Shown: piece after piece, positions 1 through 64,000 of the stretch
Numbering within the stretch: the first letter of the stretch is position 1
How the letters are laid out: the number at the start of each line of letters is the position of its first letter
Source of the DNA: Minisyncoccia bacterium
GTDB lineage: Bacteria > Patescibacteriota > Minisyncoccia > 2-02-FULL-40-12 > IGHO2-01-FULL-4-A
NCBI GenBank assembly: GCA_050015375.1
Contig: JBEKBN010000001.1
Location: forward strand, 34,683 to 98,682
Reading direction: 5' to 3'
DNA length: 64,000 nucleotides
Notes under the pieces: model-generated
Seen by the model: only the letters and a program-made list of their open reading frames with translations
Databases searched by the model: none
Told to the model about the DNA's origin: nothing
Made by a program: the position numbers and the translations under genes

Positions 1-653
1 TCATCAGCGGATCGAGGATCGCCGATACCAATAACAAGACCGTTTCCCGGGTTTTCGCTCTTGATACCAAAAACGGCATCATTGGTTATTACGACAAACG
101 GCTGCTTACGCCGGGCGGCGAATTTCTTCCTTACGCGTTCAAATTCGCCCTGAACCTTTCCGCCAAAGGCAAGATAAGCGCCTTCGGCCAAGCCAGGGAA
201 TTCAGCATCGGTGAAAATAAAAAAACAAATTTCGCGCTCGGTGGAAAATTTACAGTCGCGCCCGTGGTTTGCTCGGAAATCATGTCGCCAGACATTGTCA
301 GAAAGAACTCGAACGGCAAAGACGTCATCGTCGCCATGGCCAGCATGGCGATCTATCACGGCGCCAAAGATAATATTTCGGAAGTTTTGGCCGTTTCACG
401 TTTTCGGGCTGCCGAAAACCAAAAACCGCTTCTCTTATCAGCCAATATGGGGCTCTCTTACGCCATTGACGGCCGGGGAGTAGTCCAGAAGATCACTACC
501 GACGAACAGCCCCAGATATTAACAGGAGATATGGACATTGGCCAAGGAAAATCGTGGTATAATGGATATGGCAATTGGCCGGCATTGATTGCGGCCGGTT
601 TGGGCGTGGTAGCGTTAATTTTTATGAACAAAAAACATGTCAAATCGTCTTAA
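1..653 (+). CDS. lnt: apolipoprotein N-acyltransferase (Lnt), C-terminal part; 5' end lies outside the window
   Basis: Open frame from nt 3. Translation ...YDKRLLTPGGEFLPY...VCSEIMSPD...MGLSYAIDGRG resembles the carbon-nitrogen hydrolase domain of Lnt (catalytic Cys in CSE). C-terminal TM helix; TAA stop at 651-653. Confidence 0.5.
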   Translation, partial: ISGSRIADTNNKTVSRVFALDTKNGIIGYYDKRLLTPGGEFLPYAFKFALNLSAKGKISAFGQAREFSIGENKKTNFALGGKFTVAPVVCSEIMSPDIVRKNSNGKDVIVAMASMAIYHGAKDNISEVLAVSRFRAAENQKPLLLSANMGLSYAIDGRGVVQKITTDEQPQILTGDMDIGQGKSWYNGYGNWPALIAAGLGVVALIFMNKKHVKSS

Positions 654-1671
654 AATCGTTTTGGGCATTCTGGTTTTCATAACCGGCTTTTTGGTTATCC
701 GGGTTGGCTCCGTCCTGACAAGCAAAGTCAAGCTCGCCGACACCACCGCCAGTATTGCCGGCGCCATCAGCAATAACGGCGACTTCACGCCGGTGGACCC
801 GATGACCGTCGATTCCGATCATGATGGCCTTCCGGATCGGGAGGAAATAATTTACGGCACCGACCCTAATAATCCCGACACCGACGGTGACGGTTTTACG
901 GATGGCGAAGAGGTAGCGGCCGGCACTGATCCATTGGATCCGAATGACAACATAGCGACTAGAAAAGCCGGCACCAGCACCGGCAGTTTATCCTTGGTCT
1001 CACCCACGGCGAATTTGACCGACCGCCTCTTGAATACGGGCCTGGCATCTTTGATAGATGATTCGGGCAATCTGAATCCTGACGCCATGACCGACCAAAA
1101 ATACGCCGATATTTTAAATACTATAAACGCCGCCGCCGCCGCCGGACTCGCGCCGACGACGATCGCTGATAGCGACATCAAGATCATTAGCGACAACAGC
1201 CCGGCGGCCATTACCAAATACATCAACACCGTTTCTTCAATAATTGAAGAAGGAATATTTGGTCCCACCGGCGCGATGATAACCGGTACGTCCGACGACA
1301 TCATCGGTTTATCCCAAAATGAAAATTATTATCAAAATAAATATAACGCCTTGAAAGTCATTGAGGTGCCGTCGTCGTGGAAGGAAATAGACAAAACGAC
1401 TTTGACCAGTTTGCAATCTTTGGCCAATGCTACCAAAGCTCTCACACCCGATGCAATAAATTCCGACCCGGTCATGGCTAGTTATGCTTTGAATCAACTC
1501 CAGAACGCATTTTTAACCCTAACTGACTTGATCAGCCAAGCATGCAGTTTGGCCCAATCCCAGAATGTCCCGATCAAGGATTCAATTTTTGATATGCTGA
1601 AAGCCGTCAATGTATCGGCTTCTCCGACACCTCAGATTTCTGCAACACCTCAAGTTTCTCCGATACCATAA
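637..1671 (+). CDS. membrane-anchored secreted protein with thrombospondin-type-3-like Ca-binding repeats
   Basis: N-terminal TM helix (LGILVFITGFLVI), then DSDHDGLPDREE / DPNNPDTDGDGFTDGEE / DPLDPND aspartate-rich repeats. Start overlaps the lnt stop. Confidence 0.5.
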   Translation: MSNRLKIVLGILVFITGFLVIRVGSVLTSKVKLADTTASIAGAISNNGDFTPVDPMTVDSDHDGLPDREEIIYGTDPNNPDTDGDGFTDGEEVAAGTDPLDPNDNIATRKAGTSTGSLSLVSPTANLTDRLLNTGLASLIDDSGNLNPDAMTDQKYADILNTINAAAAAGLAPTTIADSDIKIISDNSPAAITKYINTVSSIIEEGIFGPTGAMITGTSDDIIGLSQNENYYQNKYNALKVIEVPSSWKEIDKTTLTSLQSLANATKALTPDAINSDPVMASYALNQLQNAFLTLTDLISQACSLAQSQNVPIKDSIFDMLKAVNVSASPTPQISATPQVSPIP

Positions 1672-1677
1672 TAAGCT

Positions 1678-3060
1678 ATGGCCAAATTTAAAAAAATCTT
1701 CGCTTCAGTTGTCATCGCCTTTTTGATTTTTGATCTCCTAGTAATTTCATCGAAAAATGCCCAGGCTGCTGCTTTTATCGGTGACCCTTTGGAATTCACC
1801 AAACAATACATAATTTACCCTCTCGTCAGAGCAATTGCCAATTCGTTTGAAAGTATTCTTATCAACAAACTCAATCAACAGATAATCGGCGCTAACGGCG
1901 CCGTGCCATCGTTCATCACCAACTGGCGCAACCATCTTTTGGATTCCGAGGCCCGAGGCAATGATGTTTTCCGCTCGGTTCTGGCTGATGCAAATATCTG
2001 CGGTTTTATGTCGAGTAACATTAAGACGGCTTTCGGCGCCGATCTGTTCGCCGGTTCGATCGCCGGCGCGACCGTGAAGGACGCCAGCGGCAAAGTCGTC
2101 TACACCAACGAGACCAATGTGCCGGGCATGGCCTCTTTCCAGGAATCGGCGAAGTGTACCCTGCCGGCAAATTTTGATGTCAATGCCTTCAATCAGGATT
2201 TTTCTAAAGGCGGCTGGGCGGCCTGGGATCAAATGCTTGAGCCCCAGAACAATCTTTTCGGCATCTACACAATGGCTTTGGGTGAACAGCAAGCTCAGAT
2301 CGCCACCGAGCAAACCTCGACTATGAACTCGGCTGTCGCCGGCAATGGATTTTTGTCAAGCAAGTTGGGCAATGCCGTGGGTTCGGCTCTAGGAGTAAGC
2401 GGATCAGCTACCGGGCCGACCGGTTGCGTTGACACGGCCGGAACCCTGTCCGGTGGGGTCCAGGGCCCTACCATGACTACCCGTTGCACCTTCATGGGTA
2501 AGGATGTTACGCCAGGTTTTCTTAAAGCTGGCGGCGCCGGTTCGGCGATAGGCACAAAAATCGGCCAACCTCAAGCAGCTAAAGAAATTACGGATGTTGT
2601 GTTGAGTCTTTTTAATGACGTGCTTAAGGTGGTCGCGGACGCGACCGGCTCGGTTGGCAACTATCTGGGTCAAGCATCATACGACGCGACTGTCGGCTCC
2701 TTACCTGGCTTTAGCGAAACCCAGAAACAAGCCGGCGCCAGCGACACCCAGATCAATCAGGTCCAGCAACAGGTCAATCAAACCTCGGCTCAACTCGGTC
2801 AAAAAGAAAGCGCTACGGCAAGCGCCGCCAGTGGCACTTGCAGTTCGACTTGCATGGCTACCAAAGCGACGACCTGCACAACTAACAACCAGGTCACCAC
2901 TTGCAACCCAGTGACCGATCCCGTAACCGGCCAGACAACACAAAGTTGCCAGACCAGCACCGACCCAACCGGCTACAACGCCTGCATGGCCCAAGCCCAG
3001 ACCGATTGTAACGCTCAATGCCCGGTCGTGCCTACAGTAAGTATTCCGCCTCCGCCCTAA
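1678..3060 (+). CDS. secreted Gly-rich protein with Thr/Cys-rich C-terminal tail, hypothetical
   Basis: Signal peptide MAKFKKIFASVVIAFLIFDLLVISSKNAQA. C-terminus TCSSTCMATKATTCTTNNQVTTCNPV...CNAQCP. First gene of the T4SS-like block. Confidence 0.45.
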   Translation: MAKFKKIFASVVIAFLIFDLLVISSKNAQAAAFIGDPLEFTKQYIIYPLVRAIANSFESILINKLNQQIIGANGAVPSFITNWRNHLLDSEARGNDVFRSVLADANICGFMSSNIKTAFGADLFAGSIAGATVKDASGKVVYTNETNVPGMASFQESAKCTLPANFDVNAFNQDFSKGGWAAWDQMLEPQNNLFGIYTMALGEQQAQIATEQTSTMNSAVAGNGFLSSKLGNAVGSALGVSGSATGPTGCVDTAGTLSGGVQGPTMTTRCTFMGKDVTPGFLKAGGAGSAIGTKIGQPQAAKEITDVVLSLFNDVLKVVADATGSVGNYLGQASYDATVGSLPGFSETQKQAGASDTQINQVQQQVNQTSAQLGQKESATASAASGTCSSTCMATKATTCTTNNQVTTCNPVTDPVTGQTTQSCQTSTDPTGYNACMAQAQTDCNAQCPVVPTVSIPPPP

Positions 3061-3067
3061 GACCTAA

Positions 3068-5230
3068 ATGCGACTATTTAAAATAAGCAAAAAAATCATT
3101 CCGATAATAGTCATCGTCGCGATGCTGATTTTGATTTTGCCCCAGCATCAAGCGAAGGCGGATCTTCCGGGCCTTGGTAGCATGGCAATAGGCGGCGTCG
3201 CGAGTTGGATAATGAACACAATCATCACAGGAGTGGGTACAGCGATTAGTTGGTCAGCTGGGCTTTTGGATTCTTTCATCGGCATGACTTCTTTTAACCC
3301 CCCATCCCAAGTTCAGGACAGTTGGAAAATGATTCGTGATTTCGTAAACATGTTTTTTATCCTGGTTCTGGTTATTATGGCATTCGGCACGATATTCGAT
3401 CTCCAAAAATATAACTATAAAACATTACTTTCGAGTTTTCTAATTGCTGCGATTTTTGTGAATTTTAGCTATGCAATCGGCATTTATATCTGGAACATCT
3501 CCAATGGCCTCGCTCATATTTTTTTGAGCACGATTCAGGGCGCAAGTAACCAAAGCGTGAGCGCAATCCTTGGCAACGGGCTAAGCTTGGGTCATTTTGT
3601 GACTTGGAACGGAGGCAATGCCGTAAATATCAGCGGCATTTCCAGCACGACAAGCATCGGGGCAGGTTCACCAATAATTACTTCCGTCTTCTTTATAGTA
3701 TTTTTAGTGATGGCTTTGATGGCAATCTTGTCGGCCGCTATTTTTGCTTTCATCAGAATCCCGTTCATCTGGTTCTTTCTTATCATTTCTCCAATCGCAT
3801 GGTTAAGTTATGCCCTGCCTAGCATGCGAAGCGCCGGTTGGAGCAAATGGTGGAAAAATTTTTTAGGCTGGTGTTTCTTTTTGCCGATTTATCTTTTTTT
3901 CCTGATGTTCGCCGTGATTTTTATTCATGTCAAGGACTCGAAAATTACCGAGATCGCAAAACAGCAGGCATTTTTGGCAGGCCCGCAGGCGCAATATGGC
4001 AACACTATGGCTGGGTTATTCCAGGCCATCGGTTTGAACGATATCTTCTTTTTTGTCGTAACGATTATTATCATGGTTTACGGATTGGCCATGGCGAAAA
4101 CGGTTGCCTTCGCGGGTGGTAGCCGAGCCATGAAAATTTTCGGTGGCATTGAGAACGGGGTCAAGCGCTACTTCCCGGGTTCGAGAACGGCACGAGGTAT
4201 ATACGCAGGTGCAAAGCAGGGATATGAGGCCAGAGTCGAAAGAGCCAAGACCGAGGGCGTTGGTTTTGGACGATTTAGAATTGGCGGTGAGAGTAAACTA
4301 AAAGGGACAATTGCCGAAATGGGCGGTTTTGGTGAAAGAGGGGCCAGAGAAAAACAGTTCGCCGCCGAAGTTAAAAAATTAAAAGAATCGATGGCAAATA
4401 TCGGCGATATCGAGCGTATCAGAAAAATGTCTCAGTCTGGCTCGGCTTACCAACAGCTTGCTGCAGCCGAAATACTCAGAGAAAGAAATGCGATGTCCGG
4501 CCAGGAGATGATTGATACGTACAAAAAATACCGAGAGAATAAGGCGTATGTTTCCGCGACTAGATTTATCAGTAGTGTAGACTTCAAGGATCTATCTGGG
4601 GAAGAAAGACGTGCCATCAACGCGAATCTGAATGTTACAGATCTTGAAGCTAAAAGAAAAATCGCCAAAGTCATGGCAGAAAAGGGCGACTTTAAGGCAC
4701 CACTGGGAACACCGGATAATATGAAAGTTCAAGCCGTCGCCGACCAGATTACTAAGGCCGCCGAATTGTTTGCTACGGCTGGGGACAGATTGGATATCTT
4801 GCAGAAAGCGAAGAAAGGTAACATCGAAGCAGCTGCTATAGCCACTGTTAATCTTAAGATACAGGATAAGGATGGGAATATTATTAAAACCACCGATGAC
4901 GCTATCACTAAGCTATTCATTGATTCTATCAGAAAAGCAAAGGTTGACGATATGATCGATCTTTCAAAGGAAACCCTCGCGAATGAGGAAGTAAAAAAGA
5001 TAATTCTGGATAAATTAGACAGAGATTTTCGGACAAAAAATGATTTTATGAATCGAGCAACTGATAAACAAAAAATGGCATTGGGTCTTCCTACTGGCCA
5101 ACAACCACCGCAGACATTCAATGTGGGCGAGGGAATTAGTAGCAATGTGGAACGAGACGGAAATCCGAAAGTAATTCTCGCTTCCGAAAATAATGTCATC
5201 GACCTCCGCAATAAATCTGGCGATGATTAA
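3068..5230 (+). CDS. polytopic membrane protein, VirB6/TrbL-like (putative T4SS channel component)
   Basis: 720 aa. N-terminal signal/TM, then about 6-7 hydrophobic helices in the first 300 aa, and a long charged C-terminal domain. Position upstream of VirB3-like/VirB4 genes. Confidence 0.4.
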   Translation: MRLFKISKKIIPIIVIVAMLILILPQHQAKADLPGLGSMAIGGVASWIMNTIITGVGTAISWSAGLLDSFIGMTSFNPPSQVQDSWKMIRDFVNMFFILVLVIMAFGTIFDLQKYNYKTLLSSFLIAAIFVNFSYAIGIYIWNISNGLAHIFLSTIQGASNQSVSAILGNGLSLGHFVTWNGGNAVNISGISSTTSIGAGSPIITSVFFIVFLVMALMAILSAAIFAFIRIPFIWFFLIISPIAWLSYALPSMRSAGWSKWWKNFLGWCFFLPIYLFFLMFAVIFIHVKDSKITEIAKQQAFLAGPQAQYGNTMAGLFQAIGLNDIFFFVVTIIIMVYGLAMAKTVAFAGGSRAMKIFGGIENGVKRYFPGSRTARGIYAGAKQGYEARVERAKTEGVGFGRFRIGGESKLKGTIAEMGGFGERGAREKQFAAEVKKLKESMANIGDIERIRKMSQSGSAYQQLAAAEILRERNAMSGQEMIDTYKKYRENKAYVSATRFISSVDFKDLSGEERRAINANLNVTDLEAKRKIAKVMAEKGDFKAPLGTPDNMKVQAVADQITKAAELFATAGDRLDILQKAKKGNIEAAAIATVNLKIQDKDGNIIKTTDDAITKLFIDSIRKAKVDDMIDLSKETLANEEVKKIILDKLDRDFRTKNDFMNRATDKQKMALGLPTGQQPPQTFNVGEGISSNVERDGNPKVILASENNVIDLRNKSGDD

Positions 5231-5234
5231 AATT

Positions 5235-5260
5235 AAAAAAGCGCGATTTGTCGCGCTTGT
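5235..5260. terminator. bidirectional hairpin terminator between convergent genes
   Basis: AAGCGCGA-TTTG-TCGCGCTT perfect 8-bp stem. A-tract on its left gives a U-tract for the minus-strand gene ending at 5289. Confidence 0.5.
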
Positions 5261-5288
5261 CAGTTTGTTCGCTTCTTCTTGAGCGGGT

Positions 5289-5912
5289 TTAAGCTCTCCT
5301 GTAGTTTAGCACATAACGAACAAGGTCTTTTATATAAGTATCTGAAACTTCACATCCTTTATATTCCTGAAATAGCACTCCGCCATACCACCCATTTTCT
5401 GGTCGCCTCCCCCTGAAACCACGCTTATGGACGCAAACCTCAAAATAAAAAGACCTTTGATCGGAATTATAGATAATATGGACAAGCCTATCCCTAAAAC
5501 GAGTGCTCGGGTCAAAGAGTAGATAACACTCTGAAACAGTCCATTGTTTATCCAGATTTTTTCCGTATACCTTGCTCTCGGTTCGAATTTCCATTCCGGA
5601 GTTAAGTTCTGATTCGATTAACTTCTTGACCCTGAGAGCGACCGGTTTAACTATTTGGAGATTGGGCTCATTTTCATATTTTTCTTGTAGTTTTTCAGAT
5701 TCCCTATGCTCTGTCTCTCTGTCTCGCCGCCTTTTTTCTTCTTCCCGTAGCTGTTCTTCGCGCTGTTCTTGTTTTTCTTGTAACAAATAAGCCCTATAGC
5801 CCTCCTGTTGACCCTCCCACTCTTCTCGGCTTTGGAATAAGCCTGGCGACGAACCGGGCTGATGTCCTCTAAGACCCCTTTCGTATCCATCGGTTTTCTT
5901 AGACATATTCAC
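5289..5912 (-). CDS. hypothetical protein with charged coiled-coil N-terminus
   Basis: 207-aa ORF on the opposite strand inside the T4SS-like block; E/R/K/Q-rich N-terminal half. No recognisable motif. Confidence 0.4.
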   Translation of the reverse strand: MNMSKKTDGYERGLRGHQPGSSPGLFQSREEWEGQQEGYRAYLLQEKQEQREEQLREEEKRRRDRETEHRESEKLQEKYENEPNLQIVKPVALRVKKLIESELNSGMEIRTESKVYGKNLDKQWTVSECYLLFDPSTRFRDRLVHIIYNSDQRSFYFEVCVHKRGFRGRRPENGWYGGVLFQEYKGCEVSDTYIKDLVRYVLNYRRA

Positions 5913-5992
5913 ACTCCTTTTGGTTGTTTTCTGCTATAATTGTATAGGTGCTGACTGTCTAGGACACTAACAGGGCCTGATAATTAAGTCAA

Positions 5993-6316
5993 ATGCGTTT
6001 TCAAGTTCCACAATTCATCGAGACCGAGACCAAGCTCGTCGGGCCGCTCACGCTCAGGCAGTTTATATACATCGGCGCCGGGGCGCTGATAATTTTCCTT
6101 CTCCGGTATGTTCTTACCAGCGTTTTTTTGTGGATCATGGCGGACATTCCCATCGGCGCTCTGGCCGCCGGTCTGGCGTTCTACAAAATTGACAGCGTGC
6201 CGTTGCCCCGCTATCTGGTGTCGGCGACAAGTTTTCTTTTCGGCGGCAAAAAATATATTTATAAAAAAGAACCGCCGGATAATTCCGATGTAAATCAACT
6301 CTTGAATAAAAATTAA
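5993..6316 (+). CDS. small 2-TM membrane protein (VirB3/PrgI-like position)
   Basis: 107 aa with two hydrophobic helices (GAGALIIFLLRYVLTSVFLWI, ADIPIGALAAGLAFY). Sits immediately upstream of VirB4-family ORFs, as VirB3/PrgI does in conjugation loci. Confidence 0.35.
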   Translation: MRFQVPQFIETETKLVGPLTLRQFIYIGAGALIIFLLRYVLTSVFLWIMADIPIGALAAGLAFYKIDSVPLPRYLVSATSFLFGGKKYIYKKEPPDNSDVNQLLNKN

Positions 6317-6317
6317 A

Positions 6318-6968
6318 ATGCCGCCAAACACCAAACCAGACAATAAAATAGCCACGACCAAGGATTTCGTCCAGATCGCCGATATCCGCGATTCGGTTTT
6401 GATCTTAAAAGACGGCGGTTTGAAATCTCTCATCGAGGTCAATTCGATGAACTTCGAGCTCAAATCAGCCGACGAGCAGACGGCTATTATTCAGTCGTTC
6501 CAGAATTTCGTGAACTCGCTGGATTTTTCTCTCCAGATCGTGGTCAATTCCCGAAAACTCGATCTCAAGCCCTATTTGAAATTCGTTGACGGCATCATCG
6601 CCGAGCAGAAAAACGAGCTTTTGAAGATCCAGGCCATTGATTACAGCCGGCTCCTGACCGGCCTGACCGAACTCTCCAACATTATGGAAAAAAAGTTCTA
6701 CGTCGTGGTGCCGTTTTTCGGCGTCGAGACGCCAAAGACCAAAGCCGGTTTTCTCAGCGCTTTCAAGGGCGTTCTGACGCCATCGGAATTTGCCAAAGCG
6801 ATCAGCGATGAGCAATTCCAGACCTACAAAACTCAGCTCGACCAACGAATAGAACTTATCGCCGGCGGCATCAGCGCTCTGGGACTTGAGGCCAAAGTTC
6901 TCAAAGATGACGAACTGAAAAAACTTTTCTATTCATATTACAATCCCGGGCAACATCTGGAAGCGTAA
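6318..6968 (+). CDS. VirB4-family N-terminal domain-like protein (possible 5' part of a split VirB4)
   Basis: 216 aa. DFVQIADIRDSVLILKDGGLKSLIEVNSMNFELKSADEQTAIIQSFQNFVNSLDFSLQIVV resembles the N-terminal region of Gram-positive-type VirB4/ConE/Orf16 ATPases, from memory only. In frame with the next ORF; separated from it by one TAA. Confidence 0.4.
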   Translation: MPPNTKPDNKIATTKDFVQIADIRDSVLILKDGGLKSLIEVNSMNFELKSADEQTAIIQSFQNFVNSLDFSLQIVVNSRKLDLKPYLKFVDGIIAEQKNELLKIQAIDYSRLLTGLTELSNIMEKKFYVVVPFFGVETPKTKAGFLSAFKGVLTPSEFAKAISDEQFQTYKTQLDQRIELIAGGISALGLEAKVLKDDELKKLFYSYYNPGQHLEA

Positions 6969-6983
6969 AACTCAAAACGAAAC

Positions 6984-8753
6984 ATGCCATTTTTCGGAAA
7001 GAAAAAAGAAAAAGTTCAGGAAGATACCGCCAAGAAAACCTTCGACGATATTTTGGCGCCTTCGGCGATAAATCTTTCGGCAAATTACATCCAGATCGGC
7101 GACAAATTCGCTCGGACCTTGTTTGTCATCACTTATCCGAGATACCTCAATACCAATTGGTTCTCGCCGATAATCAACATGGACCAGCCGATGGATATTT
7201 CTATTTTCATTCACCCCTTGGACACCGGCGTTATTTTGAAAAAATTACGTGACAAGCTTGGACGCCTTGAAGCCGAGGTCATGGAAGACGAGTCGGCCGG
7301 CAAGGTCCGCGATCCGGTCAAGGAAACGGCGGTCAACGACATTGAGGAGCTTCGCGACAAACTCCAGCAGGGCACCGACAGGTTTTTCGAATTCGGTTTG
7401 TATGTCACGCTTTATGGCGACTCGGTCAAGGAACTTGACGAAGTTGAGAATAAAGTTCGGGCGATTCTGGACGCCCAATTGGTCTACACTAAGCCGGCGA
7501 CTTTCCGGATGAAAGAAGGTTTTTTCTCGACCATGCCTTTGAGCAACGACCAGTTGGATGTCCATACTTCGCTTAATACCGAACCGGTTTCTTCGCTGTT
7601 CCCGTTCGTCTCTTACGACCTGACCACCGACAAAGGGATACTTTACGGCGTCAATTCGCATAACAATTCTCTGGTGCTTTTCGACCGGTTCAGTTTGGAA
7701 AATTACAACATGGTCGTCTTCGGTAAATCCGGCGGCGGCAAATCCTACGCCGTTAAATTGGAGATAATGAGAAGTTTGATGCTTGGCGTTCAGGTGTTCG
7801 TTATTGATCCTGAGAATGAATTCAAATATCTTGCCGATACCGTCGGCGGCACTTCAATAAAAATATCCATTTCGTCAGAGGACCACATCAATCCTTTCGA
7901 CCTGCCCAAACCCCAGCCAGACGAATCGCCGGCCGATGTTTTGCGTTCACATATTTTGGACCTGATCGGGCTTTTGAAACTGATGCTTGGCACGATCACT
8001 TCCGACGAGGAAGCTATTCTTGACGAAGCCGTCATTCAGACCTATGCCATCAAAGATATCACCCAAAATTCCGATTTTTCCAGCGCCACGCCACCTCTCA
8101 TGTCCGATCTCTTGAGCGTGCTTGAAGGCATGACCGGCGCCCAGTCGCTGGCTGTCCGGCTGAAAAAATATACCGAGGGCAGTTTCGCCGGTTTTTTGAA
8201 CAACCCGACCAATGTCCGGCTTGATAATCAGTTGGTCGTTTTCGGCATCCGCGACATGGAGGAAGAGTTGCGGCCGGTGGCGATGTATCTGGTTCTAAAT
8301 TACATCTGGGCTCAAGTCCGGAGCGACATAAGAAAAAGATTGCTGGCGGTGGATGAGGCCTGGGTTTTGCTGAAATACGAGGTTGGCGGCGCTTTTCTTC
8401 TCAATATCGCCAAAAGGGCCAGGAAATATTATCTGGGCCTGACGACTATCTCCCAGGACATTCCCGATTTCATGAATTCGGCTTACGGCAAACCGATCGT
8501 CACCAACTCATCGCTCCAATTGCTTTTGCGCCAGTCGCCGGCTTCCATTGACCTTGTCCAACAAACATTCAATCTGACCGATTCCGAGAAATTTTTCCTG
8601 TTGGAATCGCGAGTCGGCCACGGGCTTTTCTTCGCCGGCCAGAATCATGTCGCTCTCCAGGTCGTTTCTTCTTACGCCGAAGACCAGGTCATTACTTCCG
8701 ACCCGCGCCAACTGGCCGACATCGAAGAGGCCAAAAAAGAACTAGAAAAGTAG
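6984..8753 (+). CDS. virB4: VirB4/TrbE/CagE-family conjugal-transfer ATPase (ATPase core)
   Basis: Walker A VVFGKSGGGKSYAV. Walker B LLAVDEAWVLL (DEAW typical of VirB4/TraC). Region before Walker A (KFARTLFVITYPRYLNTNWFSPII...DISIFIHPLD) is typical of VirB4. Confidence 0.7.
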   Translation: MPFFGKKKEKVQEDTAKKTFDDILAPSAINLSANYIQIGDKFARTLFVITYPRYLNTNWFSPIINMDQPMDISIFIHPLDTGVILKKLRDKLGRLEAEVMEDESAGKVRDPVKETAVNDIEELRDKLQQGTDRFFEFGLYVTLYGDSVKELDEVENKVRAILDAQLVYTKPATFRMKEGFFSTMPLSNDQLDVHTSLNTEPVSSLFPFVSYDLTTDKGILYGVNSHNNSLVLFDRFSLENYNMVVFGKSGGGKSYAVKLEIMRSLMLGVQVFVIDPENEFKYLADTVGGTSIKISISSEDHINPFDLPKPQPDESPADVLRSHILDLIGLLKLMLGTITSDEEAILDEAVIQTYAIKDITQNSDFSSATPPLMSDLLSVLEGMTGAQSLAVRLKKYTEGSFAGFLNNPTNVRLDNQLVVFGIRDMEEELRPVAMYLVLNYIWAQVRSDIRKRLLAVDEAWVLLKYEVGGAFLLNIAKRARKYYLGLTTISQDIPDFMNSAYGKPIVTNSSLQLLLRQSPASIDLVQQTFNLTDSEKFFLLESRVGHGLFFAGQNHVALQVVSSYAEDQVITSDPRQLADIEEAKKELEK

Positions 8754-8762
8754 GCACGCATC

Positions 8763-9155
8763 ATGGCTTACGAAGACGAAGTTCAAATGCAATTGGCGGC
8801 AGATCGCGCTCGTCAACAAAAAGCAGAAGAGGAATCTGCCCGCCAGCAATCAGCACCCGAACAAAAACCGATGGGCTGGGGTGTTTTTTTAATTAGTTTG
8901 GTTTTGAGTTTGATTGCCGATCTCTGTGAGATTTCGATCGTGGCCGCGCCACTTGTTCTTTTCATTGATGTCATCCTCGGTTTTATTCTTGGATTTTCAG
9001 CCGGCGCCAGAAAGCAATGGAAAAAATGGATAGCTGGTTTTTTACCGATCCCTTTGGTAAGAGTTGCTCTGTTGATCTGGGCGTTTGTTTCGTCCCGAAG
9101 TGAAAAATTACAAGCGATCTCCAATATCGCCTCGAAGGTCGCACCAAAAGTATGA
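8763..9155 (+). CDS. small membrane protein, hypothetical
   Basis: 130 aa. Charged N-terminus, then two hydrophobic helices. Immediately follows virB4. Confidence 0.4.
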   Translation: MAYEDEVQMQLAADRARQQKAEEESARQQSAPEQKPMGWGVFLISLVLSLIADLCEISIVAAPLVLFIDVILGFILGFSAGARKQWKKWIAGFLPIPLVRVALLIWAFVSSRSEKLQAISNIASKVAPKV

Positions 9156-10228
9156 GATTGAAATCACTGATCATTTTTGTATCAATATTCGTAATCGCCA
9201 TGATTTCTTTTGGTATTGGTTTCTCTATCCTCAACAAACCGCCGGATTCCTCCAATCTCGCCGACTTGTCGCTGGCGGGGAATCCTTTGATAAACCGGTT
9301 CGTCTCCGACGCGCCCGAAATTACCGTCAAGCCGACCGGGGCGGTCAAGTTATCAAACGACACCGGTGAATATTCGATCCTCTCGCCCGACAAAAACAAC
9401 CTCCTTTTTTACGAGCCCCAAACCGGTCAGATACATTCGATAGACATCGCGTCATCGCTTGAAGGCAACGTCGTCGGCTCGACGCCGGCTTATCAATTAA
9501 AACCCGGCCTCACAAATTTGATCTGGTCCAGCGACCGGAACGAAATTATCGCCACGGGTCCGAAAGGATTCGTATATTATGACCTCAAAAATATCAAGAC
9601 GGTAAATCTCGACGCCGACATTAACCAAATCGTTTTCAAAAATGGTTCGTCGGTTCCCGGCGAAGCCGATATCGCTTATATGTCCGTCTCGCCCGACACC
9701 AATGTCGGCGGGATCTATATCCTCAACGCCGCCACCGGTGAAAAGAAAAAGATCTTCAACATCCAAACCGACAACTGGCAGATAAGTTGGCCGACAGATA
9801 GCAAGATCGGCCTTATGATAAACGGAGGTTTGTTTTTGCTCGATATTGCCTCCGGAGAATTGCAAAGAATGGATCAGAAATATTCCGCCGACGAAGTCAG
9901 CTGGTCGCCGGATGGAAAAAAATTGATCTATTCTTCCCAAAACAAACTCTACTTTTTGGACATTGCTTCCGGTCGCGAGACGGACCTTGATCTCGTCGCC
10001 AGTCCTTCGGATTGCGTCTGGGGTTCATTAGGAGCGGTTTATTGCATCACGGTTGATTCGTTCGTATCCTTCAACTCATTGGTCATGACGCCTGAGCTGG
10101 TGGCTGTTGCCGCTAATCCGTTTGGTCCCGCTGTCGCCGAGCTTAGCGTGGATAGCGCCGCCGGTTATTTGGTGTTCAGAGAAACCGGCTCGAATAAGTT
10201 TTATGGTATTTATTTCACCCCATGGTGA
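9152..10228 (+). CDS. membrane-anchored PD40/TolB-like beta-propeller repeat protein
   Basis: N-terminal TM (LIIFVSIFVIAMISFGIGF). Repeated ...SPDxxxLxY.. units (WSPDGKKLIYSS, MSVSPDTNVGGIYI) typical of PD40/WD40-like propellers. 4-nt overlap with the upstream gene. Confidence 0.5.
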   Translation: MRLKSLIIFVSIFVIAMISFGIGFSILNKPPDSSNLADLSLAGNPLINRFVSDAPEITVKPTGAVKLSNDTGEYSILSPDKNNLLFYEPQTGQIHSIDIASSLEGNVVGSTPAYQLKPGLTNLIWSSDRNEIIATGPKGFVYYDLKNIKTVNLDADINQIVFKNGSSVPGEADIAYMSVSPDTNVGGIYILNAATGEKKKIFNIQTDNWQISWPTDSKIGLMINGGLFLLDIASGELQRMDQKYSADEVSWSPDGKKLIYSSQNKLYFLDIASGRETDLDLVASPSDCVWGSLGAVYCITVDSFVSFNSLVMTPELVAVAANPFGPAVAELSVDSAAGYLVFRETGSNKFYGIYFTPW

Positions 10229-10291
10229 AACTTCCAGTTGCGCCTTTGGCGCATCATGCCGAAGGCATTTCTGGAAGTTCTACTACGGGGT

Positions 10292-11713
10292 TTACTCAAT
10301 GACCGGCCGCGGCGGCCGGAGCATGAGCATGGTTTTGAAGTCGTCAATGGTAAAACCGCCGAAGAGATACAGGATCGGGAAATAGACCAACGACAACAAA
10401 GAGAAAACAATGAAATGGAAATGGCCGAAAGACAACGCCAAGCAAGTGATGGCGGCGGCCAGAATTGATTTGACGGCGATCGAGAAACGGACAGTTGCCT
10501 GGGTCTGTTTTTTTATCAGCCAGAACAGCAAAAAAGTTATCAAAAGTTCGGTCAAAACCGTCGTCCAGGCCGTGGCCATGAAACTGTAGCGGGGGATCAA
10601 GACCAGATTGGCGCCGACATTGAAAACTGCGCCGACCATGTATACCCAGACGCCTTTTTTCTGGAGATTCAGGGCCACCAAGGCGTTGCCCGCTAAATTG
10701 CCGAAAAATATCAGCATGATGGCCACGCTCAAGACCTTCAGAACGCCGACCGACTGGCCGAAATCGCGGCCGCCGATGAGGTTGATGATGTCTGCCGCCC
10801 GAAGGTAAAGATAGCACATGATCGGAATGGCAAAGATCGCCAGAACGTCAAAACTTCGCCGATAGGCCTTCAGGAATTCCTCGCGGTTTCCAAAAGCGTG
10901 CCTCGACAAAACCGGCATCACCAAGCCGATATAGAGCGCCGGCAAGAAGATTATCGCCTCCAGAACTTTGTAAGCCGCCGAATAGACCCCGACATCGTAA
11001 GCCGGTTTCATCAATGACAACAAAACGGTGTCCATCTTGAAATACAAGAGGACAAAAACCAGAGAAATAGCGATGGGCAAAGCGGTGACGAAGATCTTCC
11101 GCCAGTATTTGAGGTCGAATTCCATTTTAACTTTGATGATCCGCCGCGAAAAGAAAAAGATCAAAGCGAAATGGGCAACTTCGGAAAGAACCACCGCCCA
11201 AATGAAATTCAGGAGGGTCGGTTTGGTCAGGACCAAAACAAGAACTATGGCCAACTGGACCGCCCGGGCGATGACATCGGCCAAAGAGACGAAATATATC
11301 CTCAAATATTTTTGGAAAATGCCGATCATCACCTGGCCCAAAGACGACAGGACGGCGTAGATGGAAGCGATGGCGATGCCGAACTTGACCTCGATCGGAT
11401 AATTGAGGGTCAACGCCAAGAAGATCCCGATCAGGCAGAAACCGACGATAAGAACCAGCCGCAAGGTAAAAATATTGTCGGAAATATATTTTTCGTCGGC
11501 GCCGTCGCGGGAAATTTCCCTGACCAAAATGGTATTGAGCCCCATGTCGGCCAGAGAAGAAAATATATACAGATAAGCCAGGATCAAACTGTATTGGCCG
11601 TAGCCCGCCGGGCCGAGATTGCGGGTTAAAAAACCGACAATGATTAAACTTATCCCGCCCAAGAGAAGGCGGGACAAAGCGGCAATACCAAAATTGTAGG
11701 GGATGGTGTTCAA
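10292..11713 (-). CDS. MOP-superfamily flippase (Wzx/PST-family polysaccharide biosynthesis protein, MurJ-like)
   Basis: 473 aa, about 12-14 TM helices. N-terminus ALSRLLLGGISLIIVGFLTRNLGPAGYGQYSLILAY characteristic of PST/Wzx flippases. Confidence 0.6.
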   Translation of the reverse strand: MNTIPYNFGIAALSRLLLGGISLIIVGFLTRNLGPAGYGQYSLILAYLYIFSSLADMGLNTILVREISRDGADEKYISDNIFTLRLVLIVGFCLIGIFLALTLNYPIEVKFGIAIASIYAVLSSLGQVMIGIFQKYLRIYFVSLADVIARAVQLAIVLVLVLTKPTLLNFIWAVVLSEVAHFALIFFFSRRIIKVKMEFDLKYWRKIFVTALPIAISLVFVLLYFKMDTVLLSLMKPAYDVGVYSAAYKVLEAIIFLPALYIGLVMPVLSRHAFGNREEFLKAYRRSFDVLAIFAIPIMCYLYLRAADIINLIGGRDFGQSVGVLKVLSVAIMLIFFGNLAGNALVALNLQKKGVWVYMVGAVFNVGANLVLIPRYSFMATAWTTVLTELLITFLLFWLIKKQTQATVRFSIAVKSILAAAITCLALSFGHFHFIVFSLLSLVYFPILYLFGGFTIDDFKTMLMLRPPRPVIE

Positions 11714-11723
11714 ATCCGGAGCC

Positions 11724-12212
11724 CTAGATCACCAGGGGTTTAATGACGATCCGGCGCCTGGGTTCTTCGCCGATGCTTTCAGTCAGGACTTCTTTGTAAG
11801 AGGCGAGTTCAGTGTGGACCAGCCGCCTTTCATAGGAACTCATCGGCGCCAAGGCCTCGGCGCGTTGTGTGTTAATGACCCGGCTGGCCGCGCTTTTGGC
11901 CAGATCCAAAATATATCTTGACCTGGATTTCCGATAATCGTTGATATCCACGGCGAAGTTGGGAATTTTCTGCTCCGGGCCGCCGACCCGTCGAAAAGCG
12001 ATCAGCCGGATGATGTGCTCAAGAGCGTTGAGATTTTGGCCGTTCTTACCGATCAAAATGCTCAAGTCCTTCTCGGATTCAATGGAGACCACCGGCAAAG
12101 CGCCGACTTCGAAACTGTTTTCAACCAATTTGACCTCGGCCTCAAAACCGACTTTTTCTAAAAGTTCCTTGGCGACAGACAAGATCTGATTGTCCAGTTT
12201 TGTTTCTTCCAT
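11724..12212 (-). CDS. khpB: Jag/KhpB RNA-binding protein (KH + R3H domains)
   Basis: R3H motif SYERRLVHTELASYKEV. Conserved position immediately downstream of yidC. Confidence 0.7.
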   Translation of the reverse strand: MEETKLDNQILSVAKELLEKVGFEAEVKLVENSFEVGALPVVSIESEKDLSILIGKNGQNLNALEHIIRLIAFRRVGGPEQKIPNFAVDINDYRKSRSRYILDLAKSAASRVINTQRAEALAPMSSYERRLVHTELASYKEVLTESIGEEPRRRIVIKPLVI

Positions 12213-12213
12213 G

Positions 12214-12939
12214 TCAGTTGATCGGGTATTTTTTGTTGATATATAGTTGTTCGAATATCGAATAAATGGTGGTCACAACCCAATAAACGACCAAACCGGC
12301 CGGCAGGCTCCAAGCGATTATTATAATCATGATCGGCAAAAAATACAACATCTGTTTGTTCATGACCGAAGCGGTCATGTCCTGGCTGTCTTTATTGGCT
12401 CCGGTCTGGGTCGGATGGATCATGTTTTTGGCCGCCAGGCGCGATTGGATCCACTGCATCGCCCCGGCTAAAACGGCCATGATCGGGTTGTGGGCGGTAA
12501 GATTTATGAAGCCGAGAAAGGTATTATTGATGACTCCCGGATGGCTGATGAAAGAGTACAGACCCGAGACGCCGGCCGGGTTCAAACCCGAGCGGAAAGC
12601 GCTGTAAAGCGCCAAAAGTATCGGGATCTGGATCAAAAGCGGCAAACAACCGGCGAAGGGATTCACCTTGTGGGCCTTGTAAAGATCCATCGTCGCTTTG
12701 GCGGCCGCTTGCTTGTCGTCTTTGAATTTTCTGTTTATCTCTTTTATCTCGGGCTGGAGTTTGGTCAGTTCTCTCTGAGAACGCAAAACTTTTATTGAGA
12801 GAGGGGAGAAAATGAATCGGATGATGATCGTCAGGACGATAATGGCCACGCCAAAATCCCGGCCCGGGATCATTTCATAGAGAAGGATCAGGATATTGAA
12901 TATCGGCCGAAATAAAATTGTGTTGAAAAATGCTATCAT
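12214..12939 (-). CDS. yidC: membrane protein insertase YidC (short form)
   Basis: 241 aa. Conserved YidC core (IIRFIFSPLSIKVLRSQRELTKLQPEIKEI; C-terminal positive tail). Synteny rnpA-yidD-yidC-jag. Confidence 0.85.
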   Translation of the reverse strand: MIAFFNTILFRPIFNILILLYEMIPGRDFGVAIIVLTIIIRFIFSPLSIKVLRSQRELTKLQPEIKEINRKFKDDKQAAAKATMDLYKAHKVNPFAGCLPLLIQIPILLALYSAFRSGLNPAGVSGLYSFISHPGVINNTFLGFINLTAHNPIMAVLAGAMQWIQSRLAAKNMIHPTQTGANKDSQDMTASVMNKQMLYFLPIMIIIIAWSLPAGLVVYWVVTTIYSIFEQLYINKKYPIN

Positions 12940-13160
12940 ATTAAATCGGTCCCGCCGTCAAACCAAGGATTACATCGCAAGATCCGCCAGCCGCCCAGAA
13001 GCACACCTTTGGCGACGCCGAATTTCTCAATGGCTTGGTAGGTGTACTCCGAACAGGACGGGTAAAACCGGCAGCGCATTGCTCCCATGTTCAAAAATCC
13101 GTGATCGGGCGAAAGCGTTTTTTGGTAAAGCCGGATGATTTTAAGTATAAAACTTTTCAT
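12936..13160 (-). CDS. yidD: membrane protein insertion efficiency factor YidD
   Basis: 74 aa with CRFYPSCSEY motif. 4-nt overlap with yidC. Confidence 0.8.
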   Translation of the reverse strand: MKSFILKIIRLYQKTLSPDHGFLNMGAMRCRFYPSCSEYTYQAIEKFGVAKGVLLGGWRILRCNPWFDGGTDLI

Positions 13161-13167
13161 TGGTTGA

Positions 13168-13250
13168 CCCCATTAGAGAGTGTTGATTAATCTTGTTTGT
13201 CTCCAAATTTCGGGGTTATTTTTCTAATTCACCCTCTCTAACGGGGTTGA
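13168..13250. repeat. CCCGTTAGA...TCTAACGGG-family palindromic element; right arm forms the 3' end of rnpA
   Basis: CCCCATTAGAGAG (13168-80) ... CTCTCTAACGGGG (13238-50) inverted termini with one A/G mismatch. Lies between the rnpA stop and the yidD start. Confidence 0.55.
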
Positions 13251-13575
13251 CAGATATTTTTTTGATGTTTTTTTCGATTTGCCCCTTGATTTCATCAAAC
13301 GACTTCTCTAGGATGATTGGGGTCGCCGTGATGACGGCGTCCAGCGGTAAATTTAAAAATAATTTCAGGGCTTCGGATATTCTTCTTTTTATCCGGTTCC
13401 GGTCAACGCTTTTTTTCGAGACCGAAACGGGCACGACGATGCCCCAGCGGGCGAAGTCCCGTCCGTTGGCCAGATACCTGATAAAGAAAAAACTGTTTTG
13501 GACAGTTTTCCCCTCTCTAAAAAGGCGGCGGAAGTCGTCTTTGGCGGTAATCCTGTTTTTTTTGGGTAAAGCCAT
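13216..13575 (-). CDS. rnpA: ribonuclease P protein component RnpA
   Basis: KKNRITAKDDFRRLFREGK...IRYLANGRDFARWGIVVPVSVSKKSVDRNRIKRRI typical RnpA; rpmH directly upstream. The last ~11 codons (VNPVREGELEK) are encoded by the palindromic element arm. Confidence 0.85.
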   Translation of the reverse strand: MALPKKNRITAKDDFRRLFREGKTVQNSFFFIRYLANGRDFARWGIVVPVSVSKKSVDRNRIKRRISEALKLFLNLPLDAVITATPIILEKSFDEIKGQIEKNIKKISVNPVREGELEK

Positions 13576-13584
13576 GCCAAAACA

Positions 13585-13722
13585 TTAAACGGTGATCCTT
13601 TTTCTGCCTTTCGCCCGTCTCCGGGCCAGGACCTTCCTGCCGTTTTTTGTCAGGGCGCGCTTCAGATATCCGTGCTTCGCTTTCCTTTTTTTCTTTCTGG
13701 GCCGATAAAGTGTGATTTTCAT
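13585..13722 (-). CDS. rpmH: 50S ribosomal protein L34
   Basis: [45 protein letters not shown]; ATG at 13722 checked on the sequence. The longer track ORF is an upstream extension. Confidence 0.85.
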
Positions 13723-13918
13723 GGATTTTCGCGGCTGTCGCCGATAATTTAATTTACATAATCTTAACAAATTATCATGATAAAATCAAATTTGGAAACC
13801 ACCGGGCCGGGTCTTTTCCCTGCGGATATTCGCGGTTTTGCGATATCCACTTTTTGTTCACAGATTATCAACCTTCGCCTTATCCCTTTCGTTGACCGTT
13901 TAACCTATACTTAACACC
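13723..13918. promoter_or_regulatory. rpmH-dnaA intergenic region with DnaA-box-like 9-mers (oriC part / dnaA promoter)
   Basis: TTATCATGA (13771), GATATCCAC (13841), GATTATCAACC (13862), TTATCCCTT (13877); AT-rich; classic origin synteny. Confidence 0.5.
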
Positions 13919-15289
13919 ATGACCAACGACGAGCTTTGGAAGGCCGTACTGAGCGAGATGGAAGTTTCTCTTTCAAGGGCTAATTTTACGACTTGGTTCA
14001 AGGGAACCACGATCGTTTCAAATTCGAACGGCGCCGTTTTGGTCAGCGTCCCCAATGGTTTTGTCAAAGAGTGGCTCGAAAATAAGTTTAATAAGCAAAT
14101 CTTCAAAGTGGTCCAGAATTACCACCCCGAGATCCGCGAGATAAAATATGCCGTCGGCAATAACCGCTCCCATTCTATCTTACCTAAAAAAGATTTTGCC
14201 CAATTCATTCCCGAGAAGATGGTTGACGACAGGTCCGATGCCGACATCGACAAGGTCACCAACCTCAACAAGCGCTACACTTTCGACTCCTACGTCATCG
14301 GCTCGAACAATGAGCTGGCTCACGCGGCCAGTTTGTCGGTGGCCAAAACCCCGGGCAAATTGTACAATCCGCTTTTCATCTACGGCGGGGTGGGGCTTGG
14401 CAAGACCCATCTCCTTCAGGCCACCGGCAATTTCATTTGTTCCAGATTCCCCGACAAAAAGGTTTCCTACATCTCTTCGGAACGGCTGACCTCGGACATT
14501 GTCGAATCCATCAAAAACCGGACTATCGAAGAGATGAAGCAACGCTATGCCAAACTTGATCTTCTTATCATCGACGATATTCAATTCATCGCCGGCAAAG
14601 AAAAGACCCAGGACATATTTTTCTCCACCTTCAACGAGCTTTATGGCAAGAACAAACAGATCGTCCTTTCTTCCGACCGGCCGCCGAGCGCCATTCCGGC
14701 CCTCGAAGCCCGACTGCGGTCGCGGTTCGAAGGCGGCATGCTGGCTGACATCGGCGCCCCAGATTATGAAACCCGCCTGGCAATACTTAAGATCAAAGCC
14801 AAAGAAAAGATCTTCGATATCGACAACGATTCTCTTTCATATATCGCCACCAATATCCAGAAGAATATCCGGGAACTTGAAGGCGCCCTGAACCGGATCA
14901 TCGCTTTCAGCCAGATCTACAATAAAGTTCCCAACCTCAAAGAGGTCAAAAAATTATTAGCGGCATATTTAAGCACGCCCTTCCGGAAAACCACTTATCA
15001 GTCCATCCTGAAATCAGTCGCCGATTTTTATGGCGTTTCTCTCAATGACCTGACCAAGAGGAGCCGGAAAAAAGAAGTGGTCCGGCCCCGCCAGGTGGCT
15101 ATGTTTTTGCTCCGCGAGGAAGCCAAATTGTCTTTTCCCGAGATCGGCTCCAAGCTTGGCGGCCGCGATCATTCCACGGCCATTCACGCCTATGAAAAGA
15201 TAAAAAAAGAAGAGGATGGAAACGAGAACACCAAACAGGAATTGGTTTTGATCAAAGAACGGCTTTATCAATCATTTGAAAGTTCGTAA
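13919..15289 (+). CDS. dnaA: chromosomal replication initiator DnaA
   Basis: Walker A GGVGLGKTHLLQA; Walker B LLIIDDIQF; sensor II and DnaA-box-binding C-terminal helix-turn-helix (VAMFLLRE...LGGRDHSTAIHA). Confidence 0.95.
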   Translation: MTNDELWKAVLSEMEVSLSRANFTTWFKGTTIVSNSNGAVLVSVPNGFVKEWLENKFNKQIFKVVQNYHPEIREIKYAVGNNRSHSILPKKDFAQFIPEKMVDDRSDADIDKVTNLNKRYTFDSYVIGSNNELAHAASLSVAKTPGKLYNPLFIYGGVGLGKTHLLQATGNFICSRFPDKKVSYISSERLTSDIVESIKNRTIEEMKQRYAKLDLLIIDDIQFIAGKEKTQDIFFSTFNELYGKNKQIVLSSDRPPSAIPALEARLRSRFEGGMLADIGAPDYETRLAILKIKAKEKIFDIDNDSLSYIATNIQKNIRELEGALNRIIAFSQIYNKVPNLKEVKKLLAAYLSTPFRKTTYQSILKSVADFYGVSLNDLTKRSRKKEVVRPRQVAMFLLREEAKLSFPEIGSKLGGRDHSTAIHAYEKIKKEEDGNENTKQELVLIKERLYQSFESS

Positions 15290-15522
15290 GGATACCAAAA
15301 ACTGTGGACAAGTATGTTCATGAATATCTCATGAGCGGCCGATAAATACTTGCTTGATTTTTCAAAATGATTCGCGGTATATTTTTTATCAGTCAGTTGT
15401 GAAATATTTACCACGATATTATTAACACAATGTTAGTTCCGAAAAGCCAGAGGATCATTGGACCAAATCGACAAAACAAAACTTATCAACAATCTTAATA
15501 GTAATGATTTCTTTTCTTTAAT
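15290..15522. promoter_or_regulatory. dnaA-dnaN intergenic AT-rich region with DnaA boxes (probable oriC unwinding part)
   Basis: TGTGGACAA (15303-15311) is the reverse complement of the TTGTCCACA box. TTATCAACA at 15486-15494. AT-rich tract 15500-15522. Confidence 0.5.
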
Positions 15523-16611
15523 ATGAATATAATTATTAACAGACAAAAACTTCAGTCGGCGCTTGGCGTGGTCGAGAAAATAATTTCCAAGAATGTTTCT
15601 TTGCCGATCCTCAATACCATTTTACTTAAAACCGAGAACGGCCGGCTGAAATTGTCGGCTACTAATTTGGAAATGGGCATCAAGTACTGGGTCGGCGCCA
15701 AAATAAACAAAGAAGGCGAAGTCGCCGTGCCCGCCAGAGTATTTTCTGATTTCATCAGCAACGTCAATGACGAAAAACTGAATCTGTCGGTGGAAAAAAA
15801 CGTCATTTCCATAAATTCTGAGCATTACAAAACCCAAATTCTGGGTCTTGATACCAAAGAATATCCGATCCTGCCCAAAGCCAAGAATGCCGTCGAATTC
15901 AAGATTTCCAGCTCGACCCTGAAGAATTCTCTGGCGTCGGTATTCGATTCCTCCTCGCTTTCCGAAACCAGACCGGAGATCGCCGGCGTCCTTTTGAATG
16001 TCGGCAAAAACAAAGCCGAATTCGCCGCCACCGACAGTTTTCGCCTGGCCGAGAAAATAATTGACGTCCGGGACGGCATAGACCGTTCAATGATCATTCC
16101 CCGGACGACGGCCTTGGAATTGATGCGGATCTCGGAAGGCGCCGAACAGGAATTGACTCTGGCGGTGGCCGACAATCAGCTTTTCGTTTCAGGCGAGGAT
16201 TTTGAATTCGTTTCCCGGCTCATTGACGGCCATTACCCGGAATACAAAAAAGTCATTCCCGAACGATTCGTGGCTTTGGCCAAAGTTGATAAGGCCGAAT
16301 TTGAGAGAAATATCCGGATGGCCAGCGTTTTTTCTTCCAATGTTTTTGATATCAAACTCAAAGCCGCCGGCAACCTGCTCCAAATAAAAGCCCAAAACAA
16401 CGATCGCGGGGAGATCCTGACCAACATTCCCTGCCTGGTGAAAGACGGACCGTTCGAGGTTTCGGTCAATTATCATTATCTTTTGGATGGCATCAAATCA
16501 ATTCCGACGGCCAATCTCATCATCCAATTCACCGGCGACGGCAGTCCTTTGGTTCTCAAAGGCGAAGAGAAAAAAGACCAGACGTATATCATAATGCCGT
16601 TGAGGGGCTAA
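15523..16611 (+). CDS. dnaN: DNA polymerase III beta sliding clamp
   Basis: 362 aa. MNIIINRQKLQSALGVVEKIISKNVSLPILNTILLKTENGRLKLSATNLEMGIKYW typical DnaN N-terminus. Confidence 0.9.
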   Translation: MNIIINRQKLQSALGVVEKIISKNVSLPILNTILLKTENGRLKLSATNLEMGIKYWVGAKINKEGEVAVPARVFSDFISNVNDEKLNLSVEKNVISINSEHYKTQILGLDTKEYPILPKAKNAVEFKISSSTLKNSLASVFDSSSLSETRPEIAGVLLNVGKNKAEFAATDSFRLAEKIIDVRDGIDRSMIIPRTTALELMRISEGAEQELTLAVADNQLFVSGEDFEFVSRLIDGHYPEYKKVIPERFVALAKVDKAEFERNIRMASVFSSNVFDIKLKAAGNLLQIKAQNNDRGEILTNIPCLVKDGPFEVSVNYHYLLDGIKSIPTANLIIQFTGDGSPLVLKGEEKKDQTYIIMPLRG

Positions 16612-16618
16612 TCGTGGA

Positions 16619-16684
16619 CCCCGTTAGAGTCCACGCCCGCGCTTGCGCGTCCGTAGGACTTGGGCGGGTCTGACTCTAACGGGG
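16619..16684. repeat. CCCGTTAGA...TCTAACGGG-family palindromic element (copy a)
   Basis: CCCCGTTAGAGTCCACGCCCGCGCTTGCGCGTCCGTAGGACTTGGGCGGGTCTGACTCTAACGGGG. About 90% identical to the reverse complement of the 19120-19183 copy. Confidence 0.7.
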
Positions 16685-16965
16685 TGGATAGTTTGAAATC
16701 AAAACTCGATTCTCTCAAACAAAAATTGACCGCCAACGAGGAGGCGGATAAAAAACTGAGAGCCGATATTAACGGCGTCCTGGAGGCGATATTCCGGAAC
16801 CAGCGGCTTGGACCCGGACAGATCAGAGAGTTTCATCTCAAGAACGGGGTCTTGTTTTTGGAGGCAAAAAACAAGGTTGTCGCCAACGAACTTTTTCTCA
16901 AAAAAGAAGAGCTCAAAGCGCTTCTTCAAAAAAACAAAGACATCAAAGACGTGGTGATAAGATGA
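16684..16965 (+). CDS. DUF721/DciA-like small protein (start codon uncertain)
   Basis: About 95 aa. C-terminal NGVLFLEAKNKVVANELFLKKEELKALL resembles DUF721. Gene position after dnaN matches B. subtilis yaaB. Track start 16660 (TTG) lies inside the hairpin; GTG at 16684 or TTG at 16693 more likely. Confidence 0.4.
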   Translation: MDSLKSKLDSLKQKLTANEEADKKLRADINGVLEAIFRNQRLGPGQIREFHLKNGVLFLEAKNKVVANELFLKKEELKALLQKNKDIKDVVIR

Positions 16966-16977
16966 GAAGATTTATGG

Positions 16978-19119
16978 CTAGTTGGTTGACGCGGGTGTTG
17001 GCGCCGGTGTCGGTAGAGGCGTCATATTTATCTGGCCCGTGTTCATGGCCCATCTCTCTACGACCGCTTCCCAATTTTTGAATTGTGGATCGTCTGATGG
17101 ATTTGTCGGCGGCGGGCCTTGGGGGTCCGTTTTGTCAACGTAATATAAAATCGAATGGATGCCGTCAGGCCCGAGATACTGGCCGTTGAGCATAATTTTA
17201 TCCGTCTGGACCGGATCGGGCTTGATAAAATTTTCTACCGGCGTGCCATCAAGCGCCCGCGACATGAACTCATGCCACATTGGGCCGGCGGCCGAAACAC
17301 CGGCGCCGGCGGCGGTCATGGAACTGTTGTCATTATTGCCGGTCCAGACGCCCGCCGCCAAAGATGGCGTGTAGCCGATCAGCCAGCCGTCGCGGTTCTC
17401 CTGAGTGGTGCCGGTTTTAGCCGCCACCGGCCGGTCGGGGAAATACAGGGCGCTGTTGTAACCGAATTCCGGCGCCCGGGCCTTGTTGTCGGAAAGCATA
17501 TCTGAGATCGTTCTGGCGATCTGAGGATCCAGCACCCGCTCTTCGTCTTTCCGGTATTCTTCCAAAACTGTGCCGTCATTGGCGACGACTTTCAAGATAA
17601 AATTCTGAGCTTCTTTGATGCCGTCATTGGCGAAAACGCTGTATGCTGAAACCATATCCACCAATTTCACTTCGCCGCCGCCAAGGACCAGTGACAACCC
17701 GTATCGGGAGCGGTCGTTGAGAGTGGTGATGCCCATTTGATGAGCGAGGTTGATGGTGTCGTCAAGACCGGCCAAATACAAAACCTGAACCGACGGCACA
17801 TTGAGAGACATCCCTATAGCTTGGCGGGCGGTGACCGGTCCCCGGAATTTGCCGTCGTAATCTTGGGGATGGTAGCAAGCGACAGTACCAGTCGGGTCGA
17901 AACTCTGATCACCCGACGGATCGCAAGTCGGCGTGAATTCGGTTTTGAGATCGAACAAAACTGTCGAGTCGGTAAAACCCTTTGAGATAAGTTCGGCGTA
18001 AGCGAAGGGTTTGAAAGAAGAACCCGGCTGTCTGGGCGCGGTGGCGACATTGAAATTCCCCTGGTTGGCGATATCAAAATAATCACGGGAGCCGACCATG
18101 GCCAGGATCTGTCCGGTCTTAGGATCGGCCGCCACCAAAGCGGCGTTGGTGGCTTTATATTGTTTGGCGTTGATGTTGCCGTATTTGGTGACGACATCCT
18201 GAGCGATACTTTGAAGGTTGGTGTCGAGAGTGGTGTAAACTTTCAGGCCGCCGTTATCAACCATGTCCTCGCCGTATTTATCAATAAGATATTCTTTGAC
18301 CATGATCACAAAATGGGCCGCCTGAAAATCCTTTGCCGGCGGAATGAAATCCGGTTTGATTTTGATAGCGACATTGTAGTCGTCGGCGGTAATGTAGCCG
18401 AGATCTTTCATCCGTCCCAGAACGTAATTCCGGCGGGCGATGAGTTCGTCGGTGTGGTTGCCGTAGGGCGAGTAATAGGTCGGCGCTTGGGGAATGGCTG
18501 CTAGCGTTGCCGCTTCGGACAAAGTCAGGTCAGAAGCGTTTTTGTTGAAAAATGTCTGGCTGGCGGCCTCGATGCCGTAAGCGTTTGAGCCGTAGGGGAT
18601 CTGGTTGAGATACATCCAGAATATCTGGTCCTTGGTGTATTTTCTCTCGATCTCAATGGAGAGAGCCACTTCTTTTATCTTTCGGGGAATGGTTTTCTCG
18701 TCGGATAAAAGAGCGTTTTTGACAAGCTGTTGGGTGATGGTCGAGCCGCCTTGGGACGCTTTCAAGGTAGTGACGTCCTTGTAAGCCGCCCGCAAAATTC
18801 CCCAAATATCTATCCCCTGGTGGTTGTAAAAGTCGCTGTCCTCGGCGGCTAAAGTCGCTTTCCGGATGACATCGGGCATCTGATCCCAGGGAATGATCGT
18901 TCTTTTTTCTTCGCCGTGGACATCGTAAAGGAGATTGGTGCCGGTCCGGTCGTAGATCTTGGTTGACTCGCTCAATTTGCGGGACATGATGACCGAGGGA
19001 TCGGGCACTTGGCCGGCATAATAGACGAAAAGCCCGGCCAAAACAACAATACCGATAACGATGAGGCAGACGGCGTAGAGCAATAGCTTCCTAAACAATC
19101 TGAAGCGGTTTTTTTTCAT
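16978..19119 (-). CDS. bifunctional penicillin-binding protein 1A (glycosyltransferase + transpeptidase)
   Basis: TM anchor, then GT motif AAEDSDFYNHQGID and TP motifs GSSFKPF / SxN / KTGT. ATG at 19119 (MKKNRF...); the longer track ORF reads through the upstream palindromic element. Confidence 0.85.
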   Translation of the reverse strand: MKKNRFRLFRKLLLYAVCLIVIGIVVLAGLFVYYAGQVPDPSVIMSRKLSESTKIYDRTGTNLLYDVHGEEKRTIIPWDQMPDVIRKATLAAEDSDFYNHQGIDIWGILRAAYKDVTTLKASQGGSTITQQLVKNALLSDEKTIPRKIKEVALSIEIERKYTKDQIFWMYLNQIPYGSNAYGIEAASQTFFNKNASDLTLSEAATLAAIPQAPTYYSPYGNHTDELIARRNYVLGRMKDLGYITADDYNVAIKIKPDFIPPAKDFQAAHFVIMVKEYLIDKYGEDMVDNGGLKVYTTLDTNLQSIAQDVVTKYGNINAKQYKATNAALVAADPKTGQILAMVGSRDYFDIANQGNFNVATAPRQPGSSFKPFAYAELISKGFTDSTVLFDLKTEFTPTCDPSGDQSFDPTGTVACYHPQDYDGKFRGPVTARQAIGMSLNVPSVQVLYLAGLDDTINLAHQMGITTLNDRSRYGLSLVLGGGEVKLVDMVSAYSVFANDGIKEAQNFILKVVANDGTVLEEYRKDEERVLDPQIARTISDMLSDNKARAPEFGYNSALYFPDRPVAAKTGTTQENRDGWLIGYTPSLAAGVWTGNNDNSSMTAAGAGVSAAGPMWHEFMSRALDGTPVENFIKPDPVQTDKIMLNGQYLGPDGIHSILYYVDKTDPQGPPPTNPSDDPQFKNWEAVVERWAMNTGQINMTPLPTPAPTPASTN

Positions 19120-19183
19120 CCCGTTAGAGTTAGCCCGCCCAAGTCCTCCGGACGCGCAAGCGCGGGCGTGAACTCTAACGGGA
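19120..19183. repeat. CCCGTTAGA...TCTAACGGG-family palindromic element (copy b, inverted relative to copy a)
   Basis: CCCGTTAGAGTTAGCCCGCCCAAGTCCTCCGGACGCGCAAGCGCGGGCGTGAACTCTAACGGGA. Abuts the PBP1A start codon. Confidence 0.7.
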
Positions 19184-19227
19184 TTCATAATCTTTGGATA
19201 AGCATATTTTGCCATAAAAAATCGATT

Positions 19228-19302
19228 TTTACAAACCCCTCACTTGGAAAATACTTGCGACAAGGTCGCGAAGTCCAAATAGTATTTTCCAAGTGAGGGG
19301 TA
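19228..19302. repeat. 75-nt hairpin with 20-bp perfect inverted repeat
   Basis: CCCCTCACTTGGAAAATACT (19228-47) / AGTATTTTCCAAGTGAGGGG (19283-19302). Loop contains the GCGACAAGGTCGC mini-hairpin. Confidence 0.6.
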
Positions 19303-19353
19303 AACAAAAACCCCGCCCATGAGAGGGCGTGAAGCGCTATCTCATGGGCGGGG
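19302..19353 (-). terminator. rho-independent terminator of the yebC-ruvC-acidic ORF transcript
   Basis: CCCCGCCCATGAGA / TCTCATGGGCGGGG 14-bp perfect stem. On the minus strand it is followed by TTTTTGTTT. Confidence 0.65.
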
Positions 19354-19361
19354 TCAATGTC

Positions 19362-19589
19362 TTATATTCCCGGCTCTTCATCGTCCTCGTCATCTGGCAA
19401 GTCGTCGTCTTCTTTGTCCTCGTCTTCATCCTCGTCCTCTTCATCTAGATCTTCCTCGTCTTCCGGGTTTTCGTCAGCGTCTTCGGCTTCCTCGTCTTCC
19501 AATTTTTTTCTCTTTTTTGCTTCGTCGTCTTCCTCTTCTTCGGTCGCATCCTCGTCGCGGACCAAGAGTTTGTATTCTTCTTTTAACAT
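19362..19589 (-). CDS. small highly acidic (D/E-rich) protein, hypothetical
   Basis: MLKEEYKLLVRDEDATEEEEDDEAKKRKKLEDEEAEDADENPEDEEDLDEEDEDEDEDKEDDDLPDDEDDEEPGI. Lies between ruvC and a strong terminator. The Ser-rich ORF on the opposite strand is its antisense shadow. Confidence 0.35.
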   Translation of the reverse strand: MLKEEYKLLVRDEDATEEEEDDEAKKRKKLEDEEAEDADENPEDEEDLDEEDEDEDEDKEDDDLPDDEDDEEPGI

Positions 19590-19662
19590 ACCCGACAATA
19601 TTCCTTTTGCCCTTTCCCTGCCGCCCGCGCGACCGGTCAAAAACAAAAGAAAGCGGTTAAGA

Positions 19663-20136
19663 TTAATACAATATAGTATTCGCACAGCAAATTGCAATAG
19701 CCAAGGCGTCAGCGGCGTCATCGGGCTCGGGAATGGTCTTCAAACTCAATATCAATTGGACCATCCGCTGGATTTGTTTTTTCTCGGCCCGGCCATAACC
19801 GGTGACCGCTTGCTTGACTTGAAGCGGGGTGAATTCGGCTGGCGTGATGCCATTTTTGACCGCCGCCAAGAGGATAATTCCCCGGATCTCGCTGACCTCG
19901 ATGACGGTTTTGTTGTTCTTGAAAAAATAGATATTCTCAATGGCGAGTTTGTCGGGCCGGAACTTTTTTATCAGCTCGTCAATGAAATCGTAGACCGTTA
20001 AAACACGGTTGGCATTTTTGATGTTGGCCGGAGTCCGAAAAACGCCGAACTTCACCGGCTTGTAGCTTTTTTTGTCGTAATCAATAATGCCGTAGCCGAT
20101 GAGGGATGTACCCGGGTCAATGCCGAGGATGCGCAT
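19663..20136 (-). CDS. ruvC: crossover junction endodeoxyribonuclease RuvC
   Basis: MRILGIDPGTSLIGYGIID... catalytic Asp in DPG; ATG at 20136 checked. The longer track ORF begins at an upstream GTG. Confidence 0.85.
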   Translation of the reverse strand: MRILGIDPGTSLIGYGIIDYDKKSYKPVKFGVFRTPANIKNANRVLTVYDFIDELIKKFRPDKLAIENIYFFKNNKTVIEVSEIRGIILLAAVKNGITPAEFTPLQVKQAVTGYGRAEKKQIQRMVQLILSLKTIPEPDDAADALAIAICCANTILY

Positions 20137-20142
20137 GGGGGA

Positions 20143-20170
20143 GTTTGTAGTTTGTAGTTTGTAGTTTGTA
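20143..20170. repeat. (GTTTGTA)x4 perfect tandem heptamer repeat
   Basis: gtttgta gtttgta gtttgta gtttgta in the 63-nt ruvC-yebC spacer. Confidence 0.8.
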
Positions 20171-20199
20171 GAACTTCCTACACCGCTACTTACCACAAA

Positions 20200-20733
20200 C
20201 TACTCACTACTAACTAAATTGGAGTAGATATTTTCGACATCGTCTTGGTCGTCGAGTTCGGTGAAAAGTTTTTCAAGTTTGTTTTTTAAATTCTGGTCGG
20301 AGATTTCAAGCGGGTTTCGCGGATTCCATGACTGGTCGAACATCCAGTTGAGTGAATTCTCCGGCACCATTTTGGCGTCATTTTTGAACAAAATATTTTT
20401 TATCTCACCGATGGTTCGGTTTCGGTTGTCGGTAATACCTTCGACGACAATGGCGACTCCATTTGGTCCCATCGCTTGGATAATGAATTCATCTAGCGCG
20501 GCGGCATCTTTTTCAGATGCTTTTTTGATAGCCCGTTCGATGTTGTCATTGGGCATATTGAAATCGCGCGCCTCGTCAATGGCGTTTTGAAGTTTGTAAT
20601 TCGCTTTCGGATCGGCGCCGTCTCGGGCGGCCATCGCGATCTTTTTGGCGAATTTACTGAAAATCTGGCCCTTTTTCTGGTCGTTAACGCCTTTTTGCCT
20701 CTTAATTTGTTGCCATTTACTGTGCCCACTCAT
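20200..20733 (-). CDS. yebC: YebC/PmpR-family transcriptional regulator (short form)
   Basis: MSGHSKWQQIKRQKGVNDQKKGQIFSKFAKKIAMAARDGADPKANYKLQNAIDEARDFNM... conserved N- and C-termini of YebC. Only 177 aa; a middle segment appears absent. Confidence 0.75.
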   Translation of the reverse strand: MSGHSKWQQIKRQKGVNDQKKGQIFSKFAKKIAMAARDGADPKANYKLQNAIDEARDFNMPNDNIERAIKKASEKDAAALDEFIIQAMGPNGVAIVVEGITDNRNRTIGEIKNILFKNDAKMVPENSLNWMFDQSWNPRNPLEISDQNLKNKLEKLFTELDDQDDVENIYSNLVSSE

Positions 20734-20856
20734 ATTTTTGTATTTTTCATCTTAAGTTAACCCCTTTTTAATATCTTGGTCAATATTGGAAAAAGGTGGT
20801 AAGATTGTCTGGCAATGAAAAGCTATTTTAAAATTCAAAAATATCGGGAGGTCATT

Positions 20857-21645
20857 ATGAAATGGCTATGGGTGAGTTCTGTTTTTGTGTTTGTTTTCAT
20901 TTTGGGATTATCGGGCACTTCTCGAGCGCAAACCGCCAGCTCGGCCAGTGATGTCCGGCTCGATTATGTCAGGAATCAATTGCTTGCTGGTGGATTTAAT
21001 CAGGCACAAGTAGGGAATTTGCTTACCGACAGCCGGATCCAGCTTTTGCCGAAAATTTCCGTCGCTTACAAACCGGCGAATTGGACGGCGGTCGCCAAAA
21101 GAATGTATTCGAAAACATCGGTTCAGGCCGGCGTCAATTATATCAAAAGCAATCAAGCAATTTTTGACGACACGCAAAAATATTATGGCGTGCCAAGCGG
21201 AGTCATCGCCGGCATCATGGCTATCGAGACCAATTTCGGAAGCAACGTCGGTAGTTATCCCGTTTTTAACGCCCTCTATTCGCGGATGGAACACTGGCCG
21301 GCAAGTTCCTGGCAATATCAGGCGGGAGAGCTGGTGGCATTTTCGAAATATTGTCTGAACGCGAATTTTGATTGTCTACAATTGAAAGGTTCATACGCTG
21401 GCGCCATCGGTCTCGTTCAATTCATGCCCGATTCTATTTTGGCCTACGGCGTGGATGGCGACAAAGACGGCGTTGTTGACCTCCTCAACGCGGCCGATGC
21501 CGTTCCCAGCGCCGCCAATTTTCTTATCCGCCACGGCTGGTTCGTGAATAAACTCAAAGCTCTCGGCAGTTATTACGGCTCACCCGTCGGCTATCCAAGC
21601 ATCGTCCTGACCTACTCGACTCTGGTTGCGAAAGGGTTGAAATAA
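20857..21645 (+). CDS. lytic murein transglycosylase (MltB-like SLT domain), secreted
   Basis: Signal peptide MKWLWVSSVFVFVFILGLSGTSRA. AGIMAIETNFGSN and GAIGLVQFMPDS motifs of the lytic transglycosylase B family. GGGAGG Shine-Dalgarno before ATG 20857. Confidence 0.7.
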   Translation: MKWLWVSSVFVFVFILGLSGTSRAQTASSASDVRLDYVRNQLLAGGFNQAQVGNLLTDSRIQLLPKISVAYKPANWTAVAKRMYSKTSVQAGVNYIKSNQAIFDDTQKYYGVPSGVIAGIMAIETNFGSNVGSYPVFNALYSRMEHWPASSWQYQAGELVAFSKYCLNANFDCLQLKGSYAGAIGLVQFMPDSILAYGVDGDKDGVVDLLNAADAVPSAANFLIRHGWFVNKLKALGSYYGSPVGYPSIVLTYSTLVAKGLK

Positions 21646-21857
21646 CATTACCCACAATTTGTGAACAGATTATCAACTGGTGGCGTGGCGCGGGCGGACG
21701 GGGAGGAATAGAATATTTCTATGGCCAAGAAAACAAAAAAGGAATATCGGAGTTCCAAAACCGGCCAGATGGTCTCGGCTGATTTCGGCAAGAAACACCC
21801 ATCAACGACTGAATGGGAAACCATACCAATGAAACTTCCCGTCCGAAAAAAGAAAAA

Positions 21858-22280
21858 ATGAAAGCCGACATGACGATTCTCAAAGAATTCAAACAATTTC
21901 TGCTTCGGGGAAATGTGGTTGACCTTGCCGTCGGCGTCGTTATCGGCGCCGCGTTCGGCACCGTGGTCTCAGCGTTGGTCAAAGACATCCTGACCCCGCT
22001 CATCGGAGCCATCGCCAGAGTGCCCGATTTTTCCGGTCTCGCCTTCACCATCAATAAAAGCAAATTCTTATACGGCAATTTTCTCAACGGCATAATTTCT
22101 TTTTTACTTGTGGCGACGGCGATTTTCTTCTTCGTCATCAAGCCCATGAATTACCTTGTTTCCCGTTCCCACAAAGAACCGCCGGCCGACCCAACGACCA
22201 AAAAATGTCCGGAATGTCTGAGTGAAATTCCCATCCAGGCCAAACGTTGCGCCCATTGTGCCCAAAAACTCGAAGAATAA
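21858..22280 (+). CDS. mscL: large-conductance mechanosensitive channel MscL
   Basis: ILKEFKQFLLRGNVVDLAVGVVIGAAFGTVVSALVKDILTPLIG is the hallmark MscL N-terminus. Start at ATG 21858 or 21870. Confidence 0.85.
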   Translation: MKADMTILKEFKQFLLRGNVVDLAVGVVIGAAFGTVVSALVKDILTPLIGAIARVPDFSGLAFTINKSKFLYGNFLNGIISFLLVATAIFFFVIKPMNYLVSRSHKEPPADPTTKKCPECLSEIPIQAKRCAHCAQKLEE

Positions 22281-22289
22281 TTTTCAAAC

Positions 22290-22541
22290 ATGAACAAAGA
22301 AAAACCATCTATAATTTTGCGGGACGGGACGGAAATTTACGGGTCGCATGGGCCGACGGAAGAAACCAAAAAAGCGGTGGAAGAGCAGGAACAACGGGAT
22401 ATTGAATTTGCCAAACAATTCCGGGACCTGGACAAGAACGCATTACCTCCGACCGTGGAAGTTCCCAAAGAAGAGAAAAAAGACAATGTCATCGAATTTC
22501 CTTCCCGGAAAAAAGCTGACGGCCAAAAAGAGGCGGCGTAA
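22290..22541 (+). CDS. small hypothetical protein upstream of fic
   Basis: 83 aa, charged, no motif recognised. Directly precedes the Fic gene. Confidence 0.35.
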   Translation: MNKEKPSIILRDGTEIYGSHGPTEETKKAVEEQEQRDIEFAKQFRDLDKNALPPTVEVPKEEKKDNVIEFPSRKKADGQKEAA

Positions 22542-22576
22542 ACGGTCTCTCTGAAAATAAACGAATTAATTCACTC

Positions 22577-23560
22577 ATGGCGGAAAAAGAACCAAAAAAG
22601 GGAGAAATAGTCATCTACAAAACCTCAAAAGGGCCGGAGTTGGAAGTTAAGTTGGAGAAGGAAACCATTTGGCTGACGCAGGCGCAGATTGCTTTACTTT
22701 TTGATTCAGAAAGAAGCGTTATCACAAAACATCTAAACAACATATTCGAAGAAGGCGAGATTGATCAGAAAAGCAATGTGCAAAAAATGCACATTGCAAA
22801 TTCTGATAAGCCCGTGGCATTTTATAGCCTCGATGTCATAATCTCCGTCGGTTATCGGGTCAATTCAAAAAGCGCAACCCAGTTCAGGATTTGGGCGACG
22901 AGAACCCTCAAACAGCATCTCATCCAGGGATATACCATCAATGAAAAAAGATTGCTGAACGCAAGGGCGAAATTCGCCGAACTCCAAAGCGCCATTTTGT
23001 TTTTAAGCGAGAAATCAAAACACGAACTTCTTGGCGGACAAGAACAGGAAATATTGAACCTGCTTTCAATCTATTCGAAGACCCTTACCCTCCTTGAGCA
23101 ATACGATACCAATAAGCTCAAAACCGTTTCCGGCAAAAAAGCCAAGTTCGTTTTAGATTACGCAAAATCAAAAAAGATAATCGAAGATGTTGGAGTCGGA
23201 TTGGCCTCAATGGGAGGCGCAGGGGATTTGTTCGGCCAAGAATATACGGGTAAATTGGAGGCCATTGTCAAAAACCTCTATCAAACATATGACGGCAAAG
23301 AACTCTATGACACCATTGAGGAAAAAGCCGCCCATCTTTTATACCTAACCATCAAAGACCATCCTTTCGCTGACGGCAATAAAAGAATCGCCTCATTTTT
23401 GTTTGTTTATTATTTGGACAAAAATAGCTATCTTTACAAAGAAACCGGCGAAAAGAAGATTAACGACAATGCTCTGGTAGCCCTAGCCCTGTTGATTGCG
23501 GTCAGCAAACCACTCGAGAAAGATGTTATGATAAAAATAATCATGAATTTGTTGGTTTAA
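22577..23560 (+). CDS. Fic/DOC-family protein with RhuM-like N-terminal domain
   Basis: Fic motif HPFADGNKRIASFLFVYYL (HPFx[DE]GNxR). N-terminal region ...WLTQAQIALLFDSERSVITKHLNNIFEEGE... typical of RhuM-type proteins. Confidence 0.75.
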   Translation: MAEKEPKKGEIVIYKTSKGPELEVKLEKETIWLTQAQIALLFDSERSVITKHLNNIFEEGEIDQKSNVQKMHIANSDKPVAFYSLDVIISVGYRVNSKSATQFRIWATRTLKQHLIQGYTINEKRLLNARAKFAELQSAILFLSEKSKHELLGGQEQEILNLLSIYSKTLTLLEQYDTNKLKTVSGKKAKFVLDYAKSKKIIEDVGVGLASMGGAGDLFGQEYTGKLEAIVKNLYQTYDGKELYDTIEEKAAHLLYLTIKDHPFADGNKRIASFLFVYYLDKNSYLYKETGEKKINDNALVALALLIAVSKPLEKDVMIKIIMNLLV

Positions 23561-23629
23561 TTTCCATTCGCCCGGAAAGAGTTTCCCCGGGCCCGTCGGA
23601 GGATTGAAAAAATCCGGGGGAGATGTAAA

Positions 23630-24058
23630 ATGAAGGGGAATCTGGCGGCTCGATCTATGGGAAACACCTACCTCTCGTATCAGCAATTAAAAAAACCATC
23701 ATGGTCTCCGCCGAGCTGGCTTTTCGGCCCGGTCTGGACGGCGCTTTATATTTTAATCGTCATTTCCTTCGGTTACACCGGCTGGCTGTTTTTCAACGGT
23801 AAAATTTCCTTCCTCATCCTTTTGCCGTTCATCCTGAATCTAATTTTCAATTTTTCTTTTACCACTATCCAATTCAAACTCAAGAATAATCTGCTGGCGG
23901 CCGCCGACATCTTGCTTGTCTTAGCCACTCTCATCTGGGCCATGGTTGCCATCTATTTTGACGTCCGCTGGATCGCCTATCTCCAAATACCATATTTTCT
24001 CTGGGTTTCCTTCGCGACCATACTGCAACTGACAGTTACATATTTAAACCGGGAATAA
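23630..24058 (+). CDS. tspO: TspO/MBR-family tryptophan-rich sensory protein
   Basis: KPSWSPPSWLFGPVWTALYILIVISFGYTGWL; 5 TM helices, Trp-rich. Confidence 0.7.
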   Translation: MKGNLAARSMGNTYLSYQQLKKPSWSPPSWLFGPVWTALYILIVISFGYTGWLFFNGKISFLILLPFILNLIFNFSFTTIQFKLKNNLLAAADILLVLATLIWAMVAIYFDVRWIAYLQIPYFLWVSFATILQLTVTYLNRE

Positions 24059-24251
24059 ACACTTCGGACAACGAAAGATATTATTCTGAATGGCCCCGAC
24101 CCGCCGGAACCGTTGACCCTCACACCAAATTTTGGTGTGCGGGTTGATTTTTTGAGCAAAAAGTGGAATAGTTTGTGTTTGAACCGAGAAAAGAGTAGAA
24201 TGGAAGCCGGGTATTTAAATCGTAATATTAATTTTTTAAATCAAATTTCAC

Positions 24252-24800
24252 ATGAATATCAAAGATGTAAAAACAGCAATAAAGGTTGGTGATTTTGTAT
24301 TGAGGAAAAATCATAGAAATAAAATAGATATCAAATATTTATCTAGTTTAAGCAGTGACATACTTACTGATAATTCGGCCAGGGTTTATTTAATAATTCA
24401 AGACGAGATTATTAAGAAAATCGGAGGCTCTGCTTCAAAAGGGGGAATTAAGGCAACAATGGCATTCTATGTTTCAGCCATGGAAGGAAGTCCGGGCGTC
24501 CCCAGGTTTGTTCTTCACCTCCTTATTGAAAGAGCTCTAATTGGCAAATCAAAAATGGAATTATACATGATAACTTCTCCTAAAACACTTGCCAGGGTCA
24601 GTGGCTTATTCGGCTATAAGAAAGTAAAAATTGCAAGTTTTAAGGAGATGGAGGATTTATGCAAATCCGATTATTTTTCGATAGAAAAGAAATATCCCGA
24701 TTGGAATTTCCAAGAAAATCACCAACCGTATCCTCCTGACTTGGCAAAAGAGCATAATTTATACCACCAAAGACGGCTCAAAAATAAACTTAAATTTTAG
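24252..24800 (+). CDS. hypothetical protein (AT-rich gene, convergent with lexA-dam fusion)
   Basis: 182-aa ORF at very low GC; no motif recognised. Confidence 0.35.
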   Translation: MNIKDVKTAIKVGDFVLRKNHRNKIDIKYLSSLSSDILTDNSARVYLIIQDEIIKKIGGSASKGGIKATMAFYVSAMEGSPGVPRFVLHLLIERALIGKSKMELYMITSPKTLARVSGLFGYKKVKIASFKEMEDLCKSDYFSIEKKYPDWNFQENHQPYPPDLAKEHNLYHQRRLKNKLKF

Positions 24801-26328
24801 GTGGACAGAAAATAATTATCTCGTGAGACTCTTTTATGTGATTCCCATTACCATTCCTTCGATTCAATCCTATTCTGGTTTCCCCTTGGCCCATAGTGTA
24901 TTGCCATGAAGGGAAAAGTTGCTGAAATTCCTTGTAATGTTCTTTTATCGTCGGGCAGTTATTATATGAGAGGATGAATCCTCCTTTATGATTTTTTAAC
25001 AAATCTCGCAAATCCTCATGAGGGAATCCCTTATGATGAACAGGTATATTTCTCATCGGATAGATCCCTTTAAACATTTTTGAATCTTTACCTATGTAAT
25101 AAGGGGGATCGCAATACAAAAAATCGTCGGGGTGATCTCTAATGACATCCCTAAAATCCGCACACTCAACTTTAAGATTATTGGGATCAAAATCTCGGAT
25201 ATTTTCAATTGTCCTCTTATATTTTTTGTCATTCAAATAAATGTCAGATGACCAGCCCATAAACCCTGGGCCATATGATAAATTGAAGTTGTAAACATAA
25301 TAGACAGCCAAAGTTAGCGGATCTAGTTTAACTTTCTTTTTCCACACATCATTCAATATTAATCTAATTCTTTCAAATGTTTCCTTGTTTGGTTTCAACT
25401 CTTTCAATTTTTTATAAAGAAGTTTTGGTTTATTAATCTGAAACCCCCAGTAATTACAGAGAATATCAAAAATATCATAACCAATAACTTCCAGGCCGAG
25501 TTCTTTACTCATGGCTATTTCGATTGAACCACCGCCGAAAAACGGTGATACAACCCTTTTTATATTCTCTGGCAGTAACTCAACTATATGACCCACGGCT
25601 AAACTTTTTCCACCCGCATATCTTATGGGGGAAAGAGCAACTCTTTTGTATTTGTTCTGACTGTCCGGATTAGAACTTCTGATACGGTCTAAGAAAGTTT
25701 TTTTTCTGAGCGCTAATGTATTGTTCTTATTGCCATTTTCCAAATTTCTTATAATTTTGATTACGATACCCCGGATCTCTAATTCTTTACGATAGATCGG
25801 CAATATTTCCTGATTTGCCGGTTGTAATCTAAAGCGTCCACTTTCTCGATAGATTTTTTTTAGGGTCGCCTTATCGTCATCAATAATTGCTACTACAGTT
25901 TGACCATCATCGGCGGTTTTTTGCTCACGAATTACCACGGTATCCCCGTCAAATATCCCATCGTTAATCATGCTATTGCCCGACACTCTTAATGCATAGT
26001 GCCTGCCAGCAATTGGAATTTCAGTCTGGGGAATAAAGATATTTTCTCCGTGCATCTCAAGCGCTTCAATCGGTTGACCAGCGGCAATTGTCCCGAGGAG
26101 GGGGATACGGACCAGTTTAGTCGAGGTTTTGACAATTTGAATTCCTCGCGCGCGGCCGTTAGCTTTTTCCAGATATCCCTTGTCCTGCAGGATCATCAGA
26201 TGTTCGTGTGCCGTTGACGGCGAAATCCTAAGTCGGCGGGCAATTTCACGTTCGGTCGGAGCGATGCCTTTTTTTGCGATGACTTTATCCACAAGATCTT
26301 TCACTTGTTTCTGTCTTGGTGTGAGCAT
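24790..26328 (-). CDS. LexA-like repressor (HTH + S24 peptidase) fused to Dam-type N6-adenine DNA methyltransferase
   Basis: N-terminus MLTPRQKQVKDLVDKVIAKKGIAPTEREIARRLRISPSTAHEHL (LexA HTH). ...VSGNSMINDGIFDGDTVVI...TLKKIY (S24 Ser/Lys dyad). Linker, then SPIRYAGGKSLAVGHIVELLP...SPFFGGGS (motif I) and LYCDPPYYIGK (DPPY motif IV) of D12-class Dam MTases. One uninterrupted 512-517-aa ORF. Confidence 0.65.
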   Translation of the reverse strand: MLTPRQKQVKDLVDKVIAKKGIAPTEREIARRLRISPSTAHEHLMILQDKGYLEKANGRARGIQIVKTSTKLVRIPLLGTIAAGQPIEALEMHGENIFIPQTEIPIAGRHYALRVSGNSMINDGIFDGDTVVIREQKTADDGQTVVAIIDDDKATLKKIYRESGRFRLQPANQEILPIYRKELEIRGIVIKIIRNLENGNKNNTLALRKKTFLDRIRSSNPDSQNKYKRVALSPIRYAGGKSLAVGHIVELLPENIKRVVSPFFGGGSIEIAMSKELGLEVIGYDIFDILCNYWGFQINKPKLLYKKLKELKPNKETFERIRLILNDVWKKKVKLDPLTLAVYYVYNFNLSYGPGFMGWSSDIYLNDKKYKRTIENIRDFDPNNLKVECADFRDVIRDHPDDFLYCDPPYYIGKDSKMFKGIYPMRNIPVHHKGFPHEDLRDLLKNHKGGFILSYNNCPTIKEHYKEFQQLFPSWQYTMGQGETRIGLNRRNGNGNHIKESHEIIIFCPPKI

Positions 26329-26343
26329 ATTATAATTATACAA

Positions 26344-26395
26344 TATATACCCGAGCAGAACCCGAGCAGTTATCCACAGTCAATTATTGAATCAA
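26344..26395 (-). promoter_or_regulatory. putative leaderless promoter/operator of the lexA-dam gene
   Basis: Minus strand: TGTGGATAA (perfect DnaA-box 9-mer), then CTGCTCGGGTT-CTGCTCGGGT tandem direct repeat, then TATAAT ending 5 nt before the ATG. No Shine-Dalgarno sequence. Confidence 0.4.
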
Positions 26396-26502
26396 ATTAT
26401 GAAGAGAGTATTATTGTATGTTAAATTATTAATTAAAATAACTATCGTACGAAAAGGGCTTCAAACAAAACCCTTTCAGTAGGGTAGTGAAAATTAATCT
26501 CA

Positions 26503-27015
26503 ATGTACAAAAATATTCATAATTTCGTTCCATTTCAACATGACAATCAAGATTTTAAAAACAAACTAATAGGTTTTGCACGCAACCAAGATAAGATAAA
26601 AATTGAAGGTGTTTTTACGGCAACTCTAATCTATACAAACCTCGTTGATTATTTAGCTACGAACCTGTTCGATAATCTAAATAAAATGTTATCAATTTTT
26701 ACATTTAAAAAATTTGGTGGCGTTTTTCATCTAGATACATCCCAAAAAAGGACCCATTTATCAGTCGGAGAGTTACAGAGAGAATTAAGTTATTTCGAAT
26801 TTCCAAATCGAAATGATTTTTTGGCATGTTTAGAAGAATTCAGGAGGCTCCGAAATGAAGTTATGCATAATCTCATGGGAGTTGATCCCAACGACACAAC
26901 AATGAAACTTGATAAGGGTTTAGCGAGGATTGCAGAGATTTCCGAAGATATTCTAGCGAAATATAATGTGATTTGTGCAGGGCTTATAACTATTTGGAAT
27001 AACGCCAACGCTTAA
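26503..27015 (+). CDS. hypothetical protein
   Basis: 170-aa ORF in the AT-rich island; no motif recognised. Confidence 0.35.
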   Translation: MYKNIHNFVPFQHDNQDFKNKLIGFARNQDKIKIEGVFTATLIYTNLVDYLATNLFDNLNKMLSIFTFKKFGGVFHLDTSQKRTHLSVGELQRELSYFEFPNRNDFLACLEEFRRLRNEVMHNLMGVDPNDTTMKLDKGLARIAEISEDILAKYNVICAGLITIWNNANA

Positions 27016-27053
27016 AGGAGTAATATAATTAATCAAGAAAGGAGGTAAATAAT

Positions 27054-27281
27054 ATGCATAGGCAAAATAAACAAGTAATAGAATATATTCTGCTCATTTC
27101 AATTATTATATTACCCTTTGTCGCGGGGTATATATTTAATGATTACAAAATACCAGCATTTCTCTTTTTGCTTGGTACTGCTCTGTTTCATGTTGTCAGA
27201 GAAAGGATTCAATCGAATATAAGCGGAGAGGGGGTCAGAAAAATTACAGTGGGTAGCAAAGCACCCCCTGGATCCAGCTAA
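27054..27281 (+). CDS. small 2-TM membrane protein
   Basis: Strong Shine-Dalgarno AAAGGAGGT 8 nt upstream; two hydrophobic helices. Confidence 0.4.
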   Translation: MHRQNKQVIEYILLISIIILPFVAGYIFNDYKIPAFLFLLGTALFHVVRERIQSNISGEGVRKITVGSKAPPGSS

Positions 27282-27364
27282 AGGTGATTTATGGCTTAAA
27301 ACAAAAGACTGACATGGATAGCGAAAATCGTACAGCTTGGATTGAGGGAAAAACAGTGCGATAA

Positions 27365-27850
27365 TTGATTGTCATGGAAAGCACAACAACATTTGTTCGG
27401 GATTTAATTAAGGGTCGGATTGCAGAAACGATTTTTGAAATGATGTTTCGGGAAACCGGAAAATTTACCATTCTCCGTTTTGGCTATGAATATACCCAGC
27501 CGGAACTCGCCCAGTACAAACATTATTTAAGATTACCGGAAGCCATCGAAAATATAGATAATTCCCCGGACTTTATTTTGTTATCGAATGATAAAACAAA
27601 AGTATATTTAGTTGAAGTAAAATACAGATCAAGTTTTGACTCAGACAAGATAAAAGTGATTGCCCAAAGCATTGCTTCAAGATGGCATTCCCCATACTTA
27701 TTTATCGCTACTCCAAAGGGTTTCTTTTTTGAACCATGCAATACAATCATCAAAAATAATGGAAACATCGGGCAATTATTTGATAATAAAGTGCCAAAAG
27801 AAATCCAAGAGAAATACCTAGAACTACTCAATGAATTTGAAAGAAAATAA
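27365..27850 (+). CDS. hypothetical protein with PD-(D/E)xK-like motif (module 1 large gene)
   Basis: ...SPDFILLSNDKTKVYLVEVKYRS... fits the PD...(D/E)xK nuclease signature. Central region shares HSPYLFIATPKG ~ HIYLFAPAHVAG with the 27968 gene. Confidence 0.4.
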   Translation: MIVMESTTTFVRDLIKGRIAETIFEMMFRETGKFTILRFGYEYTQPELAQYKHYLRLPEAIENIDNSPDFILLSNDKTKVYLVEVKYRSSFDSDKIKVIAQSIASRWHSPYLFIATPKGFFFEPCNTIIKNNGNIGQLFDNKVPKEIQEKYLELLNEFERK

Positions 27851-27859
27851 CGCCAACTT

Positions 27860-27958
27860 GTGATCCGGAAAATCAAAAATAAATATGTGGTTTTGTCCGA
27901 GAACGGCGAGCGGAAATTCGAGAGGTATAAATTTGAAAAAGCGATCAAACAGAAGTAA
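27860..27958 (+). CDS. tiny conserved ORF (module 1), VIRKIKNKYVVLSENGERKF-family
   Basis: 32 codons from GTG 27860. The peptide is nearly identical to the N-terminus of the 28438 ORF, while the DNA differs at synonymous positions. Confidence 0.4.
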   Translation: MIRKIKNKYVVLSENGERKFERYKFEKAIKQK

Positions 27959-27967
27959 AATTAAGGC

Positions 27968-28396
27968 GTGGGGAAAATAATAAAAATATCTGAAAAGCTG
28001 TATCAATTCAGGGATGAGACGGCCCTGATCATAGTTGCGGCCAAGCAGGAAGGCCGCGTTTTTCGCGCCGGCAACGGCGAACTCGAGCTTCTGGAAAAAT
28101 TCCGCGTCTCCACACCGCACTTTTCCGACAATGAAGGAATGTCGCAGGAGCGTGGACGTCGGGAAAATATCATTGAGGAAAACATCCATCACGAATACTT
28201 TGAGCATTTCCAAAAACTTTTGCGTTCCCTCGCGCCCCGTCTCAAGCCGACCCATATTTATCTCTTCGCTCCGGCTCATGTGGCAGGGGAGCTGGAGAAT
28301 ATCGTGAGACCGATCTTCGGCGCTCTGGCCGTCAGAACCGTCACCGGTATTTTCACCAAAGACACGCCGGTTGAATTCCTTGAACGGCTTCATTGA
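27968..28396 (+). CDS. hypothetical protein, divergent paralogue of 27365 gene (module 2 large gene)
   Basis: 142 aa; SLAPRLKPTHIYLFAPAHVAGELE aligns with SIASRWHSPYLFIATPKGFFFE of the upstream gene. Higher GC. Confidence 0.4.
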   Translation: MGKIIKISEKLYQFRDETALIIVAAKQEGRVFRAGNGELELLEKFRVSTPHFSDNEGMSQERGRRENIIEENIHHEYFEHFQKLLRSLAPRLKPTHIYLFAPAHVAGELENIVRPIFGALAVRTVTGIFTKDTPVEFLERLH

Positions 28397-28437
28397 GCCA
28401 GTGATTCATCGGGAACAAAAAATCAGAAAACTATTTC

Positions 28438-28578
28438 ATGATAAGAAAGATAAAAAACAAATACGTCGTCCTGTCGGAGAATTCGGGGCGGAAGTTCGGG
28501 AGTTACCGGACTCTAAAGGAAGCCAAAAAGCGCCTCCGCCAAGTTGAGTTCTTCAAGCACCGGAAATTCAAAAAATAG
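28438..28578 (+). CDS. tiny conserved ORF (module 2), MIRKIKNKYVVLSENSGRKF-family
   Basis: 46 codons, ATG 28438 to TAG 28576-78. Not in the supplied ORF track (<60 aa). Confidence 0.4.
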   Translation: MIRKIKNKYVVLSENSGRKFGSYRTLKEAKKRLRQVEFFKHRKFKK

Positions 28579-28686
28579 CCGCAGGGCTATTTTTTGATGA
28601 TTTGACATAATATCTTAAATCAGGTAATTTTAATCAGTTTTTATAACGCAGTTAGGACTGGGTTTTAGGCCCAAAGAAGGAGGTTT

Positions 28687-29358
28687 ATGGGGTGTGTTCC
28701 TTGGACAATAAAAGAGGTGAATTTTCTCCGCCGTCTTGTTAATAGCCAGAAATTAAGCTCCGGTAAAATTTATCGCAATTGTTATTTCGTCGGCAGGAGT
28801 CTCGCGTCGATAAACAGCCAAATGTCTTGTCTTGGCTTGAGCAGTCTGGCCACGAAAGGGCGAATGAAAAATAGCTGGCGGCTGAGCAAAGAGGAAAAGG
28901 AAAAACTCTCTGTTTTTTTAAATGGTGAAGGAAGGCACATGCCGAACAGCGATGTTGCCAAAATTCTCGAGACCAGCGTCCGGAATGTCAGAAGATATCG
29001 CCGCCGGTGGAAGTTAAAACTTAACCCCAAAGAATCCTTCTCCTCGAAAATATTCAAGCGAACGCACAAAAGGTCTATCGTGGCATTAAAGAATGGCTAC
29101 GCCGATTATCGCGAGAGACGCCCAATGAGGCGCCGGGCCGAATTGGTTGAACTATTCCGACAATTGGCCGAATCTCGTTGTAAAATTCCACACCGGAAAT
29201 GCAAGGATTGCGGCGAGTGGTGGTTTGACTCGGAAATATTTTTTTATCACGCGAGAATCATGGCAAATAACAAACTCCGCTTGTCGAATCATTGCAAGGC
29301 CTGCGGATTTCCATGGATAAACAAGAAGAGAGCCAAAGCAAAAAAAGTTGCCGCCTGA
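28687..29358 (+). CDS. basic protein with C-terminal Cys4 zinc-ribbon, hypothetical DNA/RNA-binding
   Basis: Shine-Dalgarno AAGGAGG. Arg/Lys-rich. CKDCGEWW...NHCKACG zinc ribbon. Confidence 0.4.
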   Translation: MGCVPWTIKEVNFLRRLVNSQKLSSGKIYRNCYFVGRSLASINSQMSCLGLSSLATKGRMKNSWRLSKEEKEKLSVFLNGEGRHMPNSDVAKILETSVRNVRRYRRRWKLKLNPKESFSSKIFKRTHKRSIVALKNGYADYRERRPMRRRAELVELFRQLAESRCKIPHRKCKDCGEWWFDSEIFFYHARIMANNKLRLSNHCKACGFPWINKKRAKAKKVAA

Positions 29359-29401
29359 TATTCTTGACAAAGCTGGGCTCAAAACCCGGTTTTTTAATAC
29401 G

Positions 29402-29434
29402 AAAAAACGGGATTGATTTTGGGTCAATCCCGTT
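29402..29434 (-). terminator. rho-independent terminator for the minus-strand gene ending at 29460
   Basis: AACGGGATTGA-TTTTGGG-TCAATCCCGTT 11-bp stem; on the minus strand it is followed by TTTTTTCG. Confidence 0.6.
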
Positions 29435-29459
29435 GGGGTTGAATGTCCTAGCGGTCTCT

Positions 29460-30380
29460 TTATTTTTTGAGCCGATATTTATTTGCATCGATATACAACG
29501 TAAAACCCCAGGCGTAGCGGCGCGTGCTCAAGTCGACAATAACATCCTGCATTCCCGGCTCCATTGTCAATCTGGGGCGCGAAGTGCTGGCAAAAACCAA
29601 GATACCGAATAAAGGCTCTCCGATCTTGACGCCAACATACGGCTGGGAAAAACTCATCGTGGCCAGCGGAAATGTTTTGTAGGGTTGTATTGCCGCCCAC
29701 CGGTCGTAGCCGTTTTCAATCCGCAGTTTGGTTTTGTCGTTGGTGTAACCGCCGAGAATAGCGAAATACTTTTGGATGCGAAGTTCCAATTCACCGGCCG
29801 GCCGCACGGACCAAAAGGAACTATTTTGAATAGAGTAATACACCAAGCTCATGCCAACACCGGCTTCGGGCGTTCCATATTGGTTCACCTCGCGCGAACT
29901 GCCATCGTTGCCGTTGCCAGTTTCCATTTTATCGCGAAAAACAAAATGAATGTTTAGCCCGCCGCGAATCACCAGTCGGCTGAATAGGGTATATTGAGGC
30001 ATGAGAGCAAAACCAAGACTCGCAACCTGGCGAATATTGATGGGAGAATCGGAAACGATCCTAGGCGTGCCCGGAGGCATGATCCAGCCGTCATCCGGAT
30101 GGGACGGAATCGTTCTTGCTTGCAAAGGAAAATTGGAAAATATCCCCAGCCGCTGGCCGGAAGTGAACAGCATGGGCCTCACCTCCAAGCCGAAACCAAA
30201 TGGTTTGTCGTAATCATGCTTGTCAGTTTCATCCTGGTCCGGATCCTGGGCGTCTTGTTTCGGTTTGTCCGGTTGCGCTTGCTGACCCTTACTTTCTGGC
30301 TGTCGGGTTTGGGTTGTTTGGGTTTGGGCGAAACAATACCCGGAAAACAACAGAAAAACGGCGACTATCTTCGAAATCAT
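29460..30380 (-). CDS. secreted protein, hypothetical
   Basis: Signal peptide MISKIVAVFLLFSGYCFAQ (start at internal ATG 30380). Q/D/K-rich low-complexity segment, then a beta-rich domain. Confidence 0.45.
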   Translation of the reverse strand: MISKIVAVFLLFSGYCFAQTQTTQTRQPESKGQQAQPDKPKQDAQDPDQDETDKHDYDKPFGFGLEVRPMLFTSGQRLGIFSNFPLQARTIPSHPDDGWIMPPGTPRIVSDSPINIRQVASLGFALMPQYTLFSRLVIRGGLNIHFVFRDKMETGNGNDGSSREVNQYGTPEAGVGMSLVYYSIQNSSFWSVRPAGELELRIQKYFAILGGYTNDKTKLRIENGYDRWAAIQPYKTFPLATMSFSQPYVGVKIGEPLFGILVFASTSRPRLTMEPGMQDVIVDLSTRRYAWGFTLYIDANKYRLKK

Positions 30381-30535
30381 GGTGAACCTCTCTTTCCATT
30401 CGTTCCTGATTTTCAAGGAACTCGCTAGCGCTAAAATACCGCGCAACCGGCAGATAGTCAATGCCGGTTAATTGTTCCCGTGGCCTGATGATTTTGGCAG
30501 CCGGATATGTTAAAATATATTCAGTCAACAAACTT

Positions 30536-30826
30536 ATGAAAAGAACTATCTACGTTTTCTTGGTGATGGTTTTGGGGCTGATTTTGAGTTTTATCGCTCA
30601 CGCGCTGATCGAGACGGCGCATATCAATTCTGCCATCGCCGGAGGGATCGTTTTGGTCAATCAGGGAATTTTCGGCAGTTATTGCGTCTTGCCGGTTTGG
30701 CTCCAGATTTTGTTGCCTCTCGCCGGAATCATCGGCGGATTTTTCATGGGCAAAACCTGGTGGCGAATGGTCTACATCCAAAAACGCCATTTCTGGCGCC
30801 GGAAAAATCTGAAAACCCATTTTTGA
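30536..30826 (+). CDS. small 3-TM membrane protein
   Basis: MKRTIYVFLVMVLGLILSFIAHALIE... three hydrophobic helices. Confidence 0.4.
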   Translation: MKRTIYVFLVMVLGLILSFIAHALIETAHINSAIAGGIVLVNQGIFGSYCVLPVWLQILLPLAGIIGGFFMGKTWWRMVYIQKRHFWRRKNLKTHF

Positions 30827-30892
30827 TGTCAACCTTCGCCATTGTTTCGCTTGGCGGCAACATTGTATAATAGGTTAGCGAGCTATTTTTTT

Positions 30893-31642
30893 ATGCCTGA
30901 TATTCCACCTCCAACTCCGCCCATTGCCCCGACTCCGTCGGTTTTAGAACCGAAAATCTCGGAACCCAAGATACCCCATTCACCCAAAGTCACTCTGTTG
31001 ACGATTCTTGTTGTAATTTTAACCGCGCTTGTTAGTGGTGGTGCCGTTTATTTGTGGGAGCAAAAACAGATCGCCGGGTTGCAGGAAAACAATCAAATTT
31101 CGCAGGATAATACCTTGCAGAATCACCCTAATCTTAGCCAAAACAATTCCCAAAATACAGAAAGATATTCTGACGTCGGCGTTCCTCTCGCGGGGACATT
31201 CTCATATCCGTACCAAGTCCAATGGATGAACACAACCGCTTCCTTTGCTTTGACCGGCGTTACCCTTGGGGACATAAAAATTTCAGGCGATTACGGATAT
31301 TATGATACCTCGGGTGTTATAAAAAATGGCAGTGTCATCCATGCCCTGGTCCTTATTTTCAAGATTGGCACAGGAAATTCTAATCTGTGTGTTGATTCGC
31401 CAATGAGATATATCGACTCGAATGGAAATCCATTCCCGCCGATAACGGGCCAATATATGTCTGGTGCCGGCGACTGTTCCGCGAACACGACTTATACGAA
31501 CCAAAAAGTAATTTTTGAAGTTCCAAGCGATGAGAAGACATTCAAAATTACCACTGGCGCGTCGCCAAGTTATTTCTTCACCGTCAATTTCAAAGATGAT
31601 GGAAGCGTCGAGTTAACAAATGTGAAATTACCGAGCATTTAG
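30893..31642 (+). CDS. membrane-anchored extracellular protein, hypothetical
   Basis: Pro-rich N-terminus, TM helix VTLLTILVVILTALVSGGAVYLW, extracellular domain. Confidence 0.4.
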   Translation: MPDIPPPTPPIAPTPSVLEPKISEPKIPHSPKVTLLTILVVILTALVSGGAVYLWEQKQIAGLQENNQISQDNTLQNHPNLSQNNSQNTERYSDVGVPLAGTFSYPYQVQWMNTTASFALTGVTLGDIKISGDYGYYDTSGVIKNGSVIHALVLIFKIGTGNSNLCVDSPMRYIDSNGNPFPPITGQYMSGAGDCSANTTYTNQKVIFEVPSDEKTFKITTGASPSYFFTVNFKDDGSVELTNVKLPSI

Positions 31643-31672
31643 TTGACGCCTTTGAAATTATTCTAAGCTAAC

Positions 31673-31700
31673 CCGATCGAGCAATCGGCCTTTTTTATTT
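31673..31700 (+). terminator. weak hairpin + T-tract terminator
   Basis: CCGAT-CGAGCA-ATCGG followed by CCTTTTTTATTT. Confidence 0.35.
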
Positions 31701-32264
31701 GCAGGGAGCGTGGAGAGTTTTACTAGGAAATGCCGCCAAGGCATCGTTTAGATTTGAATATGACAAAGGATTGACCAAAGATTTCCAATTGTTGTCGGTA
31801 TCGCAATAAATGTATTTTGAACGGGGATAGGCCAACTGACTAGTGTAGTAAATATGGCTACCGGGCGCAGGTGTCAAAGTCAGCGTTGGCGTTGGCGAGA
31901 ACGTGGCCAGAGGGATTGCTGTCGGGGCTGGGGTGGCCGTGGTCGGGACGGGAGCGGCGGAGACGAGCATAGAGGTGATTGGCGTCGTCGTCGTCTCATC
32001 AGCGCCGGCGATAGAAGACGGAATCGGCGTCGGGGAGATGGTGGAAACGGGGGAAGCGGGCGCGGCGGTAGCCGCGCCCGCGGTATTTTTCCTGACCGTT
32101 TTTGGCGTGGCAGTCGGCGAGAGTTGTATTTCTTGCGTTTTCTGCGCCGAAGCCAATATCGCCGCCATTTCATCAGCCGGATTTTTCGGCGAACCTAATT
32201 TATCTACGGCGAGTATCGCGCCCAGAGTGACGGCGAAACTGATTGCGGCAACGAGTAATCTCAT
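31695..32264 (-). CDS. secreted Thr/Pro/Ala-rich protein, hypothetical
   Basis: Signal peptide MRLLVAAISFAVTLGAILAV; low-complexity TPAPTAIPLATFSPTPTLT. Arg-rich ORFs on the opposite strand are antisense artefacts. Confidence 0.45.
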   Translation of the reverse strand: MRLLVAAISFAVTLGAILAVDKLGSPKNPADEMAAILASAQKTQEIQLSPTATPKTVRKNTAGAATAAPASPVSTISPTPIPSSIAGADETTTTPITSMLVSAAPVPTTATPAPTAIPLATFSPTPTLTLTPAPGSHIYYTSQLAYPRSKYIYCDTDNNWKSLVNPLSYSNLNDALAAFPSKTLHAPCK

Positions 32265-33286
32265 ATGAACGATTCCTGTGTTTCTTTCCCTTTCAATCCC
32301 AGATGTTTAATAGCCAGATCGGTTATCATCCTTCCTCGTGATGTCCGGGCAATGAAACCCAATCGCATCAGATACGGTTCGTAGACATCCTCGATCGTGT
32401 CTTCTTCTTCGGCAATGGCGGCGGCAATAGATTTGAGCCCCACCGGTCCGCCTTTGAAATTTTTGGAAATAACAGTCAAAATTTTTCGGTCGGTGTCTTC
32501 AAGACCTATATTGTCAATGCCAAGAAGCGTCAATGCCTCGGTGGCCAAAGCCGGCGTCAGGATGTCGGAGTTCTTGACTTGAGCGTAATCGCGGACCCGT
32601 TTCAATAAACGATTGGCGATCCTGGGCGTGAAGCGTGAAGAAGCGGCGATCTTGGCGAGAGCGTCAGGCGCGGCTTTGATCTTCAAAAGTTTTGCCGAAC
32701 GGGTCAGGATTTTCTCGATCTCATGCTGATTATAGAAATCCAGTTTGTAATGAACGCCAAAACGGGAACGAAAAGGGTTGGATAGTAGTGAAATTCTGGT
32801 GGTGGCGGCGATGAGCGTGAACCGCGGCAAGCTGACCTGAAGAGTTTTAGCCGAAGCGCCCTTGCCGATGATGATGTCGAGATTGTAATTTTCCATTGCC
32901 GGATAAAGCGTCTCTTCGACGGTTTTGTTCAAGCGATGGACTTCGTCAATGAAAAGAAAATCGCCGTCGGAAAGCCCGGTCAAGATCGAGCCAATGTCGC
33001 CGGCTTTCTCCAGCGCCGCGCCCGATGTGATGCGAATGCCGGCGCCAAATTCCTTGGCGATGATATAGGCGAGGGTGGTTTTGCCAAGACCCGATGGGCC
33101 GTGGATGAGAATATGTTCGAGGGGTTCTTTTCTTTTTTTGGCGGCGGCGACAAGAATTGCCAGATTTTCTTTGACATTCTCCTGGCCGATATATTCGCCG
33201 AAAGTTGACGGTCGCAAAGCCAGATCGAGGTTCTTTTCGTCATTCTCCGCAATTTCGGGCACCTTATTAAGATTATTTTTCGTCAT
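32261..33286 (-). CDS. ruvB: Holliday junction branch migration helicase RuvB
   Basis: Walker A GPSGLGKTTLA; Walker B FLFIDEVHRL; RuvB sensor and C-terminal winged helix. Confidence 0.95.
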   Translation of the reverse strand: MTKNNLNKVPEIAENDEKNLDLALRPSTFGEYIGQENVKENLAILVAAAKKRKEPLEHILIHGPSGLGKTTLAYIIAKEFGAGIRITSGAALEKAGDIGSILTGLSDGDFLFIDEVHRLNKTVEETLYPAMENYNLDIIIGKGASAKTLQVSLPRFTLIAATTRISLLSNPFRSRFGVHYKLDFYNQHEIEKILTRSAKLLKIKAAPDALAKIAASSRFTPRIANRLLKRVRDYAQVKNSDILTPALATEALTLLGIDNIGLEDTDRKILTVISKNFKGGPVGLKSIAAAIAEEEDTIEDVYEPYLMRLGFIARTSRGRMITDLAIKHLGLKGKETQESFI

Positions 33287-33301
33287 ATATGTTGAGGCTT
33301 G

Positions 33302-33439
33302 CCCCTCACCCAGAAAGCATTAGTTCTGTACTTCGCAAGTCCTATTAGACCAGCCCCATTTACATAATCGGATGCTATGCGAATGGCTTTTTCAATCAGC
33401 AGAACCAATGTGGCTTGCAGATGCTTTCTGGGTGAGGGG
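33302..33439. repeat. 138-nt element bounded by 19-bp perfect inverted repeats
   Basis: CCCCTCACCCAGAAAGCAT (33302-20) / ATGCTTTCTGGGTGAGGGG (33421-39). Confidence 0.6.
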
Positions 33440-33526
33440 TTGACACGCCACCCATATTAAGCTAAAATTAGGTAGACAAGTTAATTCCCAATAAGGGATT
33501 TTTAATTTACGCGAAGCTACCCAAAA

Positions 33527-33690
33527 CCCTTGTAATCTGCAGGCAACTGAGGTCTTTTGATTCAACACCAAGCGGTCTCAATCGGAGTTTTTTCGCAGAT
33601 GGGCAATCTGGTTCCGACTGGATTAAACCTCGGTATTACTCTGCCCCGGGCTTCCTAGAAGTTCGGGAATTGCCTGCAGATTAGAAGGGT
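33527..33690. repeat. 164-nt element bounded by 20-bp inverted repeats (1 mismatch)
   Basis: CCCTTGTAATCTGCAGGCAA (33527-46) / TTGCCTGCAGATTAGAAGGG (33671-90). Interior holds an internal palindrome CCCGGGCTTCCTAGAAGTTCGGG. Confidence 0.55.
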
Positions 33691-33708
33691 TTTCCCTTGC
33701 CAAAAAAC

Positions 33709-35376
33709 TCACTGGCCAATAACCCTCATCACTTCCTCGATAGTGGTTTTGCCTTCGATAGCTTTGAGCAATCCGTCCTGAAGCAAAGTAATCATACCCT
33801 TAGCCACAGCCATTTCTCTAACATCGGAAATTGCCGGTGATCTCTGGATCAATTTCTCCAATTCTGGATCAATTTCAAATAATTCATAAACCCCGACCCG
33901 GCCGGAATAGCCGGTGGAATTGCAAGCCGCGCATTTGTCCGGATAAACGACCTCCGACTTCTCGTTGAAATTTTTCAAACGTTCATTGCCGTTTTTGGCG
34001 AACGCTTTTTTGATGATCTCAAAATCCTCTGGTTTTATTTTTTGTTTTTTGCCGCATTTTGGGCAAGGCCGGCGGACAAGACGCTGGGCCATGACGGCAT
34101 TGATGGCCGGAGCGATGGTGATGGGCTTGACCCCAAAGTCAATCAAGCGGGGGATAGCGCCGGCGGCGTCGTTGGTGTGAAGGGTCGAGAAAACCAAATG
34201 CCCGGTCAACGCCGCTTGCATGGCGATCTCGGCGGTCTCGACATCGCGGATCTCACCGACGAGAATGACGTCCGGGTCTTGGCGGACGATGGAACGGAGG
34301 CCGCTGGCGAAAGTATAACCGGCATCGGGTTCGACTTGGGTTTGGGCGATGCCTTCGATGTGATATTCAACCGGATCTTCAATGGTGATTATCTTGATGT
34401 CGGGATTGTTGATGTGTTTGATGAAAGCGTAAAGTGTCGTCGTCTTGCCTGAACCGGTCGGTCCGGTGGTCAGGATCGCGCCGGTGGTTTTGTCGAGTAA
34501 TTTTCTGATGATTTCCAAGGTGTCAGGACGCATGCCGAGATCTTCAAGTTTTTGTTTGATGGTCAACGGGTCGAGAATACGCATGACGATATCCTCGCCG
34601 TAACTTCCCGGCAGGATCGAAACCCGGACCTCGATGTCGTTGTCTTTTTCTCTGATTGTGAATCGGCCATCCTGAGGTGACTCGTGAATGTTTATTTTGA
34701 GACCCGACATCAATTTTATTCTTGAAAGCAATTGGCCGTAACCGTCGGGCGAAAAATTGACGACATCGTTCAAAACGCCGTCCAGCCGGTAGCGGAGGCG
34801 GATGGTTTTTTCCTCGGGTTCGAAATGAATATCGGAAGCCCCGATCTTCAAAGCGCCGGCGATGAGAATGTTGAGAACCTTGGTCACCGGCATGCTGGTC
34901 AGTTTGTCCTTGAGGTCGCTGATATTTTTGATCTCTTTTTCAATGCCCAAAATCCCGGTGTCTCCGATAGAAATGATATTGAGAGATTCTTGTGCCCCTC
35001 TCAAGGTGTAACGCTTCCAAGCCAAAGCCAAGCTGGTCTCAGAGACAACGGCCAGATCACAAATAAAACCGGCTGCCGCCAGTTTTGAGAGGGCTTCTTT
35101 GGTTTTGGGATTTTCCGGGTCAAGAACCGCCACTTTGAGCTTGCGGCCGGTCTTAGTGATGACGGCGAGTTGGCCGGCGTGGGCGTCGCTTTCGTCCAAA
35201 ACCGACAAAGCGTCTGAATCAATAGGGAAGGCCTTCAAATTGAGATAGGGAAGGCCGGTTTTTTTGGATAATTCCTTTGATTCGTCCTCAAATTGCTGGA
35301 GTTTCATCGCCTCCATCTTCTCATTGAGCTTTTTTTCGAGGTCGGAACTTGAATTGTTCGTGGTCTGTGGTGGCAT
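33709..35376 (-). CDS. type II/IV secretion-family ATPase (PilB/GspE-like)
   Basis: Walker A GPTGSGKTTTLYA; Asp/His boxes; C-terminal tetra-Cys CPKCG...CAACNSTGY of GspE/PilB. Confidence 0.85.
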   Translation of the reverse strand: MPPQTTNNSSSDLEKKLNEKMEAMKLQQFEDESKELSKKTGLPYLNLKAFPIDSDALSVLDESDAHAGQLAVITKTGRKLKVAVLDPENPKTKEALSKLAAAGFICDLAVVSETSLALAWKRYTLRGAQESLNIISIGDTGILGIEKEIKNISDLKDKLTSMPVTKVLNILIAGALKIGASDIHFEPEEKTIRLRYRLDGVLNDVVNFSPDGYGQLLSRIKLMSGLKINIHESPQDGRFTIREKDNDIEVRVSILPGSYGEDIVMRILDPLTIKQKLEDLGMRPDTLEIIRKLLDKTTGAILTTGPTGSGKTTTLYAFIKHINNPDIKIITIEDPVEYHIEGIAQTQVEPDAGYTFASGLRSIVRQDPDVILVGEIRDVETAEIAMQAALTGHLVFSTLHTNDAAGAIPRLIDFGVKPITIAPAINAVMAQRLVRRPCPKCGKKQKIKPEDFEIIKKAFAKNGNERLKNFNEKSEVVYPDKCAACNSTGYSGRVGVYELFEIDPELEKLIQRSPAISDVREMAVAKGMITLLQDGLLKAIEGKTTIEEVMRVIGQ

Positions 35377-35422
35377 GTACTAATTTTAACACTCAAAAGG
35401 TCTAATTTCTAAAAACTTATTC

Positions 35423-35490
35423 ACCCCGGTTAGAAGTCGGAAGTTTTTGACTTCCGCCGGCTCGCGTTAGCGAGCCGGACTTCTAACGGG
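35423..35490. repeat. CCCGTTAGA...TCTAACGGG-family palindromic element (variant GTTAGAAG)
   Basis: CCCCGGTTAGAAGTCGGAAGTTTTTGACTTCCGCCGGCTCGCGTTAGCGAGCCGGACTTCTAACGGGG; two internal hairpins. Confidence 0.6.
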
Positions 35491-35585
35491 GTTCACCTTA
35501 TTGACTTCGGTTTAGCAGTAATCACCCGCCCCGTCCAGAAAATTATCCACAGTCGGGATTGGCCTCCGACGAATTCGCATCCCCT

Positions 35586-35799
35586 CAGCCTTTTCTCGAG
35601 ACGCTTCGACTCTATGCGCCCAGCGGGCGCCTCATTGTCCTCCGCGTTTACGCTCCGGACAATCAAGGACGTCTCTCGCTTATCGTCGAATCCGTCCTCG
35701 TCCCTCCGCAGGCCTGCGGAGGGACACCTTGCTCGGACGTGAAAAACTTTGATTACAAGGATTTTTCACTGCGTCTTCGACGGTACTCGAGAAAAGGCC
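35586..35799 (+). ncRNA. candidate structured ncRNA / structured repeat, copy A (homologue of 53431-53687)
   Basis: Terminal inverted repeat CAGCCTTTTCTCGAG / CTCGAGAAAAGGC. Shares conserved blocks with copy B: CTCGAGACG.T.CGACTCTATG, CCCAGCGGG, ACAATC, CTTATCGTC, CCGTCCTCGTC, GACACCTTGCTCGGACGT, CTTCGACGGTACTC. Variable hairpins sit between blocks; one stem shows a compensatory change. Confidence 0.5.
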
Positions 35800-35899
35800 A
35801 AAGGGACGCCGATTTACATTCGGAGCCAAGCCCGACTTCTTCATGGAGGTTATTGGTTCTTTCAAAATTGGCTTGAGAGATATAGAATCGAAACATAGT

Positions 35900-36466
35900 A
35901 TGAGTATCCCAAAAAAATCGGCAATTGTTATAGTGGTGGTTTTGGCAGTTGGCGTTGGTTTGTGGGCGAGAAGGGCCAATGAAAACGAAATTGCTGCAAA
36001 ATTGGCGAGTGAGGAAACAGCGAATATCATTGCCACTCAAAACACGCCGGAGATTACACCGGAAGGAACATTGGCAAAAGTAATTCGGGTCATTGATGGC
36101 GATACGATCGTCATCGAAGGCGGGGAGCGCGTCAGATATATCGGCATGGACGCGCCCGAAACCGTTGACCCGAAAAAACCGGTTCAATGTTTCGGCCCGG
36201 AAGCTTCAGCTGAAAACAAATTGCTGGTCGAAGGCAAAACCGTCCGTCTGGAAAAAGATGTTTCTGACAAAGATATATATGGCCGCCTCTTGCGATATGT
36301 TTGGTTGGACGGTACCAACATTGACCTTGAATTGGTGCAACTTGGTTTTGCCTTCTCCGACCCTTTTCCACCAAACACAAAATACAAAAATCAAATTCTT
36401 CAAGCCGAACAATCCGCCCGCTCCGCTCATCTTGGTCTCTGGTCCGCCTGCCCGCCAAGGGATTAA
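35900..36466 (+). CDS. thermonuclease (staphylococcal nuclease/SNase-like), membrane-anchored
   Basis: N-terminal TM, then VIRVIDGDTIVIEGGERVRYIGMDAPE...GRLLRYVWLDG SNase fold motifs. Internal ATG 35900 (MSIPKKSAIVIVVVL) preferred over the track start. Confidence 0.7.
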   Translation: MSIPKKSAIVIVVVLAVGVGLWARRANENEIAAKLASEETANIIATQNTPEITPEGTLAKVIRVIDGDTIVIEGGERVRYIGMDAPETVDPKKPVQCFGPEASAENKLLVEGKTVRLEKDVSDKDIYGRLLRYVWLDGTNIDLELVQLGFAFSDPFPPNTKYKNQILQAEQSARSAHLGLWSACPPRD

Positions 36467-36583
36467 CTAGTGATACGGGTCATTTCCGCCATCTGATCAA
36501 CTAAATGATATCAGCCAGATTGATTTTTACCCCAAAAAGTGAAATGATTTGGTTGATGAGTCCACGGATAAACCCGAAACTAT

Positions 36584-37276
36584 TTGTATATGAATCTGCA
36601 GGAATTGAAACAATTGAAATTTAAGAATTTGGGAATTAGCCGAGAAAAATTCGGAAAAATTTATAGTTTCGTTGATTTTGGGAATGTTAATTATTGGTTT
36701 CATAGAGACAAAATTGGTCCCGATGCCGCGCCGCTTACCAATAATCAGCGGTTAATTGTCGATTTGGAAAAACTTTCCGAATTCTTATCGTTTTTTTCGG
36801 AGCAAAAGCGTTTTTATTACGGCTGGCACAGACGGCTTTCGCGATCACAACACATAATTATTAAAGCCGAAAAAGTTGGTTTTATTAAAATTACCAAGCC
36901 CATCCAATATATCAAACATTATATTTATGAGGAGAATGAATTTAACGGTGAAAAATCACGAATTCTGAAAGATACTCTCGGCGCAGAATATATTGAAATT
37001 CCAAAAAGCAATTTCGATGTTGAAATTACGCTAGACGCACTCCGACTGAAGAATGAATATGATACCCTCTGCCTTTTTTCTGGCGATAGCGATTTTGTCA
37101 GGTTAGTCCAATTTTTGGTAAAGGAAGAGAAACAAGTTATTATTGTAGCTTCGGGCCAGGTCTACTATGCGTTAAAAAAGTCGGCCAGCTTGTATATAAA
37201 CGCGCAACAGATTAAATCGTTTATTGTTTCAACAAAAGAAATCACGCCCCATAAGGGGCGCGATTTGGATATCTGA
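36584..37276 (+). CDS. NYN/LabA-like PIN-domain protein
   Basis: FVDFGNVNYW ... CLFSGDSDFVRLVQ motifs of the NYN (LabA-like) nuclease domain; AT-rich gene. Confidence 0.6.
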   Translation: MYMNLQELKQLKFKNLGISREKFGKIYSFVDFGNVNYWFHRDKIGPDAAPLTNNQRLIVDLEKLSEFLSFFSEQKRFYYGWHRRLSRSQHIIIKAEKVGFIKITKPIQYIKHYIYEENEFNGEKSRILKDTLGAEYIEIPKSNFDVEITLDALRLKNEYDTLCLFSGDSDFVRLVQFLVKEEKQVIIVASGQVYYALKKSASLYINAQQIKSFIVSTKEITPHKGRDLDI

Positions 37277-37412
37277 TCCGCATCCGCGGACAGGGTAGTT
37301 TTCACTACAAACCCATTCTACCACAGCGTTTGTGAAGAAAGCAAGAATTGTCCACAAGTCACAAGAATGAGTATCCTTGAAACTATTAGCTAATCAGCGT
37401 AAAAATTAAAAC

Positions 37413-38504
37413 ATGAATAACCCAACACCTTTTCAGCTAGAGTACCCATTAAGTCAAAGAAGAAAGTTTTGGAAAAAGCTCATTTCACGAACCATGTTTT
37501 TTATTGCCTTGTTTATTTTTATGGTGATTTTTTTGGGAGTTTTTGTAGCGATTGAAAGCAATTACGGAGGCCTCCTCGTGATAATTCCGATTTATCTGGT
37601 CGGAGTTTTAATTTTTGTCTTTCTCCCTTATTCAATTTATCTCGGGGCATACATAAAAAGATATTACTATGATGTTGGCGATAATTTTATCAGTATTCAA
37701 AAAGGGGTTTTTGGTCCGACAGAAATTCATGTACAATATCCTAAAATTCAAGATGTCTATGTTGATCAGGATATTTTTGATAGGATTTTTAGGATTTACG
37801 ATGTCCATATTGCTAGCGCAACGGCAACATCAGGAATAGAAGCCCACATTGATGGAGTGAATGCCGAAACCGCTGAAGTTTTGAAAAATATGATTCTTGG
37901 CAGGATTCAGGGATTTTCCGAACAGAGTGGAAATAGCCAACCGACCCAATCACAAGCGTCAGAACCTCGGGTCTTCACATTTGATAATAAAATATCCTCG
38001 GAAACTTACCCAATAAGCTCAGGTTGGTTGGTTTCTAAAATACCTGGAATTATCCTTGTTTCTGCCGTATATACTTATATTCTTTTTATTTTTTTAAATG
38101 CGTTTAAATTTAATTCCTTAGCCCTAGTTATTTTTGTTTTCTTGGTTTGTTTTGCTTTCAATTTTTTTTGGAAGTTAATTTGGAAATCGAAATATTATTT
38201 TGAATTTATGCCGGAATATATTTTGCAAAGAACTGGCATTATATCTAGACAGGAAAAACATCTACCCTATAGATCAATCCAAAATGTTACCATAAACCAA
38301 AGCTGGCTGGATAGGCTGTTAAATATCAGCAACATCAATATTGAAAATGCGGCTCAAATCACAGTCGGTTCCGGAAGAAACAGAAGAGTCATGAATGAGG
38401 GAGTGGTCGTTCCCGGATTATCAAATGATTTGGCCCAGTCTTTGTTGAGGGTAGCGAACGATGTTTCTTTGTCCAAATCAAATCCGTCTCAGATGGGGCT
38501 ATAA
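37413..38504 (+). CDS. membrane protein with bacterial PH (bPH_2/YdbT-like) domains
   Basis: Two TM hairpins, each followed by a ...G..EIHVQYPKIQDVYVDQDIFDRIFRIYDVHIASA-type bPH_2 segment; the second copy is ...LPYRSIQNVTINQSWLDRLLNISNINIENA. Confidence 0.5.
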   Translation: MNNPTPFQLEYPLSQRRKFWKKLISRTMFFIALFIFMVIFLGVFVAIESNYGGLLVIIPIYLVGVLIFVFLPYSIYLGAYIKRYYYDVGDNFISIQKGVFGPTEIHVQYPKIQDVYVDQDIFDRIFRIYDVHIASATATSGIEAHIDGVNAETAEVLKNMILGRIQGFSEQSGNSQPTQSQASEPRVFTFDNKISSETYPISSGWLVSKIPGIILVSAVYTYILFIFLNAFKFNSLALVIFVFLVCFAFNFFWKLIWKSKYYFEFMPEYILQRTGIISRQEKHLPYRSIQNVTINQSWLDRLLNISNINIENAAQITVGSGRNRRVMNEGVVVPGLSNDLAQSLLRVANDVSLSKSNPSQMGL

Positions 38505-38608
38505 CTGAAGATCTGTTGACTTAATTTTTCGCTTTTGCTATACTTGAATTTCAAGGTTGAATGCTTTTATGTCCGCTAGATAAGCGGGCATTTCTGTAAT
38601 ATAACAAA

Positions 38609-38742
38609 TGTCCGAGCGCAGGCGAACGAAGTGAGCCGAGCACGGAAACAGTTGTTAACCCAGCACATAAAGCGTTATGTGCTGGGTGTAAGAATTGTTT
38701 CCGCTCGCTTCGCACTTCGTGCTTGCTCGCGGACAATTCTAA
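38609..38742. repeat. 134-nt imperfect long palindrome immediately upstream of nusA
   Basis: TGTCCGAGCGCAGGCGAACGAAGTGAGCCGAGCACGGAAACA ... TGTTTCCGCTCGCTTCGCACTTCGTGCTTGCTCGCGGACA. Central perfect 13-bp hairpin ACCCAGCACATAA-AGCG-TTATGTGCTGGGT. Confidence 0.55.
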
Positions 38743-38743
38743 C

Positions 38744-40021
38744 ATGTTAGATACCAAACAATTCATTTCATCCATAAAACAGATCGCCGAGGAAAAAGGA
38801 ATTCCCCAGGACAAGGTCGTCGAAACGATCGAGGCGGCCATTGCCGCGGCCTACAAAAAGGACTACGGCGAAAAAGGCCAGATCATCCGGGCCAAACTGG
38901 ATGTCGAGACCGGCGATATCAAGATAAGCCAGGTCAAGTTCGTCGTCGAAGGCGTTGACGATGAGGGTTTTGTCATTGGCGAATTGCCCGAACATCATCG
39001 GATAGAAGATCGGGAAGAGCGGATCGAACAGGCCAGAAATCAACTTGAGAATTTGCCGGCCGACCAAATCCCGCCCGTTGAAGGCACGCCCGAGGAAGAA
39101 ATAAAAGTTAAATTCAATCCCGAGAAATATCTGACCCTTGTCGATGCCAAAAAAATCAATAAAAAATCAAAACTCGGCGACGAGATAATAACTCCTCTTG
39201 AAACCAAAACCGACTTTGGCCGGATCGCCGCCCAGACCGCCAAGCAAGTTATCATCCAGCGCTTGCGGGAAATTGAAAGGGAAGTCGTCTTTGAGGAATT
39301 CAAGAAAAAAGAAGGCGATGTCGTCTCGGGCGTCGTCCAAAGAAGCGAACGGCGAATGGTATATATCGACCTTGGCCGGACCAATGGCATCCTTTTACCG
39401 ACCGAGCAAATTCCGCAGGACAATTATCGCATTGGCCAGCGACTCCGGCTCTTGGTTTTAAGAGTTGAGGAAACCAGCAAAGGACCGGCGGTAATTTTGA
39501 GCCGTTCCCATCCCCGATTGGTTTTGAAATTATTTGAATTTGAAGTGCCGGAGATCGAAGCCGGCAGTGTGGTCATCAAAGCCATTGCCCGCGAAGCCGG
39601 TTCCCGCTCAAAGATCGCCGTGGCTTCCACCGATGAAGGCGTTGACCCGATAGGTTCCTTGGTTGGCCAAAAGGGCGTCAGGGTCCAGACGGTCATCAAT
39701 GAATTGGCCGGCGAGAAAATCGACATCATTGAATGGAACGACGACCCGGTCAAATTCATCGCCCACGCTTTGTCGCCGGCGAAAATTTTGGATATTAAAA
39801 TTATTGACGAAAAAAGACGCCATGTCTTGGCTGAGGTCGCCGACGACCAGTTCTCGTTGGCTATCGGCAAAAAGGGCCAGAACGTCCGGCTGGCGGCAAA
39901 ACTCACCGGCTGGAAAATCGATGTCCGGGCACCCCAGCAAAAAATATCATCCGAGGAAGTGATGGTTGACGAAGAAAATCCGGCGATCGTGCCGGCGGAA
40001 GAAATACCGGCGGTAAAATAA
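38744..40021 (+). CDS. nusA: transcription termination/antitermination factor NusA
   Basis: N-terminal domain, S1 domain and two KH domains (LIGQKGVRVQTV..., IGKKGQNVRLAAKLTGWKIDV). Confidence 0.9.
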   Translation: MLDTKQFISSIKQIAEEKGIPQDKVVETIEAAIAAAYKKDYGEKGQIIRAKLDVETGDIKISQVKFVVEGVDDEGFVIGELPEHHRIEDREERIEQARNQLENLPADQIPPVEGTPEEEIKVKFNPEKYLTLVDAKKINKKSKLGDEIITPLETKTDFGRIAAQTAKQVIIQRLREIEREVVFEEFKKKEGDVVSGVVQRSERRMVYIDLGRTNGILLPTEQIPQDNYRIGQRLRLLVLRVEETSKGPAVILSRSHPRLVLKLFEFEVPEIEAGSVVIKAIAREAGSRSKIAVASTDEGVDPIGSLVGQKGVRVQTVINELAGEKIDIIEWNDDPVKFIAHALSPAKILDIKIIDEKRRHVLAEVADDQFSLAIGKKGQNVRLAAKLTGWKIDVRAPQQKISSEEVMVDEENPAIVPAEEIPAVK

Positions 40022-40069
40022 AATTTTCCCAATTCGTATATTCGTAAAAATTCGTAATTTCGTAGTAAT

Positions 40070-41356
40070 ATGGAATCAACAACAAAAAAACTTCCCGACT
40101 CAAAAGTAAAATTGAGCGTCCGTCTGGACAAAGCCGAACTTCTTGAATTTGTCGAAGAAGCCGAGAAAATACTTGCCAGCGAGACCCACCTCGAAGGTTT
40201 CCGGCCTGGCAAAGCGCCGAAGGAAATTGTCCGCAAACGGATCGGTGAGGACAAGATCAAAGAGGAAGCATTGTCCATCGCGATCCGCTCCAGTTTCGCC
40301 GAAGCGATCAAAAAAGAAAAATTGGATGTCATTGACCAGGCCGATTTCAAGATCGGCAAAAACACGCCCGATTGCCTGGAATATGAGATGGTCCTTTCGG
40401 TTTTTCCGGCCGTGGTTTTGGGCAAATATACCGGTTTGAACATCAAAGAAAACAAAATTGCCGTGACCGAAGACGAAATTAAAAAGACTCTTGATGAATT
40501 GGTTAAAATGCAGGCCACCGCCAAAACCACCGACCGGCCGGCGAAAGCCGGCAACCGAGTAGAGGTCAATTTTGAAATATTTTCCGAAGGCAAATTAATA
40601 GACGGCGGTAAAAGCGAGAACCACCCGCTGGTCATCGGCGAGAAAAAATTCATTCCGGGTTTTGAGGAACAAATTGTCGGCATGCAAACCGGCGAGAAAA
40701 AATCGTTTGCCATTCAAGTGCCCGCCGATTATGTCCAAAAAGAGATTGCCGGCAAGGAGATCAAAATAGATCTGGAATTGGTGAAAGTCGAGGAATTGCT
40801 GGTGCCGGTTTTGGACGATGGTTTTGCCAAAAGCCTGGGCAAATTCGCCGATCTCACCGCGCTCAAAGAAAATTTGAAAAAAAGTTTGGAAGCCGAAAAA
40901 GAGGCCAAAGAAAAAGACCGCGTTCGGTTGGCGATATTGTCGGAGATCGTCGGCAAAAGCCAAATGGAATTGCCGGCGACTTTGGTGGAAGAACGCCTCG
41001 ATTCAATGATCCGCGACTTTGATGAGGACTTGCATCAAAAAGGGATGGAGCTTGGTTTGTATCTGGCTCATTTGAAAAAGACCCAGGACGATCTGCGAAA
41101 CGACTGGCGGCAAAAAGCCGAACAGCAGGTCAAGATGAGTATGGTCGCTCGGACCATCGCCCGCCAAGAAAAAATAGAAGTCAACGACGAAGATATTGAA
41201 AAAGAATTCGCCACCCTTTCCGACTATTACACCCGCCAAGGAATGCTCGAAGACCTCAAACAATCGGATCCGCTGGCGATAAGATCGCGGATAAAAGATG
41301 TTCTCCTGAACGAAAAAGTTTTTGACTTTCTGGAGAAGAACAATGTTCAAACTTAA
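40070..41356 (+). CDS. tig: trigger factor
   Basis: MESTTKKLPDSKVKLSVRLDKAELLEFVEEAEK...GFRPGKAPKEIVRKRIG ribosome-binding motif; FKBP-like middle domain. Confidence 0.9.
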   Translation: MESTTKKLPDSKVKLSVRLDKAELLEFVEEAEKILASETHLEGFRPGKAPKEIVRKRIGEDKIKEEALSIAIRSSFAEAIKKEKLDVIDQADFKIGKNTPDCLEYEMVLSVFPAVVLGKYTGLNIKENKIAVTEDEIKKTLDELVKMQATAKTTDRPAKAGNRVEVNFEIFSEGKLIDGGKSENHPLVIGEKKFIPGFEEQIVGMQTGEKKSFAIQVPADYVQKEIAGKEIKIDLELVKVEELLVPVLDDGFAKSLGKFADLTALKENLKKSLEAEKEAKEKDRVRLAILSEIVGKSQMELPATLVEERLDSMIRDFDEDLHQKGMELGLYLAHLKKTQDDLRNDWRQKAEQQVKMSMVARTIARQEKIEVNDEDIEKEFATLSDYYTRQGMLEDLKQSDPLAIRSRIKDVLLNEKVFDFLEKNNVQT

Positions 41357-41378
41357 ACCCCTCGCGAACGAGGGGTTT
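41355..41378 (+). terminator. hairpin directly after tig stop
   Basis: AAACCCCTCG-CGAA-CGAGGGGTTT 10-bp stem. Confidence 0.5.
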
Positions 41379-41401
41379 AAGCTGACCAACCAACCGGTTA
41401 C

Positions 41402-41424
41402 CTGCCGAGGCAGTTTTTCTCTTG
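41402..41424 (+). terminator. rho-independent terminator
   Basis: CTGCC-GAG-GCAG followed by TTTTTCTCTT. Confidence 0.5.
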
Positions 41425-41559
41425 CAAAAGAAGCGAAGCCGTTCTAAAATTAGAGTGACTTCGACGGCATCCCGCTAAAAGCGGGATGCAGGGTATTCGC
41501 AAGACCACGGCTGGTCAGTGTCTGGCATAAGTATAGCAGGTATAAAGTCGTTTGTCAAG

Positions 41560-41574
41560 CCCGTTAGAGTTGGC
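41560..41574. repeat. truncated copy (left arm only) of CCCGTTAGA palindromic element
   Basis: CCCGTTAGAGTTGGC, same start as the 19120 copy (CCCGTTAGAGTTAGC). No matching right arm downstream. Confidence 0.35.
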
Positions 41575-41583
41575 TCAACTTTC

Positions 41584-41961
41584 ATGTTTTCATCCAACAA
41601 ATACTCATTTTTTTTCTTGCGTTTGGGATTGGCGGCAGTTTTTCTGTGGTTTGGCGTAGACAAGCTCGTCAATCCCAACTACTGGCTGGCCACTTGGTGG
41701 CCGGGTCAACTTTCGAGTATTGTCAGTCATTTTAGTTTGTCAGAAACGCAAATGATCTACGCTCTGGGCGTTTTTGAGATCTTAACCGGTTTGAGCTTGC
41801 TCACGAATGTCTTCGCCAAATTCTTTTCAACCCTTGCAATAATTTATCTGGTTGCTATTCTGATCGTAAATGGCTGGACCGAAATTACCGTCAGGGATTT
41901 CGGCCTGATGGGAGGATTTCTGGCGATAATTTTCTGGCCCAAATTTCGAAGCCGTTTTTAA
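41584..41961 (+). CDS. DoxX-family membrane protein
   Basis: MFSSNKYSFFFLRLGLAAVFLWFGVDKLVNP... DoxX pattern with 3-4 TM helices. Internal ATG 41584 preferred. Confidence 0.6.
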   Translation: MFSSNKYSFFFLRLGLAAVFLWFGVDKLVNPNYWLATWWPGQLSSIVSHFSLSETQMIYALGVFEILTGLSLLTNVFAKFFSTLAIIYLVAILIVNGWTEITVRDFGLMGGFLAIIFWPKFRSRF

Positions 41962-41965
41962 CCTT

Positions 41966-42820
41966 ATGGATACTGATAATTTAGAAAATCAAAATCCGGA
42001 ACCTAACGCGGTTTTTCGGGAAGAGCAAAAACCTGAACCGAAAAAAGATAAACCGGTCTATTTGCAACTGGCATTGCCGGTGGCGATAGTTCTGGCGGCG
42101 GTTTTGATTTCCGGAACTATTTTATACACTCACGAGCAAAGCACTCCCGGTAATAACAATGGCACCGCCGCCATCGGGAACAAAGCCGATCAGATCGTTC
42201 AAGCCAAGATCACCAGCTCCGATCATATTATTGGCAATGCGAACGCTAAAGTGACCATCGTTGAATTTGCCGATTTTCGTTGTCCGTTTTGCGAGAGATT
42301 TTACTCCCAAACCAAGGACCAGATAATCCAGAGCTATGTTAACACCGGCAAGGCCAAATTCGTTTTCAAAAATTATGCCTTCCTCGGCCAAGAGTCCGTC
42401 TGGGCGGCGGAAGCGGCTGAATGCGCCGGAGAGCAGAATAAATATTGGGAAATGTTCAACTGGCTTTTCACCAATCAAGCGCCCGAAACCAATTTAACTT
42501 TCTACTCGAAAGTAAATCTCATCAAAGATGCCGGCAAGGTCAGCGTGGACACGACCCAATTCGCCAGCTGTCTTAACACCGACAAAACGGCCAGTGTTGT
42601 CTCCAGCGATTTGTCAGCAGGTCAATCGGTCGGCGTTTCCGGCACGCCGTCGTTTTTGGTCTTCAGCAACAAAGATGCCAGTTTTGACGTCAGCATCATC
42701 AAGGCCCAAGAGCTCCAGAACGTTAACATCATCAACCTCCCTAACGGCAATTCCTTCATCATCGGCGCCCAGCCATTCTCGGTTTTCCAGACGGCGATAG
42801 AAACGGCACTAAAGAAATAG
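41966..42820 (+). CDS. DsbA-like thiol:disulfide oxidoreductase, membrane-anchored
   Basis: TM anchor, then thioredoxin fold with CPFC active site (FADFRCPFCERFY). Confidence 0.75.
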   Translation: MDTDNLENQNPEPNAVFREEQKPEPKKDKPVYLQLALPVAIVLAAVLISGTILYTHEQSTPGNNNGTAAIGNKADQIVQAKITSSDHIIGNANAKVTIVEFADFRCPFCERFYSQTKDQIIQSYVNTGKAKFVFKNYAFLGQESVWAAEAAECAGEQNKYWEMFNWLFTNQAPETNLTFYSKVNLIKDAGKVSVDTTQFASCLNTDKTASVVSSDLSAGQSVGVSGTPSFLVFSNKDASFDVSIIKAQELQNVNIINLPNGNSFIIGAQPFSVFQTAIETALKK

Positions 42821-42891
42821 GTTTTTACTCTTAAAATAAAAAAGCACGCGTATGCCTAACTAGCATATAGCGTGCTTGTGAATATTATTTA

Positions 42892-44028
42892 TCAACCGGC
42901 GAATGGTTTGCAAACCGCCCGCTTAAGGTCGTGATAATACAGATGAACTCTGGCCCTAAACGGCGCAGTCTTCTTAGGCTCCGCCAGCGGCACATTCTCG
43001 CAAAGCAGGATTCTCATGTCGGCATACTGCCGGTCAAGTTGGGCCGTCTTCTTTTCGGCGAGCATCTTTTGCCGGGCCAGTTGAACCGCTTTTTTGTCTG
43101 CTACTGCTTTTCGGGCTTCTTCGGACAAAATCGGAACTGCACGAGGTTTCGTTATCTCCATCCGCTTCCAGAATTTGATGATATTCCGTATTAACCAACG
43201 GATAGCGACAACGATAGCTCCGACAAAAACCGCCAGCGCCAAGCCGTAAATGGAGATGAGAATAAAGAGTGGTCCCATTTCACGAGGCGCTTCCTTGAAG
43301 TTGTTGGAAAAAAGGTCGCGAAAGCAGTCATTGAAGGGATGGAACAGGGGTTGAAAACGAAGCACTGGCCGCCATCTCTTGGGTGGCAGGAAAAAGTGTT
43401 CGGCGCTCCCGACATCGATGGCGTTAAACCAGAAGCCAGTTGCCAAAAGAACCAATACCGTCAACCAGCGCCAGAAAATCTTCCAGATGATCCACAAAAG
43501 CACAAGGGGCGGTTGAACAGTGTAGGCCGGGAAAATGCGCCGTCTCCGAAATTGGCATTGGTCTTTCGGTTTGGATTCAAACCAGAAATTAACCCACCTC
43601 CATTCCCAGCGCGGAGGCCGCTTGGCGAATAACGCGTCCGGAACCTCAACGGTCAGTTCGGCCTTCCCGAAATACGGCAACATCGGATCAAAAACCTTCA
43701 CTCCGGTCGTCCGGTCGAACAGATCGGTTGGATACCGGTCGTCTCTGCGGCGAATGTACCTTGCCCACGGATCAGCCCCGCCGTCGTTCCAAACAATTGA
43801 AGCATAGATTTTATTTGTTCCCGGTTCGCGGAGTTGGATAAATTCCTCCATCTGCTCGAAGGGCACTAAGAAACGGCGCTCTTCAAACCAAGAAGAGATG
43901 ACCACAAGCAGAACAAACACTCTCTGTGCTTTTTGGCTCTTAAGTAAATCAAGGTCCGCACGGTCAATACACCAGCGCACAACAATGGTGGCATCTTGTA
44001 TCTTGTTGTCGGTCATGAGCTTAAGCAT
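42892..44028 (-). CDS. hypothetical membrane protein (Trp/Arg-rich)
   Basis: 378 aa; several hydrophobic helices (LVLLWIIWKIFWRWLTVLVLLATGFWF, LFILISIYGLALAVFVGAIVVAI). Confidence 0.45.
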   Translation of the reverse strand: MLKLMTDNKIQDATIVVRWCIDRADLDLLKSQKAQRVFVLLVVISSWFEERRFLVPFEQMEEFIQLREPGTNKIYASIVWNDGGADPWARYIRRRDDRYPTDLFDRTTGVKVFDPMLPYFGKAELTVEVPDALFAKRPPRWEWRWVNFWFESKPKDQCQFRRRRIFPAYTVQPPLVLLWIIWKIFWRWLTVLVLLATGFWFNAIDVGSAEHFFLPPKRWRPVLRFQPLFHPFNDCFRDLFSNNFKEAPREMGPLFILISIYGLALAVFVGAIVVAIRWLIRNIIKFWKRMEITKPRAVPILSEEARKAVADKKAVQLARQKMLAEKKTAQLDRQYADMRILLCENVPLAEPKKTAPFRARVHLYYHDLKRAVCKPFAG

Positions 44029-44184
44029 AGATCTCCTTTCTGCGGTTTTGCCCGCTTTTCTAAAGTTTTAAGGTACTAAACCAAGTATTTCTATTCTATA
44101 TCAAACGGGACATATTGTCAAGAATGGCAATACTTGCTGAGTAAAACCAAAACGAGGCGGCGCCTCGTTAGGATATAATATTTG

Positions 44185-44257
44185 TCCGCCCGGAAGGACT
44201 TGAACCTTCAACATTCTCCTTAAGAGGGAGCTACTCTGCCAATTGAGTTACGGGCGG
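44185..44257 (-). tRNA. tRNA-Lys (anticodon CTT)
   Basis: Manual fold: acceptor CCGCCCG/CGGGCGG, U8, D-stem ACTC/GAGT, anticodon loop CTCTTAA, variable ATGTT, T-arm GAAGG-TTCAAGT-CCTTC, discriminator A. No encoded CCA. Confidence 0.75.
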
Positions 44258-44293
44258 ATTGTGCTTTTCATCTTATCAAAAATTTCTAAAAAA

Positions 44294-45400
44294 TCAAAGT
44301 CCGCTGGATTTCTGTTTTTTGATTTCAACAACGATGCCCGCGGAAGTGGTCTGGAGATAATTGCGGAAGGGAACGTAGAGTGAATCCAGAATTTGTTGTT
44401 TCCCCGGATCGGTCATGAGCTGGGGTTTGTAATTGATTGATTGGATAGGCAAAGCAGAAAATGTCAGGCCATTGGGAGTGAAATCGCCGGCGATGAGAAG
44501 CCCTTCCCGGGTTTCTTTTGAAAATGTCTGGTCAAAAAGAAAATTGCCAAGAGAATAAATTATCGGCGCGCCGTGATAAAGTTCGGCATCTTCAATGACA
44601 TGAGGATGACTGCCGATGACAATGTCGGCGCCAGCGTCAATCCAAACATGAGCGGCTTGGGCTTGGGCTGTCGTGTGGCCGGCTTTATATTCAACGCCCC
44701 AGTGAGGCATAACCAGAACCCGCATGGATGGGTCTTGTTTTGCTTTCTCGATTATCGGGACGAGCGCTTCGGCAATTTGGCCGGGTGCTAGCATATTCAC
44801 GCCGATAACTGTTAGCGATAATCCTAAGCCATGAAAAACGGCAATGCGGGAAATATCATTGCCGGCAGGTCCGCCAAATGTTTGGATGCCGGCAGAAGCT
44901 AAAACGGAACGGGTCGTGGCGATGCCTTCAGCTCCGGCGTTGTCGCTGTGATTATTAGCTTGGCTTACGCCATTGATGTGTAAATATGAAAGTGTGTTTG
45001 CAACGGCCGGCGGAAATCGAAATATCATAGTCGTCCGCGCGGAAACATTGTCCGGAATTGGTTTGTCGGTAATCGCTCCTTCCAGGTTAATGATCGCCGC
45101 GTCGTAACCCGAAAAGACCTGACTACCTAGATTCGAAAAAGCGTCATTGAAATCATTCCCGAAAGTGTGGTTTATCATCCGAGCGAACATGACATCGCCG
45201 CCGATAATGAAGCTGACGCTTGGTTCAGGGGTTGCCGTGGGAAGGGGAATAGCCGGACGGTGATCGGAAAGATCTATGGCGATGGTCGAAGTGTTTTGAT
45301 AATGATGGTTTATGAAATAAATGGCAAAAACAAAACAACATCCCAATAAAATCCCGACCAAACCACAAGCCACCATCTTTCGCGTGATGAGAAGCTTCAT
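44294..45400 (-). CDS. CapA/PGA_cap-family metallophosphatase (poly-gamma-glutamate synthesis-like)
   Basis: Signal/TM N-terminus. GGDVMFAR...DAAIINLEGAIT...VMPHWGVEY...HPHVIE motifs of CapA calcineurin-like phosphoesterases. Confidence 0.65.
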   Translation of the reverse strand: MKLLITRKMVACGLVGILLGCCFVFAIYFINHHYQNTSTIAIDLSDHRPAIPLPTATPEPSVSFIIGGDVMFARMINHTFGNDFNDAFSNLGSQVFSGYDAAIINLEGAITDKPIPDNVSARTTMIFRFPPAVANTLSYLHINGVSQANNHSDNAGAEGIATTRSVLASAGIQTFGGPAGNDISRIAVFHGLGLSLTVIGVNMLAPGQIAEALVPIIEKAKQDPSMRVLVMPHWGVEYKAGHTTAQAQAAHVWIDAGADIVIGSHPHVIEDAELYHGAPIIYSLGNFLFDQTFSKETREGLLIAGDFTPNGLTFSALPIQSINYKPQLMTDPGKQQILDSLYVPFRNYLQTTSAGIVVEIKKQKSSGL

Positions 45401-45405
45401 CTTTG

Positions 45406-45477
45406 CGCCCCCGCGAGGATTTGAACCCCGATCACTGGTTCCGAAGACCAGTACTCTATCCGTTGAGCTACAGGGGC
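45406..45477 (-). tRNA. tRNA-Arg (anticodon TCG)
   Basis: Acceptor GCCCCTG/CGGGGGC, D-arm GCTC-AACGGATA-GAGT, anticodon loop CTTCGGA, T-arm CGGGG-TTCAAAT-CCTCG, discriminator G. Confidence 0.7.
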
Positions 45478-45774
45478 CTCACACCTACTCACCTTCTGCA
45501 ACACAATTCTTTATTCTTCGTTTGAGTTGCAAATAGGCGTTACCTCTCAATTTTATACTAAACTCCCTGTGTTTGGCATCATCCTTTGAAAGATACGCTT
45601 CGTAATAAACCAAGACGAACGGTCTTCTTGTTCTTGTCGCTTCAACTAGCCCAGAATTGTGTTGCGTCAACCTTTTCCTTAGGTCGCTTGTATAACCAAA
45701 ATATAGCTCATCATCCCGTTTGCTCCTTAGAACGTATAAATAGTACATAGAAAAAGGTGAGTAGGTGTGAGGCC
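45475..45774. mobile_element. GIY-YIG gene cassette bounded by perfect 19-bp inverted repeats, abutting tRNA-Arg
   Basis: GGCCTCACACCTACTCACC at 45475-45493; its exact reverse complement at 45756-45774. The left repeat overlaps the first 3 nt of tRNA-Arg. The palindrome GAGGCCGGGGGCCTC follows the right repeat. Confidence 0.5.
45485..45748 (-). CDS. small GIY-YIG nuclease-domain protein
   Basis: MYYLYVLRSKRDDELYFGYTSDLRKRLTQHN...EATRTRRPFVLVYYE GIY-YIG motifs (YYLYVL, YFGYT, R, E, N). Confidence 0.75.
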   Translation of the reverse strand: MYYLYVLRSKRDDELYFGYTSDLRKRLTQHNSGLVEATRTRRPFVLVYYEAYLSKDDAKHREFSIKLRGNAYLQLKRRIKNCVAEGE

Positions 45775-45815
45775 GGGGGCCTCCAAACTTGACTGTTTTC
45801 CTTTTTCATTTTAAC

Positions 45816-45843
45816 AAAAAACTTGCCTCGCGACAAGTTTTTT
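45816..45843 (-). terminator. terminator after the 3D-domain gene
   Basis: AAAAAACTTG-CCTCGCGA-CAAGTTTTTT 10-bp stem, U-tracts on both strands. A second hairpin CACCCCCACACTC-TTGCAT-GAGTGTGGGGGT lies at 45853-45883. Confidence 0.6.
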
Positions 45844-45884
45844 GTGCCTCACCCCCACACTCTTGCATGAGTGTGGGGGTAAAC

Positions 45885-46469
45885 TTACGAACCGACAATT
45901 TGGATCTCAAGAGTGTGGCTGCCGAATTCAAGAGCGCTTTCGCGATCAGGGAACCAAATATCGATTTTTTGATTGTACCTTTTGTTCATTCTGTCCTCGA
46001 CAGTGAAAACCTTATCGCCGAAGTATTCGGGGATTTTGATTTTCGTTCCGAAGGGAAGGAAGTTAGCCGCGACCATACCGTCATAGACGTGAGCGCCGTC
46101 AGCGGCGATGAAAGGCGAAGCATCGGTCTGGTCGGGAGTCGAAGAATATCCCGTAACCGGAACTGTTAGCTCCTCCAAGATCGAATAAGAAGTTTTTTTC
46201 GTAGCGACAGGTTTAGCGTTTTTCACCGGGCTGTTCGTGGCCAAGAGGAAATTATCGCTGACAATGACCGAACCGGTTTGGGTGTCGGTCTGGGATTGAG
46301 CGACAACCGAATTGTTGGCGCCGATAAAAGCGACGCTGGAATCAGACTGGTTGCCGTTGCTGCCAAGTAAATTCATGGCATTGGCGCTTGAAGCTGCTAA
46401 TGAAAGCAAGGTGAAGGCCAAAAGACCGGCCGAGATCGCTTTATTGAATTTAATGTTGATTTTCATCAT
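45885..46469 (-). CDS. 3D-domain (MltA/YuiC-like) secreted cell-wall-binding protein
   Basis: Signal peptide MMKINIKFNKAISAGLLAFTLLSLAASSANA. C-terminal VTGYSS...GMVAANFLPFGTKIKIPEYFGDKVFTVEDRMNKRYNQKIDIW matches the 3D domain. Confidence 0.6.
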   Translation of the reverse strand: MMKINIKFNKAISAGLLAFTLLSLAASSANAMNLLGSNGNQSDSSVAFIGANNSVVAQSQTDTQTGSVIVSDNFLLATNSPVKNAKPVATKKTSYSILEELTVPVTGYSSTPDQTDASPFIAADGAHVYDGMVAANFLPFGTKIKIPEYFGDKVFTVEDRMNKRYNQKIDIWFPDRESALEFGSHTLEIQIVGS

Positions 46470-46481
46470 GTTTGTATTTAT

Positions 46482-46546
46482 CCCGTTAGAGGTAATCAAC
46501 CCTCGGGTTGATGCCGATTCGGATGTCCGAATCGGACCTCTAATGG
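46482..46546. repeat. CCCGTTAGA...TCTAACGGG-family palindromic element (copy e)
   Basis: CCCGTTAGAGGTAATCAACCCTCGGGTTGATGCCGATTCGGATGTCCGAATCGGACCTCTAATGGG; two internal hairpins. 12 nt upstream of the 3D-domain gene start. Confidence 0.6.
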
Positions 46547-46663
46547 GAATAAAAAACGGCCTATTAAGCCACTTTTTATGATAAAAGCCCTATTTGGGCT
46601 TCATGCTTCTAATACTATCACAGACCGTAATATTTGTCAACCCATGTTCGGGATTCTGTCAAC

Positions 46664-46740
46664 CCCGTTAGAAACAGCCCGCCCCAGGGCCTTTTGGGCG
46701 CGCTCACGTGCGGGCGTGGTTTCTAACGGGATCAAGTAAG
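46664..46740. repeat. CCCGTTAGA...TCTAACGGG-family palindromic element (copy f)
   Basis: CCCCGTTAGAAACAGCCCGCCCCAGGGCCTTTTGGGCGCGCTCACGTGCGGGCGTGGTTTCTAACGGG. Its CACGCCCGC...GCGCG...GGGCGGG core resembles copies a/b. Confidence 0.6.
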
Positions 46741-46750
46741 GGATTGCACG

Positions 46751-46780
46751 AAAAAACCGCCTCCAAAAAGGCGGTTTTTT
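46751..46780. terminator. bidirectional rho-independent terminator
   Basis: AAAAAACCGCC-TCCAAAAA-GGCGGTTTTTT. Confidence 0.65.
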
Positions 46781-46798
46781 CGCACAGACATAATTAAT

Positions 46799-47434
46799 TT
46801 AAAGCCGGATTCCAGTTCCGCCAATATTAATTCCCATTCCGCTTGTCGGCGGAGCTATTTCTTGAAAGGGCACCCCAAGAAAACCCGCGATTTGGTTAGC
46901 AATGGAGATGCTTTTGTCTTGACGAGTATTGATAAGCGGCGAGCCAAATGAAGCGATCGAGCCAATGCTTGCGCTCATATCTGGACGCATTCTACCCAAA
47001 GGCAACGCTGAACTATTTTTGAAAACTAGCACCGTTTGAATCATAAGCCGCGGCATTCTCGCATGAGTGGCCGACCGGCCGACTCCCGCACTTTCCCTCA
47101 CTAACTCCCACTCTTTTCTGCTTTCTACGTGAACTACATCGCCGATCTCATAAGTGAAGGTTTTGCCTCCAAAGATTCGCTTTTTTTGGTAAATAATTTT
47201 GTTGCCGGATTTGTTGAAGTCGACAACAATATAGCTGATCAAAAGCAATGTCAGTATCTCAACGATAGGGAATATGCACAAAATCAGGGCGCCTTGAGTG
47301 CCGGAGTGGCTGGAAAGAAAAACGAAAAACACAATGACCGAAGTCAAAACAATAACAACGATCATCGGCATATAACTGGAGAGTCCGCCGTCTTTGAGAA
47401 TTAATTCATCTGCGGTCTGGCTGATGATTTTCAT
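46799..47434 (-). CDS. hypothetical membrane protein
   Basis: 211 aa; two N-terminal TM helices, then a soluble domain. Confidence 0.4.
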   Translation of the reverse strand: MKIISQTADELILKDGGLSSYMPMIVVIVLTSVIVFFVFLSSHSGTQGALILCIFPIVEILTLLLISYIVVDFNKSGNKIIYQKKRIFGGKTFTYEIGDVVHVESRKEWELVRESAGVGRSATHARMPRLMIQTVLVFKNSSALPLGRMRPDMSASIGSIASFGSPLINTRQDKSISIANQIAGFLGVPFQEIAPPTSGMGINIGGTGIRL

Positions 47435-47449
47435 GGATATCGATAATTA

Positions 47450-48508
47450 TCAATTGGCATTCATCTCTACTGTCTGGGTGAAAATAACCTTGTTGAGGTA
47501 GCTGATCTGGATCGTTTTTTGGCCGGCCGTGTCGCTAATTTTAAAGAAACTGTTATGTTTATAGGGCGTGAACTCAAATGTTGTCGTTTGTCCAGGCGCG
47601 ATGGGTTCAACCAAACCTATTTGTTCGGGGACTTCTTTCGTAAACCCCAGTAAAACGGCTGTCAGTGTTGTATTTGAATCCGAGATCTTTGTACCTGTAT
47701 TTTTTACAGTAACGGTTATCTGCACATCTGGGCTGTTAACTATGGGGTGGGCCGGGTAGACGGTTGCGCTCGTTATGCTTAAATTAACAGAACCGTTTGG
47801 ATTGCTTGTGCTTTGTGGTGGATTGGTTTTGTTTTCCTCGTATGCGAGAGTCGCATCCATGTCAAGTTTCCAACTGCCTCCCTCGCTAATAAAAACCCAA
47901 TCAGCGGTAGTCGGAGCTCCGTTTGTTGCTGTGGTTGTTATGTTGGCAACAATGTTAGCGCCCGATTGAAACACGTTATTCACAGTGATTGACGTACCAG
48001 ACGGAACCAGTTGGCCACCAGAAGTGGAGATTTCATTAGCAGTTTTGGCAGAAACGTATTTAAGAAGAAGGTTGCCATTCCCACTTGAGATGTCCTGGCG
48101 CATGTCTGCGAGTATTGCTTTTACGGCATCTATATTGGTATTTGAGGCATTCGTGGTGGTTGAGGTGCTGGGAGTTGAAGTAACCGTCGGTGTTAAACTT
48201 GATGACGGAGAAACCGATGGTGAATTCGTGATATTTGTAACGGCGGCAATGGGTGATTTGTTGCCAGTTGATTTCCAGTAGAAATAGCCGGCGGCGGCAA
48301 TGATAATAACCAAGACCACGATTATTGAGATGACCAATCCCTTTTTTGATTTCTTTGGAGTATTAACGGTTGAGACATTACTAGACAAAGCTTCCGATAT
48401 TTCACTTTCCGGCCAGCCGGAATTCAAAAGCGCTTGCCTGATCTGTCCATCATTTATTCCCGACCGGCGGCTTTGCGCCACGTAGTCCAAAATTTGTTGA
48501 TTGGCCAT
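47450..48508 (-). CDS. membrane-anchored extracellular Ser/Thr/Asn-rich protein, hypothetical
   Basis: TM LVISIIVVLVIIIAAAGYFYW, then low-complexity PSVSPSSSLTPTVTSTPSTSTTTNASN and beta-rich domains. Confidence 0.45.
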   Translation of the reverse strand: MANQQILDYVAQSRRSGINDGQIRQALLNSGWPESEISEALSSNVSTVNTPKKSKKGLVISIIVVLVIIIAAAGYFYWKSTGNKSPIAAVTNITNSPSVSPSSSLTPTVTSTPSTSTTTNASNTNIDAVKAILADMRQDISSGNGNLLLKYVSAKTANEISTSGGQLVPSGTSITVNNVFQSGANIVANITTTATNGAPTTADWVFISEGGSWKLDMDATLAYEENKTNPPQSTSNPNGSVNLSITSATVYPAHPIVNSPDVQITVTVKNTGTKISDSNTTLTAVLLGFTKEVPEQIGLVEPIAPGQTTTFEFTPYKHNSFFKISDTAGQKTIQISYLNKVIFTQTVEMNAN

Positions 48509-48628
48509 ATCACAATTCTACCACCCTTTGAGGGGGGGGGCAACAATTGAGTTACGAACATCGAAACTTTGAGCGGGTAACGGGAGTCAAACCCGTATCT
48601 GATTCTTGGCAAGAACCCATAATAATCG

Positions 48629-49309
48629 TTATACGATACCCGCGTTTTTTTCAAATGAAACTTCTTGATATAATTCTATCCAACGCAATATTTTTTGCAA
48701 TAATTTCTTATTATGGACAATAACATTACATACTCCGTTTGATAGTCTTTTTGTCGGATGCCTGCCAACAATAGTAACCGACTTTTTGAATTGTTGCAAC
48801 GGTATAGCAACCAACTTAGACCAAAATCTTTTTTGTATTTCATCGTTTAAATCCGGGTATAAGAGAAGCCGTAAAAATATTTCTTCTCTTGGGATGCTGA
48901 CTGCTTCATGTAGAAATCTGTAAAATATCCTGATCATTCCCGGGTCAGAATTACTGAGACCAACGCTACCATGTTTCAAAATTCTAGCTCCTTCGCCCCA
49001 ATAAAGCATTACGCCGGAGATAAAAAGCGGATCAAATTTCTTGATCTTAAATTCAAGTTCTGCTTCTTTTCTGTATTCCTCATGAATTAAAGCCCATTTC
49101 TTTTTTGTAGCCGCAACCATTAACCTGAGTTTCTTTGGCGAAGAAAAGGAAGCTTCACTCGCGAGTTTGTTTTTTATCTCTTGCGACCAAGATAAATCTT
49201 TAAACCAACCACAAAGCGTGGCAGTAGGAATTCCTAGTTTTCGGGAGATTTCCTTATAGCTTTTATTTTTTCTTCTCAATTCAAGAGCTTTTTCCTTGTC
49301 GTTTCTCAT
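48629..49309 (-). CDS. HTH + LAGLIDADG-like (degenerate, single-motif) homing-endonuclease-like protein
   Basis: N-terminal HTH ...YKEISRKLGIPTATLCGWFKD; LYWGEGAR segment in LAGLIDADG position; paralogue of the 49659 gene. AT-rich; flanks tRNA genes. Confidence 0.4.
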   Translation of the reverse strand: MRNDKEKALELRRKNKSYKEISRKLGIPTATLCGWFKDLSWSQEIKNKLASEASFSSPKKLRLMVAATKKKWALIHEEYRKEAELEFKIKKFDPLFISGVMLYWGEGARILKHGSVGLSNSDPGMIRIFYRFLHEAVSIPREEIFLRLLLYPDLNDEIQKRFWSKLVAIPLQQFKKSVTIVGRHPTKRLSNGVCNVIVHNKKLLQKILRWIELYQEVSFEKNAGIV

Positions 49310-49507
49310 GTTTGTGGATAAGTTATCAAACTGCCTGTTGATAGTATAGATTTATTATACAACGGGGTTCAAAAAATGAAAGTCCGTTTTGTGGATAAGC
49401 CAAAGAGAAAGTGCATAAACGAAAAACCGTCAATTTAATGACGGTTTTTCCGATGTGCCGTGGGTCAAAATTAAAACAGGCAAAAGCTTGTTTTAATTCT
49501 TGATTTG

Positions 49508-49578
49508 TGCCGCGGAGGTGAATCGGACACCTTTCTAATGCTCTTCAGGCATCTGCTTTACCATTAAGCTACCGCGGC
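49508..49578 (-). tRNA. tRNA-Phe (anticodon GAA), unusual T-loop TCCGATT
   Basis: Acceptor GCCGCGG/CCGCGGC, D-arm GCTT-AATGGTA-AAGC, anticodon loop CTGAAGA, T-arm AGGTG-TCCGATT-CACCT (C at position 55), discriminator A. Confidence 0.55.
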
Positions 49579-49596
49579 AATAATTTTGTCGAACTG

Positions 49597-49668
49597 TGGG
49601 CCCAGTAGGAATCGAACCTACTACCTCTTCAATGTCAATGAAGCGTTCTGCCAGTGAACTATGAGCCC
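49597..49668 (-). tRNA. tRNA-Val (anticodon GAC)
   Basis: Acceptor GGGCTCA/TGGGCCC, D-arm GTTC-ACTGGCA-GAAC, anticodon loop TTGACAT, T-arm GTAGG-TTCGATT-CCTAC, discriminator A. Confidence 0.75.
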
Positions 49669-50360
49669 ATACCTATCACTTTGTCATGGTACATTTCACC
49701 AAGATACAATAATTTTCTTTGAATCGCAACATGGCCACATGTGATGACACAGACACCTTTATAGTCAGGATAAGTTTTCCGGCCGGCCGTTCTTTGATCC
49801 ATTGCGACGCCCGTGAAATTTGCAAGCGGAATCTTGAGGTTTTTTGACCAATATCTTTTCATTTTTTCAGGATTTTGATCGGCTCGAAGGTGGAGGGAGC
49901 ATTTAAAATCACAAATGGGGACACCATACATTTTCTTTAATGCGGTTATAAAGAATTTTAGTATTTTTAAATCGGAATTTCCCATACCGGTTCCCACGCC
50001 TTTTTTCATTCCTTCGCCGAGGTATAGAAAAGATAACGCTAATTCAAGTATATTTAAATTAGAAACGTCTATTTCTTTTAAAGAATCCTCCGCCTCTTTC
50101 TTGGCTTTTTCTAATCTGGCTTTTTTCTGGGCGTTATGCCAAAGAACCGCTTGCATCCTTGCTGTATCAAGTCCTTTTTGCGAATTTGCCGCTAATATTT
50201 CCTTCTGTTTCTTAGTTAGATTTATCTTTCTAAACCAGCCACTCAGAGTCGAACGAGGGATACCAAACTCGTGTTCAACTTTTGTCATAGATATACCTTG
50301 CCGTCGCATCGCTAAAGCGGATTCTTTCGACTTGTACCACCTTGATATCATAATATACAT
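49659..50360 (-). CDS. HTH + LAGLIDADG-like homing-endonuclease-like protein (paralogue of 48629 gene)
   Basis: HTH ...VEHEFGIPRSTLSGWFRK; ILELALSFLYLGEGMKKG LAGLIDADG-like block; RYWSKNLKIPLANF ~ RFWSKLVAIPLQQF in the paralogue. 3' end overlaps the first 7-10 nt of tRNA-Val. Confidence 0.4.
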   Translation of the reverse strand: MYIMISRWYKSKESALAMRRQGISMTKVEHEFGIPRSTLSGWFRKINLTKKQKEILAANSQKGLDTARMQAVLWHNAQKKARLEKAKKEAEDSLKEIDVSNLNILELALSFLYLGEGMKKGVGTGMGNSDLKILKFFITALKKMYGVPICDFKCSLHLRADQNPEKMKRYWSKNLKIPLANFTGVAMDQRTAGRKTYPDYKGVCVITCGHVAIQRKLLYLGEMYHDKVIGMGS

Positions 50361-50476
50361 TATAACATCGGTAATACGGATGAACAATCTAGTTATCAAC
50401 AAAAAACAGCAAACCGCTGTTGTGTAGAAAACAAAACTAATAACTAGTTTCGAGCTAATAATAATTTTGTGCCTAT

Positions 50477-50728
50477 TTATTCGGCAACTAAGACCGATCC
50501 TTCTTTGGCTTTTTGGGGGAGTTCAACTGCAACCTCTTCGCCTTTTTTGCCGCCTTTCACATTTTCATGGTTGACCTGGATTGAATTGATCGTGGCATCA
50601 AATTCATCTTCCCCGTGACGGACTTTCACGGCGTCACCAATTTTAAGAGGCGCCGACAATCTCACAACCGCCACTTTTATCTTATCGTACCAATGGATCA
50701 CTATGCCGATTTCTTTTTCTTTGGCCAT
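50477..50728 (-). CDS. small hypothetical protein
   Basis: 83 aa from internal ATG (MAKEKEIGIVIHWYDKIKVAVVRLSAPLKIGDAVKV...). The longer track ORF would run through tRNA-Leu. Confidence 0.35.
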   Translation of the reverse strand: MAKEKEIGIVIHWYDKIKVAVVRLSAPLKIGDAVKVRHGEDEFDATINSIQVNHENVKGGKKGEEVAVELPQKAKEGSVLVAE

Positions 50729-50764
50729 GATTATACGTTGAACAATTTTTTGATAAATCGACCT

Positions 50765-50849
50765 GTGCGCGGGAGAGGATTCGAACCTCCATGGACTTAC
50801 GTCCGCCACCACCTCAAGATGGTGCGTCTAACCAGTTTCGCCACCCGCG
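50765..50849 (-). tRNA. tRNA-Leu (anticodon GAG), long variable arm
   Basis: Acceptor GCGCGGG/CCCGCGC, long D-loop, anticodon arm CCATC-TTGAGGT-GGTGG, variable arm CGGACGTAAGTCCATG, T-arm GAGG-TTCGAAT-CCTC, discriminator A. Confidence 0.7.
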
Positions 50850-50855
50850 CATTAA

Positions 50856-51578
50856 CTATACTGAACTTGCAATATTATGTAAATTATCAACCCGTAAAGC
50901 AGAATATATTTTTTTAAACTTTCTTTCAAGCCTTGGCCCTGTTGCGTTGTGGTAAACCCTCTCAATTAAAATTTTAGCTTCTTTTTTTGCGTATTTCAAT
51001 TGATATGCACGACATGTCTTATTGTAGTAATCTATATGTCCGTGAACATTGCATAATGCCATTGTTCTGTCTCTGAGCCATTTTAAATGATTTAAACTTG
51101 CAGACACAAACGATAGATAGAACAAGAAACTCGAAGCCCAGCGCTTATCCCAATAAGAATAAAAACTTCCGTCACCGTCCAAACAACCCCTGAGAAAATC
51201 GAAGTAATACTTATCCGGGATATCCAATTTTCCTAATATTTTTGATTTCGCTGGCATTAAACCAATCGAAAGTAAGAAATTATAGAAATTTTTATCTGTG
51301 AATTGCACGAAGTAATATTTTCGCTCCGGAGCAAAGCCGCTTTTCTTTAGGCACACCTTGCTATTTATTCCAAGGCATTTTTTAAATGTATCAATTTGGT
51401 CAATATCTTTTGACACAAAAACCATTGCCCTTCCATTTTTTGACAAGTTGCCATCTGTCGCAATTAGGCCTATAGCATACGCAAGTTTAGCTGACCATTC
51501 AGTAGATGTTCGTTTGAGCATCTTCATGCCATAATTATAACTCAAGCGGAAGCGTATAGCAATGCTCCCATTTAACAA
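50856..51578 (-). CDS. double-motif LAGLIDADG homing endonuclease
   Basis: Motif 1 LAYAIGLIATDGNL; motif 2 FLRGCLDGDGSF. 240 aa; ends 7 nt from the tRNA-Leu 5' end; AT-rich. Confidence 0.75.
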   Translation of the reverse strand: MLNGSIAIRFRLSYNYGMKMLKRTSTEWSAKLAYAIGLIATDGNLSKNGRAMVFVSKDIDQIDTFKKCLGINSKVCLKKSGFAPERKYYFVQFTDKNFYNFLLSIGLMPAKSKILGKLDIPDKYYFDFLRGCLDGDGSFYSYWDKRWASSFLFYLSFVSASLNHLKWLRDRTMALCNVHGHIDYYNKTCRAYQLKYAKKEAKILIERVYHNATGPRLERKFKKIYSALRVDNLHNIASSV

Positions 51579-51593
51579 CCTAACTGGGTAACT

Positions 51594-52013
51594 TTATTTT
51601 TCGGCTTCTTGAGAAGAGGGTTCGGATTCGGTCCGTTGGCCAACAGATGGTTCAATGATCTTCACTTTCCGGCGGGTTTCGCGGGCGGACTTGGTGCGAA
51701 GATAATAGAGTTTGGCTTGTCGGACTTTGGAAGTTTTAGCTATCTCAAATTTTTCAATTGTCGGCAGATGCAACGGAAAAACCCGCTCCACTCCAATGCC
51801 GTTAGAAACTTTCCGGACAGTGATGGTTGCATTGGGTCCGGAGCCGTGTTTGCGAGCGATGACCATGCCCTCAAAAACCTGAACCCTGGTTTTGGCGCCC
51901 TCCTTGATGCGCTGGTGGACTTTCAGTGTGACTCCGGGCCGGATATCCGAAAACGCGCTTCCTTTCGGATCGGTGGCGGTTGTTTTCGTATTGAATGTTT
52001 GAATCTGATCCAT
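51594..52013 (-). CDS. rplS: 50S ribosomal protein L19
   Basis: [91 protein letters not shown]; ATG 52013 checked. Confidence 0.85.
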
Positions 52014-52056
52014 TATTTTTCTCCAATTAAATCGGTCTTTGCATCTTATCCTAAAA

Positions 52057-52866
52057 TCAATTTTTTGGCAAATTGTCCAAAAAGTTTTGTAATTCCGGCG
52101 GCAGGTCGGTTTCAAGGGTCAATGCTTCGCCAGATGGCGTTCCCCCACTACCAACATTTTGGTGTGGGGGTAAAGTGAATGATAGTTTTTGAGCGTGAAG
52201 AAAAAGCCGTCCAAGTTCGGGCGGACAGCCTTCGCTCGATTTCGAGCTTCGGCGAGGCGAAGACAAACTGGAACCATAAAGTTGATCACCGACAATCGGG
52301 TGGCCGATGGATTTCAAGTGGATTCTGATTTGATGGGTGCGCCCTGTTAGAGGTCTTACCTCTAACAGGGTAAAGCCGGTAAACTCTTTTTCAACTTTAT
52401 ATTCGGTGACCGCTGATTTTTCTTTTAAGTCCCTTTTACCGTGAATTTGGGTGGTTTGTTTGGTGCCAATCTTGCCGATAGATGTTTCGATTCTGCCGGA
52501 TTCTTTTTTCATTTGGCCGACGACTAGAGCAATATATGTTTTCTTGATCTTGTGTTCTTGAAATTCTTTTTTCAGATAATCAAAAGCCGGCTGGGTTTTG
52601 GCAATTATCATCAAACCTGACGTCTCTTTATCTAGACGATGAACGATTCCTGGCCGCAAATCAACCCATTGGCCGAGCATCTCGCCATGTTTATCGGTGA
52701 CATTTTTGATCTCCGGATATTTTTCCAAAACCCAACTGACCACGCTTTCCGAGGTATCCGTCCGATTGACCGGATGCGTCAAAAGCCCCGATGGTTTATT
52801 GATGACCATTAAGTCATCATCCTCGTAAACAATTGAAATGTGAGATAATTCTGGTATCATGTTCAT
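52057..52866 (-). CDS. RluA-family 23S rRNA pseudouridine synthase (RluD-like)
   Basis: [16 protein letters not shown] (catalytic Asp) and [18 protein letters not shown] motifs. The conserved LLEVRPLTG is encoded by a perfect 12-bp palindrome. Confidence 0.85.
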
Positions 52867-53220
52867 AGTTCATATTTTGGAGGATTTTATGATCATTTCA
52901 CCTTGTAACGGATTAAGAAAATGCTGGCGACATCCCGGCGGATGCGCTCGGATTGTTATTGATCCGCGGGATGAATACGCCACTCGTATGCGAAATAAAG
53001 CAAGGCGACGTCGTTTATGGCATATCGTTTTGGAACAATATCGAATTTGTAAAAAGTGGCGCTTAAATCCAATCCCGCCAGAACTTCATTTGCAAGTTGT
53101 TCTTCTTTTGGAACAAGTTCAAATGGAAACGGAACAGAGATTTTTAGAGAAGGAACAAGGAAAAAGTAATGGTTAAAATTAACTCATCCTGACCAGTTTA
53201 TCTGGTCTTTTTCATTTGTG

Positions 53221-53292
53221 TGGGCAGTGTAGGAATCGGACCTACGGCCTTTTGTGTGTAAAACAAACGTTCTGCCACTGAACTAACTGCCC
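53221..53292 (-). tRNA. tRNA-Val (anticodon TAC), T-loop TCCGATT
   Basis: Acceptor GGGCAGT/ACTGCCC, D-arm GTTC-AGTGGCA-GAAC, anticodon loop TTTACAC, T-arm GTAGG-TCCGATT-CCTAC, discriminator A. Confidence 0.7.
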
Positions 53293-53297
53293 AATTG

Positions 53298-53371
53298 TGC
53301 GCGTGCCTGGACTCGAACCAGGGACCCCGTCTTTATAAGAGACGTGCTCTAACCGACTGAGCTACACGCGC
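53298..53371 (-). tRNA. tRNA-Ile (anticodon TAT; reads AUA)
   Basis: Acceptor GCGCGTG/CACGCGC, D-arm GCTC-AGTCGGTTA-GAGC (Ile-like), anticodon arm CGTCT-CTTATAA-AGACG, T-arm CCTGG-TTCGAGT-CCAGG, discriminator A. Confidence 0.6.
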
Positions 53372-53430
53372 ATCACGTTCAATAAAATCATAGATTTTTT
53401 CGGAGAATTGGTCAATCCAACAACCAGATT

Positions 53431-53687
53431 GCGCCCGTTAGTTTCGAGAGTACCGTCGAAGCCGCAGTCCCGATTTGCGTAATCGCAAATCGCGGACGTC
53501 CGAGCAAGGTGTCGTGTTGTAATTTCCGCAGAGCGAAGCGGGTGGGAAATTACAACACGACGAGGACGGCGAGACGATAAGTGGAGACTTCATCTATTGA
53601 GCCGAGGATTGTCAGCAGACAAACGAGGCGAAATGATGTTCCCGCTGGGAACATAGAGTCGGAACGTCTCGAGAAACCAACAGGCGC
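53431..53687 (-). ncRNA. candidate structured ncRNA / structured repeat, copy B (homologue of 35586-35799); between ftsH stop and tRNA-Ile
   Basis: Minus-strand sequence aligns block-for-block with copy A. Larger variable hairpins: 17-bp stem GTCGTGTTGTAATTTCC/GGAAATTACAACACGAC and CCGCGATTTGCG-ATTA-CGCAAATCGGG. Closing stem GTTTCGAGAG/CTCTCGAAAC plus CCCGTTAG-like termini. Abuts the ftsH stop codon. Confidence 0.5.
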
Positions 53688-53689
53688 AA

Positions 53690-55513
53690 TTATGCCTTGA
53701 CCAATTCGTAGAACTCTTTTTGCTCGATGGTCTCTTTTTCCATGAGAACCCCGGCAATGCGCTCAAGAATTTCCATTTTTTTTGTCAGAACCTCTTTAGC
53801 TTTTTTGTGGCCATTCTCAATCAGACGGCTTATTTCGGAATCAATGAGATTAGCTGTGGCTTCGGAATAATCATGATCGGTATTGAGGTCTTTGCCCAGA
53901 AATACCAATTCTTCTTTTTCGCCGAAAGTCACCGGCCCGATCTTCTCCGACATGCCGTATTGGGTGACCATTTTTCGGGCAAGTTCGGAAGCGACTTTGA
54001 GGTCGTTGGCGGCGCCGGTGGTCAGCTCATTGAATTTTAATTGCTCGGCGGTATAGCCGGCAAGTAAGATCGCCAACTCGGATTCAAATTCCGAACGTGA
54101 ACGCAAATGTTTGTCCTCGGTCGGCAATTTCAGAGTATAACCGCCAGCTCGGCCGCGCGAGACGATCGAGACTTTGTGGATCGGGTCGGCGTGAGGCACC
54201 GAGACCGTGACCAAAGCATGGCCGGCTTCGTGAAAAGCGGCGATATTTTTTTCTTTCTCGCTGAAAATGTGCGACCGGCGCTCGGGACCGAGAATGACCT
54301 TTTCAATGGCTTCGAACAAATTGTCCTGGGTAATTTCTTTTTGATTTTTTCTGGCGGCCAGGATCGCGCCTTCATTTATCAAATTTGCCAGATCAGCGCC
54401 GGAAAATCCGGGTGTTCTTTCGGCGACCTTGCGAAGATCAATGCTTTTGGCCAAAGGTTTGTCCTGAGCGTGGATCTTCAAGATCGCTTCGCGGTCGTTT
54501 ATCGAGGGTTCGTCAAGAATTATCCGGCGGTCGAAACGGCCTGGTCGGAGCAAAGCCGGATCAAGAATATCGGGCCTGTTAGTTGCCGCAAAAATGACCA
54601 CCGCTTCGTCGGTGCCAAAACCGTCCATCTCGACAAGGATCTGATTCAAAGTTTGTTCGCGCTCGTCATGGCCGCCGCCAAGTCCGGCCCCGCGATGTCG
54701 GCCGATGGCATCTATCTCGTCAATAAAAATTATCGAAGGCGCGGTTTTTTTCGCCGTTTCAAAAGTATCGCGGACACGTTGGGCGCCGACGCCGACGAAC
54801 ATTTCCACGAATTCAGAGCCAGAAACATAGTAGAAAGGGACAGCGGCTTCGTTAGCGACAGCTTTGGCCAGGAGCGTTTTGCCCGTGCCTGGGGCGCCGA
54901 CAAGTAAAATTCCCCGCGGCATGCGGGCGCCAAGTTTTTGGAATCTCCTCGGATCGCGCAAGAATTCAACCATCTCGTTGACCTCTTCCTTGGCTTCCAC
55001 CAAGCCGGCCACATCCTTGAAAGTGATCTTCTTTTTTCCGTCACCCTCGCCGCCGGCGATCTTGGCTTTTGATTTGCCGAAGGAGAAGGCCGTGGCCGCG
55101 CCCCGCTGGGCCTGGCGGAAAAAGAACCAGAAGATCAACAGAACAAAAAGAAAAGGCAGAACGATGGGTAGTACATTCGTCAAAAAAGCGGTCAGTCCCG
55201 ATTCATTTTTGATCTCAACATTAACCGCCGCCAATTTGGTTTTGTCGGCGCCAAGATTGGTCAAGCTGTCGCCGACGCCGACTCCGGTTTCCTTTTTGGA
55301 GGCCTCCTGGGTGTTGTCGTTGAGAACGATTGTGAGGTTGTCGGTCTGGACGGAGATACTTTTAACTTTGCCATCATTGATCTGGCCGACGACCGTGCTC
55401 AAGGTGACATTGCTGACTTTGCTTGCCGGCGGGGATTGGAAAAGCGCAAAAACCCCCGAAACGACGATCAGTATGACGAAAACTATAAGGATGTATTTGA
55501 TAAGGGATCTCAT
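53690..55513 (-). CDS. ftsH: ATP-dependent zinc metalloprotease FtsH
   Basis: TM anchors; Walker [16 protein letters not shown]; Walker [10 protein letters not shown]; SRH; zinc-binding HEAGHAL. Confidence 0.95.
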
Positions 55514-55566
55514 AGCGGGGTTATTTTAACAAACCGATATTATTATGACAATAGACGAGAGCTGAA

Positions 55567-56556
55567 TTAAACATGGCGAGGATCAAAAAACTTTTCAGAC
55601 AGTCCGAGGTCGACAACTTGGGCTAATTCATCCCAACTTATCTTGGTAGGTTCGATGTCGGGGGTCGGCGTTGAGCCGCCATTTAGGATCGAATTCGTGG
55701 CGGTGTCGTAATACCAATTATTCACCTCCGAGATTCTACCGCTTTGGATTAGGTCGAATAACTTTGAAGACAATCCGATTCCGGCGTGTTCGGCCTCCCG
55801 GACTCGTATCAATGCGACAAGCGAGCGTAGGTCAATTCGTTTTGTCGGCCTGGTCAAAATATTGACGAACCCAGCTTCTCGGCGCTGGACCACCACATCG
55901 AATCTGCCCCCAATTTGAGACCTTAAATAACCGGGCATACCGATATTGTCAGATTCGATCATAATGATTTTTAATTTTTTATCCCTTTGTTTTGCCGCAA
56001 ACTCAACGACTTTTCCTTCCAATTTTTTTTGTTCAAGTTCATTCGGAAATTCTTCGAATCTCCTTTTTTCTTCGTTATAGTGGGCGGCGATAATCGGCAA
56101 TATGGTGTTAACTACGAAATTGGGGTTATCTGGATAGCTTTTGTTCAAAGCCGCGATCAGAGCCGAAAGACCGAAAGCGCGATCTATCGGGTCAGAAGAA
56201 ATCGTGCCTTTGCCGAAAAAATCATCCCGCTTGGCATATTCCAAAAGCTTTGTTAATGTTGGGTCGTCATTAATTTCTAAAAAATCAACAACCAGTTGCG
56301 AGGCCGTAATTTGGTGTTCCTTGTTGTGATGATCGAATCTCCCGCCGCCGGTATCTATGAGAATGTGACCCTCATTTTCGAATTCTTCGGCTGACTTTTC
56401 TTTGGGCACGATTGGCCAGATCTCGACTCGAGCATTTTCTATCCCGGAAAATTGTTTACTTCCGAATATTTTTAAAATAAAAATGGCCACAATGGTATCT
56501 GGCTGGGGACGGACGGGGAGAATGATCTTGTTGTATACTGCTTGACCGCCGCTCAT
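55567..56556 (-). CDS. hypothetical protein with DTGGGRFDHH motif (DHH-phosphoesterase-like?)
   Basis: ILIDTGGGRFDHHNKEH recalls DHH-family metal-binding motifs; otherwise unassigned. Internal ATG 56556 preferred over the track start. Confidence 0.35.
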   Translation of the reverse strand: MSGGQAVYNKIILPVRPQPDTIVAIFILKIFGSKQFSGIENARVEIWPIVPKEKSAEEFENEGHILIDTGGGRFDHHNKEHQITASQLVVDFLEINDDPTLTKLLEYAKRDDFFGKGTISSDPIDRAFGLSALIAALNKSYPDNPNFVVNTILPIIAAHYNEEKRRFEEFPNELEQKKLEGKVVEFAAKQRDKKLKIIMIESDNIGMPGYLRSQIGGRFDVVVQRREAGFVNILTRPTKRIDLRSLVALIRVREAEHAGIGLSSKLFDLIQSGRISEVNNWYYDTATNSILNGGSTPTPDIEPTKISWDELAQVVDLGLSEKFFDPRHV

Positions 56557-56648
56557 AACAATGCAATAATACCATGGACGATATATTGCGTCAAACACTG
56601 GCATATTGTCAACCCCGGAAGGGATGTTCTTTAATAAGAGGACTGATC

Positions 56649-57812
56649 ATGAATTCAACCGAATTCCTTGAGAAAATGGACGTATTCTTAGGAACTGGCT
56701 TATCACATGAGGGTAAATCGGAAGAAAAACGGGCCGCACTTAATCGCTTTCTTCAAAATAGCATGAATCGTTTGCGAAAGCTCGCTCTCGAATACAAAAG
56801 CCGCTTCTTCCTTGGTTTCGTATTTGAGGAGCTAGTCAGAAGCGAGACAAGCTATTGGCTTGATACTGATATTGAAAAGAAAGCCGAGCGATTCATCTTT
56901 CAGTGCCTAGAAAACCAGGATAACCTCGGGATATTAAGGACTGGATTGTGGCACATTCCTGATGCTCTTGGTTTTTCGGCAAAAGGAGGAAAGCTTTGCA
57001 TTAAGCGTATCATTGAGGCCAAGACCAGCCCCTATTTGATTGATATCCAACAGATCAGAGGCCATATCCTGGATGTTCAGAGAGTTGTTGAAAGCATCAC
57101 ATCAAGAACCGATCGTATCGCGCTGGATGATTTTTTTTCTGGGTTTGAGTTGGCGATTTCCGATAATCTTGAAAAAATCGTTGTCATTCCTGCCGGATCT
57201 AAAATTGTCAATGAGAAAGTCGGAATGTTAGAAAGCGAAGACTGGCAATTGGCCACCTCGATCTTCTCGCTTGATGAAACGATATTTATTACAAAAGAGC
57301 TTTTCCCAGAAGCCGGTACCCAATGGCTGGAATTCAAAGAAAAAAAAGAATCAACTCCCTTGGCTGGCCAAATTGAAAGGCCAAGCGACGAAGACAGATA
57401 TATTTTTTCAGGATTGATGGATCCTTCATTGAAAAGTTTGAACGGAATCATTGGTTTTTATTCATCGTTGCTTAGTCAGATATACGCTTCCTTGGGCAAG
57501 ATGATAAAACGCGAGGAACTCATGGAAGCGGCACTTATCTGGGTTTGTACCGATCGGATATTATTGAGACCAGAGACGGCAAGGGATATGTTCAGCTTGG
57601 AAGATATCAACGAATCAGGAGAAGTCGAAAATTTCGATTTGCCAGACAGATTTCGGCGGTTACTCTTGAGTTTGAAGCGATATTTTGTCAACGACAAGGA
57701 CGCGACCCGCGTAATTATGAGGTTGTACGATATTTACCTGGAAATCAGGGAAGAAGTCGATGAGATCAATCCGGAACTTGTCACGGTTGAAGACGCCCTT
57801 CAGTTTATATGA
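56649..57812 (+). CDS. hypothetical protein (possible N-terminal P-loop GLSHEGKS)
   Basis: Start MNSTEFLEKMDVFLGTGLSHEGKSEEK; the GxxxxGKS-like string is weak. No other motif recognised. Confidence 0.4.
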   Translation: MNSTEFLEKMDVFLGTGLSHEGKSEEKRAALNRFLQNSMNRLRKLALEYKSRFFLGFVFEELVRSETSYWLDTDIEKKAERFIFQCLENQDNLGILRTGLWHIPDALGFSAKGGKLCIKRIIEAKTSPYLIDIQQIRGHILDVQRVVESITSRTDRIALDDFFSGFELAISDNLEKIVVIPAGSKIVNEKVGMLESEDWQLATSIFSLDETIFITKELFPEAGTQWLEFKEKKESTPLAGQIERPSDEDRYIFSGLMDPSLKSLNGIIGFYSSLLSQIYASLGKMIKREELMEAALIWVCTDRILLRPETARDMFSLEDINESGEVENFDLPDRFRRLLLSLKRYFVNDKDATRVIMRLYDIYLEIREEVDEINPELVTVEDALQFI

Positions 57813-57881
57813 ATTGTTTCAAAAAAATTACCCCGCCGAGTCGGGACCAAATGGTCCGCGACTCGGCGGGGTGTTTATTTT

Positions 57882-58847
57882 TCACCTCCTGTGGAAGTTT
57901 TTGTTTTGTTGCACGTTTGCCGTCATGGCAGGTACCCGGCGAAGAACTAGCTGGACCAGTTCATTGTCGGATAATCCCGTCGGTGGGATGGCCGTATATT
58001 GCTTACTGCTGTTCAGCATGGCCGGCAATCTATTGTCAAAAAACCAGATACCGGGTTCACGACGCTTGAGTTCGTCGGCAAGCTGGGTCAGGTCGAAGCC
58101 CCGTCCCTGAATCGCCGCGTGGCCGGATGGATTTCTGAAAACGACCAACTGATGTCTTCGGACGATTTCTCGTCGGAGATAGCGGTCATTTTTTTCAAGA
58201 GCAACATGGACGCCCTTTCCAAAATCATTAAGCTTGAATCCTCTCTTGGCATCGACATCCAACCTGGCTCTTTTCTGTTCCGCTTTGGCTTTCGCATAGG
58301 CAGTTCGGAAATATTCGGACCGGCTTTTGACGACCGGTTCTTCAAGCCCGAGCGCCGCAAGCCGTTCTGAATAATCGGTAACCGTGAACTCTTGTTTGAG
58401 ATTAGGCACGGTTCCGGTATTTAGAAAAGCTGCGACGACATCGCCGACCGCTTCTACGACTTCCTTCGGGTCGTATCCGAGATCGTGCATTTCCCGAAGG
58501 GTCCAGACGATGCTTTCGTTGTTTCCCTTCAAAAAACCCGTCTGGTTGTTTTTGTTTACAAGATCGATCAATATTTGCAACGCCGGTGTTTTCGGAATTG
58601 CAAAGTCGATGACGATCGACTCCAGCGCCGACCCCGTTCCGCGAGTGTGATATTTGTCGTTTCCGATGTCAATCGGGACAACATTATTTTCCTTCCAGAT
58701 TCGAAGTATCTCTTCTGTCGGTTCGACATTGTCGTCCCAAAACTGAAACACCGGCAGGGGAATACCAAGATGCAATTCTAAGACCGCTTTTGCCGCAATC
58801 TTGTCAAACTGCGGTTCCTGAATCATGACTACGCCTGCTTTTTCCAC
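57882..58847 (-). CDS. hypothetical protein
   Basis: 321-aa ORF, normal GC, no motif recognised. Confidence 0.4.
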   Translation of the reverse strand: MEKAGVVMIQEPQFDKIAAKAVLELHLGIPLPVFQFWDDNVEPTEEILRIWKENNVVPIDIGNDKYHTRGTGSALESIVIDFAIPKTPALQILIDLVNKNNQTGFLKGNNESIVWTLREMHDLGYDPKEVVEAVGDVVAAFLNTGTVPNLKQEFTVTDYSERLAALGLEEPVVKSRSEYFRTAYAKAKAEQKRARLDVDAKRGFKLNDFGKGVHVALEKNDRYLRREIVRRHQLVVFRNPSGHAAIQGRGFDLTQLADELKRREPGIWFFDNRLPAMLNSSKQYTAIPPTGLSDNELVQLVLRRVPAMTANVQQNKNFHRR

Positions 58848-58942
58848 GCTAGCCTCCGATCCAAAAAAGTGAATAGCTAAATTGTCAAATTACCATCGCG
58901 AATCTATTATATCACCAAACTTATATGATGTCAAATCAATAT

Positions 58943-58978
58943 AAAAAAACACCCCATTGCTCTTGAGAGCAAGGGGTG
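58943..58978 (-). terminator. rho-independent terminator after the 667-aa gene
   Basis: CACCCCATTGCTC-TTGA-GAGCAAGGGGTG; on the minus strand it is followed by TTTTTTTATATTG. Confidence 0.6.
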
Positions 58979-59009
58979 GCACGGCTAAATTTACCGTGAC
59001 TAGAATGAG

Positions 59010-61013
59010 CTAGTCCGCTGTCTTTTTCTCGGACAGCGGTTCAGTGGAGGTTTCGGTTGGCGATGTTTCCGGTGTGCCTGTGAGAGATATGAATCCGTCT
59101 TCGCGACGCTTCTCCCGCAGAAAATCCGGTATCTCCTCCGAGTCGGCGCCGAAATGATGCCGGGCCATGACGGATAGGGATTTTTGGATCCGTCCGTTGA
59201 TCGCGGCCAATTCTATCGGCTGATTTGAAGAAATCGGCCGGAAAAATTCGTCGGAGAAGTGGCCGATGGTTTTATCCACAAAAATCTTACTGTCCTCCAC
59301 GCGGAGAATAGCATTGGCCCAGGCCTTGATATCGCCCATACGCCACTCAAAGCCGAAGAAATAAAGTCCGGGCTTGGTGGTGATGAAATCAGCAAAGGCC
59401 TGCTTGTCTCGGAAAAGGTTTCTCACCTCCGGGCTTGATTCGAGAATCTCTTTGACGCGATGAGAAAGTTCCGCGTTTCTTACCGTGGCGAGAATCGACC
59501 AGATCCTCTTGTCGCGGAAGAGCTGGTCTTTGGGAATTGTCTTTCCAAGGTAGTCTCTGAGGAACGGCGCGGCCTTCAAGGTGCCGGTGGTCGCTTCAGT
59601 GATTGACATATTGTCGTGGCCATCGCCTGCGAAAGTCAAGACGAGGTGATAGTTACGGCCATCATTGCCCGTCCAGTCGCGGATGTGGACCGCACGCGAT
59701 CCTTTCTCGCCGGCGATCAGATCCTCGATGGAAATTTGTCCTTCAGTATCGAGTAGTTGGCATTGCGCCTTAAGCTCGGCGTCGAATGCCTCCTGTCGCT
59801 TGGCAACCTCATAGTAAGCGTGTTCCAAACTGATCTTGATAGGTGCAAAACCGATGGCAAGAAAATCGGGCTTGCCGTCACTGATCGTGATGGGAAGTTC
59901 ACGCTCGCTGTGCCAGGAAGTCTTGACCTTGTTGTCCTGTCTGTCGCGGAAGGTTTGGCGAAACATCACCTCGGCGGCGACGGTCGTCGTAGCTTTGATG
60001 GCCACTAACTTGTTGTTAGCGCGGCGGGTGATGACAATCTTTCCGACCGACGCTTCGTTTTCCCGAAAGAACATCGGGACAAAGGCGATGCGGCCAAGGC
60101 CGGTCGTTCTGATCAGGTCGTAGAACGATACTACACAGTCACCACTATCACTGGCTTCTTGTCGGATGTTCTCTTCCTTAGCTACAAAAGTAGCTGCGGA
60201 TTCGTTGCGTTGTTTCCAGTTTTGACTTTTGGCCTCTTTGATGGCCGCCTGGAGATTATCCAGAGCAGCAAACAAATTGACCACTTCACGGATGCGGACT
60301 CCTTCCGCATTGGGCAGAAAATACTGGCCATTGTTTAAGATAGGGACTATGCGCGATTCTGCATCTGTACCGTCATCGCGTTTGATAACGAGGTCGGAGT
60401 TGGTTGGCGGATTGAAAAAAATTCCGCCGGCGACACCTGCCTCGAGGATCTCGACGAGCTTATTGCTTGCTGATTTCGTGTCAATGCCAACATCACAATT
60501 TCCCTCGGGAATTCTGGCCAAGAGAGAGACAGCCAGCTTGATCCGCCGGTTGCGCTCTCCCATGCGGGCAACCACCGTAGGCTGTCTGAGAATAGCAGTT
60601 GAGATCTCCGTCCGACCGAGGTCGATCTCTGATTGCATCGTGGACACTGCGAGTTTAAAGATCTCCGGATTGACGTTGTTCTGGACGCCCTTGAGATCTG
60701 CAAGGTGTCCGGAAAGAATTCCGATCTCATTCTGCAAGTCGTCAATTTGTGTGGCAAGGTCGTCATCGCCTAGACTGCCGGCCTTGAGTCGAGCAATACG
60801 TTCGGTAATTCTCTGCTTGATCACATCGGTTGGCTCATTGGCCAGATCAGAAACAGCGGGCGCCACTAAAGAAATATTCGGTTGATCGGTAGACTGTGGC
60901 GACTGCATCCCAGGATCATTCTGGGTCGGTGAAACAAATGTAATTTCAGCCAACGGCTGATCGTTTTCGCCGACCACGGATCGGCGCAAATCAACTCCTC
61001 TTTTCTTAGACAT
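59010..61013 (-). CDS. large hypothetical protein (667 aa)
   Basis: Long uninterrupted ORF with GGGAGAG Shine-Dalgarno 8 nt upstream; N-terminal coiled-coil-like region; no recognisable catalytic motif. Confidence 0.45.
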   Translation of the reverse strand: MSKKRGVDLRRSVVGENDQPLAEITFVSPTQNDPGMQSPQSTDQPNISLVAPAVSDLANEPTDVIKQRITERIARLKAGSLGDDDLATQIDDLQNEIGILSGHLADLKGVQNNVNPEIFKLAVSTMQSEIDLGRTEISTAILRQPTVVARMGERNRRIKLAVSLLARIPEGNCDVGIDTKSASNKLVEILEAGVAGGIFFNPPTNSDLVIKRDDGTDAESRIVPILNNGQYFLPNAEGVRIREVVNLFAALDNLQAAIKEAKSQNWKQRNESAATFVAKEENIRQEASDSGDCVVSFYDLIRTTGLGRIAFVPMFFRENEASVGKIVITRRANNKLVAIKATTTVAAEVMFRQTFRDRQDNKVKTSWHSERELPITISDGKPDFLAIGFAPIKISLEHAYYEVAKRQEAFDAELKAQCQLLDTEGQISIEDLIAGEKGSRAVHIRDWTGNDGRNYHLVLTFAGDGHDNMSITEATTGTLKAAPFLRDYLGKTIPKDQLFRDKRIWSILATVRNAELSHRVKEILESSPEVRNLFRDKQAFADFITTKPGLYFFGFEWRMGDIKAWANAILRVEDSKIFVDKTIGHFSDEFFRPISSNQPIELAAINGRIQKSLSVMARHHFGADSEEIPDFLREKRREDGFISLTGTPETSPTETSTEPLSEKKTAD

Positions 61014-61345
61014 ATGCTTCTCTCCCGAAAACTTGTCAAAAGGATTGAACTACATTGAACAACACAGAACCAAACTAGACAAAATACGCCCTTATGAGAC
61101 ATTTTATCTTTCCCGTTTACCTCCTTTTCTTGTTAAATAACTGTCAGTTTACGGTGGTTATATTATATATCAAAACGATATCCAATGTCAAATTTCACCA
61201 TCAATACAAAAAACTGCTGATCTAGACAGCGGATTTGAGAAATTTCTCGGTTTTGATTTTTTCTCGGCGGCGGTTGTAGGATTTTTTGTCGGGGAGGGAA
61301 AAAGAGGGCTTAATTTTCAAATGGCCGCGGGGGATACGGAATTTT

Positions 61346-62470
61346 TTACTCGATTTTTTCGGGCTCATGCTTGATTTCGGGCTCATGGGCGGTTTCAGGT
61401 TCGTTTTTTTCTTCAACCGCTTCTCTTTTGCTTTGCAAGGTCAAAAGCATTTTATGTTCTTTGGGTTCGATGGTAACAATGGCCACTTTCTGCTTGTCGC
61501 CGATCTTCAGGACTTCGGACGGTTTTTTGTCGCCAAATTCCGATGTCGGGATCAAACCGGTGATCTCGCCGTCAAGCCGGATGAAAACGCCATAGTTCGT
61601 GATCCGGCCGACTTCGCCTTCCACCGTCTGGCCGACGGAATATCTTTCTTCGGCTTTGTCCCAGGGATTGGGTTTCAGGGCTTTCAATGACAAAGAAATT
61701 TTAGTGCCTTCGATGCTGATGATCTTGGTTTGAACCTTGTCGCCGGGTTTCAAAAAGTCGCGGGGATTGTCGATCAGCTTCCAATCGATCTCGGAAATGT
61801 GGATCAGACCTTCCAGCGAACCGGAAATTTTCACAAAGGCGCCGAAATCGGTAACATCGGTTATCTCACCCTCGACGACATCGCCGACCTGATATTTGCC
61901 GACTTCTTGTTTCAGCTGTTCGTCGTTAATGGCCCGCTCGGAAACAATGAGCCGGTTTTCTTCTTCCAGAAAATCAATTATCTTGACCTGGATCTCGGTG
62001 TTTCGCAATTTTTGCAATGCCTGGACGATCTTGGTGGTGTCGCCGCCGTCAATTTTCGGGTAATGCTCGGGCGACAATTGCGACAAAGGCAAAAATCCCT
62101 GAATGCCGTTCAGTTCGATGATCAGCCCACCCTTGTTGATGTTGACCACGCGGGTGGTAATGACCTCGCCGGAATCCTTTTTGTTTTTGATATCCTGCCA
62201 GGCGGTGGTCATCTGGGCGCGCTTGAGAGAGAGCTCGCGGTGGCCGTTCTCGTCTTCGATGTCAAGCAATATCGTCGAAACCCGTTGGTCGGCTTTGAGG
62301 GATTTCTGGAGATCGGTGTTATCGTAAAATTCGCCAGGATAAACCATGCCTGTGCCCAGCGCGCCGAGATCTATCAGCACCGAATTTTTGCTGACGCTCA
62401 AAATCTTGCCCTCGATGACCGAACCGGGTTTGGGCAATTCAAACTCGGTCTTGGCCATCAAGTCCTTCAT
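61346..62470 (-). CDS. rpsA: S1 RNA-binding domain protein (ribosomal protein S1-like, 4 S1 repeats)
   Basis: Four repeated ...G..V.G.V..I..FGAFV.L..G..GL.HISE... S1 motifs; acidic C-terminal tail. Start probably at internal ATG (MKDLMAKTEF). Confidence 0.7.
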   Translation of the reverse strand: MKDLMAKTEFELPKPGSVIEGKILSVSKNSVLIDLGALGTGMVYPGEFYDNTDLQKSLKADQRVSTILLDIEDENGHRELSLKRAQMTTAWQDIKNKKDSGEVITTRVVNINKGGLIIELNGIQGFLPLSQLSPEHYPKIDGGDTTKIVQALQKLRNTEIQVKIIDFLEEENRLIVSERAINDEQLKQEVGKYQVGDVVEGEITDVTDFGAFVKISGSLEGLIHISEIDWKLIDNPRDFLKPGDKVQTKIISIEGTKISLSLKALKPNPWDKAEERYSVGQTVEGEVGRITNYGVFIRLDGEITGLIPTSEFGDKKPSEVLKIGDKQKVAIVTIEPKEHKMLLTLQSKREAVEEKNEPETAHEPEIKHEPEKIE

Positions 62471-62549
62471 CGAAATAGCGCCCAGATTTGTTTGATGGGA
62501 AACAAGTTCCATAATGTAAAAGGAGTGTAACATGAATTTTTTTTGGCGT

Positions 62550-62578
62550 AAAGTGTGGGTTGAATCGGCATTTCGTTT
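62550..62578 (+). promoter_or_regulatory. sigma-70-like promoter with extended -10
   Basis: TTGAAT (62550-55), 17-nt spacer, TGcTATAAT (62570-78). Confidence 0.45.
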
Positions 62579-62590
62579 GTGCTATAATTA

Positions 62591-62667
62591 CTCTATGAAT
62601 CCCGTTAGAGAGCGTAGGCCAATATTGCGTTACTTGCCGATTGGCTTAGGTTATCTTATACGGGACT
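62591..62667. repeat. CCCGTTAGA...TCTAACGGG-family palindromic element (copy g) in 5' leader of MBL-fold gene
   Basis: CCCGTTAGAGAGCGTAGGCCAATATTGCGTTACTTGCCGATTGGCTTAGGTTATCTTATACGGGACTCTCTAACGGG; starts 13 nt after the -10 box, ends 10 nt before the ATG. Confidence 0.6.
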
Positions 62668-62677
62668 CTCTAACGGG

Positions 62678-63313
62678 ATGAATATCCAGTGGTATGGCCA
62701 ATCCTGTTTCCGGCTGGAGAGCAAAGGTTTGAGTATTTTGATCGACCCTTTTGTCAAGGATATCGGTCTGAAACCGCCCCGCCTGAACGACAATATTTAT
62801 CTGGTCAGCCACGACCATCCCGACCACAACAATGTCGCCGGTGCGGCCGAGGACGCGTTCATCGTCAAAGGCCCGGGCGAATACGAGAAATCTGGCGTGT
62901 ATATCGAGGGCATCCGGTCATTCCATGACAATGTTGAGGGCAAGGAGCGGGGACTCAATACGATCTACACGATCAAATTTGATGAAATCCACCTGTGCCA
63001 TCTGGGAGATATCGGACAAAACAAATTGACCGACGAGCAGATCGAAGCCATCGGCGACATTGATATTCTTTTCATACCGGTCGGCGGAACCTACACCATT
63101 GACGGCGCCCAAGCCGCTGACATGGTCAAAGAGATCGAGCCGAAGATCATTATCCCGATGCATTATAAAATCCCAGGTTTGAATATTAAAATAGACGGTC
63201 CCCAGAAATTTTTAAAAGAGATCGGATTGAAACCGGAAGAGAACGAGATTTTTAAGATCAATAAAAAAACATTGCCAATGGAAGAAATGAAATTGGTGAT
63301 GCTGAAAATATAA
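62678..63313 (+). CDS. MBL-fold metallo-hydrolase
   Basis: LVSHDHPDHNN (HxHxDH) plus downstream His/Asp ligands; 211 aa. Confidence 0.75.
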   Translation: MNIQWYGQSCFRLESKGLSILIDPFVKDIGLKPPRLNDNIYLVSHDHPDHNNVAGAAEDAFIVKGPGEYEKSGVYIEGIRSFHDNVEGKERGLNTIYTIKFDEIHLCHLGDIGQNKLTDEQIEAIGDIDILFIPVGGTYTIDGAQAADMVKEIEPKIIIPMHYKIPGLNIKIDGPQKFLKEIGLKPEENEIFKINKKTLPMEEMKLVMLKI

Positions 63314-63675
63314 TGAGAAAAAGCATTTGGCAGGAGATCAAAGAGCAACCACCCCACATTCGAGAAATTTTCATGTGGGTTTGTGTAGTGGCGATATTTT
63401 CGGTCATCGGTTTTTCCTGGTTCAGTTCGACGACAAAACAGTTTGCTCTCTTGGTGAATCCGGAGAATGCCCAGCCCAACGCCGACCAACTGGCTCAAAA
63501 TCAGGCCACTCCAACTTCGCCTTTCGCCACGATTTCAAAGTCATGGAGCGATTTAATGGCAAACATCGGCCAACTTTTCAATTTCACCCAAAAGACCAAC
63601 GATATTCGGATCGAGAATAAGAATTTACCGGAAGTGCCGCCAAATATTTTGCCGTTGTCGGGAGATAAGAAATAG
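63313..63675 (+). CDS. small membrane-anchored hypothetical protein
   Basis: One TM helix (IFMWVCVVAIFSVIGFSWF); overlaps the upstream stop. Confidence 0.4.
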   Translation: MRKSIWQEIKEQPPHIREIFMWVCVVAIFSVIGFSWFSSTTKQFALLVNPENAQPNADQLAQNQATPTSPFATISKSWSDLMANIGQLFNFTQKTNDIRIENKNLPEVPPNILPLSGDKK

Positions 63676-63765
63676 GAACAGCTGATAGCTAAGAGCTGAT
63701 AGACAATAGCTGAAAACAGATTGCTATTAGCCATGAGCTCTAAGCTATTAGCTGTATTTTGTTAA

Positions 63766-64000
63766 ATGGCCATTCTTAACGGGACAATAAAAAATCGGGA
63801 GATAAACCGCGAAATGCAGGAGTCGTATTTGGATTACGCCATGTCAGTCATCGTTGACCGCGCCCTGCCCGATATCCGCGACGGGATGAAGCCGGTCAAC
63901 CGGCGGATCTTATATTCAATGAACGAAATGGGGTTGAAGCACAACGCCCGTTACCGGAAGTCGGCGACGGTTGTCGGCTGGATCTTGGGCCGCTACCATC
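63766..64000 (+). CDS. gyrA: DNA gyrase subunit A, N-terminal fragment (3' end outside window)
   Basis: [57 protein letters not shown]... canonical GyrA N-terminus. Confidence 0.85.

Follow-up and report, generated by a model that had tools for sequence, protein, structure and literature searches.

A probable Patescibacteria-type type IV secretion locus beside dnaA, with exported accessory proteins in the slots of pilin-domain genes

Type IV secretion systems (T4SSs) of Patescibacteria were described in 2,407 assemblies, with TrsD encoded by virB4, PrgI, few relaxases, and a location close to dnaA, rnpA and rpmH (Quinonero-Coronel et al. 2025, PMC12102498). In the same study, the presence of TrsD beside virB4 was the most common T4SS trait in Patescibacteria, VirB2-like pilin genes were often but not always located near virB4 (1,135 of 1,948 assemblies), and adhesins had so far not been recognised (PMC12102498). 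The experimental example is the SEML1_0006-0019 locus of Southlakia epibionticum ML1 (Wang et al. 2023, PMC10633639), a Saccharibacterium whose T4SS is essential for epibiotic growth (PMC10633639; PMC12857230), and the Patescibacteria T4SS is among the few machines shown to be essential to the CPR epibiotic lifestyle. Among the classical MPF_FATA subclasses, only the pGO1 type has a free-standing TrsD, which is remotely homologous to the N-terminus of VirB4 (PMC12102498).

The window analysed here is a 64-kb stretch (64,000 nucleotides) of a Minisyncoccia bacterium. Its T4SS-like block (637-10228) is counted as nine same-strand genes plus one on the opposite strand, and coordinates are listed for eight and one of these, respectively (Table 1). 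Spacers of 6-7 nt separate the upstream genes. Every ORF listed in a first-pass annotation of this DNA was present, positions included, and its description of the block as T4SS-like and set among housekeeping genes near the origin also held: the neighbourhood includes dnaA, dnaN, rpmH, rnpA, yidC and jag, and 3.7 kb separate the end of the block from the start of dnaA. We consider it highly probable (roughly 0.85) that the block is a chromosomal T4SS of the Patescibacteria, related to the conjugation machinery of Gram-positive bacteria (MPF_FATA). Such systems are already described, the absence of a relaxase and the proximity to dnaA having been published in 2023-2025; the novelty claimed in the first-pass annotation was overstated, and the locus adds no new class of system.

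Table 1 Features of the T4SS-like block (positions within the 64-kb window).
Feature	Position	Strand	Basis
TSP3 surface protein, 344 aa	637..1671	+	one N-terminal TM, TSP3_bac repeats (Pfam)
Cys/Thr-rich secreted protein, 460 aa	1678..3060	+	signal peptide, 12 Cys, 10% Thr
'Extended VirB6-like' polytopic membrane protein, 720 aa	3068..5230	+	position, topology, weak Foldseek match
Terminator-like G+C-rich hairpin	5239..5258	.	consensus scan
Charged 205-aa protein, no family	5289..5906	-	gene called on 7 contigs
PrgI/VirB3-like membrane protein, 107 aa	5993..6316	+	Pfam PrgI PF12666
TrsD-like protein, 216 aa	6318..6968	+	NCBIfam TrsD/TraD NF041427
VirB4 ATPase, 589 aa	6984..8753	+	NCBIfam NF045971, Pfam, Walker motifs
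Small membrane protein, 130 aa	8763..9155	+	2-3 TM segments predicted
PD40/TolB-like propeller protein, 358 aa	9152..10228	+	Pfam PD40 (weak), N-terminal TM

We found 252 VirB4 relatives in GTDB genomes and compared the loci of the best 80 of them. These 80 all came from Patescibacteria MAGs (Paceibacteria/Yanofskybacteria-like), in agreement with the earlier suggestion of a minimal VirB4-centred system of ultra-small bacteria. The order 720-aa polytopic protein, PrgI, TrsD, VirB4, small membrane protein recurred next to VirB4 in 60-78 of the 80 genomes, so the block is conserved far beyond chance, and the synteny check proposed in the first-pass annotation came out positive. The order VirB6-like, PrgI, TrsD, VirB4 was found beside jag-yidC-rnpA and dnaA-dnaN in 53-78 of the 80 loci, and the dnaA/dnaN/rnpA/rpmH neighbourhood was also found in 53-61 of them. 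The comparison defines a compact Paceibacteria core of extended VirB6, small tail-motif protein, PrgI, TrsD, VirB4 and small membrane protein. Judged by homology and synteny, this core has five parts, namely the extended VirB6-like protein, the PrgI/VirB3-like protein, VirB4 with a separate TrsD, the small membrane protein and, in most relatives, the small soluble protein with the tail motif.

The 107-aa protein matched the Pfam PrgI family (E 2.5e-11, 44.4 bits against a cut-off of 27), a positive outcome of the HMM search for VirB3, and PrgI lay immediately upstream of TrsD in 75 of the best 80 loci. The match of the 216-aa protein to NF041427 (E 1e-5) reached 25.5 bits, far under the cut-off of 200. 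It also matched N-terminal positions of three VirB4 models (NF045975, 98-233; NF045971, 13-119; NF010427, 19-65), and an identical protein carries a precomputed Pfam match to PF26593 ('TraC-like'); the 216-aa protein is best read as a homologue of the N-terminal domain of VirB4 that stands as a protein of its own. The 589-aa VirB4 matched NF045971 (CD1110 family) with 352.9 bits against a cut-off of 325 over model positions 183-733 of 752, as well as Pfam P-loop_TraG, AAA_10 and CagE_TrbE_VirB, and aligned only to residues 228-772 of PrgJ (25% identity, E 3e-42). Its Walker A (GKSGGGKS) and Walker B (LLAVDEAW) motifs are intact, and the protein, comprising the middle and C-terminal P-loop domains of an MPF_FATA/CD1110-type ATPase, appears intact as well.

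The 720-aa protein has about six hydrophobic helices in residues 1-345 (a signal/TM segment and about five TM segments), followed by a hydrophilic part of ~375 aa with a helical domain at 423-680 and a disordered tail ending in NNVIDLRNKSGDD. Six hydrophobic segments compare with the at least five TM segments next to virB3/virB4 by which a polytopic protein is recognised. A short, conserved C-terminal motif, N-[IV]-[IV]-D-L-R, is common to this tail and to the small downstream protein that carries it separately in most relatives; here the motif is attached to VirB6 itself. The AF2 model (pLDDT 81) gave a weak Foldseek match to TrwI/VirB6 (8rt9_F: probability 0.99, E 0.097, TMt 0.40, 10% identity over 314 columns). 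This entry and another TrwI/VirB6 entry, 8rtd_L (0.92), had the highest probabilities in a list that also holds many helical-repeat decoys. Pfam and NCBIfam searches with the protein and 35 relatives returned no VirB6, TrbL or transporter match, and an hhalign comparison of the family profile (118 sequences) with a PrgH profile (43 sequences) was not significant (E 0.37). About 15 family members carry a precomputed match to PF19590, which we take to be a TrbL-like family, and the family lies upstream of PrgI-TrsD-VirB4 in 60-67 of the best 80 loci. Position, topology and the weak fold match support the designation 'extended VirB6'. The earlier label 'VirB6/TrbL-like' is thus upheld on these three grounds but not by HMM or profile-profile matching. 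That annotation would have been abandoned if the protein proved unrelated to VirB6/TrbL by HMM and the block were not conserved with VirB4; the HMM match was absent, whereas conservation with VirB4 elsewhere was found.

The charged N-terminus of the 130-aa protein precedes its predicted TM segments. It forms one family with three protein clusters from related loci (c14, c26 and c37), as shown by cross-hitting HMMs and hhalign (probability 95%, E 2e-8), and in 53 of 81 loci the family lies downstream of virB4. It had no match in Pfam and was neither PrgF- nor PrgL-like by hhalign. It is a conserved, unnamed component directly after virB4.

The remaining same-strand genes of Table 1 are clade-specific accessory genes. 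The 344-aa product, a membrane-anchored surface protein, matched TSP3_bac with a Pfam E-value of 2.5e-19 and has two TSP3 Ca-binding repeats at residues ~57-105 and an uncharacterised C-terminal domain of ~240 aa; homologues (25-48% identity) occupy the same slot in 21-22 of the best 80 loci. The 460-aa Cys-rich protein had no match in Pfam, NCBIfam or PHROG, and its poor AF2 model (pLDDT 56.5) gave no match in a fold search. Its Cys residues are invariant within its family (n=29), its gene lies upstream of the VirB6-like gene in 22 of the best 80 loci, and an identical protein is recorded as a 'Minisyncoccia bacterium' hypothetical protein. The 358-aa product is a membrane-anchored propeller with a weak Pfam PD40 call (23.6 bits against a cut-off of 20.9) and a TolB match in NCBIfam (E 2e-6) under that model's cut-off. 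Its gene start overlaps the preceding gene by 4 nt, and homologues (20-32% identity) occupy the same slot in 22-26 of the best 80 loci. The Ca-binding-repeat and propeller proteins that the first-pass annotation had counted in the block are therefore conserved parts of the locus, found in 22-26 related loci. The accessory set and pilin-domain ORFs, whose pilin identity was confirmed by PF18895, were nearly mutually exclusive at the locus (3/28 vs 43/53). The TSP3, Cys-rich and PD40 proteins fill slots that hold pilin-domain genes in other Paceibacteria, and the 80-locus comparison reveals clade-specific exported proteins replacing pilin-domain genes. Going by co-location and signal/anchor sequences, their role would be extracellular, and they are concrete candidates for host-contact components.

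A Pfam domain scan of the 49 ORFs of at least 129 aa in the window found no relaxase, T4CP, VirB11 or integrase domain, consistent with the earlier view of an incomplete conjugative element. A pilin-domain HMM (72 locus proteins, PF18895 confirmed) searched against the six-frame translation of the 64 kb gave nothing significant (best E 0.12). Neither VirB1-like nor pilin components were found in the block, and the VirB8 check suggested earlier likewise found no VirB8-like component there. Genes for a coupling protein or for pilins could lie elsewhere in the genome, beyond the window. A T4SS of a conjugative ICE or plasmid was rejected, with no relaxase, T4CP or integrase in the 64 kb and a location fixed beside dnaA across 80 species. 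Since the locus keeps a fixed place beside dnaA and no relaxase or coupling protein was found in its vicinity, it is not a conjugation device.

Like the described Patescibacteria T4SSs, the locus is chromosomal, lies by dnaA, dnaN, rnpA and rpmH, combines an MPF_FATA-like VirB4 and a separate TrsD with PrgI/VirB3-like and VirB6-like proteins, and has no relaxase or coupling protein. Unlike these comparators, it has no peptidase or lysozyme directly after virB4, and unlike the Saccharibacterial locus with its six essential pilins, it has no VirB2-like pilin (PF18895) array that we could find in the 64 kb. In other Paceibacteria the locus includes pilin-domain genes, whereas the TSP3, Cys-rich and PD40 genes flank it here; these three proteins go unmentioned in PMC12102498.

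The gene order VirB6-like, PrgI, VirB4 corresponds to prgH-prgI-prgJ of the Prg/Pcf system of Enterococcus faecalis pCF10. The two systems share the PrgI Pfam family, a VirB4 of the CD1110 NCBIfam family (25% identical to PrgJ over ~550 residues) and a monoderm architecture without VirB7, VirB9 and VirB10. However, PrgJ is one 796-aa protein, whereas its N-terminal domain is represented here by the separate TrsD, and PrgH, at 266 aa, is shorter than the 720-aa protein, whose family profile did not match it significantly. The PcfC (T4CP), PcfG relaxase, PrgK hydrolase, PrgL (VirB8-like) and PrgB adhesin of pCF10 were not detected here, and pCF10 is plasmid-borne and mobile, whereas this locus is chromosomal and fixed. 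The free-standing TrsD-like protein resembles the Trs system of the Staphylococcus plasmids pGO1/pSK41 (TrsD and TrsE), but pGO1, a conjugative plasmid that carries a relaxase and a T4CP, has no recognisable VirB6 (PMC12102498). The model of the 720-aa protein shares a polytopic helical membrane domain with R388 TrwI/VirB6 (PDB 8rt9, 8rtd), and its large hydrophilic extension resembles the 'extended VirB6' of Rickettsiales (PMC12857230). TrwI, in contrast, functions in a diderm system that includes VirB5 and a VirB2 pilus. We found neither of these components here, and no HMM relationship between the two proteins.

The first-pass annotation had regarded VirB4 as a split, possibly inactivated ATPase. 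Decay of an integrated conjugative element, with a nonsense mutation dividing VirB4 and the system no longer functional, would fit the 216-aa and 589-aa ORFs lying in the same frame with a single TAA and 15 nt between them, and also the lack of relaxase, T4CP and integrase in the 64-kb window. However, TrsD and VirB4 were separate adjacent ORFs in 78 of 78 loci and fused in none. They shared a frame in 27 of these, the one third or so expected by chance, with gaps between -92 and +483 nt (the values depend on the start codons chosen) and varying stop codons and spacers. Such varied frames and gaps are incompatible with a recent nonsense mutation, and the two-gene arrangement, separate in every locus and random in relative frame, is ancestral. 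In addition, the core ORFs are all intact, VirB4 is 54-78% identical over the best 80 species of the 252 relatives, the chromosomal place beside dnaA is the same across relatives, and TrsD is also a separate protein in Gram-positive systems of the pGO1 type and in 1,664 virB4 neighbourhoods of Patescibacteria (PMC12102498). Decay is thus extremely improbable; a pseudogenised VirB4 was rejected in practice, with no fused relative among the 78, and the comparison of 80 loci makes a pseudogene annotation of the 'split' VirB4 unwarranted. It is also unlikely, though less strikingly so, that the 720-aa protein is an unrelated transporter or scaffold beside a minimal PrgI-TrsD-VirB4 module, with ordinary envelope proteins on its flanks. 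The missing HMM and profile-profile support for TrbL, VirB6 and PrgH, the Foldseek E-value of 0.097 amid helical-repeat decoys and the lack of accessory proteins in most of the best 80 loci would agree with such a protein. Against it stand the tight linkage to PrgI-TrsD-VirB4 (60-67 of 80 loci) with 6-7-nt upstream spacing, the top Foldseek probabilities of the TrwI/VirB6 entries, the PF19590 matches and an architecture that agrees with the 'extended VirB6' class of PMC12857230; transporter families gave no match either.

As to function, the T4SS is most likely a host-interaction translocon that either exports protein to the host cell or takes up material from that cell. Protein export specifically is plausible, at somewhat less than even odds. 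In a variant of this reading with the direction reversed, a VirB4-centred apparatus would import DNA from the host or the environment, as ComB does in Helicobacter and Ced in Sulfolobales, and feed an organism unable to make nucleotides, an idea raised in PMC11665869. No relaxase or T4CP was found in the window, VirB4 weakly matched the DNA-import protein CedB (NCBIfam E 1.7e-12), and a secreted SNase-type nuclease gene lies in the same window (35843-36466), all of which would suit DNA uptake. However, the CedB match (NF041017) scored 46.8 bits against a cut-off of 700 and therefore reflects generic P-loop similarity only. No DNA-binding component was identified in the block, and an HMM search of the block detected none of the Ced/ComB partner families (CedA, ComB6-10). 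Moreover, competence of S. epibionticum is ComEC-dependent and dispensable while its T4SS is essential (PMC12857230), so competence and T4SS are separable. We regard DNA uptake as rather doubtful.

For the host-interaction translocon, we propose that the PrgI/VirB3-like protein would anchor the ATPase, whose N-terminal domain would be supplied by the separate TrsD. At the cytoplasmic membrane, PrgI and VirB6 may serve as the platform on which TrsD and VirB4 assemble to power the passage of macromolecules across the single-membrane envelope, and the fast-evolving exported TSP3, Cys-rich and PD40 proteins would form or decorate an extracellular contact with the host cell. We further speculate, tentatively, that in the Yanofskybacteria-like branch the T4SS swapped VirB2-like pilin-domain proteins for a Ca-binding TSP3 protein, a secreted protein that is rich in disulfides and has a new fold, and a beta-propeller anchored in the membrane, giving a pilus-less contact apparatus in which the cytoplasmic helical-repeat domain of the extended VirB6, with its docking motif, could serve as a built-in substrate/ATPase adaptor replacing the coupling protein.

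The opposite-strand 205-aa gene, for which an ATG two codons inside a 207-aa ORF is the better start, was absent from all of the best 80 genome loci, and its product had only two representatives among 1.84 billion proteins and no match in Pfam, PHROG or PDB. In one related locus (L082), a 340-aa gene takes up the same slot in the same orientation, and the N-terminal 205 aa of its product are 64% identical to the 205-aa protein. The slot between the VirB6-like gene and prgI is variable, and the 205-aa protein is probably not a core part of the T4SS. Between this gene and the convergent VirB6-like gene lies a hairpin with an 8-bp stem, five GC pairs and a T-run, a consensus-scan hit that is not evidence of function; as a putative terminator, it probably separates two transcription units.

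[quoted passage not shown] The gene list and coordinates of the first-pass annotation were borne out by the ORF map, which places nine tightly packed genes on the + strand, with gaps of 6, 7, 1, 15 and 9 nt and one 4-nt overlap. This run is broken by a single − strand gene encoding a 205-aa protein, which a terminator-like hairpin separates from the convergent upstream gene. Upstream, the block is bordered by the 3' end of an apolipoprotein N-acyltransferase-like gene; downstream, genes for a Wzx-type flippase, jag, yidC, yidD, rnpA and rpmH lie on the − strand, followed by dnaA and dnaN on the + strand. The G+C content of the block (0.44–0.50) is similar to that of the remainder of the window. 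In PHROGs, eight block proteins gave a weak match of TrsD to a terminase and a match to the TSP3 repeat, and nothing else.

Block proteins and other features of the window, with their positions and assignments
Feature	Position	Strand	Assignment or evidence
344-aa protein		+	N-terminal anchor, then two TSP3 Ca-binding repeats
460-aa protein (S460)		+	without any Pfam, NCBIfam or PHROG family
720-aa protein		+	without any Pfam, NCBIfam or PHROG family
End of the 720-aa protein, NNVIDLRNKSGDD	5190–5230	+	tail motif
Slot between VirB6-like gene and prgI	5231–5992		generally variable
205-aa protein	5289–5906	−	without any Pfam, NCBIfam or PHROG family
107-aa protein		+	PrgI, PF12666; score over gathering threshold
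216-aa protein		+	TrsD/TraD; N-terminal positions of three VirB4 models matched
589-aa protein		+	VirB4, NCBIfam CD1110 family; 352.9 bits vs cut-off 325
130-aa protein		+	without any Pfam, NCBIfam or PHROG family
358-aa protein		+	N-terminal anchor and weak PD40/TolB-like propeller signal
SLT_2 lytic transglycosylase	20815–21645	+	~10 kb from the T4SS block
327-aa protein	22577–23560	+	RhuM virulence-family and Fic/DOC domains
517-aa protein, single ORF	24790–26343	−	LexA DNA-binding, S24 peptidase and D12-class N6-adenine DNA methyltransferase domains
DnaA-box pair	26285–26378	+	perfect 9-mers TTATCCACA, 85 nt apart
PilB-type T2SSE ATPase with MshEN domain	33709–35376	−	Pfam
Staphylococcal-nuclease-type (SNase) protein	35843–36466	+	
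DsbA-like thioredoxin protein	41966–42820	+	
DnaA-box pair	49313–49398	−	perfect 9-mers TTATCCACA, 77 nt apart
tRNA-Ile, anticodon TAT	53297–53371	−	ARAGORN; adjoins tRNA-Val(TAC)

In the window, the TrsD and VirB4 ORFs lie in one frame with one TAA and 15 nt between them, a spacing that resembles a nonsense mutation, and the ATPase had at first been read as possibly inactivated. A VirB4 search across one genome per GTDB species gave 252 relatives, and the best 80 of these, which were taken for the locus comparison, came from Patescibacteria MAGs throughout (54–78% identity; names include Yanofskybacteria, Paceibacteria, Nealsonbacteria and Staskawiczbacteria). TrsD and VirB4 were separate ORFs in all 78 loci holding both, shared a frame in only 27 of them, which is the chance expectation of one third, and were joined by junctions that used all three stop codons, with spacers that varied between overlap and a separation of several hundred nt. 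The split is thus ancestral and maintained, in agreement with a published survey in which TrsD was the commonest T4SS component beside virB4 in Patescibacteria (PMC12102498). Together with intact Walker A (GKSGGGKS) and Walker B (LLAVDEAW) motifs in VirB4, these observations led us to reject the inactivation. Recoding of the TAA, or readthrough of this stop codon, was ruled out because of the same variety of stop codons and frames among the relatives. The family name of VirB4 (CD1110) is identical to the RefSeq name for PrgJ of pCF10, the Enterococcus faecalis conjugative plasmid with a Prg/Pcf T4SS; the alignment with PrgJ is confined to PrgJ residues 228–772 (25% identity, E 3e-42).

Synteny across the 80 loci and the window, derived from tblastn and all-against-all ORF clustering, gave a core order of large polytopic protein, small soluble protein, PrgI, TrsD, VirB4 and small membrane protein, usually within a few genes of jag-yidC-rnpA and dnaA-dnaN. 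VirB4 was found in 80 of the 80 loci, TrsD in 78, PrgI in 75, the 720-aa family in 60–67, Jag in 61, YidC in 60, RnpA in 56 and DnaA in 53, all of which are lower bounds because many of the locus contigs are incomplete. The 130-aa protein forms one family with three other clusters encoded directly 3' of virB4 (cross-hitting HMMs; hhalign probability 95%, E 2e-8), and this joint family occurs in 53 of 81 loci. The 130-aa protein is a conserved component without a name.

The assignment of the 720-aa protein to VirB6/TrbL was partly supported, by its position, topology and a weak fold match, but not by HMM or profile searches. The order of its gene and those for PrgI and VirB4 parallels prgH-prgI-prgJ of pCF10. 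Residues 1–345 comprise a signal/TM segment and about five more TM helices, and a hydrophilic domain follows. A confident AlphaFold2 model from 65 family sequences (pLDDT 81) showed a helical membrane domain, a helical-repeat domain (423–680) and a disordered tail. When this model was compared with the PDB by Foldseek, every match had E ≥ 0.03, and the top probabilities belonged to TrwI/VirB6 of R388 (8rt9_F, probability 0.99, E 0.097, TMt 0.40, 314 aligned columns; 8rtd_L, probability 0.92). Pfam and NCBIfam searches with the protein, its N-terminal 377 aa and 35 + 15 relatives had no hits with the E threshold raised to 10, and the family profile found only chance matches among PDB sequences. 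Comparison with PrgH by hhalign was not significant with either a single sequence (E 0.069) or a 43-sequence profile (E 0.37), the latter still bringing the corresponding TM region, with invariant R230 and S241-P242, into register. The precomputed label PF19590, presumably a TrbL-like family, is attached to about 15 relatives, and PF19478 is a second such label in the family; a literature search on 'PF19590' found nothing. Based on position, topology and weak fold evidence, we tentatively denote the protein 'extended VirB6-like', its family membership not being demonstrated. The alternative, a protein unrelated to VirB6/TrbL (for example, a transporter) in a block unlinked to VirB4, did not materialize, since the 720-aa protein is clearly no recognizable transporter and is clearly linked to VirB4. 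In one relative (P0059, 850 aa), the 16S rRNA dimethyltransferase KsgA is fused to the VirB6-like protein; the fusion may be a gene-calling or frameshift artefact, because many loci have ksgA (cluster c9) as the gene immediately 5' of the one for the VirB6-like protein.

Directly after the VirB6-like gene, 53 loci (L001–L024 among them) encode a soluble protein of ~130–190 aa with a low-complexity linker and a short conserved C-terminal motif, which reads GGNIIDLRNK in the Yanofskybacteria-like clade and D-x-Y-R-E-P-I-E in others. In locus L029, the VirB6-like protein carries the entire small protein as a fusion (HMM E 5.8e-16). The window has no small soluble gene, and the motif stands at the end of the 720-aa protein itself; the same arrangement is seen in locus L082, which encodes the relative P0005. 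In both, the emptied slot is occupied by the opposite-strand 205-aa gene, which is 64% identical between them, compared with 36% for the VirB6-like proteins. The 205-aa gene is near-unique: a set of 1.84 billion proteins yielded two representatives, with a single distant relative; two metagenome scans were empty and the protein had no match in the PDB. The slot holds an added AbiEii toxin pair in L083 (1896–2769 of that locus), a strain variant of the window's locus. In 18 loci it contains an SPFH/Band-7-like gene on the reverse strand, and in other lineages small genes for four-helix bundles (23S-IVS-type). We did not find the tail-motif/small-gene arrangement described in the literature consulted here.

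In 20 loci the TSP3, 460-aa and PD40 genes occur together, with positions kept, and 28 loci have one or more of the three. Their products evolve much faster than the core, with 20–48% identity vs 64–78% for VirB4 in the same genomes. In other Paceibacteria, the flanking positions encode T4SS_pilin domain proteins (PF18895, E 3.3e-8). Of the 53 loci that lack the accessory set, 43 had pilin-domain ORFs, vs 3 of the 28 that carry it, and no such ORF was detectable across the 64-kb window. The 460-aa family has a signal peptide and invariant cysteines; its structure model (pLDDT 56.5) was too weak to interpret, making a Foldseek search meaningless. The DsbA-like protein encoded in the window could oxidize Cys-rich exported proteins. 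Alignment of the TSP3, S460, PD40, small-membrane and small-soluble families by hhalign with 14 pCF10 Prg/Pcf proteins gave probabilities of ≤9%, and none was recognizable as a homologue of PrgB, PrgC, PrgD, PrgF, PrgK or PrgL. The Patescibacteria survey detected no adhesins, and TSP3 and PD40 proteins do not feature in it (PMC12102498). The clade-specific surface-protein module and the tail-motif arrangement are putative novelties of modest standing.

The initial reading of the block as a T4SS of ultra-small bacteria, and not a conjugative element, stood, apart from the inactivated ATPase. Among 49 ORFs (≥129 aa) scanned with Pfam over the 64-kb window, none matched a relaxase, a VirD4/TcpA-type coupling protein, VirB11 or an integrase, as the first-pass annotation had stated, and conjugation is an unlikely role. 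In 3,035 Patescibacteria genomes, the VirB4 clade was monophyletic and nested in MPF_FATA; TrsD, PrgI/VirB3, VirB6 and VirB2-like components were found near virB4, relaxases were very few, and the T4SS lay close to dnaA, dnaN, rnpA, rpmH and ksgA in Paceibacteria and Microgenomatia (PMC12102498). Tn-seq in Southlakia epibionticum showed that the T4SS locus SEML1_0006-0019, which has no recognizable coupling protein or relaxase, is essential for epibiotic growth (PMC10633639; PMC12857230). The role of Patescibacteria T4SS has been called 'completely unknown', with effector delivery and nucleotide/DNA acquisition both discussed (PMC11665869). In the mechanism we propose, PrgI and the VirB6-like protein would be the platform in the cytoplasmic membrane on which TrsD and VirB4 come together, the conserved small membrane protein being part of the assembly. 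Such a complex would power macromolecule transfer across the single-membrane envelope, either exporting protein to the host or importing host material. Contact outside the cell would, in this clade, be made by the exported TSP3, Cys-rich and PD40 proteins. The SLT_2 transglycosylase could be a VirB1 surrogate, the SNase nuclease bears on the idea of DNA/nucleotide scavenging, and the PilB-type ATPase marks type IV pilus machinery in the window.

The description of the block as origin-proximal rests on gene content rather than a mapped oriC, because the rpmH-dnaA spacer has no DnaA boxes. Perfect boxes form two close pairs, matches with up to one mismatch number 23 in the window vs 12.5 expected, and the minima of cumulative GC skew, at 14–16 kb and 24–26 kb, are equal. 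Given this placement of boxes and minima, the true oriC may not be directly at dnaA. The 517-aa ORF, by its domains a fusion of a LexA-like repressor with a Dam-like methylase, lies inside a low-GC patch at ~24–28 kb (G+C 0.365 vs ~0.47 elsewhere) and is flanked by several family-less ORFs; the 327-aa RhuM-Fic/DOC protein is encoded just ahead of this patch. The window also encodes tRNA-Ile(TAT), an uncommon bacterial way to read AUA codons.

Follow-up and report, generated by a model that had tools for sequence, protein, structure and literature searches.

Two consecutive open reading frames, ORF1 and ORF2, which lie in the same frame in the window (the whole 64,000-nt stretch of DNA that was analysed), are in all probability (roughly 92%) independently translated genes for a TrsD-like protein and a short VirB4, the normal layout of the T4SS of Patescibacteria (Table 1). 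The initial annotation described a VirB4-family ATPase encoded by two in-frame ORFs, with a lone TAA and five codons between them and with GKSGGGKS and DEAW in the downstream ORF, and direct reading of the sequence confirmed each of these points. The junction reads TAA AAC TCA AAA CGA AAC and then ATG, that is, one stop followed by five sense codons; ORF1 and ORF2 share a frame, since their first positions, 6318 and 6984, are both divisible by 3; and the span from ORF1 to ORF2 holds 811 codons in total ahead of the final stop. The Walker A motif GKSGGGKS and the Walker B motif DEAW are both found in ORF2. Of the four explanations that had been offered for this arrangement, a genuinely split VirB4 stood, whereas a nonsense mutation or pseudogene, a sequencing or assembly error and programmed read-through did not.

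Table 1. Features of the T4SS operon around the ORF1-ORF2 junction (positions in the window)
Feature	Coordinates	Strand	Remarks
Polytopic membrane protein, same operon	3068..5230	+	720 aa, ~8 hydrophobic segments
PrgI family protein, VirB3-like small membrane protein	5993..6316	+	107 aa; PF12666
ORF1, TrsD/TraD-like	6318..6968	+	216 aa, soluble; ATG 6318, TAA 6966-6968
ORF1 TAA (6966-6968) and 15-nt intergenic spacer (6969-6983)	6966..6983	+	direct sequence reading
ORF2, VirB4-like T4SS ATPase (CD1110 family)	6984..8753	+	589 aa; ATG 6984, TAG 8751-8753
Two downstream operon genes	8763..10228	+	130 aa (3 TM segments); 358 aa

ORF2 matched the NCBIfam model conju_CD1110 (NF045971) with an E value of 3.5e-105 and 352.9 bits against a cutoff of 325, and in Pfam it matched P-loop_TraG (1.4e-20, 73.8 bits against 25.8), AAA_10 and CagE_TrbE_VirB (1.5e-5, 25.5 bits against 21). 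Residues 218-571 aligned to PDB 4AG5 (E 3.3e-40) and residues 113-537 to residues 299-733 of TrwK (E 1.1e-10), which left about 190 N-terminal TrwK residues uncovered. With the trusted cutoff passed and Walker A and B present, ORF2 can be assigned from its sequence to the VirB4 family of T4SS ATPases. It does not contain the complete N-terminal domain in one chain of about 800 aa, as it starts at about position 183 of 752 in the CD1110 model and at about position 282 of 894 in NF045975, and it covers the latter half of the N-terminal domain of VirB4 together with the RecA-like ATPase domain. The part absent from the N terminus of ORF2 is supplied by ORF1.

The initial annotation had noted a likeness between ORF1 and the extreme N terminus of Gram-positive-type VirB4 proteins, and had proposed aligning both ORFs to VirB4 HMMs; the searches bore this likeness out. 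ORF1 matched the NCBIfam model VirB4_plasma (NF045975) at positions 98-233 of 894 (E 2.8e-9), collinear with ORF2 at 282-882, and matched NF045971 at positions 13-119 of 752 (E 1e-3), again collinear with ORF2 at 183-733. A further match was found to PRK13853 at positions 19-65 (E 0.011). The NCBIfam TrsD/TraD model (NF041427) matched ORF1 at positions 13-98 of 201 with an E value of 1e-5 and 25.5 bits, far under the curated cutoff of 200, so ORF1 is a distant relative that falls outside the staphylococcal/enterococcal subfamily. Profile comparison with hhalign aligned ORF1 nearly end to end with TrsD of pSK41 (E 1.5e-4, at a probability of only 52%) and with residues 133-313 of a fused Rubrobacter protein (probability 92.6%); with TcpF of pCW3 the ORF1 profile aligned on the N-terminal residues 41-225, a match that was not significant (E 0.17).

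It is quite unlikely that ORF1 is instead an unrelated gene that merely lies upstream of a naturally short VirB4. The similarity of ORF1 to the VirB4 models is weak in absolute terms, ORF1 and three homologues had no meaningful Pfam-A match even at E 10, and searches of PDB chains with ORF1 and with its 74-sequence profile returned no match. PF26593 ('TraC-like') is carried by ORF1 and all 120 listed homologues in the precomputed annotation of their source only; the Pfam-A copy that we scanned seemingly lacks this family. Against an unrelated gene, however, three full-length VirB4 models, independent of one another, are each matched by ORF1 in their N-terminal part, in collinear order with the matches of ORF2. 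An AF2 model of ORF1 (pLDDT 75.5) was compared with the PDB using Foldseek, and the top 11 matches were all TrwK/VirB4 (probability 0.96-1.00), no other fold being matched convincingly, with modest E values of 4e-3 to 4e-2 and a TM of about 0.45 (the aligned TrwK residues were not reported); VirB4 was thus found for ORF1 in the PDB by fold comparison only and not by sequence search. In addition, Rubrobacter marinus has a single 1344-aa polypeptide in which an ORF1-like segment (the TrsD-like region, 133-313) stands N-terminal to the VirB4 domains, which run from 397 onwards; residues 32-93 of this polypeptide match PrgI weakly and below threshold. ORF1 lies directly upstream of a shortened virB4 and downstream of the VirB3-like gene PrgI, its order next to virB4 is strictly conserved, and the published assessment (PMC12102498) agrees on homology between TrsD and VirB4. 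By its sequence profiles and modelled fold, ORF1 is remotely homologous to the N-terminal ~200 residues of full-length VirB4.

To place the junction in context, we compared 82 related Patescibacteria loci in which a homologue of ORF1 directly precedes a homologue of ORF2. Each gene had its own stop and its own start in 82 of 82 loci, and the relative frames 0, 1 and 2 were taken by 19, 23 and 40 loci. The shared frame, to which the initial annotation had drawn attention, is therefore no more than chance: 19 of 82 loci (23%), a count that includes the window itself and one identical copy, are in frame, when 1/3 would be expected at random. Spacers between the two genes ranged from -56 to +333 nt, and the ORF1 homologues ended in TAA (59 loci), TGA (18) or TAG (5), with many pairs overlapping as ATGA or TAATG. 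No intact fused gene, which the initial annotation had suggested looking for in relatives, was found among the 82 Patescibacteria loci. One locus (L049) was listed as a fusion in an automatic table; its sequence reads TAA, 7 nt and ATG, so the genes are separate.

The lengths and termini of the two proteins were likewise conserved. ORF1 had 747 homologues, of which the best 120 were mostly 200-226 aa long, with four of 235-273 aa (the maximum being 273), and were 50-81% identical to it, apart from one identical entry (P0001). The best 120 homologues of ORF2 were all 561-644 aa long, down to about 68% identity. The N terminus of ORF2, M-x-x-F-x-KKK, is conserved in its relatives, and the C terminus of ORF1, YYNPG, is conserved as a true terminus. 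ORF1 and ORF2 are separate genes, the split between them is ancient and maintained by selection, and the frame match in this strain is accidental.

Programmed read-through or recoding of the TAA, which would yield a fused full-length VirB4 besides the two separate products, would fit the matching frames, a spacer without a further stop and the A-rich stop context (TAA AAC), but we consider it very improbable. Read-through needs a conserved in-frame arrangement, so an in-frame fraction below the chance level of 1/3 counts against it, as do the many overlapping pairs and the use of all three stop codons. L016, a strain of the same metagenome whose ATPase is 98% identical, has lost 10 nt of the spacer, leaving 5 nt, and is out of frame, and a 76% identical relative (L001) has a TAATG overlap at the junction. 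No conserved sequence or structure was found downstream of the ORF1 stop among the relatives compared, and TAA is the commonest ordinary stop in the window. An alternative genetic code was rejected, as TAA is the commonest ordinary stop among the window's confident genes. Since most genes in the window have no recognisable Shine-Dalgarno motif, the lack of one ahead of ORF2 carries no information; the remaining junctions within the same operon are 1-10 nt long or overlapping. The segment at 6966-6983 is an ordinary short operon junction and no recoding site.

A recent nonsense mutation, in which the TAA would have broken an intact virB4 of about 811 aa and left a pseudogene or decaying locus, could account for the common frame and for the single stop and five codons between the ORFs, but it is extremely unlikely: none of the 82 related loci is fused, all three frame classes are occupied, both parts show conserved length and sequence, with their separate lengths kept down to about 50% (ORF1) and 68% (ORF2) identity and their termini conserved as true termini, and the two-gene layout, overlapping and out of frame, also occurs on plasmids of Firmicutes and Actinomycetota. 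It is just as unlikely that the stop at 6966-6968 is an artefact of sequencing or assembly. The window does belong to a metagenome-assembled genome, in which wrong single bases occur, but 4 contigs from several sources (NCBI, JGI, Logan and ENA) encode the very same 216-aa ORF1, the one of these contigs that was read (L015) has the same TAA and the same spacer, and every relative has a stop at the corresponding point.

PrgI, the stop of which lies 1 nt ahead of the ORF1 start, matched its Pfam family with an E value of 2.5e-11 and 44.4 bits against a cutoff of 27, and its hydropathy profile has hydrophobic segments at aa 19-37 and 39-57. The 720-aa membrane protein had no Pfam or NCBIfam match and may be a candidate channel subunit of the VirB6/PrgH type; its gene also precedes the cluster in the 98% identical strain, where the order PrgI, TrsD-like and VirB4 is found as well. 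Downstream of VirB4, the contig with the identical ORF1 (L015) has a 130-aa gene and the 98% identical strain has genes of 197 and 355 aa. The 358-aa protein of the window combines a TM segment at its N terminus with a TolB-like beta-propeller, and has weak PD40 and TolB matches. The genes rnpA, yidC, jag, dnaA and dnaN lie at 11.7-16.6 kb of the window, and the operon is the chromosomal, origin-proximal T4SS locus of a Patescibacteria genome (Minisyncoccia/Paceibacteria).

The same layout has been described for Patescibacteria by Quinonero-Coronel et al. 2025 (PMC12102498), who report that TrsD is remotely homologous to the VirB4 N terminus and is the most abundant T4SS component in the phylum, with 2,272 homologues, 1,664 of them adjoining virB4, which is its usual position. 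For the homology of TrsD and VirB4 that study cites Guglielmini et al. 2014, the main text of which (PMC4027160) does not contain the word TrsD. It also places the Paceibacteria T4SS near dnaA, dnaN and rnpA and, citing Wang et al. 2023, gives the T4SS with TrsD and VirB4, TrsD included, as essential in Ca. Southlakia epibionticum ML1. The locus in the window agrees with this MPF_FATA-related system in its phylum-level clade, in its PrgI/VirB3-like gene and TrsD homologue adjoining virB4, in the adjacent dnaA, dnaN and rnpA and in having no relaxase nearby. There is no substantive difference; only the accidental frame and the 15-nt spacer are particular to this strain.

Outside Patescibacteria, the TrsD-TrsE (TraD-TraE) pair of the staphylococcal conjugative plasmids pGO1 and pSK41, the prototype of an MPF_FATA subclass, resembles ORF1 and ORF2 in its arrangement: the gene for a small membrane protein comes first, then that for a soluble protein of about 220 aa, and directly after it the gene for a shortened VirB4/DUF87 ATPase. 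In pSK41, trsD (25886-26569) directly precedes the gene for a 672-aa DUF87 ATPase (26584-28602). The similarity of the plasmid protein to ORF1 is very remote, as the NF041427 score and the hhalign probability indicate, and the plasmid system serves conjugation and includes a relaxase and a coupling protein, neither of which lies near the chromosomal locus described here. Triads of PrgI, a hypothetical protein and DUF87 in Bacillus thuringiensis Bt407, Clostridium perfringens pJFP838A, Pontibacillus and Miltoncostaea megaplasmids have the same three-gene order, with genes that overlap or are out of frame and a middle protein that is a homologue of ORF1 (tblastn E 1e-11 to 2e-20), but their middle proteins are longer (274-337 aa) and their ATPases have 620-660 aa. 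Those records give the middle gene no annotation beyond hypothetical protein. Compared with full-length, single-chain VirB4 proteins, namely TrwK of R388 (PDB 7O41/8RTB), the CD1110 and Mbov_0397 families and TcpF of pCW3, ORF1 and ORF2 are collinear on the models and ORF2 shares the Walker motifs and the 4AG5 C-terminal domain, whereas the chain here is broken about 200 residues from the N terminus, inside the N-terminal domain.

In all probability, then, two adjacent and independently translated genes encode the VirB4 function here. ORF1 corresponds to the half of the VirB4 N-terminal domain that lies nearer the membrane, and ORF2, probably translated from its own ATG at 6984, begins where the homology of ORF1 ends and carries the rest of that domain and the ATPase domain. 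We infer that ORF1 associates with ORF2 and PrgI: the two VirB4 parts would assemble non-covalently and rebuild a complete VirB4 protomer, in which ORF1 would have the PrgI (VirB3-like) membrane anchor on one side and the ORF2 ATPase hexamer on the other, a placement that would parallel the covalently linked N-terminal domain of R388 TrwK.

It is conceivable, if rather doubtful, that the split is functional and not neutral, with the TrsD-like protein, present in its own dose and free to dissociate, linking PrgI/VirB3 to the VirB4 hexamer as an adaptor. Such an adaptor would permit regulated assembly or a stoichiometry other than 1:1 in the T4SS of Patescibacteria, which is essential and non-conjugative, and the same would hold for the unannotated PrgI-X-DUF87 triads on megaplasmids of Firmicutes and Actinomycetota. 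A minor variant of this doubtful reading would be low-level read-through of the TAA in this strain, giving some fused protein.

The reading of ORF1 and ORF2 as two ordinary adjacent genes leaves current understanding unchanged: the layout is already known as the published norm for Patescibacteria (PMC12102498), and this locus is one more example of it. In both Patescibacteria and pGO1-type Gram-positive systems, a VirB4 of about 590 aa behind an in-frame ORF of about 215 aa should not be annotated as a pseudogene, a candidate for merging or a recoding site. VirB4 can receive its N-terminal domain in trans, which could aid structural work on the T4SS of Gram-positive bacteria and Patescibacteria.

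The initial annotation had read this locus as a VirB4-family ATPase laid out in two ORFs of one frame, with a single TAA and five codons between them, and direct reading of the sequence bore this out: the TAA is followed by the five sense codons AAC TCA AAA CGA AAC. Upstream lies a PrgI-family (VirB3-like) gene of 107 aa that ends 1 nt before ORF1. All operon junctions are 1-10 nt or overlaps, and because the whole operon is so tightly packed, the 15-nt gap between ORF1 and ORF2 is unremarkable. The description of the downstream ORF as a VirB4 ATPase with GKSGGGKS and DEAW motifs also held. ORF2 scored 352.9 bits against the NCBIfam model 'VirB4-like conjugal transfer ATPase, CD1110 family' (curated cutoff 325) and aligned with the solved VirB4 C-terminal domain 4AG5 (3.3e-40); its residues 113-537 align to TrwK residues 299-733. 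By these matches, ORF2 is a predicted VirB4-type ATPase. The CD1110-family match is limited to model positions 183-733 of 752, and in the Mbov_0397-type VirB4 model ORF2 spans positions 282-882 of 894. Since model and structure coverage start late, ORF2 lacks the N-terminal ~190-200 residues that a canonical VirB4 has.

Features of the window discussed in the text
Feature	Position	Strand	Description
Unassigned ORF	5289-5912	-	207 aa, GTG start
prgI	5993-6316	+	VirB3-like
ORF1	6318-6968	+	216 aa; stop TAA 6966-6968 (sequence read directly)
ORF2	ATG 6984 to 8753	+	589 aa; same frame as ORF1; GKSGGGKS and DEAW present
jag	11724-12212	-	
yidC	12214-12939	-	
rnpA	13216-13575	-	
dnaA	13919-15289		
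dnaN	15523-16611		
RhuM-Fic/DOC ORF	22577-23560	+	327 aa
TspO/MBR gene	23630-24058		adjoins RhuM-Fic/DOC ORF
LexA-S24-D12 ORF	24790-26343	-	517 aa, single ORF
tRNA-Ile	53297-53371	-	anticodon 'tat' (UAU); beside tRNA-Val(tac); ARAGORN

ORF1 had no match in a Pfam scan (local copy) or in PDB sequence searches. The suggested resemblance to the VirB4 N terminus was supported by HMM searches with NCBIfam, which placed it on N-terminal positions of the same full-length VirB4 models as ORF2: positions 98-233 of NF045975 (2.8e-9), 13-119 of NF045971 (1e-3) and 19-65 of PRK13853 (0.011). The top eleven PDB fold matches of its AlphaFold2 model (mean pLDDT 75.5) were all TrwK/VirB4 chains of the R388 T4SS (probability 0.96-1.00, TM ~0.45). 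ORF1 also matched the NCBIfam 'TrsD/TraD family conjugative transfer protein' model at 1e-5, far below the model cutoff, and a profile built from 74 homologues aligned nearly end to end with pSK41 TrsD (E 1.5e-4, probability 52%). The source annotation assigns Pfam PF26593 'TraC-like' to ORF1 and to all its listed homologues. The evidence points to ORF1 being a homologue of the N-terminal VirB4 segment missing from ORF2.

The best 120 ORF1 homologues, found in Minisyncoccia, Paceibacteria, Yanofskybacteria and other Patescibacteria at identities down to 50%, are mostly stand-alone proteins 200-226 aa long (with four at 235-273 aa), and every one of the best 120 ORF2 homologues is 561-644 aa. 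We gathered 9 genome loci, 80 metagenome loci and two contigs from the source metagenome, and both genes could be scored in 82. The initial annotation had asked whether relatives carry an intact fused gene; each gene has its own stop and start in 82 of 82. The relative frame of the pair is 0, 1 or 2 in 19, 23 and 40 loci, spacers range from 56-nt overlaps, via ATGA and TAATG overlaps, up to ~330 nt, and ORF1 ends in TAA (59), TGA (18) or TAG (5). The split is real and old. In a Moraniibacteriota MAG (JAHFOP010000031; L002, 1434-3175), tblastn recovered the VirB4 homologue itself as two pieces whose frames differ (1434-1889, frame 3; 1904-3175, frame 2), which suggests a frameshift there, whether through misassembly or because the gene is truly a pseudogene.

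Four explanations had been offered for the two in-frame ORFs, and only a genuinely split VirB4 withstood the homologue lengths, the 82 loci and the repeat contigs. A recent nonsense mutation in virB4 is ruled out by the conserved separate genes, by their mixed frames and spacers, and by two individual loci: the nearest distinct strain (L016, likewise from the source metagenome, whose ATPase is 98% identical) has a spacer of 5 nt, 10 nt shorter than in the window, that puts the pair out of frame, and in a 76% identical locus (L001) the two genes overlap as TAATG. An assembly error at the TAA is ruled out by the same layout in relatives and by an identical ORF1 on four contigs from several sources, in one of which the TAA and spacer were read and are the same. 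Programmed read-through is ruled out by the variable frames, spacers and stop codons. The shared frame is an accident expected for adjacent genes roughly one time in three (here about one in four).

The split genes have counterparts in other systems. In pSK41, trsD immediately precedes the gene for a 672-aa DUF87/VirB4 ATPase, and a PrgI, ORF1-like and DUF87/VirB4 triad like that in the window is found on megaplasmids of several organisms, such as Bacillus thuringiensis Bt407, Clostridium perfringens, Pontibacillus and Miltoncostaea. The genes there are overlapping or out of frame, and the middle one carries only the label hypothetical, as does the small upstream gene in Pontibacillus. A 1344-aa 'ATP-binding protein' on Rubrobacter marinus plasmid NZ_CP045122 (L011, 4593-8627) contains an ORF1-like, TrsD-like segment (aa 133-313; hhalign probability 92.6%) between a possible PrgI-like segment (aa 32-93; Pfam PrgI, E 0.01, a sub-threshold 16.8 bits where the cutoff is 27) and VirB4 domains from aa 397 on. 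This protein would appear to be a full fusion equivalent of the window's three separate genes. On a plasmid of the haloarchaeal Salinibaculum sp. KK48 (L097, 1023-4250), the ORF1-like region makes up the last ~200 residues of a hypothetical protein of 1075 aa, whose gene immediately precedes one for an 843-aa DUF87 ATPase.

Quinonero-Coronel et al. 2025 (Microb Genom, PMC12102498) describe the situation found in the window. They regard TrsD as remotely homologous to the VirB4 N terminus. In their survey, no T4SS component was recovered from Patescibacteria in greater abundance than TrsD (2,272 homologues, 1,664 associated with virB4), the TrsD homologue of Ca. S. epibionticum ML1 was listed as essential, and T4SS of Paceibacteria lay near dnaA, dnaN, rnpA and rpmH. 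The window agrees with that location, with jag, yidC, rnpA, dnaA and dnaN nearby. The arrangement is an ordinary one, already published for Patescibacteria and for pGO1-type T4SS loci.

Other features of the window were recorded alongside. Between the gene for a 720-aa polytopic membrane protein and prgI lies a highly charged, E/R/K/Q-rich ORF without any family match. L016 has a called minus-strand gene of 205 aa at the equivalent position, but there an inserted pair of genes (L016 1138-2011), an extra 89-aa gene and an AbiEii-domain gene (203 aa), separates it from prgI; the window counterpart of this insertion is a gap of only ~80 nt (5913-5992). A low-GC stretch at 24-28 kb (0.365 versus ~0.47 elsewhere in the window) holds an ORF joining a LexA DNA-binding domain (aa 5-66), an S24 peptidase (80-194) and a D12-class N6-adenine DNA methyltransferase (241-483). 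More than 100 protein clusters (about 511-518 aa, 70-78% identity) retain this fusion, the taxon-named ones being from Patescibacteria (Giovannonibacteria, Wolfebacteria), and a search of one literature collection gave no account of it. At the edge of the stretch, another ORF combines a RhuM virulence-protein domain with a Fic/DOC domain. ARAGORN also reports a tRNA-Ile(UAU) in the window; in most bacteria AUA is decoded by a CAU tRNA modified with lysidine, which would make a UAU tRNA-Ile the rarer arrangement.

Here we show two separate genes with collinear homology to one VirB4, both kept by selection. ORF2 would be translated from its own ATG; the missing Shine-Dalgarno motif before it is uninformative, because most confident window genes, dnaA and dnaN included, also have no recognisable one upstream. 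The ORF1 and ORF2 products would join non-covalently to form a complete VirB4 protomer, in which ORF1 would supply the membrane-proximal subdomain. The equivalent subdomain in R388 contacts VirB3, and PrgI, encoded immediately upstream, would be the partner of ORF1 here.

Follow-up and report, generated by a model that had tools for sequence, protein, structure and literature searches.

Scattered along the 64,000-nt stretch of DNA analysed here (the window) are short palindromic elements that very probably constitute a MITE family, each copy being a non-autonomous DNA transposon of 51-80 bp, rarely up to ~117 bp. Empty insertion sites, 4-bp YNNR repeats and common ends point to such a family and not to a conserved regulatory RNA. 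The elements are multicopy and carry no independent ORF; conservation is limited to the 10-11-bp ends, and the interiors are unrelated between copies of the family. The literature yielded matches of the arm sequences to unrelated primers only and nothing relevant on MITEs in CPR or related phyla; no published description of the element family was found, and we regard the MITE family as new.

Seven full elements and a solo arm

Shuffled sequence would give 0.33 exact matches to the arm sequence CCCGTTAGA; the window has 12, and pairs of the form CCCGTTAGA-N30-60-TCTAACGGG occur four times exactly against an expectation of 0. Relaxed arm pairing gives a total of seven full elements of 63-77 nt (7 copies per 64 kb, about one per 9 kb) and one solo left arm (Table 1). 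The preliminary description had listed at least eight copies; the counts against shuffles and the arm pairing bear out the palindrome family itself, with seven full copies and a solo arm as its members. Arm pairing also moves the last copy from 62591-62667 to its present position, and the true end of copy F is 46730 instead of 46740. The reported ~90% identity between copy B and the reverse complement of copy C is confirmed, and their interior is common to B, C and F. A further candidate at 52343-52369 was rejected as a chance arm look-alike, its translation being a conserved pseudouridine-synthase motif.

Table 1. Elements of the family in the window, with their immediate flanks
Feature	Position	Strand	Length and arms	Flanks
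Copy A	13169-13245		77 nt, 1 arm mismatch	GTTGAC (13163-13168) and GTTGAC (13246-13251)
Copy B	16620-16683	+	64 nt	GTGGAC / GTGGAT
Copy C	19120-19182	-	63 nt	TTTCAT / ATTCAT (ATGAA on the gene strand)
Copy D	35425-35490		66 nt, 1-nt insertion in left arm	ATTCAC / GTTCAC
Solo left arm	41560-41569	+	CCCGTTAGAG, without partner arm	
Copy E	46482-46547		66 nt, 1 arm mismatch, two-hairpin class	
Copy F	46664-46730	-	67 nt	GTCAAC / ATCAAG (TCAA duplicated)
Copy G	62601-62677		77 nt	ATGAAT on both sides

Copies are often located right at gene starts. Copy A has entered rnpA (minus strand) at its final codon; it separates rnpA from yidD and appends PVREGELEK and a stop to RnpA, which has 119 aa here and 110 aa in the relative L122. 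The element was said to supply the last ~11 codons of rnpA; it does supply the end of the gene, with 9 codons (PVREGELEK), and the preceding VN is host sequence. The TGGA duplicated at copy B takes in the GTG start of a DUF721-like gene just downstream of dnaN. Copy C, a sibling of B with the same orientation relative to its own downstream gene, lies right at the start codon of PBP1A and in frame with it, so that gene callers put MNPVRVHARACASGGLGRANSNG onto the PBP1A N-terminus, giving 23-32 false residues. Copy D, the interior of which consists of two perfect hairpins, is 14 nt upstream of the -35 box of the promoter of an apparently leaderless T2SSE ATPase gene (35411-35383; ATG 35376). The solo arm lies 14 nt upstream of an in-frame ATG at 41584 that precedes a DoxX gene and is probably a truncated copy. 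Copy E is 12 nt upstream of the ATG of a minus-strand gene ending at 46469; its class is also found in the loci L110 and L111, and it scores 48.6 bits to the covariance model R1. Copy F is located just downstream of a terminator hairpin (46749-46782) and has the interior class and orientation of C. Copy G has landed on the start codon of a gene that seems to be leaderless, where a promoter (TTGAAT-17-TGcTATAAT, 62560-62588) ends 6 nt before an upstream ATG at 62595; this ATG opens a 28-codon frame (MNPVRERRPILRYLPIGLGYLIRDSLTG, then stop), and its TGA overlaps the real ATG as ATGA. The view that every copy is intergenic is nearly right, F being intergenic and B, C and G abutting start codons, but A runs into the end of rnpA.

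Empty sites, target duplication and host range

Relatives were reached through PBP1A homologues; a DnaN-based search of JGI metagenomes gave none. A close one, L122, is syntenic with ~80% nucleotide identity and has an empty site at each of the three positions open to comparison (A to C). Its site A holds a single GTTGAC (...CATTAGTTGACAGATAT...) where the window reads GTTGAC-element-GTTGAC, and the segments of the BLAST alignment share 6 nt of the query; the RnpA of L122 ends in ...ISVN, at the point where that of the window continues as ...ISVN-PVREGELEK. At site B the dnaN and DUF721-like genes of L122 overlap by 8 nt with no element between them. Copy C is absent from both L122 and a second relative, L123, in which PBP1A starts with MKKRRF... 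and MAKPKF..., respectively. No counterpart of copy D or of the solo arm was found in L123, and 36 kb of two relatives contain zero copies. The orthologous spacers and the rnpA end, which had been named as the place to look, thus lack the element and any palindrome-encoded C-terminus in L122. The family has undergone a recent burst in the Yanofskybacteria-like genome of the window.

Target duplications are present at A, B, C, D, F and G. Copy E has no matching duplication (TTTA vs ATAA), indicating that it is older or rearranged. We extended the comparison to 146 non-redundant copies in over 100 genomes of Patescibacteria, Omnitrophota, Planctomycetota, Nitrospirota and other groups, a sample picked by exact arms whose arm conservation is therefore by construction. 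The seven window copies and the 146 elsewhere have inverted-repeat ends of the form Y-CCCGTTAGAG...CTCTAACGGG-R, and the terminal stem usually runs 2-4 bp further inward with covarying bases. They are flanked by a 4-bp direct repeat YNNR, mostly TNNA: flank positions -5 to -2 match +2 to +5 with a per-position identity of 71-90%, the two middle bases NN agree between the flanks in 83 of 122 copies (17 with shuffled partners), and in 137 of 146 the bases at -1 and +1 form a complementary pair. Identity at the outer flank positions is only 46%, against 71-75% at the two middle ones, and we therefore prefer a 4-bp duplication with an added terminal Y/R base to a 6-bp one, the junctions reading R-TNNA-Y at both sides. 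Young siblings differ at the outer flank positions only. The siblings B and C nevertheless have unlike terminal pairs, C...G and T...A respectively, which is odd for an element-encoded end and leaves some room for a 6-bp RTNNAY duplication.

The element ends are common to many uncultivated phyla, among them Patescibacteria, Omnitrophota, Planctomycetota and Nitrospirota. Elements of the family occur in more than 119 stretches (genome contigs) among the matches listed, against ~17 expected by chance according to our own estimate; among these matches are 69 from Patescibacteria, 21 from Planctomycetota, 14 from Omnitrophota and 4 from Nitrospirota, besides others. Many of the other genomes have several copies per 8 kb, and tandem or clustered arrangements were seen in L008, L035 and L023, with a tandem junction of CTCTAACGGG-6 nt-CCCGTTAGAG. 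A solo arm in L020 adjoins ABC-transporter genes. Plasmids and phages gave only chance BLAST matches to copy C, and a scan of viral contigs gave one match.

Folding, reading frames and insertion at gene starts

The whole elements of the window fold well (z -3.6 to -8.3). With the arms removed, only D (z -6 to -7) and E (z about -5) are structured beyond composition; z is about -1 for B, C and F, A shows no such structure, and G reaches -1.9 on one strand only. Across the family 67 of 142 interiors are unstructured, and about a third of the copies have hairpins kept by compensatory changes, with 86 double-change cells against 26.5 after shuffling and hairpin 1 covarying at 7 of 7 pairs. Such compensatory changes, the strong folding of whole elements, the location of several copies at gene starts and the shared orientation of B, C and F relative to transcription would all be expected of a conserved structured RNA module common to many genes, such as a 5'-UTR regulator, processing site or terminator, with a closing stem CCCGUUAGAG/CUCUAACGGG bound by a protein or RNase. 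We regard this reading, one of the two offered in the preliminary description, as improbable, since the copies are recent insertions, flanked by target duplications and missing at the orthologous sites of relatives with ~80% identity, about half of the interiors are unstructured, and many copies are translated in frame inside coding sequences. The covariance model moreover scores both strands almost equally, which suggests a symmetric DNA-level structure rather than one RNA strand. Rfam at gathering thresholds detects tRNAs alone in the window and, even at E<=10 over 16560-19260, nothing at B or C; a T-tract terminator is lacking at D and G, the two copies scanned. The MITE reading accommodates the two-hairpin interior differently: it may be kept because a cruciform or single-stranded form helps arms 35-55 bp apart to meet.

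The elements are compatible with translation. Their length is divisible by 3 in 83 of 142 copies (58%), and two of the three frames through the arms are open, as PVR...SNG or TPLE...SLTG. Among the frame-keeping copies 42 of 86 continue into an ORF of 80 codons or more, and 23 of those lie deep inside ORFs; for copies whose length is not a multiple of 3 the figures are 7 of 60 and none. Splicing of the element out of the mRNA was considered and rejected, as the multiple-of-3 bias implies translation. The start of a long ORF lies at offset 0 from the copy in 26 of 144 cases against ~4.7 at random positions, and seven copies are located at a type IV prepilin G|FTLIE site, reading ...GFTPLE...SLTG|FT(L/M)(I/V)E. 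The junction rebuilds RTG starts and the prepilin G|FT site, and insertions at starts, gene ends and cleaved leaders consequently survive. Copies last where the harm is small; the arm frames are open as described, and the additions are mostly 3n. In the window, copy A would lengthen RnpA by 9 residues and uncouple yidD, copy C may lengthen the PBP1A N-terminus, and through copy G a leaderless gene would become coupled to a uORF.

Among the closest known systems are the Rickettsia palindromic elements, short palindromes for which a transposase is not known and which are often located in frame in unrelated protein genes as translational fusions (PMC10969869). The family described here shares with them the in-frame insertion into ORFs (rnpA and PBP1A in the window, 23 or more copies deep inside ORFs elsewhere). 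By description the Rickettsia elements are set apart by a length of ~100-150 bp, confinement to Rickettsia and relatives, and a conserved peptide along their length; the present elements have 51-80 bp, conserved ends only, a clear 4-bp duplication and hosts in many phyla, with a preference for gene starts and prepilin leaders. Classical MITEs such as the Neisseria Correia elements (CREE/NEMIS), RUP and ERIC resemble our elements in inverted repeats, target duplication, absence of an ORF and many gene-adjacent copies. They are, however, limited to a genus or family, measure 100-160 bp and have conserved interiors, whereas here a single end sequence encloses unrelated interiors across phyla. Classical MITEs can affect the expression of neighbouring genes, and for several of them the transposase is not known (PMC10969869).

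Candidate mechanisms of mobility

The empty site of L122 with one target copy, together with the target duplications, identifies insertion polymorphism of the MITE type and upholds the idea of a MITE-like mobile palindrome, though not the REP-like label once attached to it, because REPs make no target duplication. REP/BIME sequences are likewise short extragenic palindromes with clustering and hairpins on either strand, but they have 20-40 nt, a GT[AG]G head and a species-specific distribution, compared with 51-117 nt and a duplication here. Elements of 51-63 bp are below the size of most known MITEs and too stiff for duplex synapsis. Mobilization of REP/BIME-like palindromes by a RAYT (an IS200-like HUH tyrosine transposase) that takes single-stranded hairpins as its substrate would suit this very small size better, and it would fit the mostly extragenic location in the window, the tandem or clustered copies of some genomes and the structure on either strand. 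It is still a distinctly unlikely explanation, because HUH transposition proceeds without target duplication, yet most copies are flanked by a 4-bp repeat and the empty site has a single target copy; in addition, the GT[AG]G head typical of REPs is missing from the arms, there is no Y1 transposase among the Pfam-annotated genes of the contig, and no ORF recurs beside the copies. An IS200/IS605-type guide sequence was also considered and rejected: the flanks of B and C have their complement in an interior GTCCAC/GTTCAC, but the match fails for F and other loci.

The core motifs of integrons are GTTRRRY and RYYYAAC. Site-specific recombination of the integron attC or Xer/IMEX kind, with a circle carrying right arm-6 nt-left arm entering RTNNAY, could draw on the resemblance of the tandem junction to an 11-6-11 recombinase core, of GTTAGAG / CTCTAAC to these motifs, and of a variable interior between conserved ends at gene boundaries, but we find it scarcely credible given that the motif order is GTTAGAG...CTCTAAC on both strands, the reverse of attC (RYYYAAC...GTTRRRY), that the targets are housekeeping genes (dnaN, PBP1A, rnpA and the like) without arm-like sequence, that no tyrosine recombinase recurs nearby, and that sibling flanks differ (B TGGA, C TGAA, F TCAA; also L008), so that no overlap sequence travels with the element.

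For the MITE family we propose mobilization in trans by a DDE transposase making a 4-nt staggered cut, most likely one of the IS1380 (PF13701) / piggyBac type in view of the CCCG ends and the 4-bp duplication. The piggyBac transposons have CCC... ends and a TTAA duplication, and IS1380 elements are their bacterial relatives. A three-sequence PF13701 alignment was used to gather 80 metagenomic IS1380 loci, and the ends measured on 5 plasmid and ~40 metagenomic PF13701 elements begin with CCCG(T/G/C)... and are accompanied by a 4-bp duplication. Comparison of the measured ends CCCGTCTTATTCA, CCCGGATATTTCA and CCCGCATATTTCAC with the MITE end (C/T)CCCGTTAGAG shows that 5'-CCCG is common to both, as is a 4-bp duplication with Y first and R fourth. 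IS1380 elements differ in their size of 1.6-1.7 kb with a transposase gene and in a YTAR duplication (CTAA, TTAG, CTAG, TCGA), whereas the MITE duplication YNNR has a free middle and the MITE end one extra terminal base. Ends of the CCCGTTAGAG type, with TTAGAG beyond CCCG, were found in 0 of 80 metagenomic and 0 of 5 plasmid IS1380 elements, a small sample of that family. The ends of ISEcp1 and IS1247 were compared as well, with nothing informative. The CCCG ends and the 4-bp YNNR duplication match the hallmarks measured for IS1380, which makes the link a candidate one.

Searches for the enzyme itself were negative within their scope. The examined parts of the 85-kb contig, including the window, contain no transposase; an HMM of 73 IS1380 transposases has no match in either the window or the MITE loci; and all-against-all ORF clustering over 119 loci returns housekeeping families only, with no family recurring beside the copies. 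No long left-arm/right-arm pair encloses an ORF, the long-range pairs being formed by neighbouring small copies.

These observations can be joined, tentatively, into a single picture that we consider possible and not the likeliest in all its parts. The elements would belong to one very old or highly transferable class of 51-80-bp translation-compatible MITEs distributed across Patescibacteria, Omnitrophota, Planctomycetota, Nitrospirota and Elusimicrobia, with fixed 11-bp ends and interiors that are swappable modules, among them a three-way-junction hairpin maintained by compensatory change. A piggyBac/IS1380-like enzyme might act on them through a folded intermediate, cruciform or single-stranded, and the hosts might tolerate them and perhaps use them as N-terminal leaders, whether prepilin extensions that rebuild G|FTLIE or uORFs on leaderless mRNAs.

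Patescibacteria are thought to be streamlined and to contain little mobile DNA. The window presents a transposon family caught shortly after a burst, in which rnpA, dnaN-DUF721, PBP1A and a pilus ATPase promoter were struck but not destroyed, and the family is a marker for strain-level variation and for the mis-annotation of gene starts in MAGs. The same 11-bp ends in many phyla point to a widely shared putative transposase or to frequent exchange among co-living ultra-small bacteria and their neighbours. The frame-keeping design and the repeated insertions at prepilin G|FT sites show that, outside Rickettsia as well, selfish DNA can add peptide segments to proteins.

Copies in the window and empty sites in a relative

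The 64-kb window holds 12 instances of the motif CCCGTTAGA, where dinucleotide-preserving shuffles predict 0.33, and four of the paired pattern CCCGTTAGA-N30-60-TCTAACGGG, with none expected; when a few mismatches are permitted in the arms (the conserved inverted-repeat ends), seven full elements are recovered, copies A to G. The arm scan bears out the copies listed in the preliminary description, whose coordinates mostly hold, apart from small slips, the exceptions being G, which lies 10 nt further right, and the end of F. Copy B is indeed ~90% identical to the reverse complement of C, and this interior is common to F too. A perfect 12-bp hairpin resembling the arms (CCCTGTTAGAGG/CCTCTAACAGGG) was rejected as a ninth member; it lies within a pseudouridine-synthase ORF, where it specifies the LLEV..LTGR motif conserved in that enzyme family, and is thus a chance palindrome.

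Coordinates of the elements and of other features (L-numbers, stretches of other genomes or metagenomes; L129, part of the window's own contig)
Feature	Stretch	Position	Remark
Copy A	window	13169-13245	full element
Copy B	window	16620-16683	full element
Copy C	window	19120-19182	full element
Copy D	window	35425-35490	full element
Copy E	window	46482-46547	full element
Copy F	window	46664-46730	full element
Copy G	window	62601-62677	full element
Solo left arm	window	41560-41569	without full element
Rejected hairpin	window	52343-52369	coding
Second palindromic pair	window	19226-19310	30-nt arms at 19226/19281
Second palindromic pair	window	33302-33439	perfect 19-nt arms at 33302/33421
T2SSE ATPase promoter	window	35376-35411	TAGAAA-17-TGtTAAAAT
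Promoter of gene at 62678	window	62560-62600	TTGAAT-17-TGcTATAAT
VirB4/TraG-like ATPase	window	6984-8753	589 aa, no intein
VirB4/TraG-like ATPase	L123	20480-22145	1248 aa, intein with LAGLIDADG endonuclease
Low-GC island	window	~24000-28000	0.36 vs ~0.47
tRNA-Ile (UAU)	window	53297-53371	minus strand
In-frame prepilin copies	L088	6777-6827, 7893-7943
In-frame prepilin copies	L121	6623-6703, 7215-7277
In-frame prepilin copy	L008	6122-6199
In-frame prepilin copies	L075; L109; L031
Tandem array	L008	2943-3104
Tandem array	L035	8-222
Tandem array	L023	2109-2310
Large serine recombinase	L129	1-183	546 aa, Resolvase + Zn_ribbon_recom; contig ~73.5 kb, outside the window

BLAST and synteny comparison found none of copies A, B and C at the corresponding sites of L122, a relative in full synteny with the window (~80% overall nucleotide identity; 90% protein identity for PBP1A). 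At site A the two BLAST segments share a 6-nt overlap in L122, which reads ...CATTAGTTGACAGATAT... where the window has GTTGAC-element-GTTGAC. The L122 RnpA ends in ...ISVN*, its stop overlapping the yidD start, and is free of the element-encoded C-terminal tail; the window RnpA is lengthened by copy A (...ISVN-PVREGELEK*), and yidD now lies ~80 nt away from rnpA. At site B, L122 has an 8-nt overlap between dnaN and the DUF721-like gene, and in the window the element is bracketed by two copies of GTGGA, in which the GTG start codon is contained. At site C an element in frame with PBP1A is bracketed by two copies of that gene's start, ATGAA; since PBP1A of relatives begins MKKRRF... or MAKPKF..., the 23-32 extra N-terminal residues predicted by gene callers in the window (736- and 745-aa models) are therefore element-derived. 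No copy occurs in a total of 36 kb from two relatives, and the expansion of the family in the window's lineage, placed by PBP1A homologues among Candidatus Yanofskybacteria-like Patescibacteria, is recent. The 85-kb metagenomic contig containing the window (ENA ERZ27250144) is also present, identical, in Logan SRR7028199.

[quoted passage not shown] In-frame entry into ORFs is shared with the Rickettsia palindromic elements (PMC10969869), from which the family differs in its half size, defined ends, target duplication and host phyla. A REP identity was rejected because the elements make a duplication and lack the GT[AG]G head, and an attC site because the motifs stand in the opposite order, among housekeeping genes. 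The elements match no Rfam family, and in an incomplete coverage of the literature that included a 2024 review of prokaryotic MITEs we found nothing of the kind described from Patescibacteria, Omnitrophota or Planctomycetota.

A second palindromic pair in the window, with ends CCCCTCAC...GTGAGGGG, may be another small repeat family (4 occurrences of its 8-mer against 1.3 expected); one member adjoins copy C, and the spacer holding it is different in L122.

Target duplication and interior structure

Among 146 non-redundant copies, the bases at -5..-2 recur as a direct repeat at +2..+5, those at -1/+1 are complementary (C:G in 102, T:A in 35), and the outermost flank positions are identical in only 46%. 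This is best described as a YNNR duplication of 4 bp (mostly TNNA) that encloses an element with ends Y-CCCGTTAGAG...CTCTAACGGG-R; the two together produce apparent RTNNAY hexamers on both sides. Young siblings (B and C; L090) differ at the outer positions alone. A 6-bp duplication is improbable and is kept as a remote alternative because B and C have unlike terminal pairs, C...G versus T...A.

Whole window elements fold far more strongly than shuffles (z -3.6 to -8.3), mostly through a 12-14-bp closing stem; once the arms are removed, structure beyond composition is found among the window copies in D and E only. The interiors include recurrent classes common to different phyla: a two-hairpin, three-way-junction class with E, whose fold is also that of D; a GC-rich class with B, C and F; classes with an internal partial arm; and a purine-rich, unstructured class (51/57 nt). 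Roughly one interior in three shows significant structure and roughly one in two does not. In a hand-picked set of 20 two-hairpin members, hairpin 1 has changes on both sides at every pair; the double-change cells number 86, compared with 26.5 for shuffles and 13-31 for slid controls, a contrast inflated by derivation of the structure from the same 20 sequences. A covariance model of this class scores nearly equally on both strands, which fits a structure formed at the DNA level, on either strand, better than a single RNA strand.

Insertion at start codons, reading frames and prepilin sites

Of 142 copies, 83 have a length divisible by three, and lengths peak at 51, 57, 60, 63 ... 78 nt. Frame-preserving copies are open for read-through to an ORF of at least 80 codons in 42 of 86 cases, 23 of them deep inside ORFs, versus 7 of 60 and none deep for the others. 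The arms can be read through in two of three phases (PVR...SNG and TPLE...SLTG); the remaining one holds TAG and TAA. At offset 0 from a long-ORF start codon lie 26 of 144 copies, against ~4.7 for random positions.

GTTTAC, the commonest target, spells the G-F-T codons in GFTLIE, the motif of type IV prepilins, and this explains the recurrence of pilus ATPase and platform genes near copies. Seven copies stand in frame at this site, reading ...GFTPLE...SLTG|FT(L/M)(I/V)E, and would, by translation, rebuild the cleavage site with a longer leader and nothing else changed. The left arm there encodes FTPLE, a mimic of FTLIE with Glu at +5, so that each such gene has two candidate peptidase sites.

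The T2SSE ATPase gene has a promoter that ends 6 nt before its ATG, with copy D a short distance upstream of the -35 box. The promoter of the metallo-beta-lactamase-fold gene at 62678 ends 6 nt before the upstream ATGAAT copy. At G, a 28-codon frame running through the element would therefore now begin at the original start and end in a TGA that overlaps the true ATG, an arrangement that would allow coupled re-initiation. Both genes look leaderless, and strong extended -10 promoters at this distance suggest leaderless mRNAs in the organism.

Distribution and candidate mobiliser

GTDB representative genomes, scanned for exact matches to CCCGTTAGAG-N30-60-CTCTAACGGG, gave at least 119 stretches, against ~17 by chance on our own estimate (596 Gb x 31 spacings / 4^20), and some matches, such as L042, look like chance. 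Among the matches listed are Patescibacteria (69), Planctomycetota (21), Omnitrophota (14), Nitrospirota (4), one gammaproteobacterial MAG (2), Elusimicrobia, Cloacimonadota, Bdellovibrionales and Methanosarcinales (1 each) and unclassified stretches (5); viral contigs gave one match. Three loci carry tandem arrays with spacers of exactly 6 nt (GCTCAC/GTGAGC, ATAAAT), in which single copies lack matching duplications; this looks like amplification of element plus spacer, not repeated transposition.

The cross-genome loci yielded neither a protein family linked to the copies nor a long element or transposase, and the Pfam lists for the parts of the window's contig that were covered contain no transposase. 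The sole recombinase there, of the large serine type, is encoded ~9 kb to the left of the window and may mark an integrated element in its vicinity. Within the window, the low-GC island is probably foreign DNA; it holds an ORF of 512-517 aa with LexA-type DNA-binding, S24 peptidase and D12 methyltransferase domains, just downstream of a Fic/RhuM protein. The type IV secretion ATPase has an intein in the relative L123 and none in its window orthologue. The tRNA-Ile adjoining tRNA-Val(UAC) has the anticodon UAU, uncommon in bacteria, where AUA is usually read by a lysidine-modified CAU tRNA.

To our knowledge CC ends together with 4-5-bp duplications are found in one IS family alone, IS1380, the bacterial relative of piggyBac. 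In five plasmid-borne and 80 metagenomic elements with the IS1380-type transposase domain PF13701, the ends start CCCG(T/G/C)... and the flanks are 4-bp YTAR repeats. The palindromic elements match these in their first four end bases and make a duplication of equal size and polarity, but differ in the remaining arm sequence and in a free target middle, and none of these 85 has CCCGTTAGAG ends; an IS1380-type enzyme is a plausible but unproven mobiliser. The family is unusual in the spread of one end sequence across phyla, its very small size and a design compatible with reading frames and start codons.
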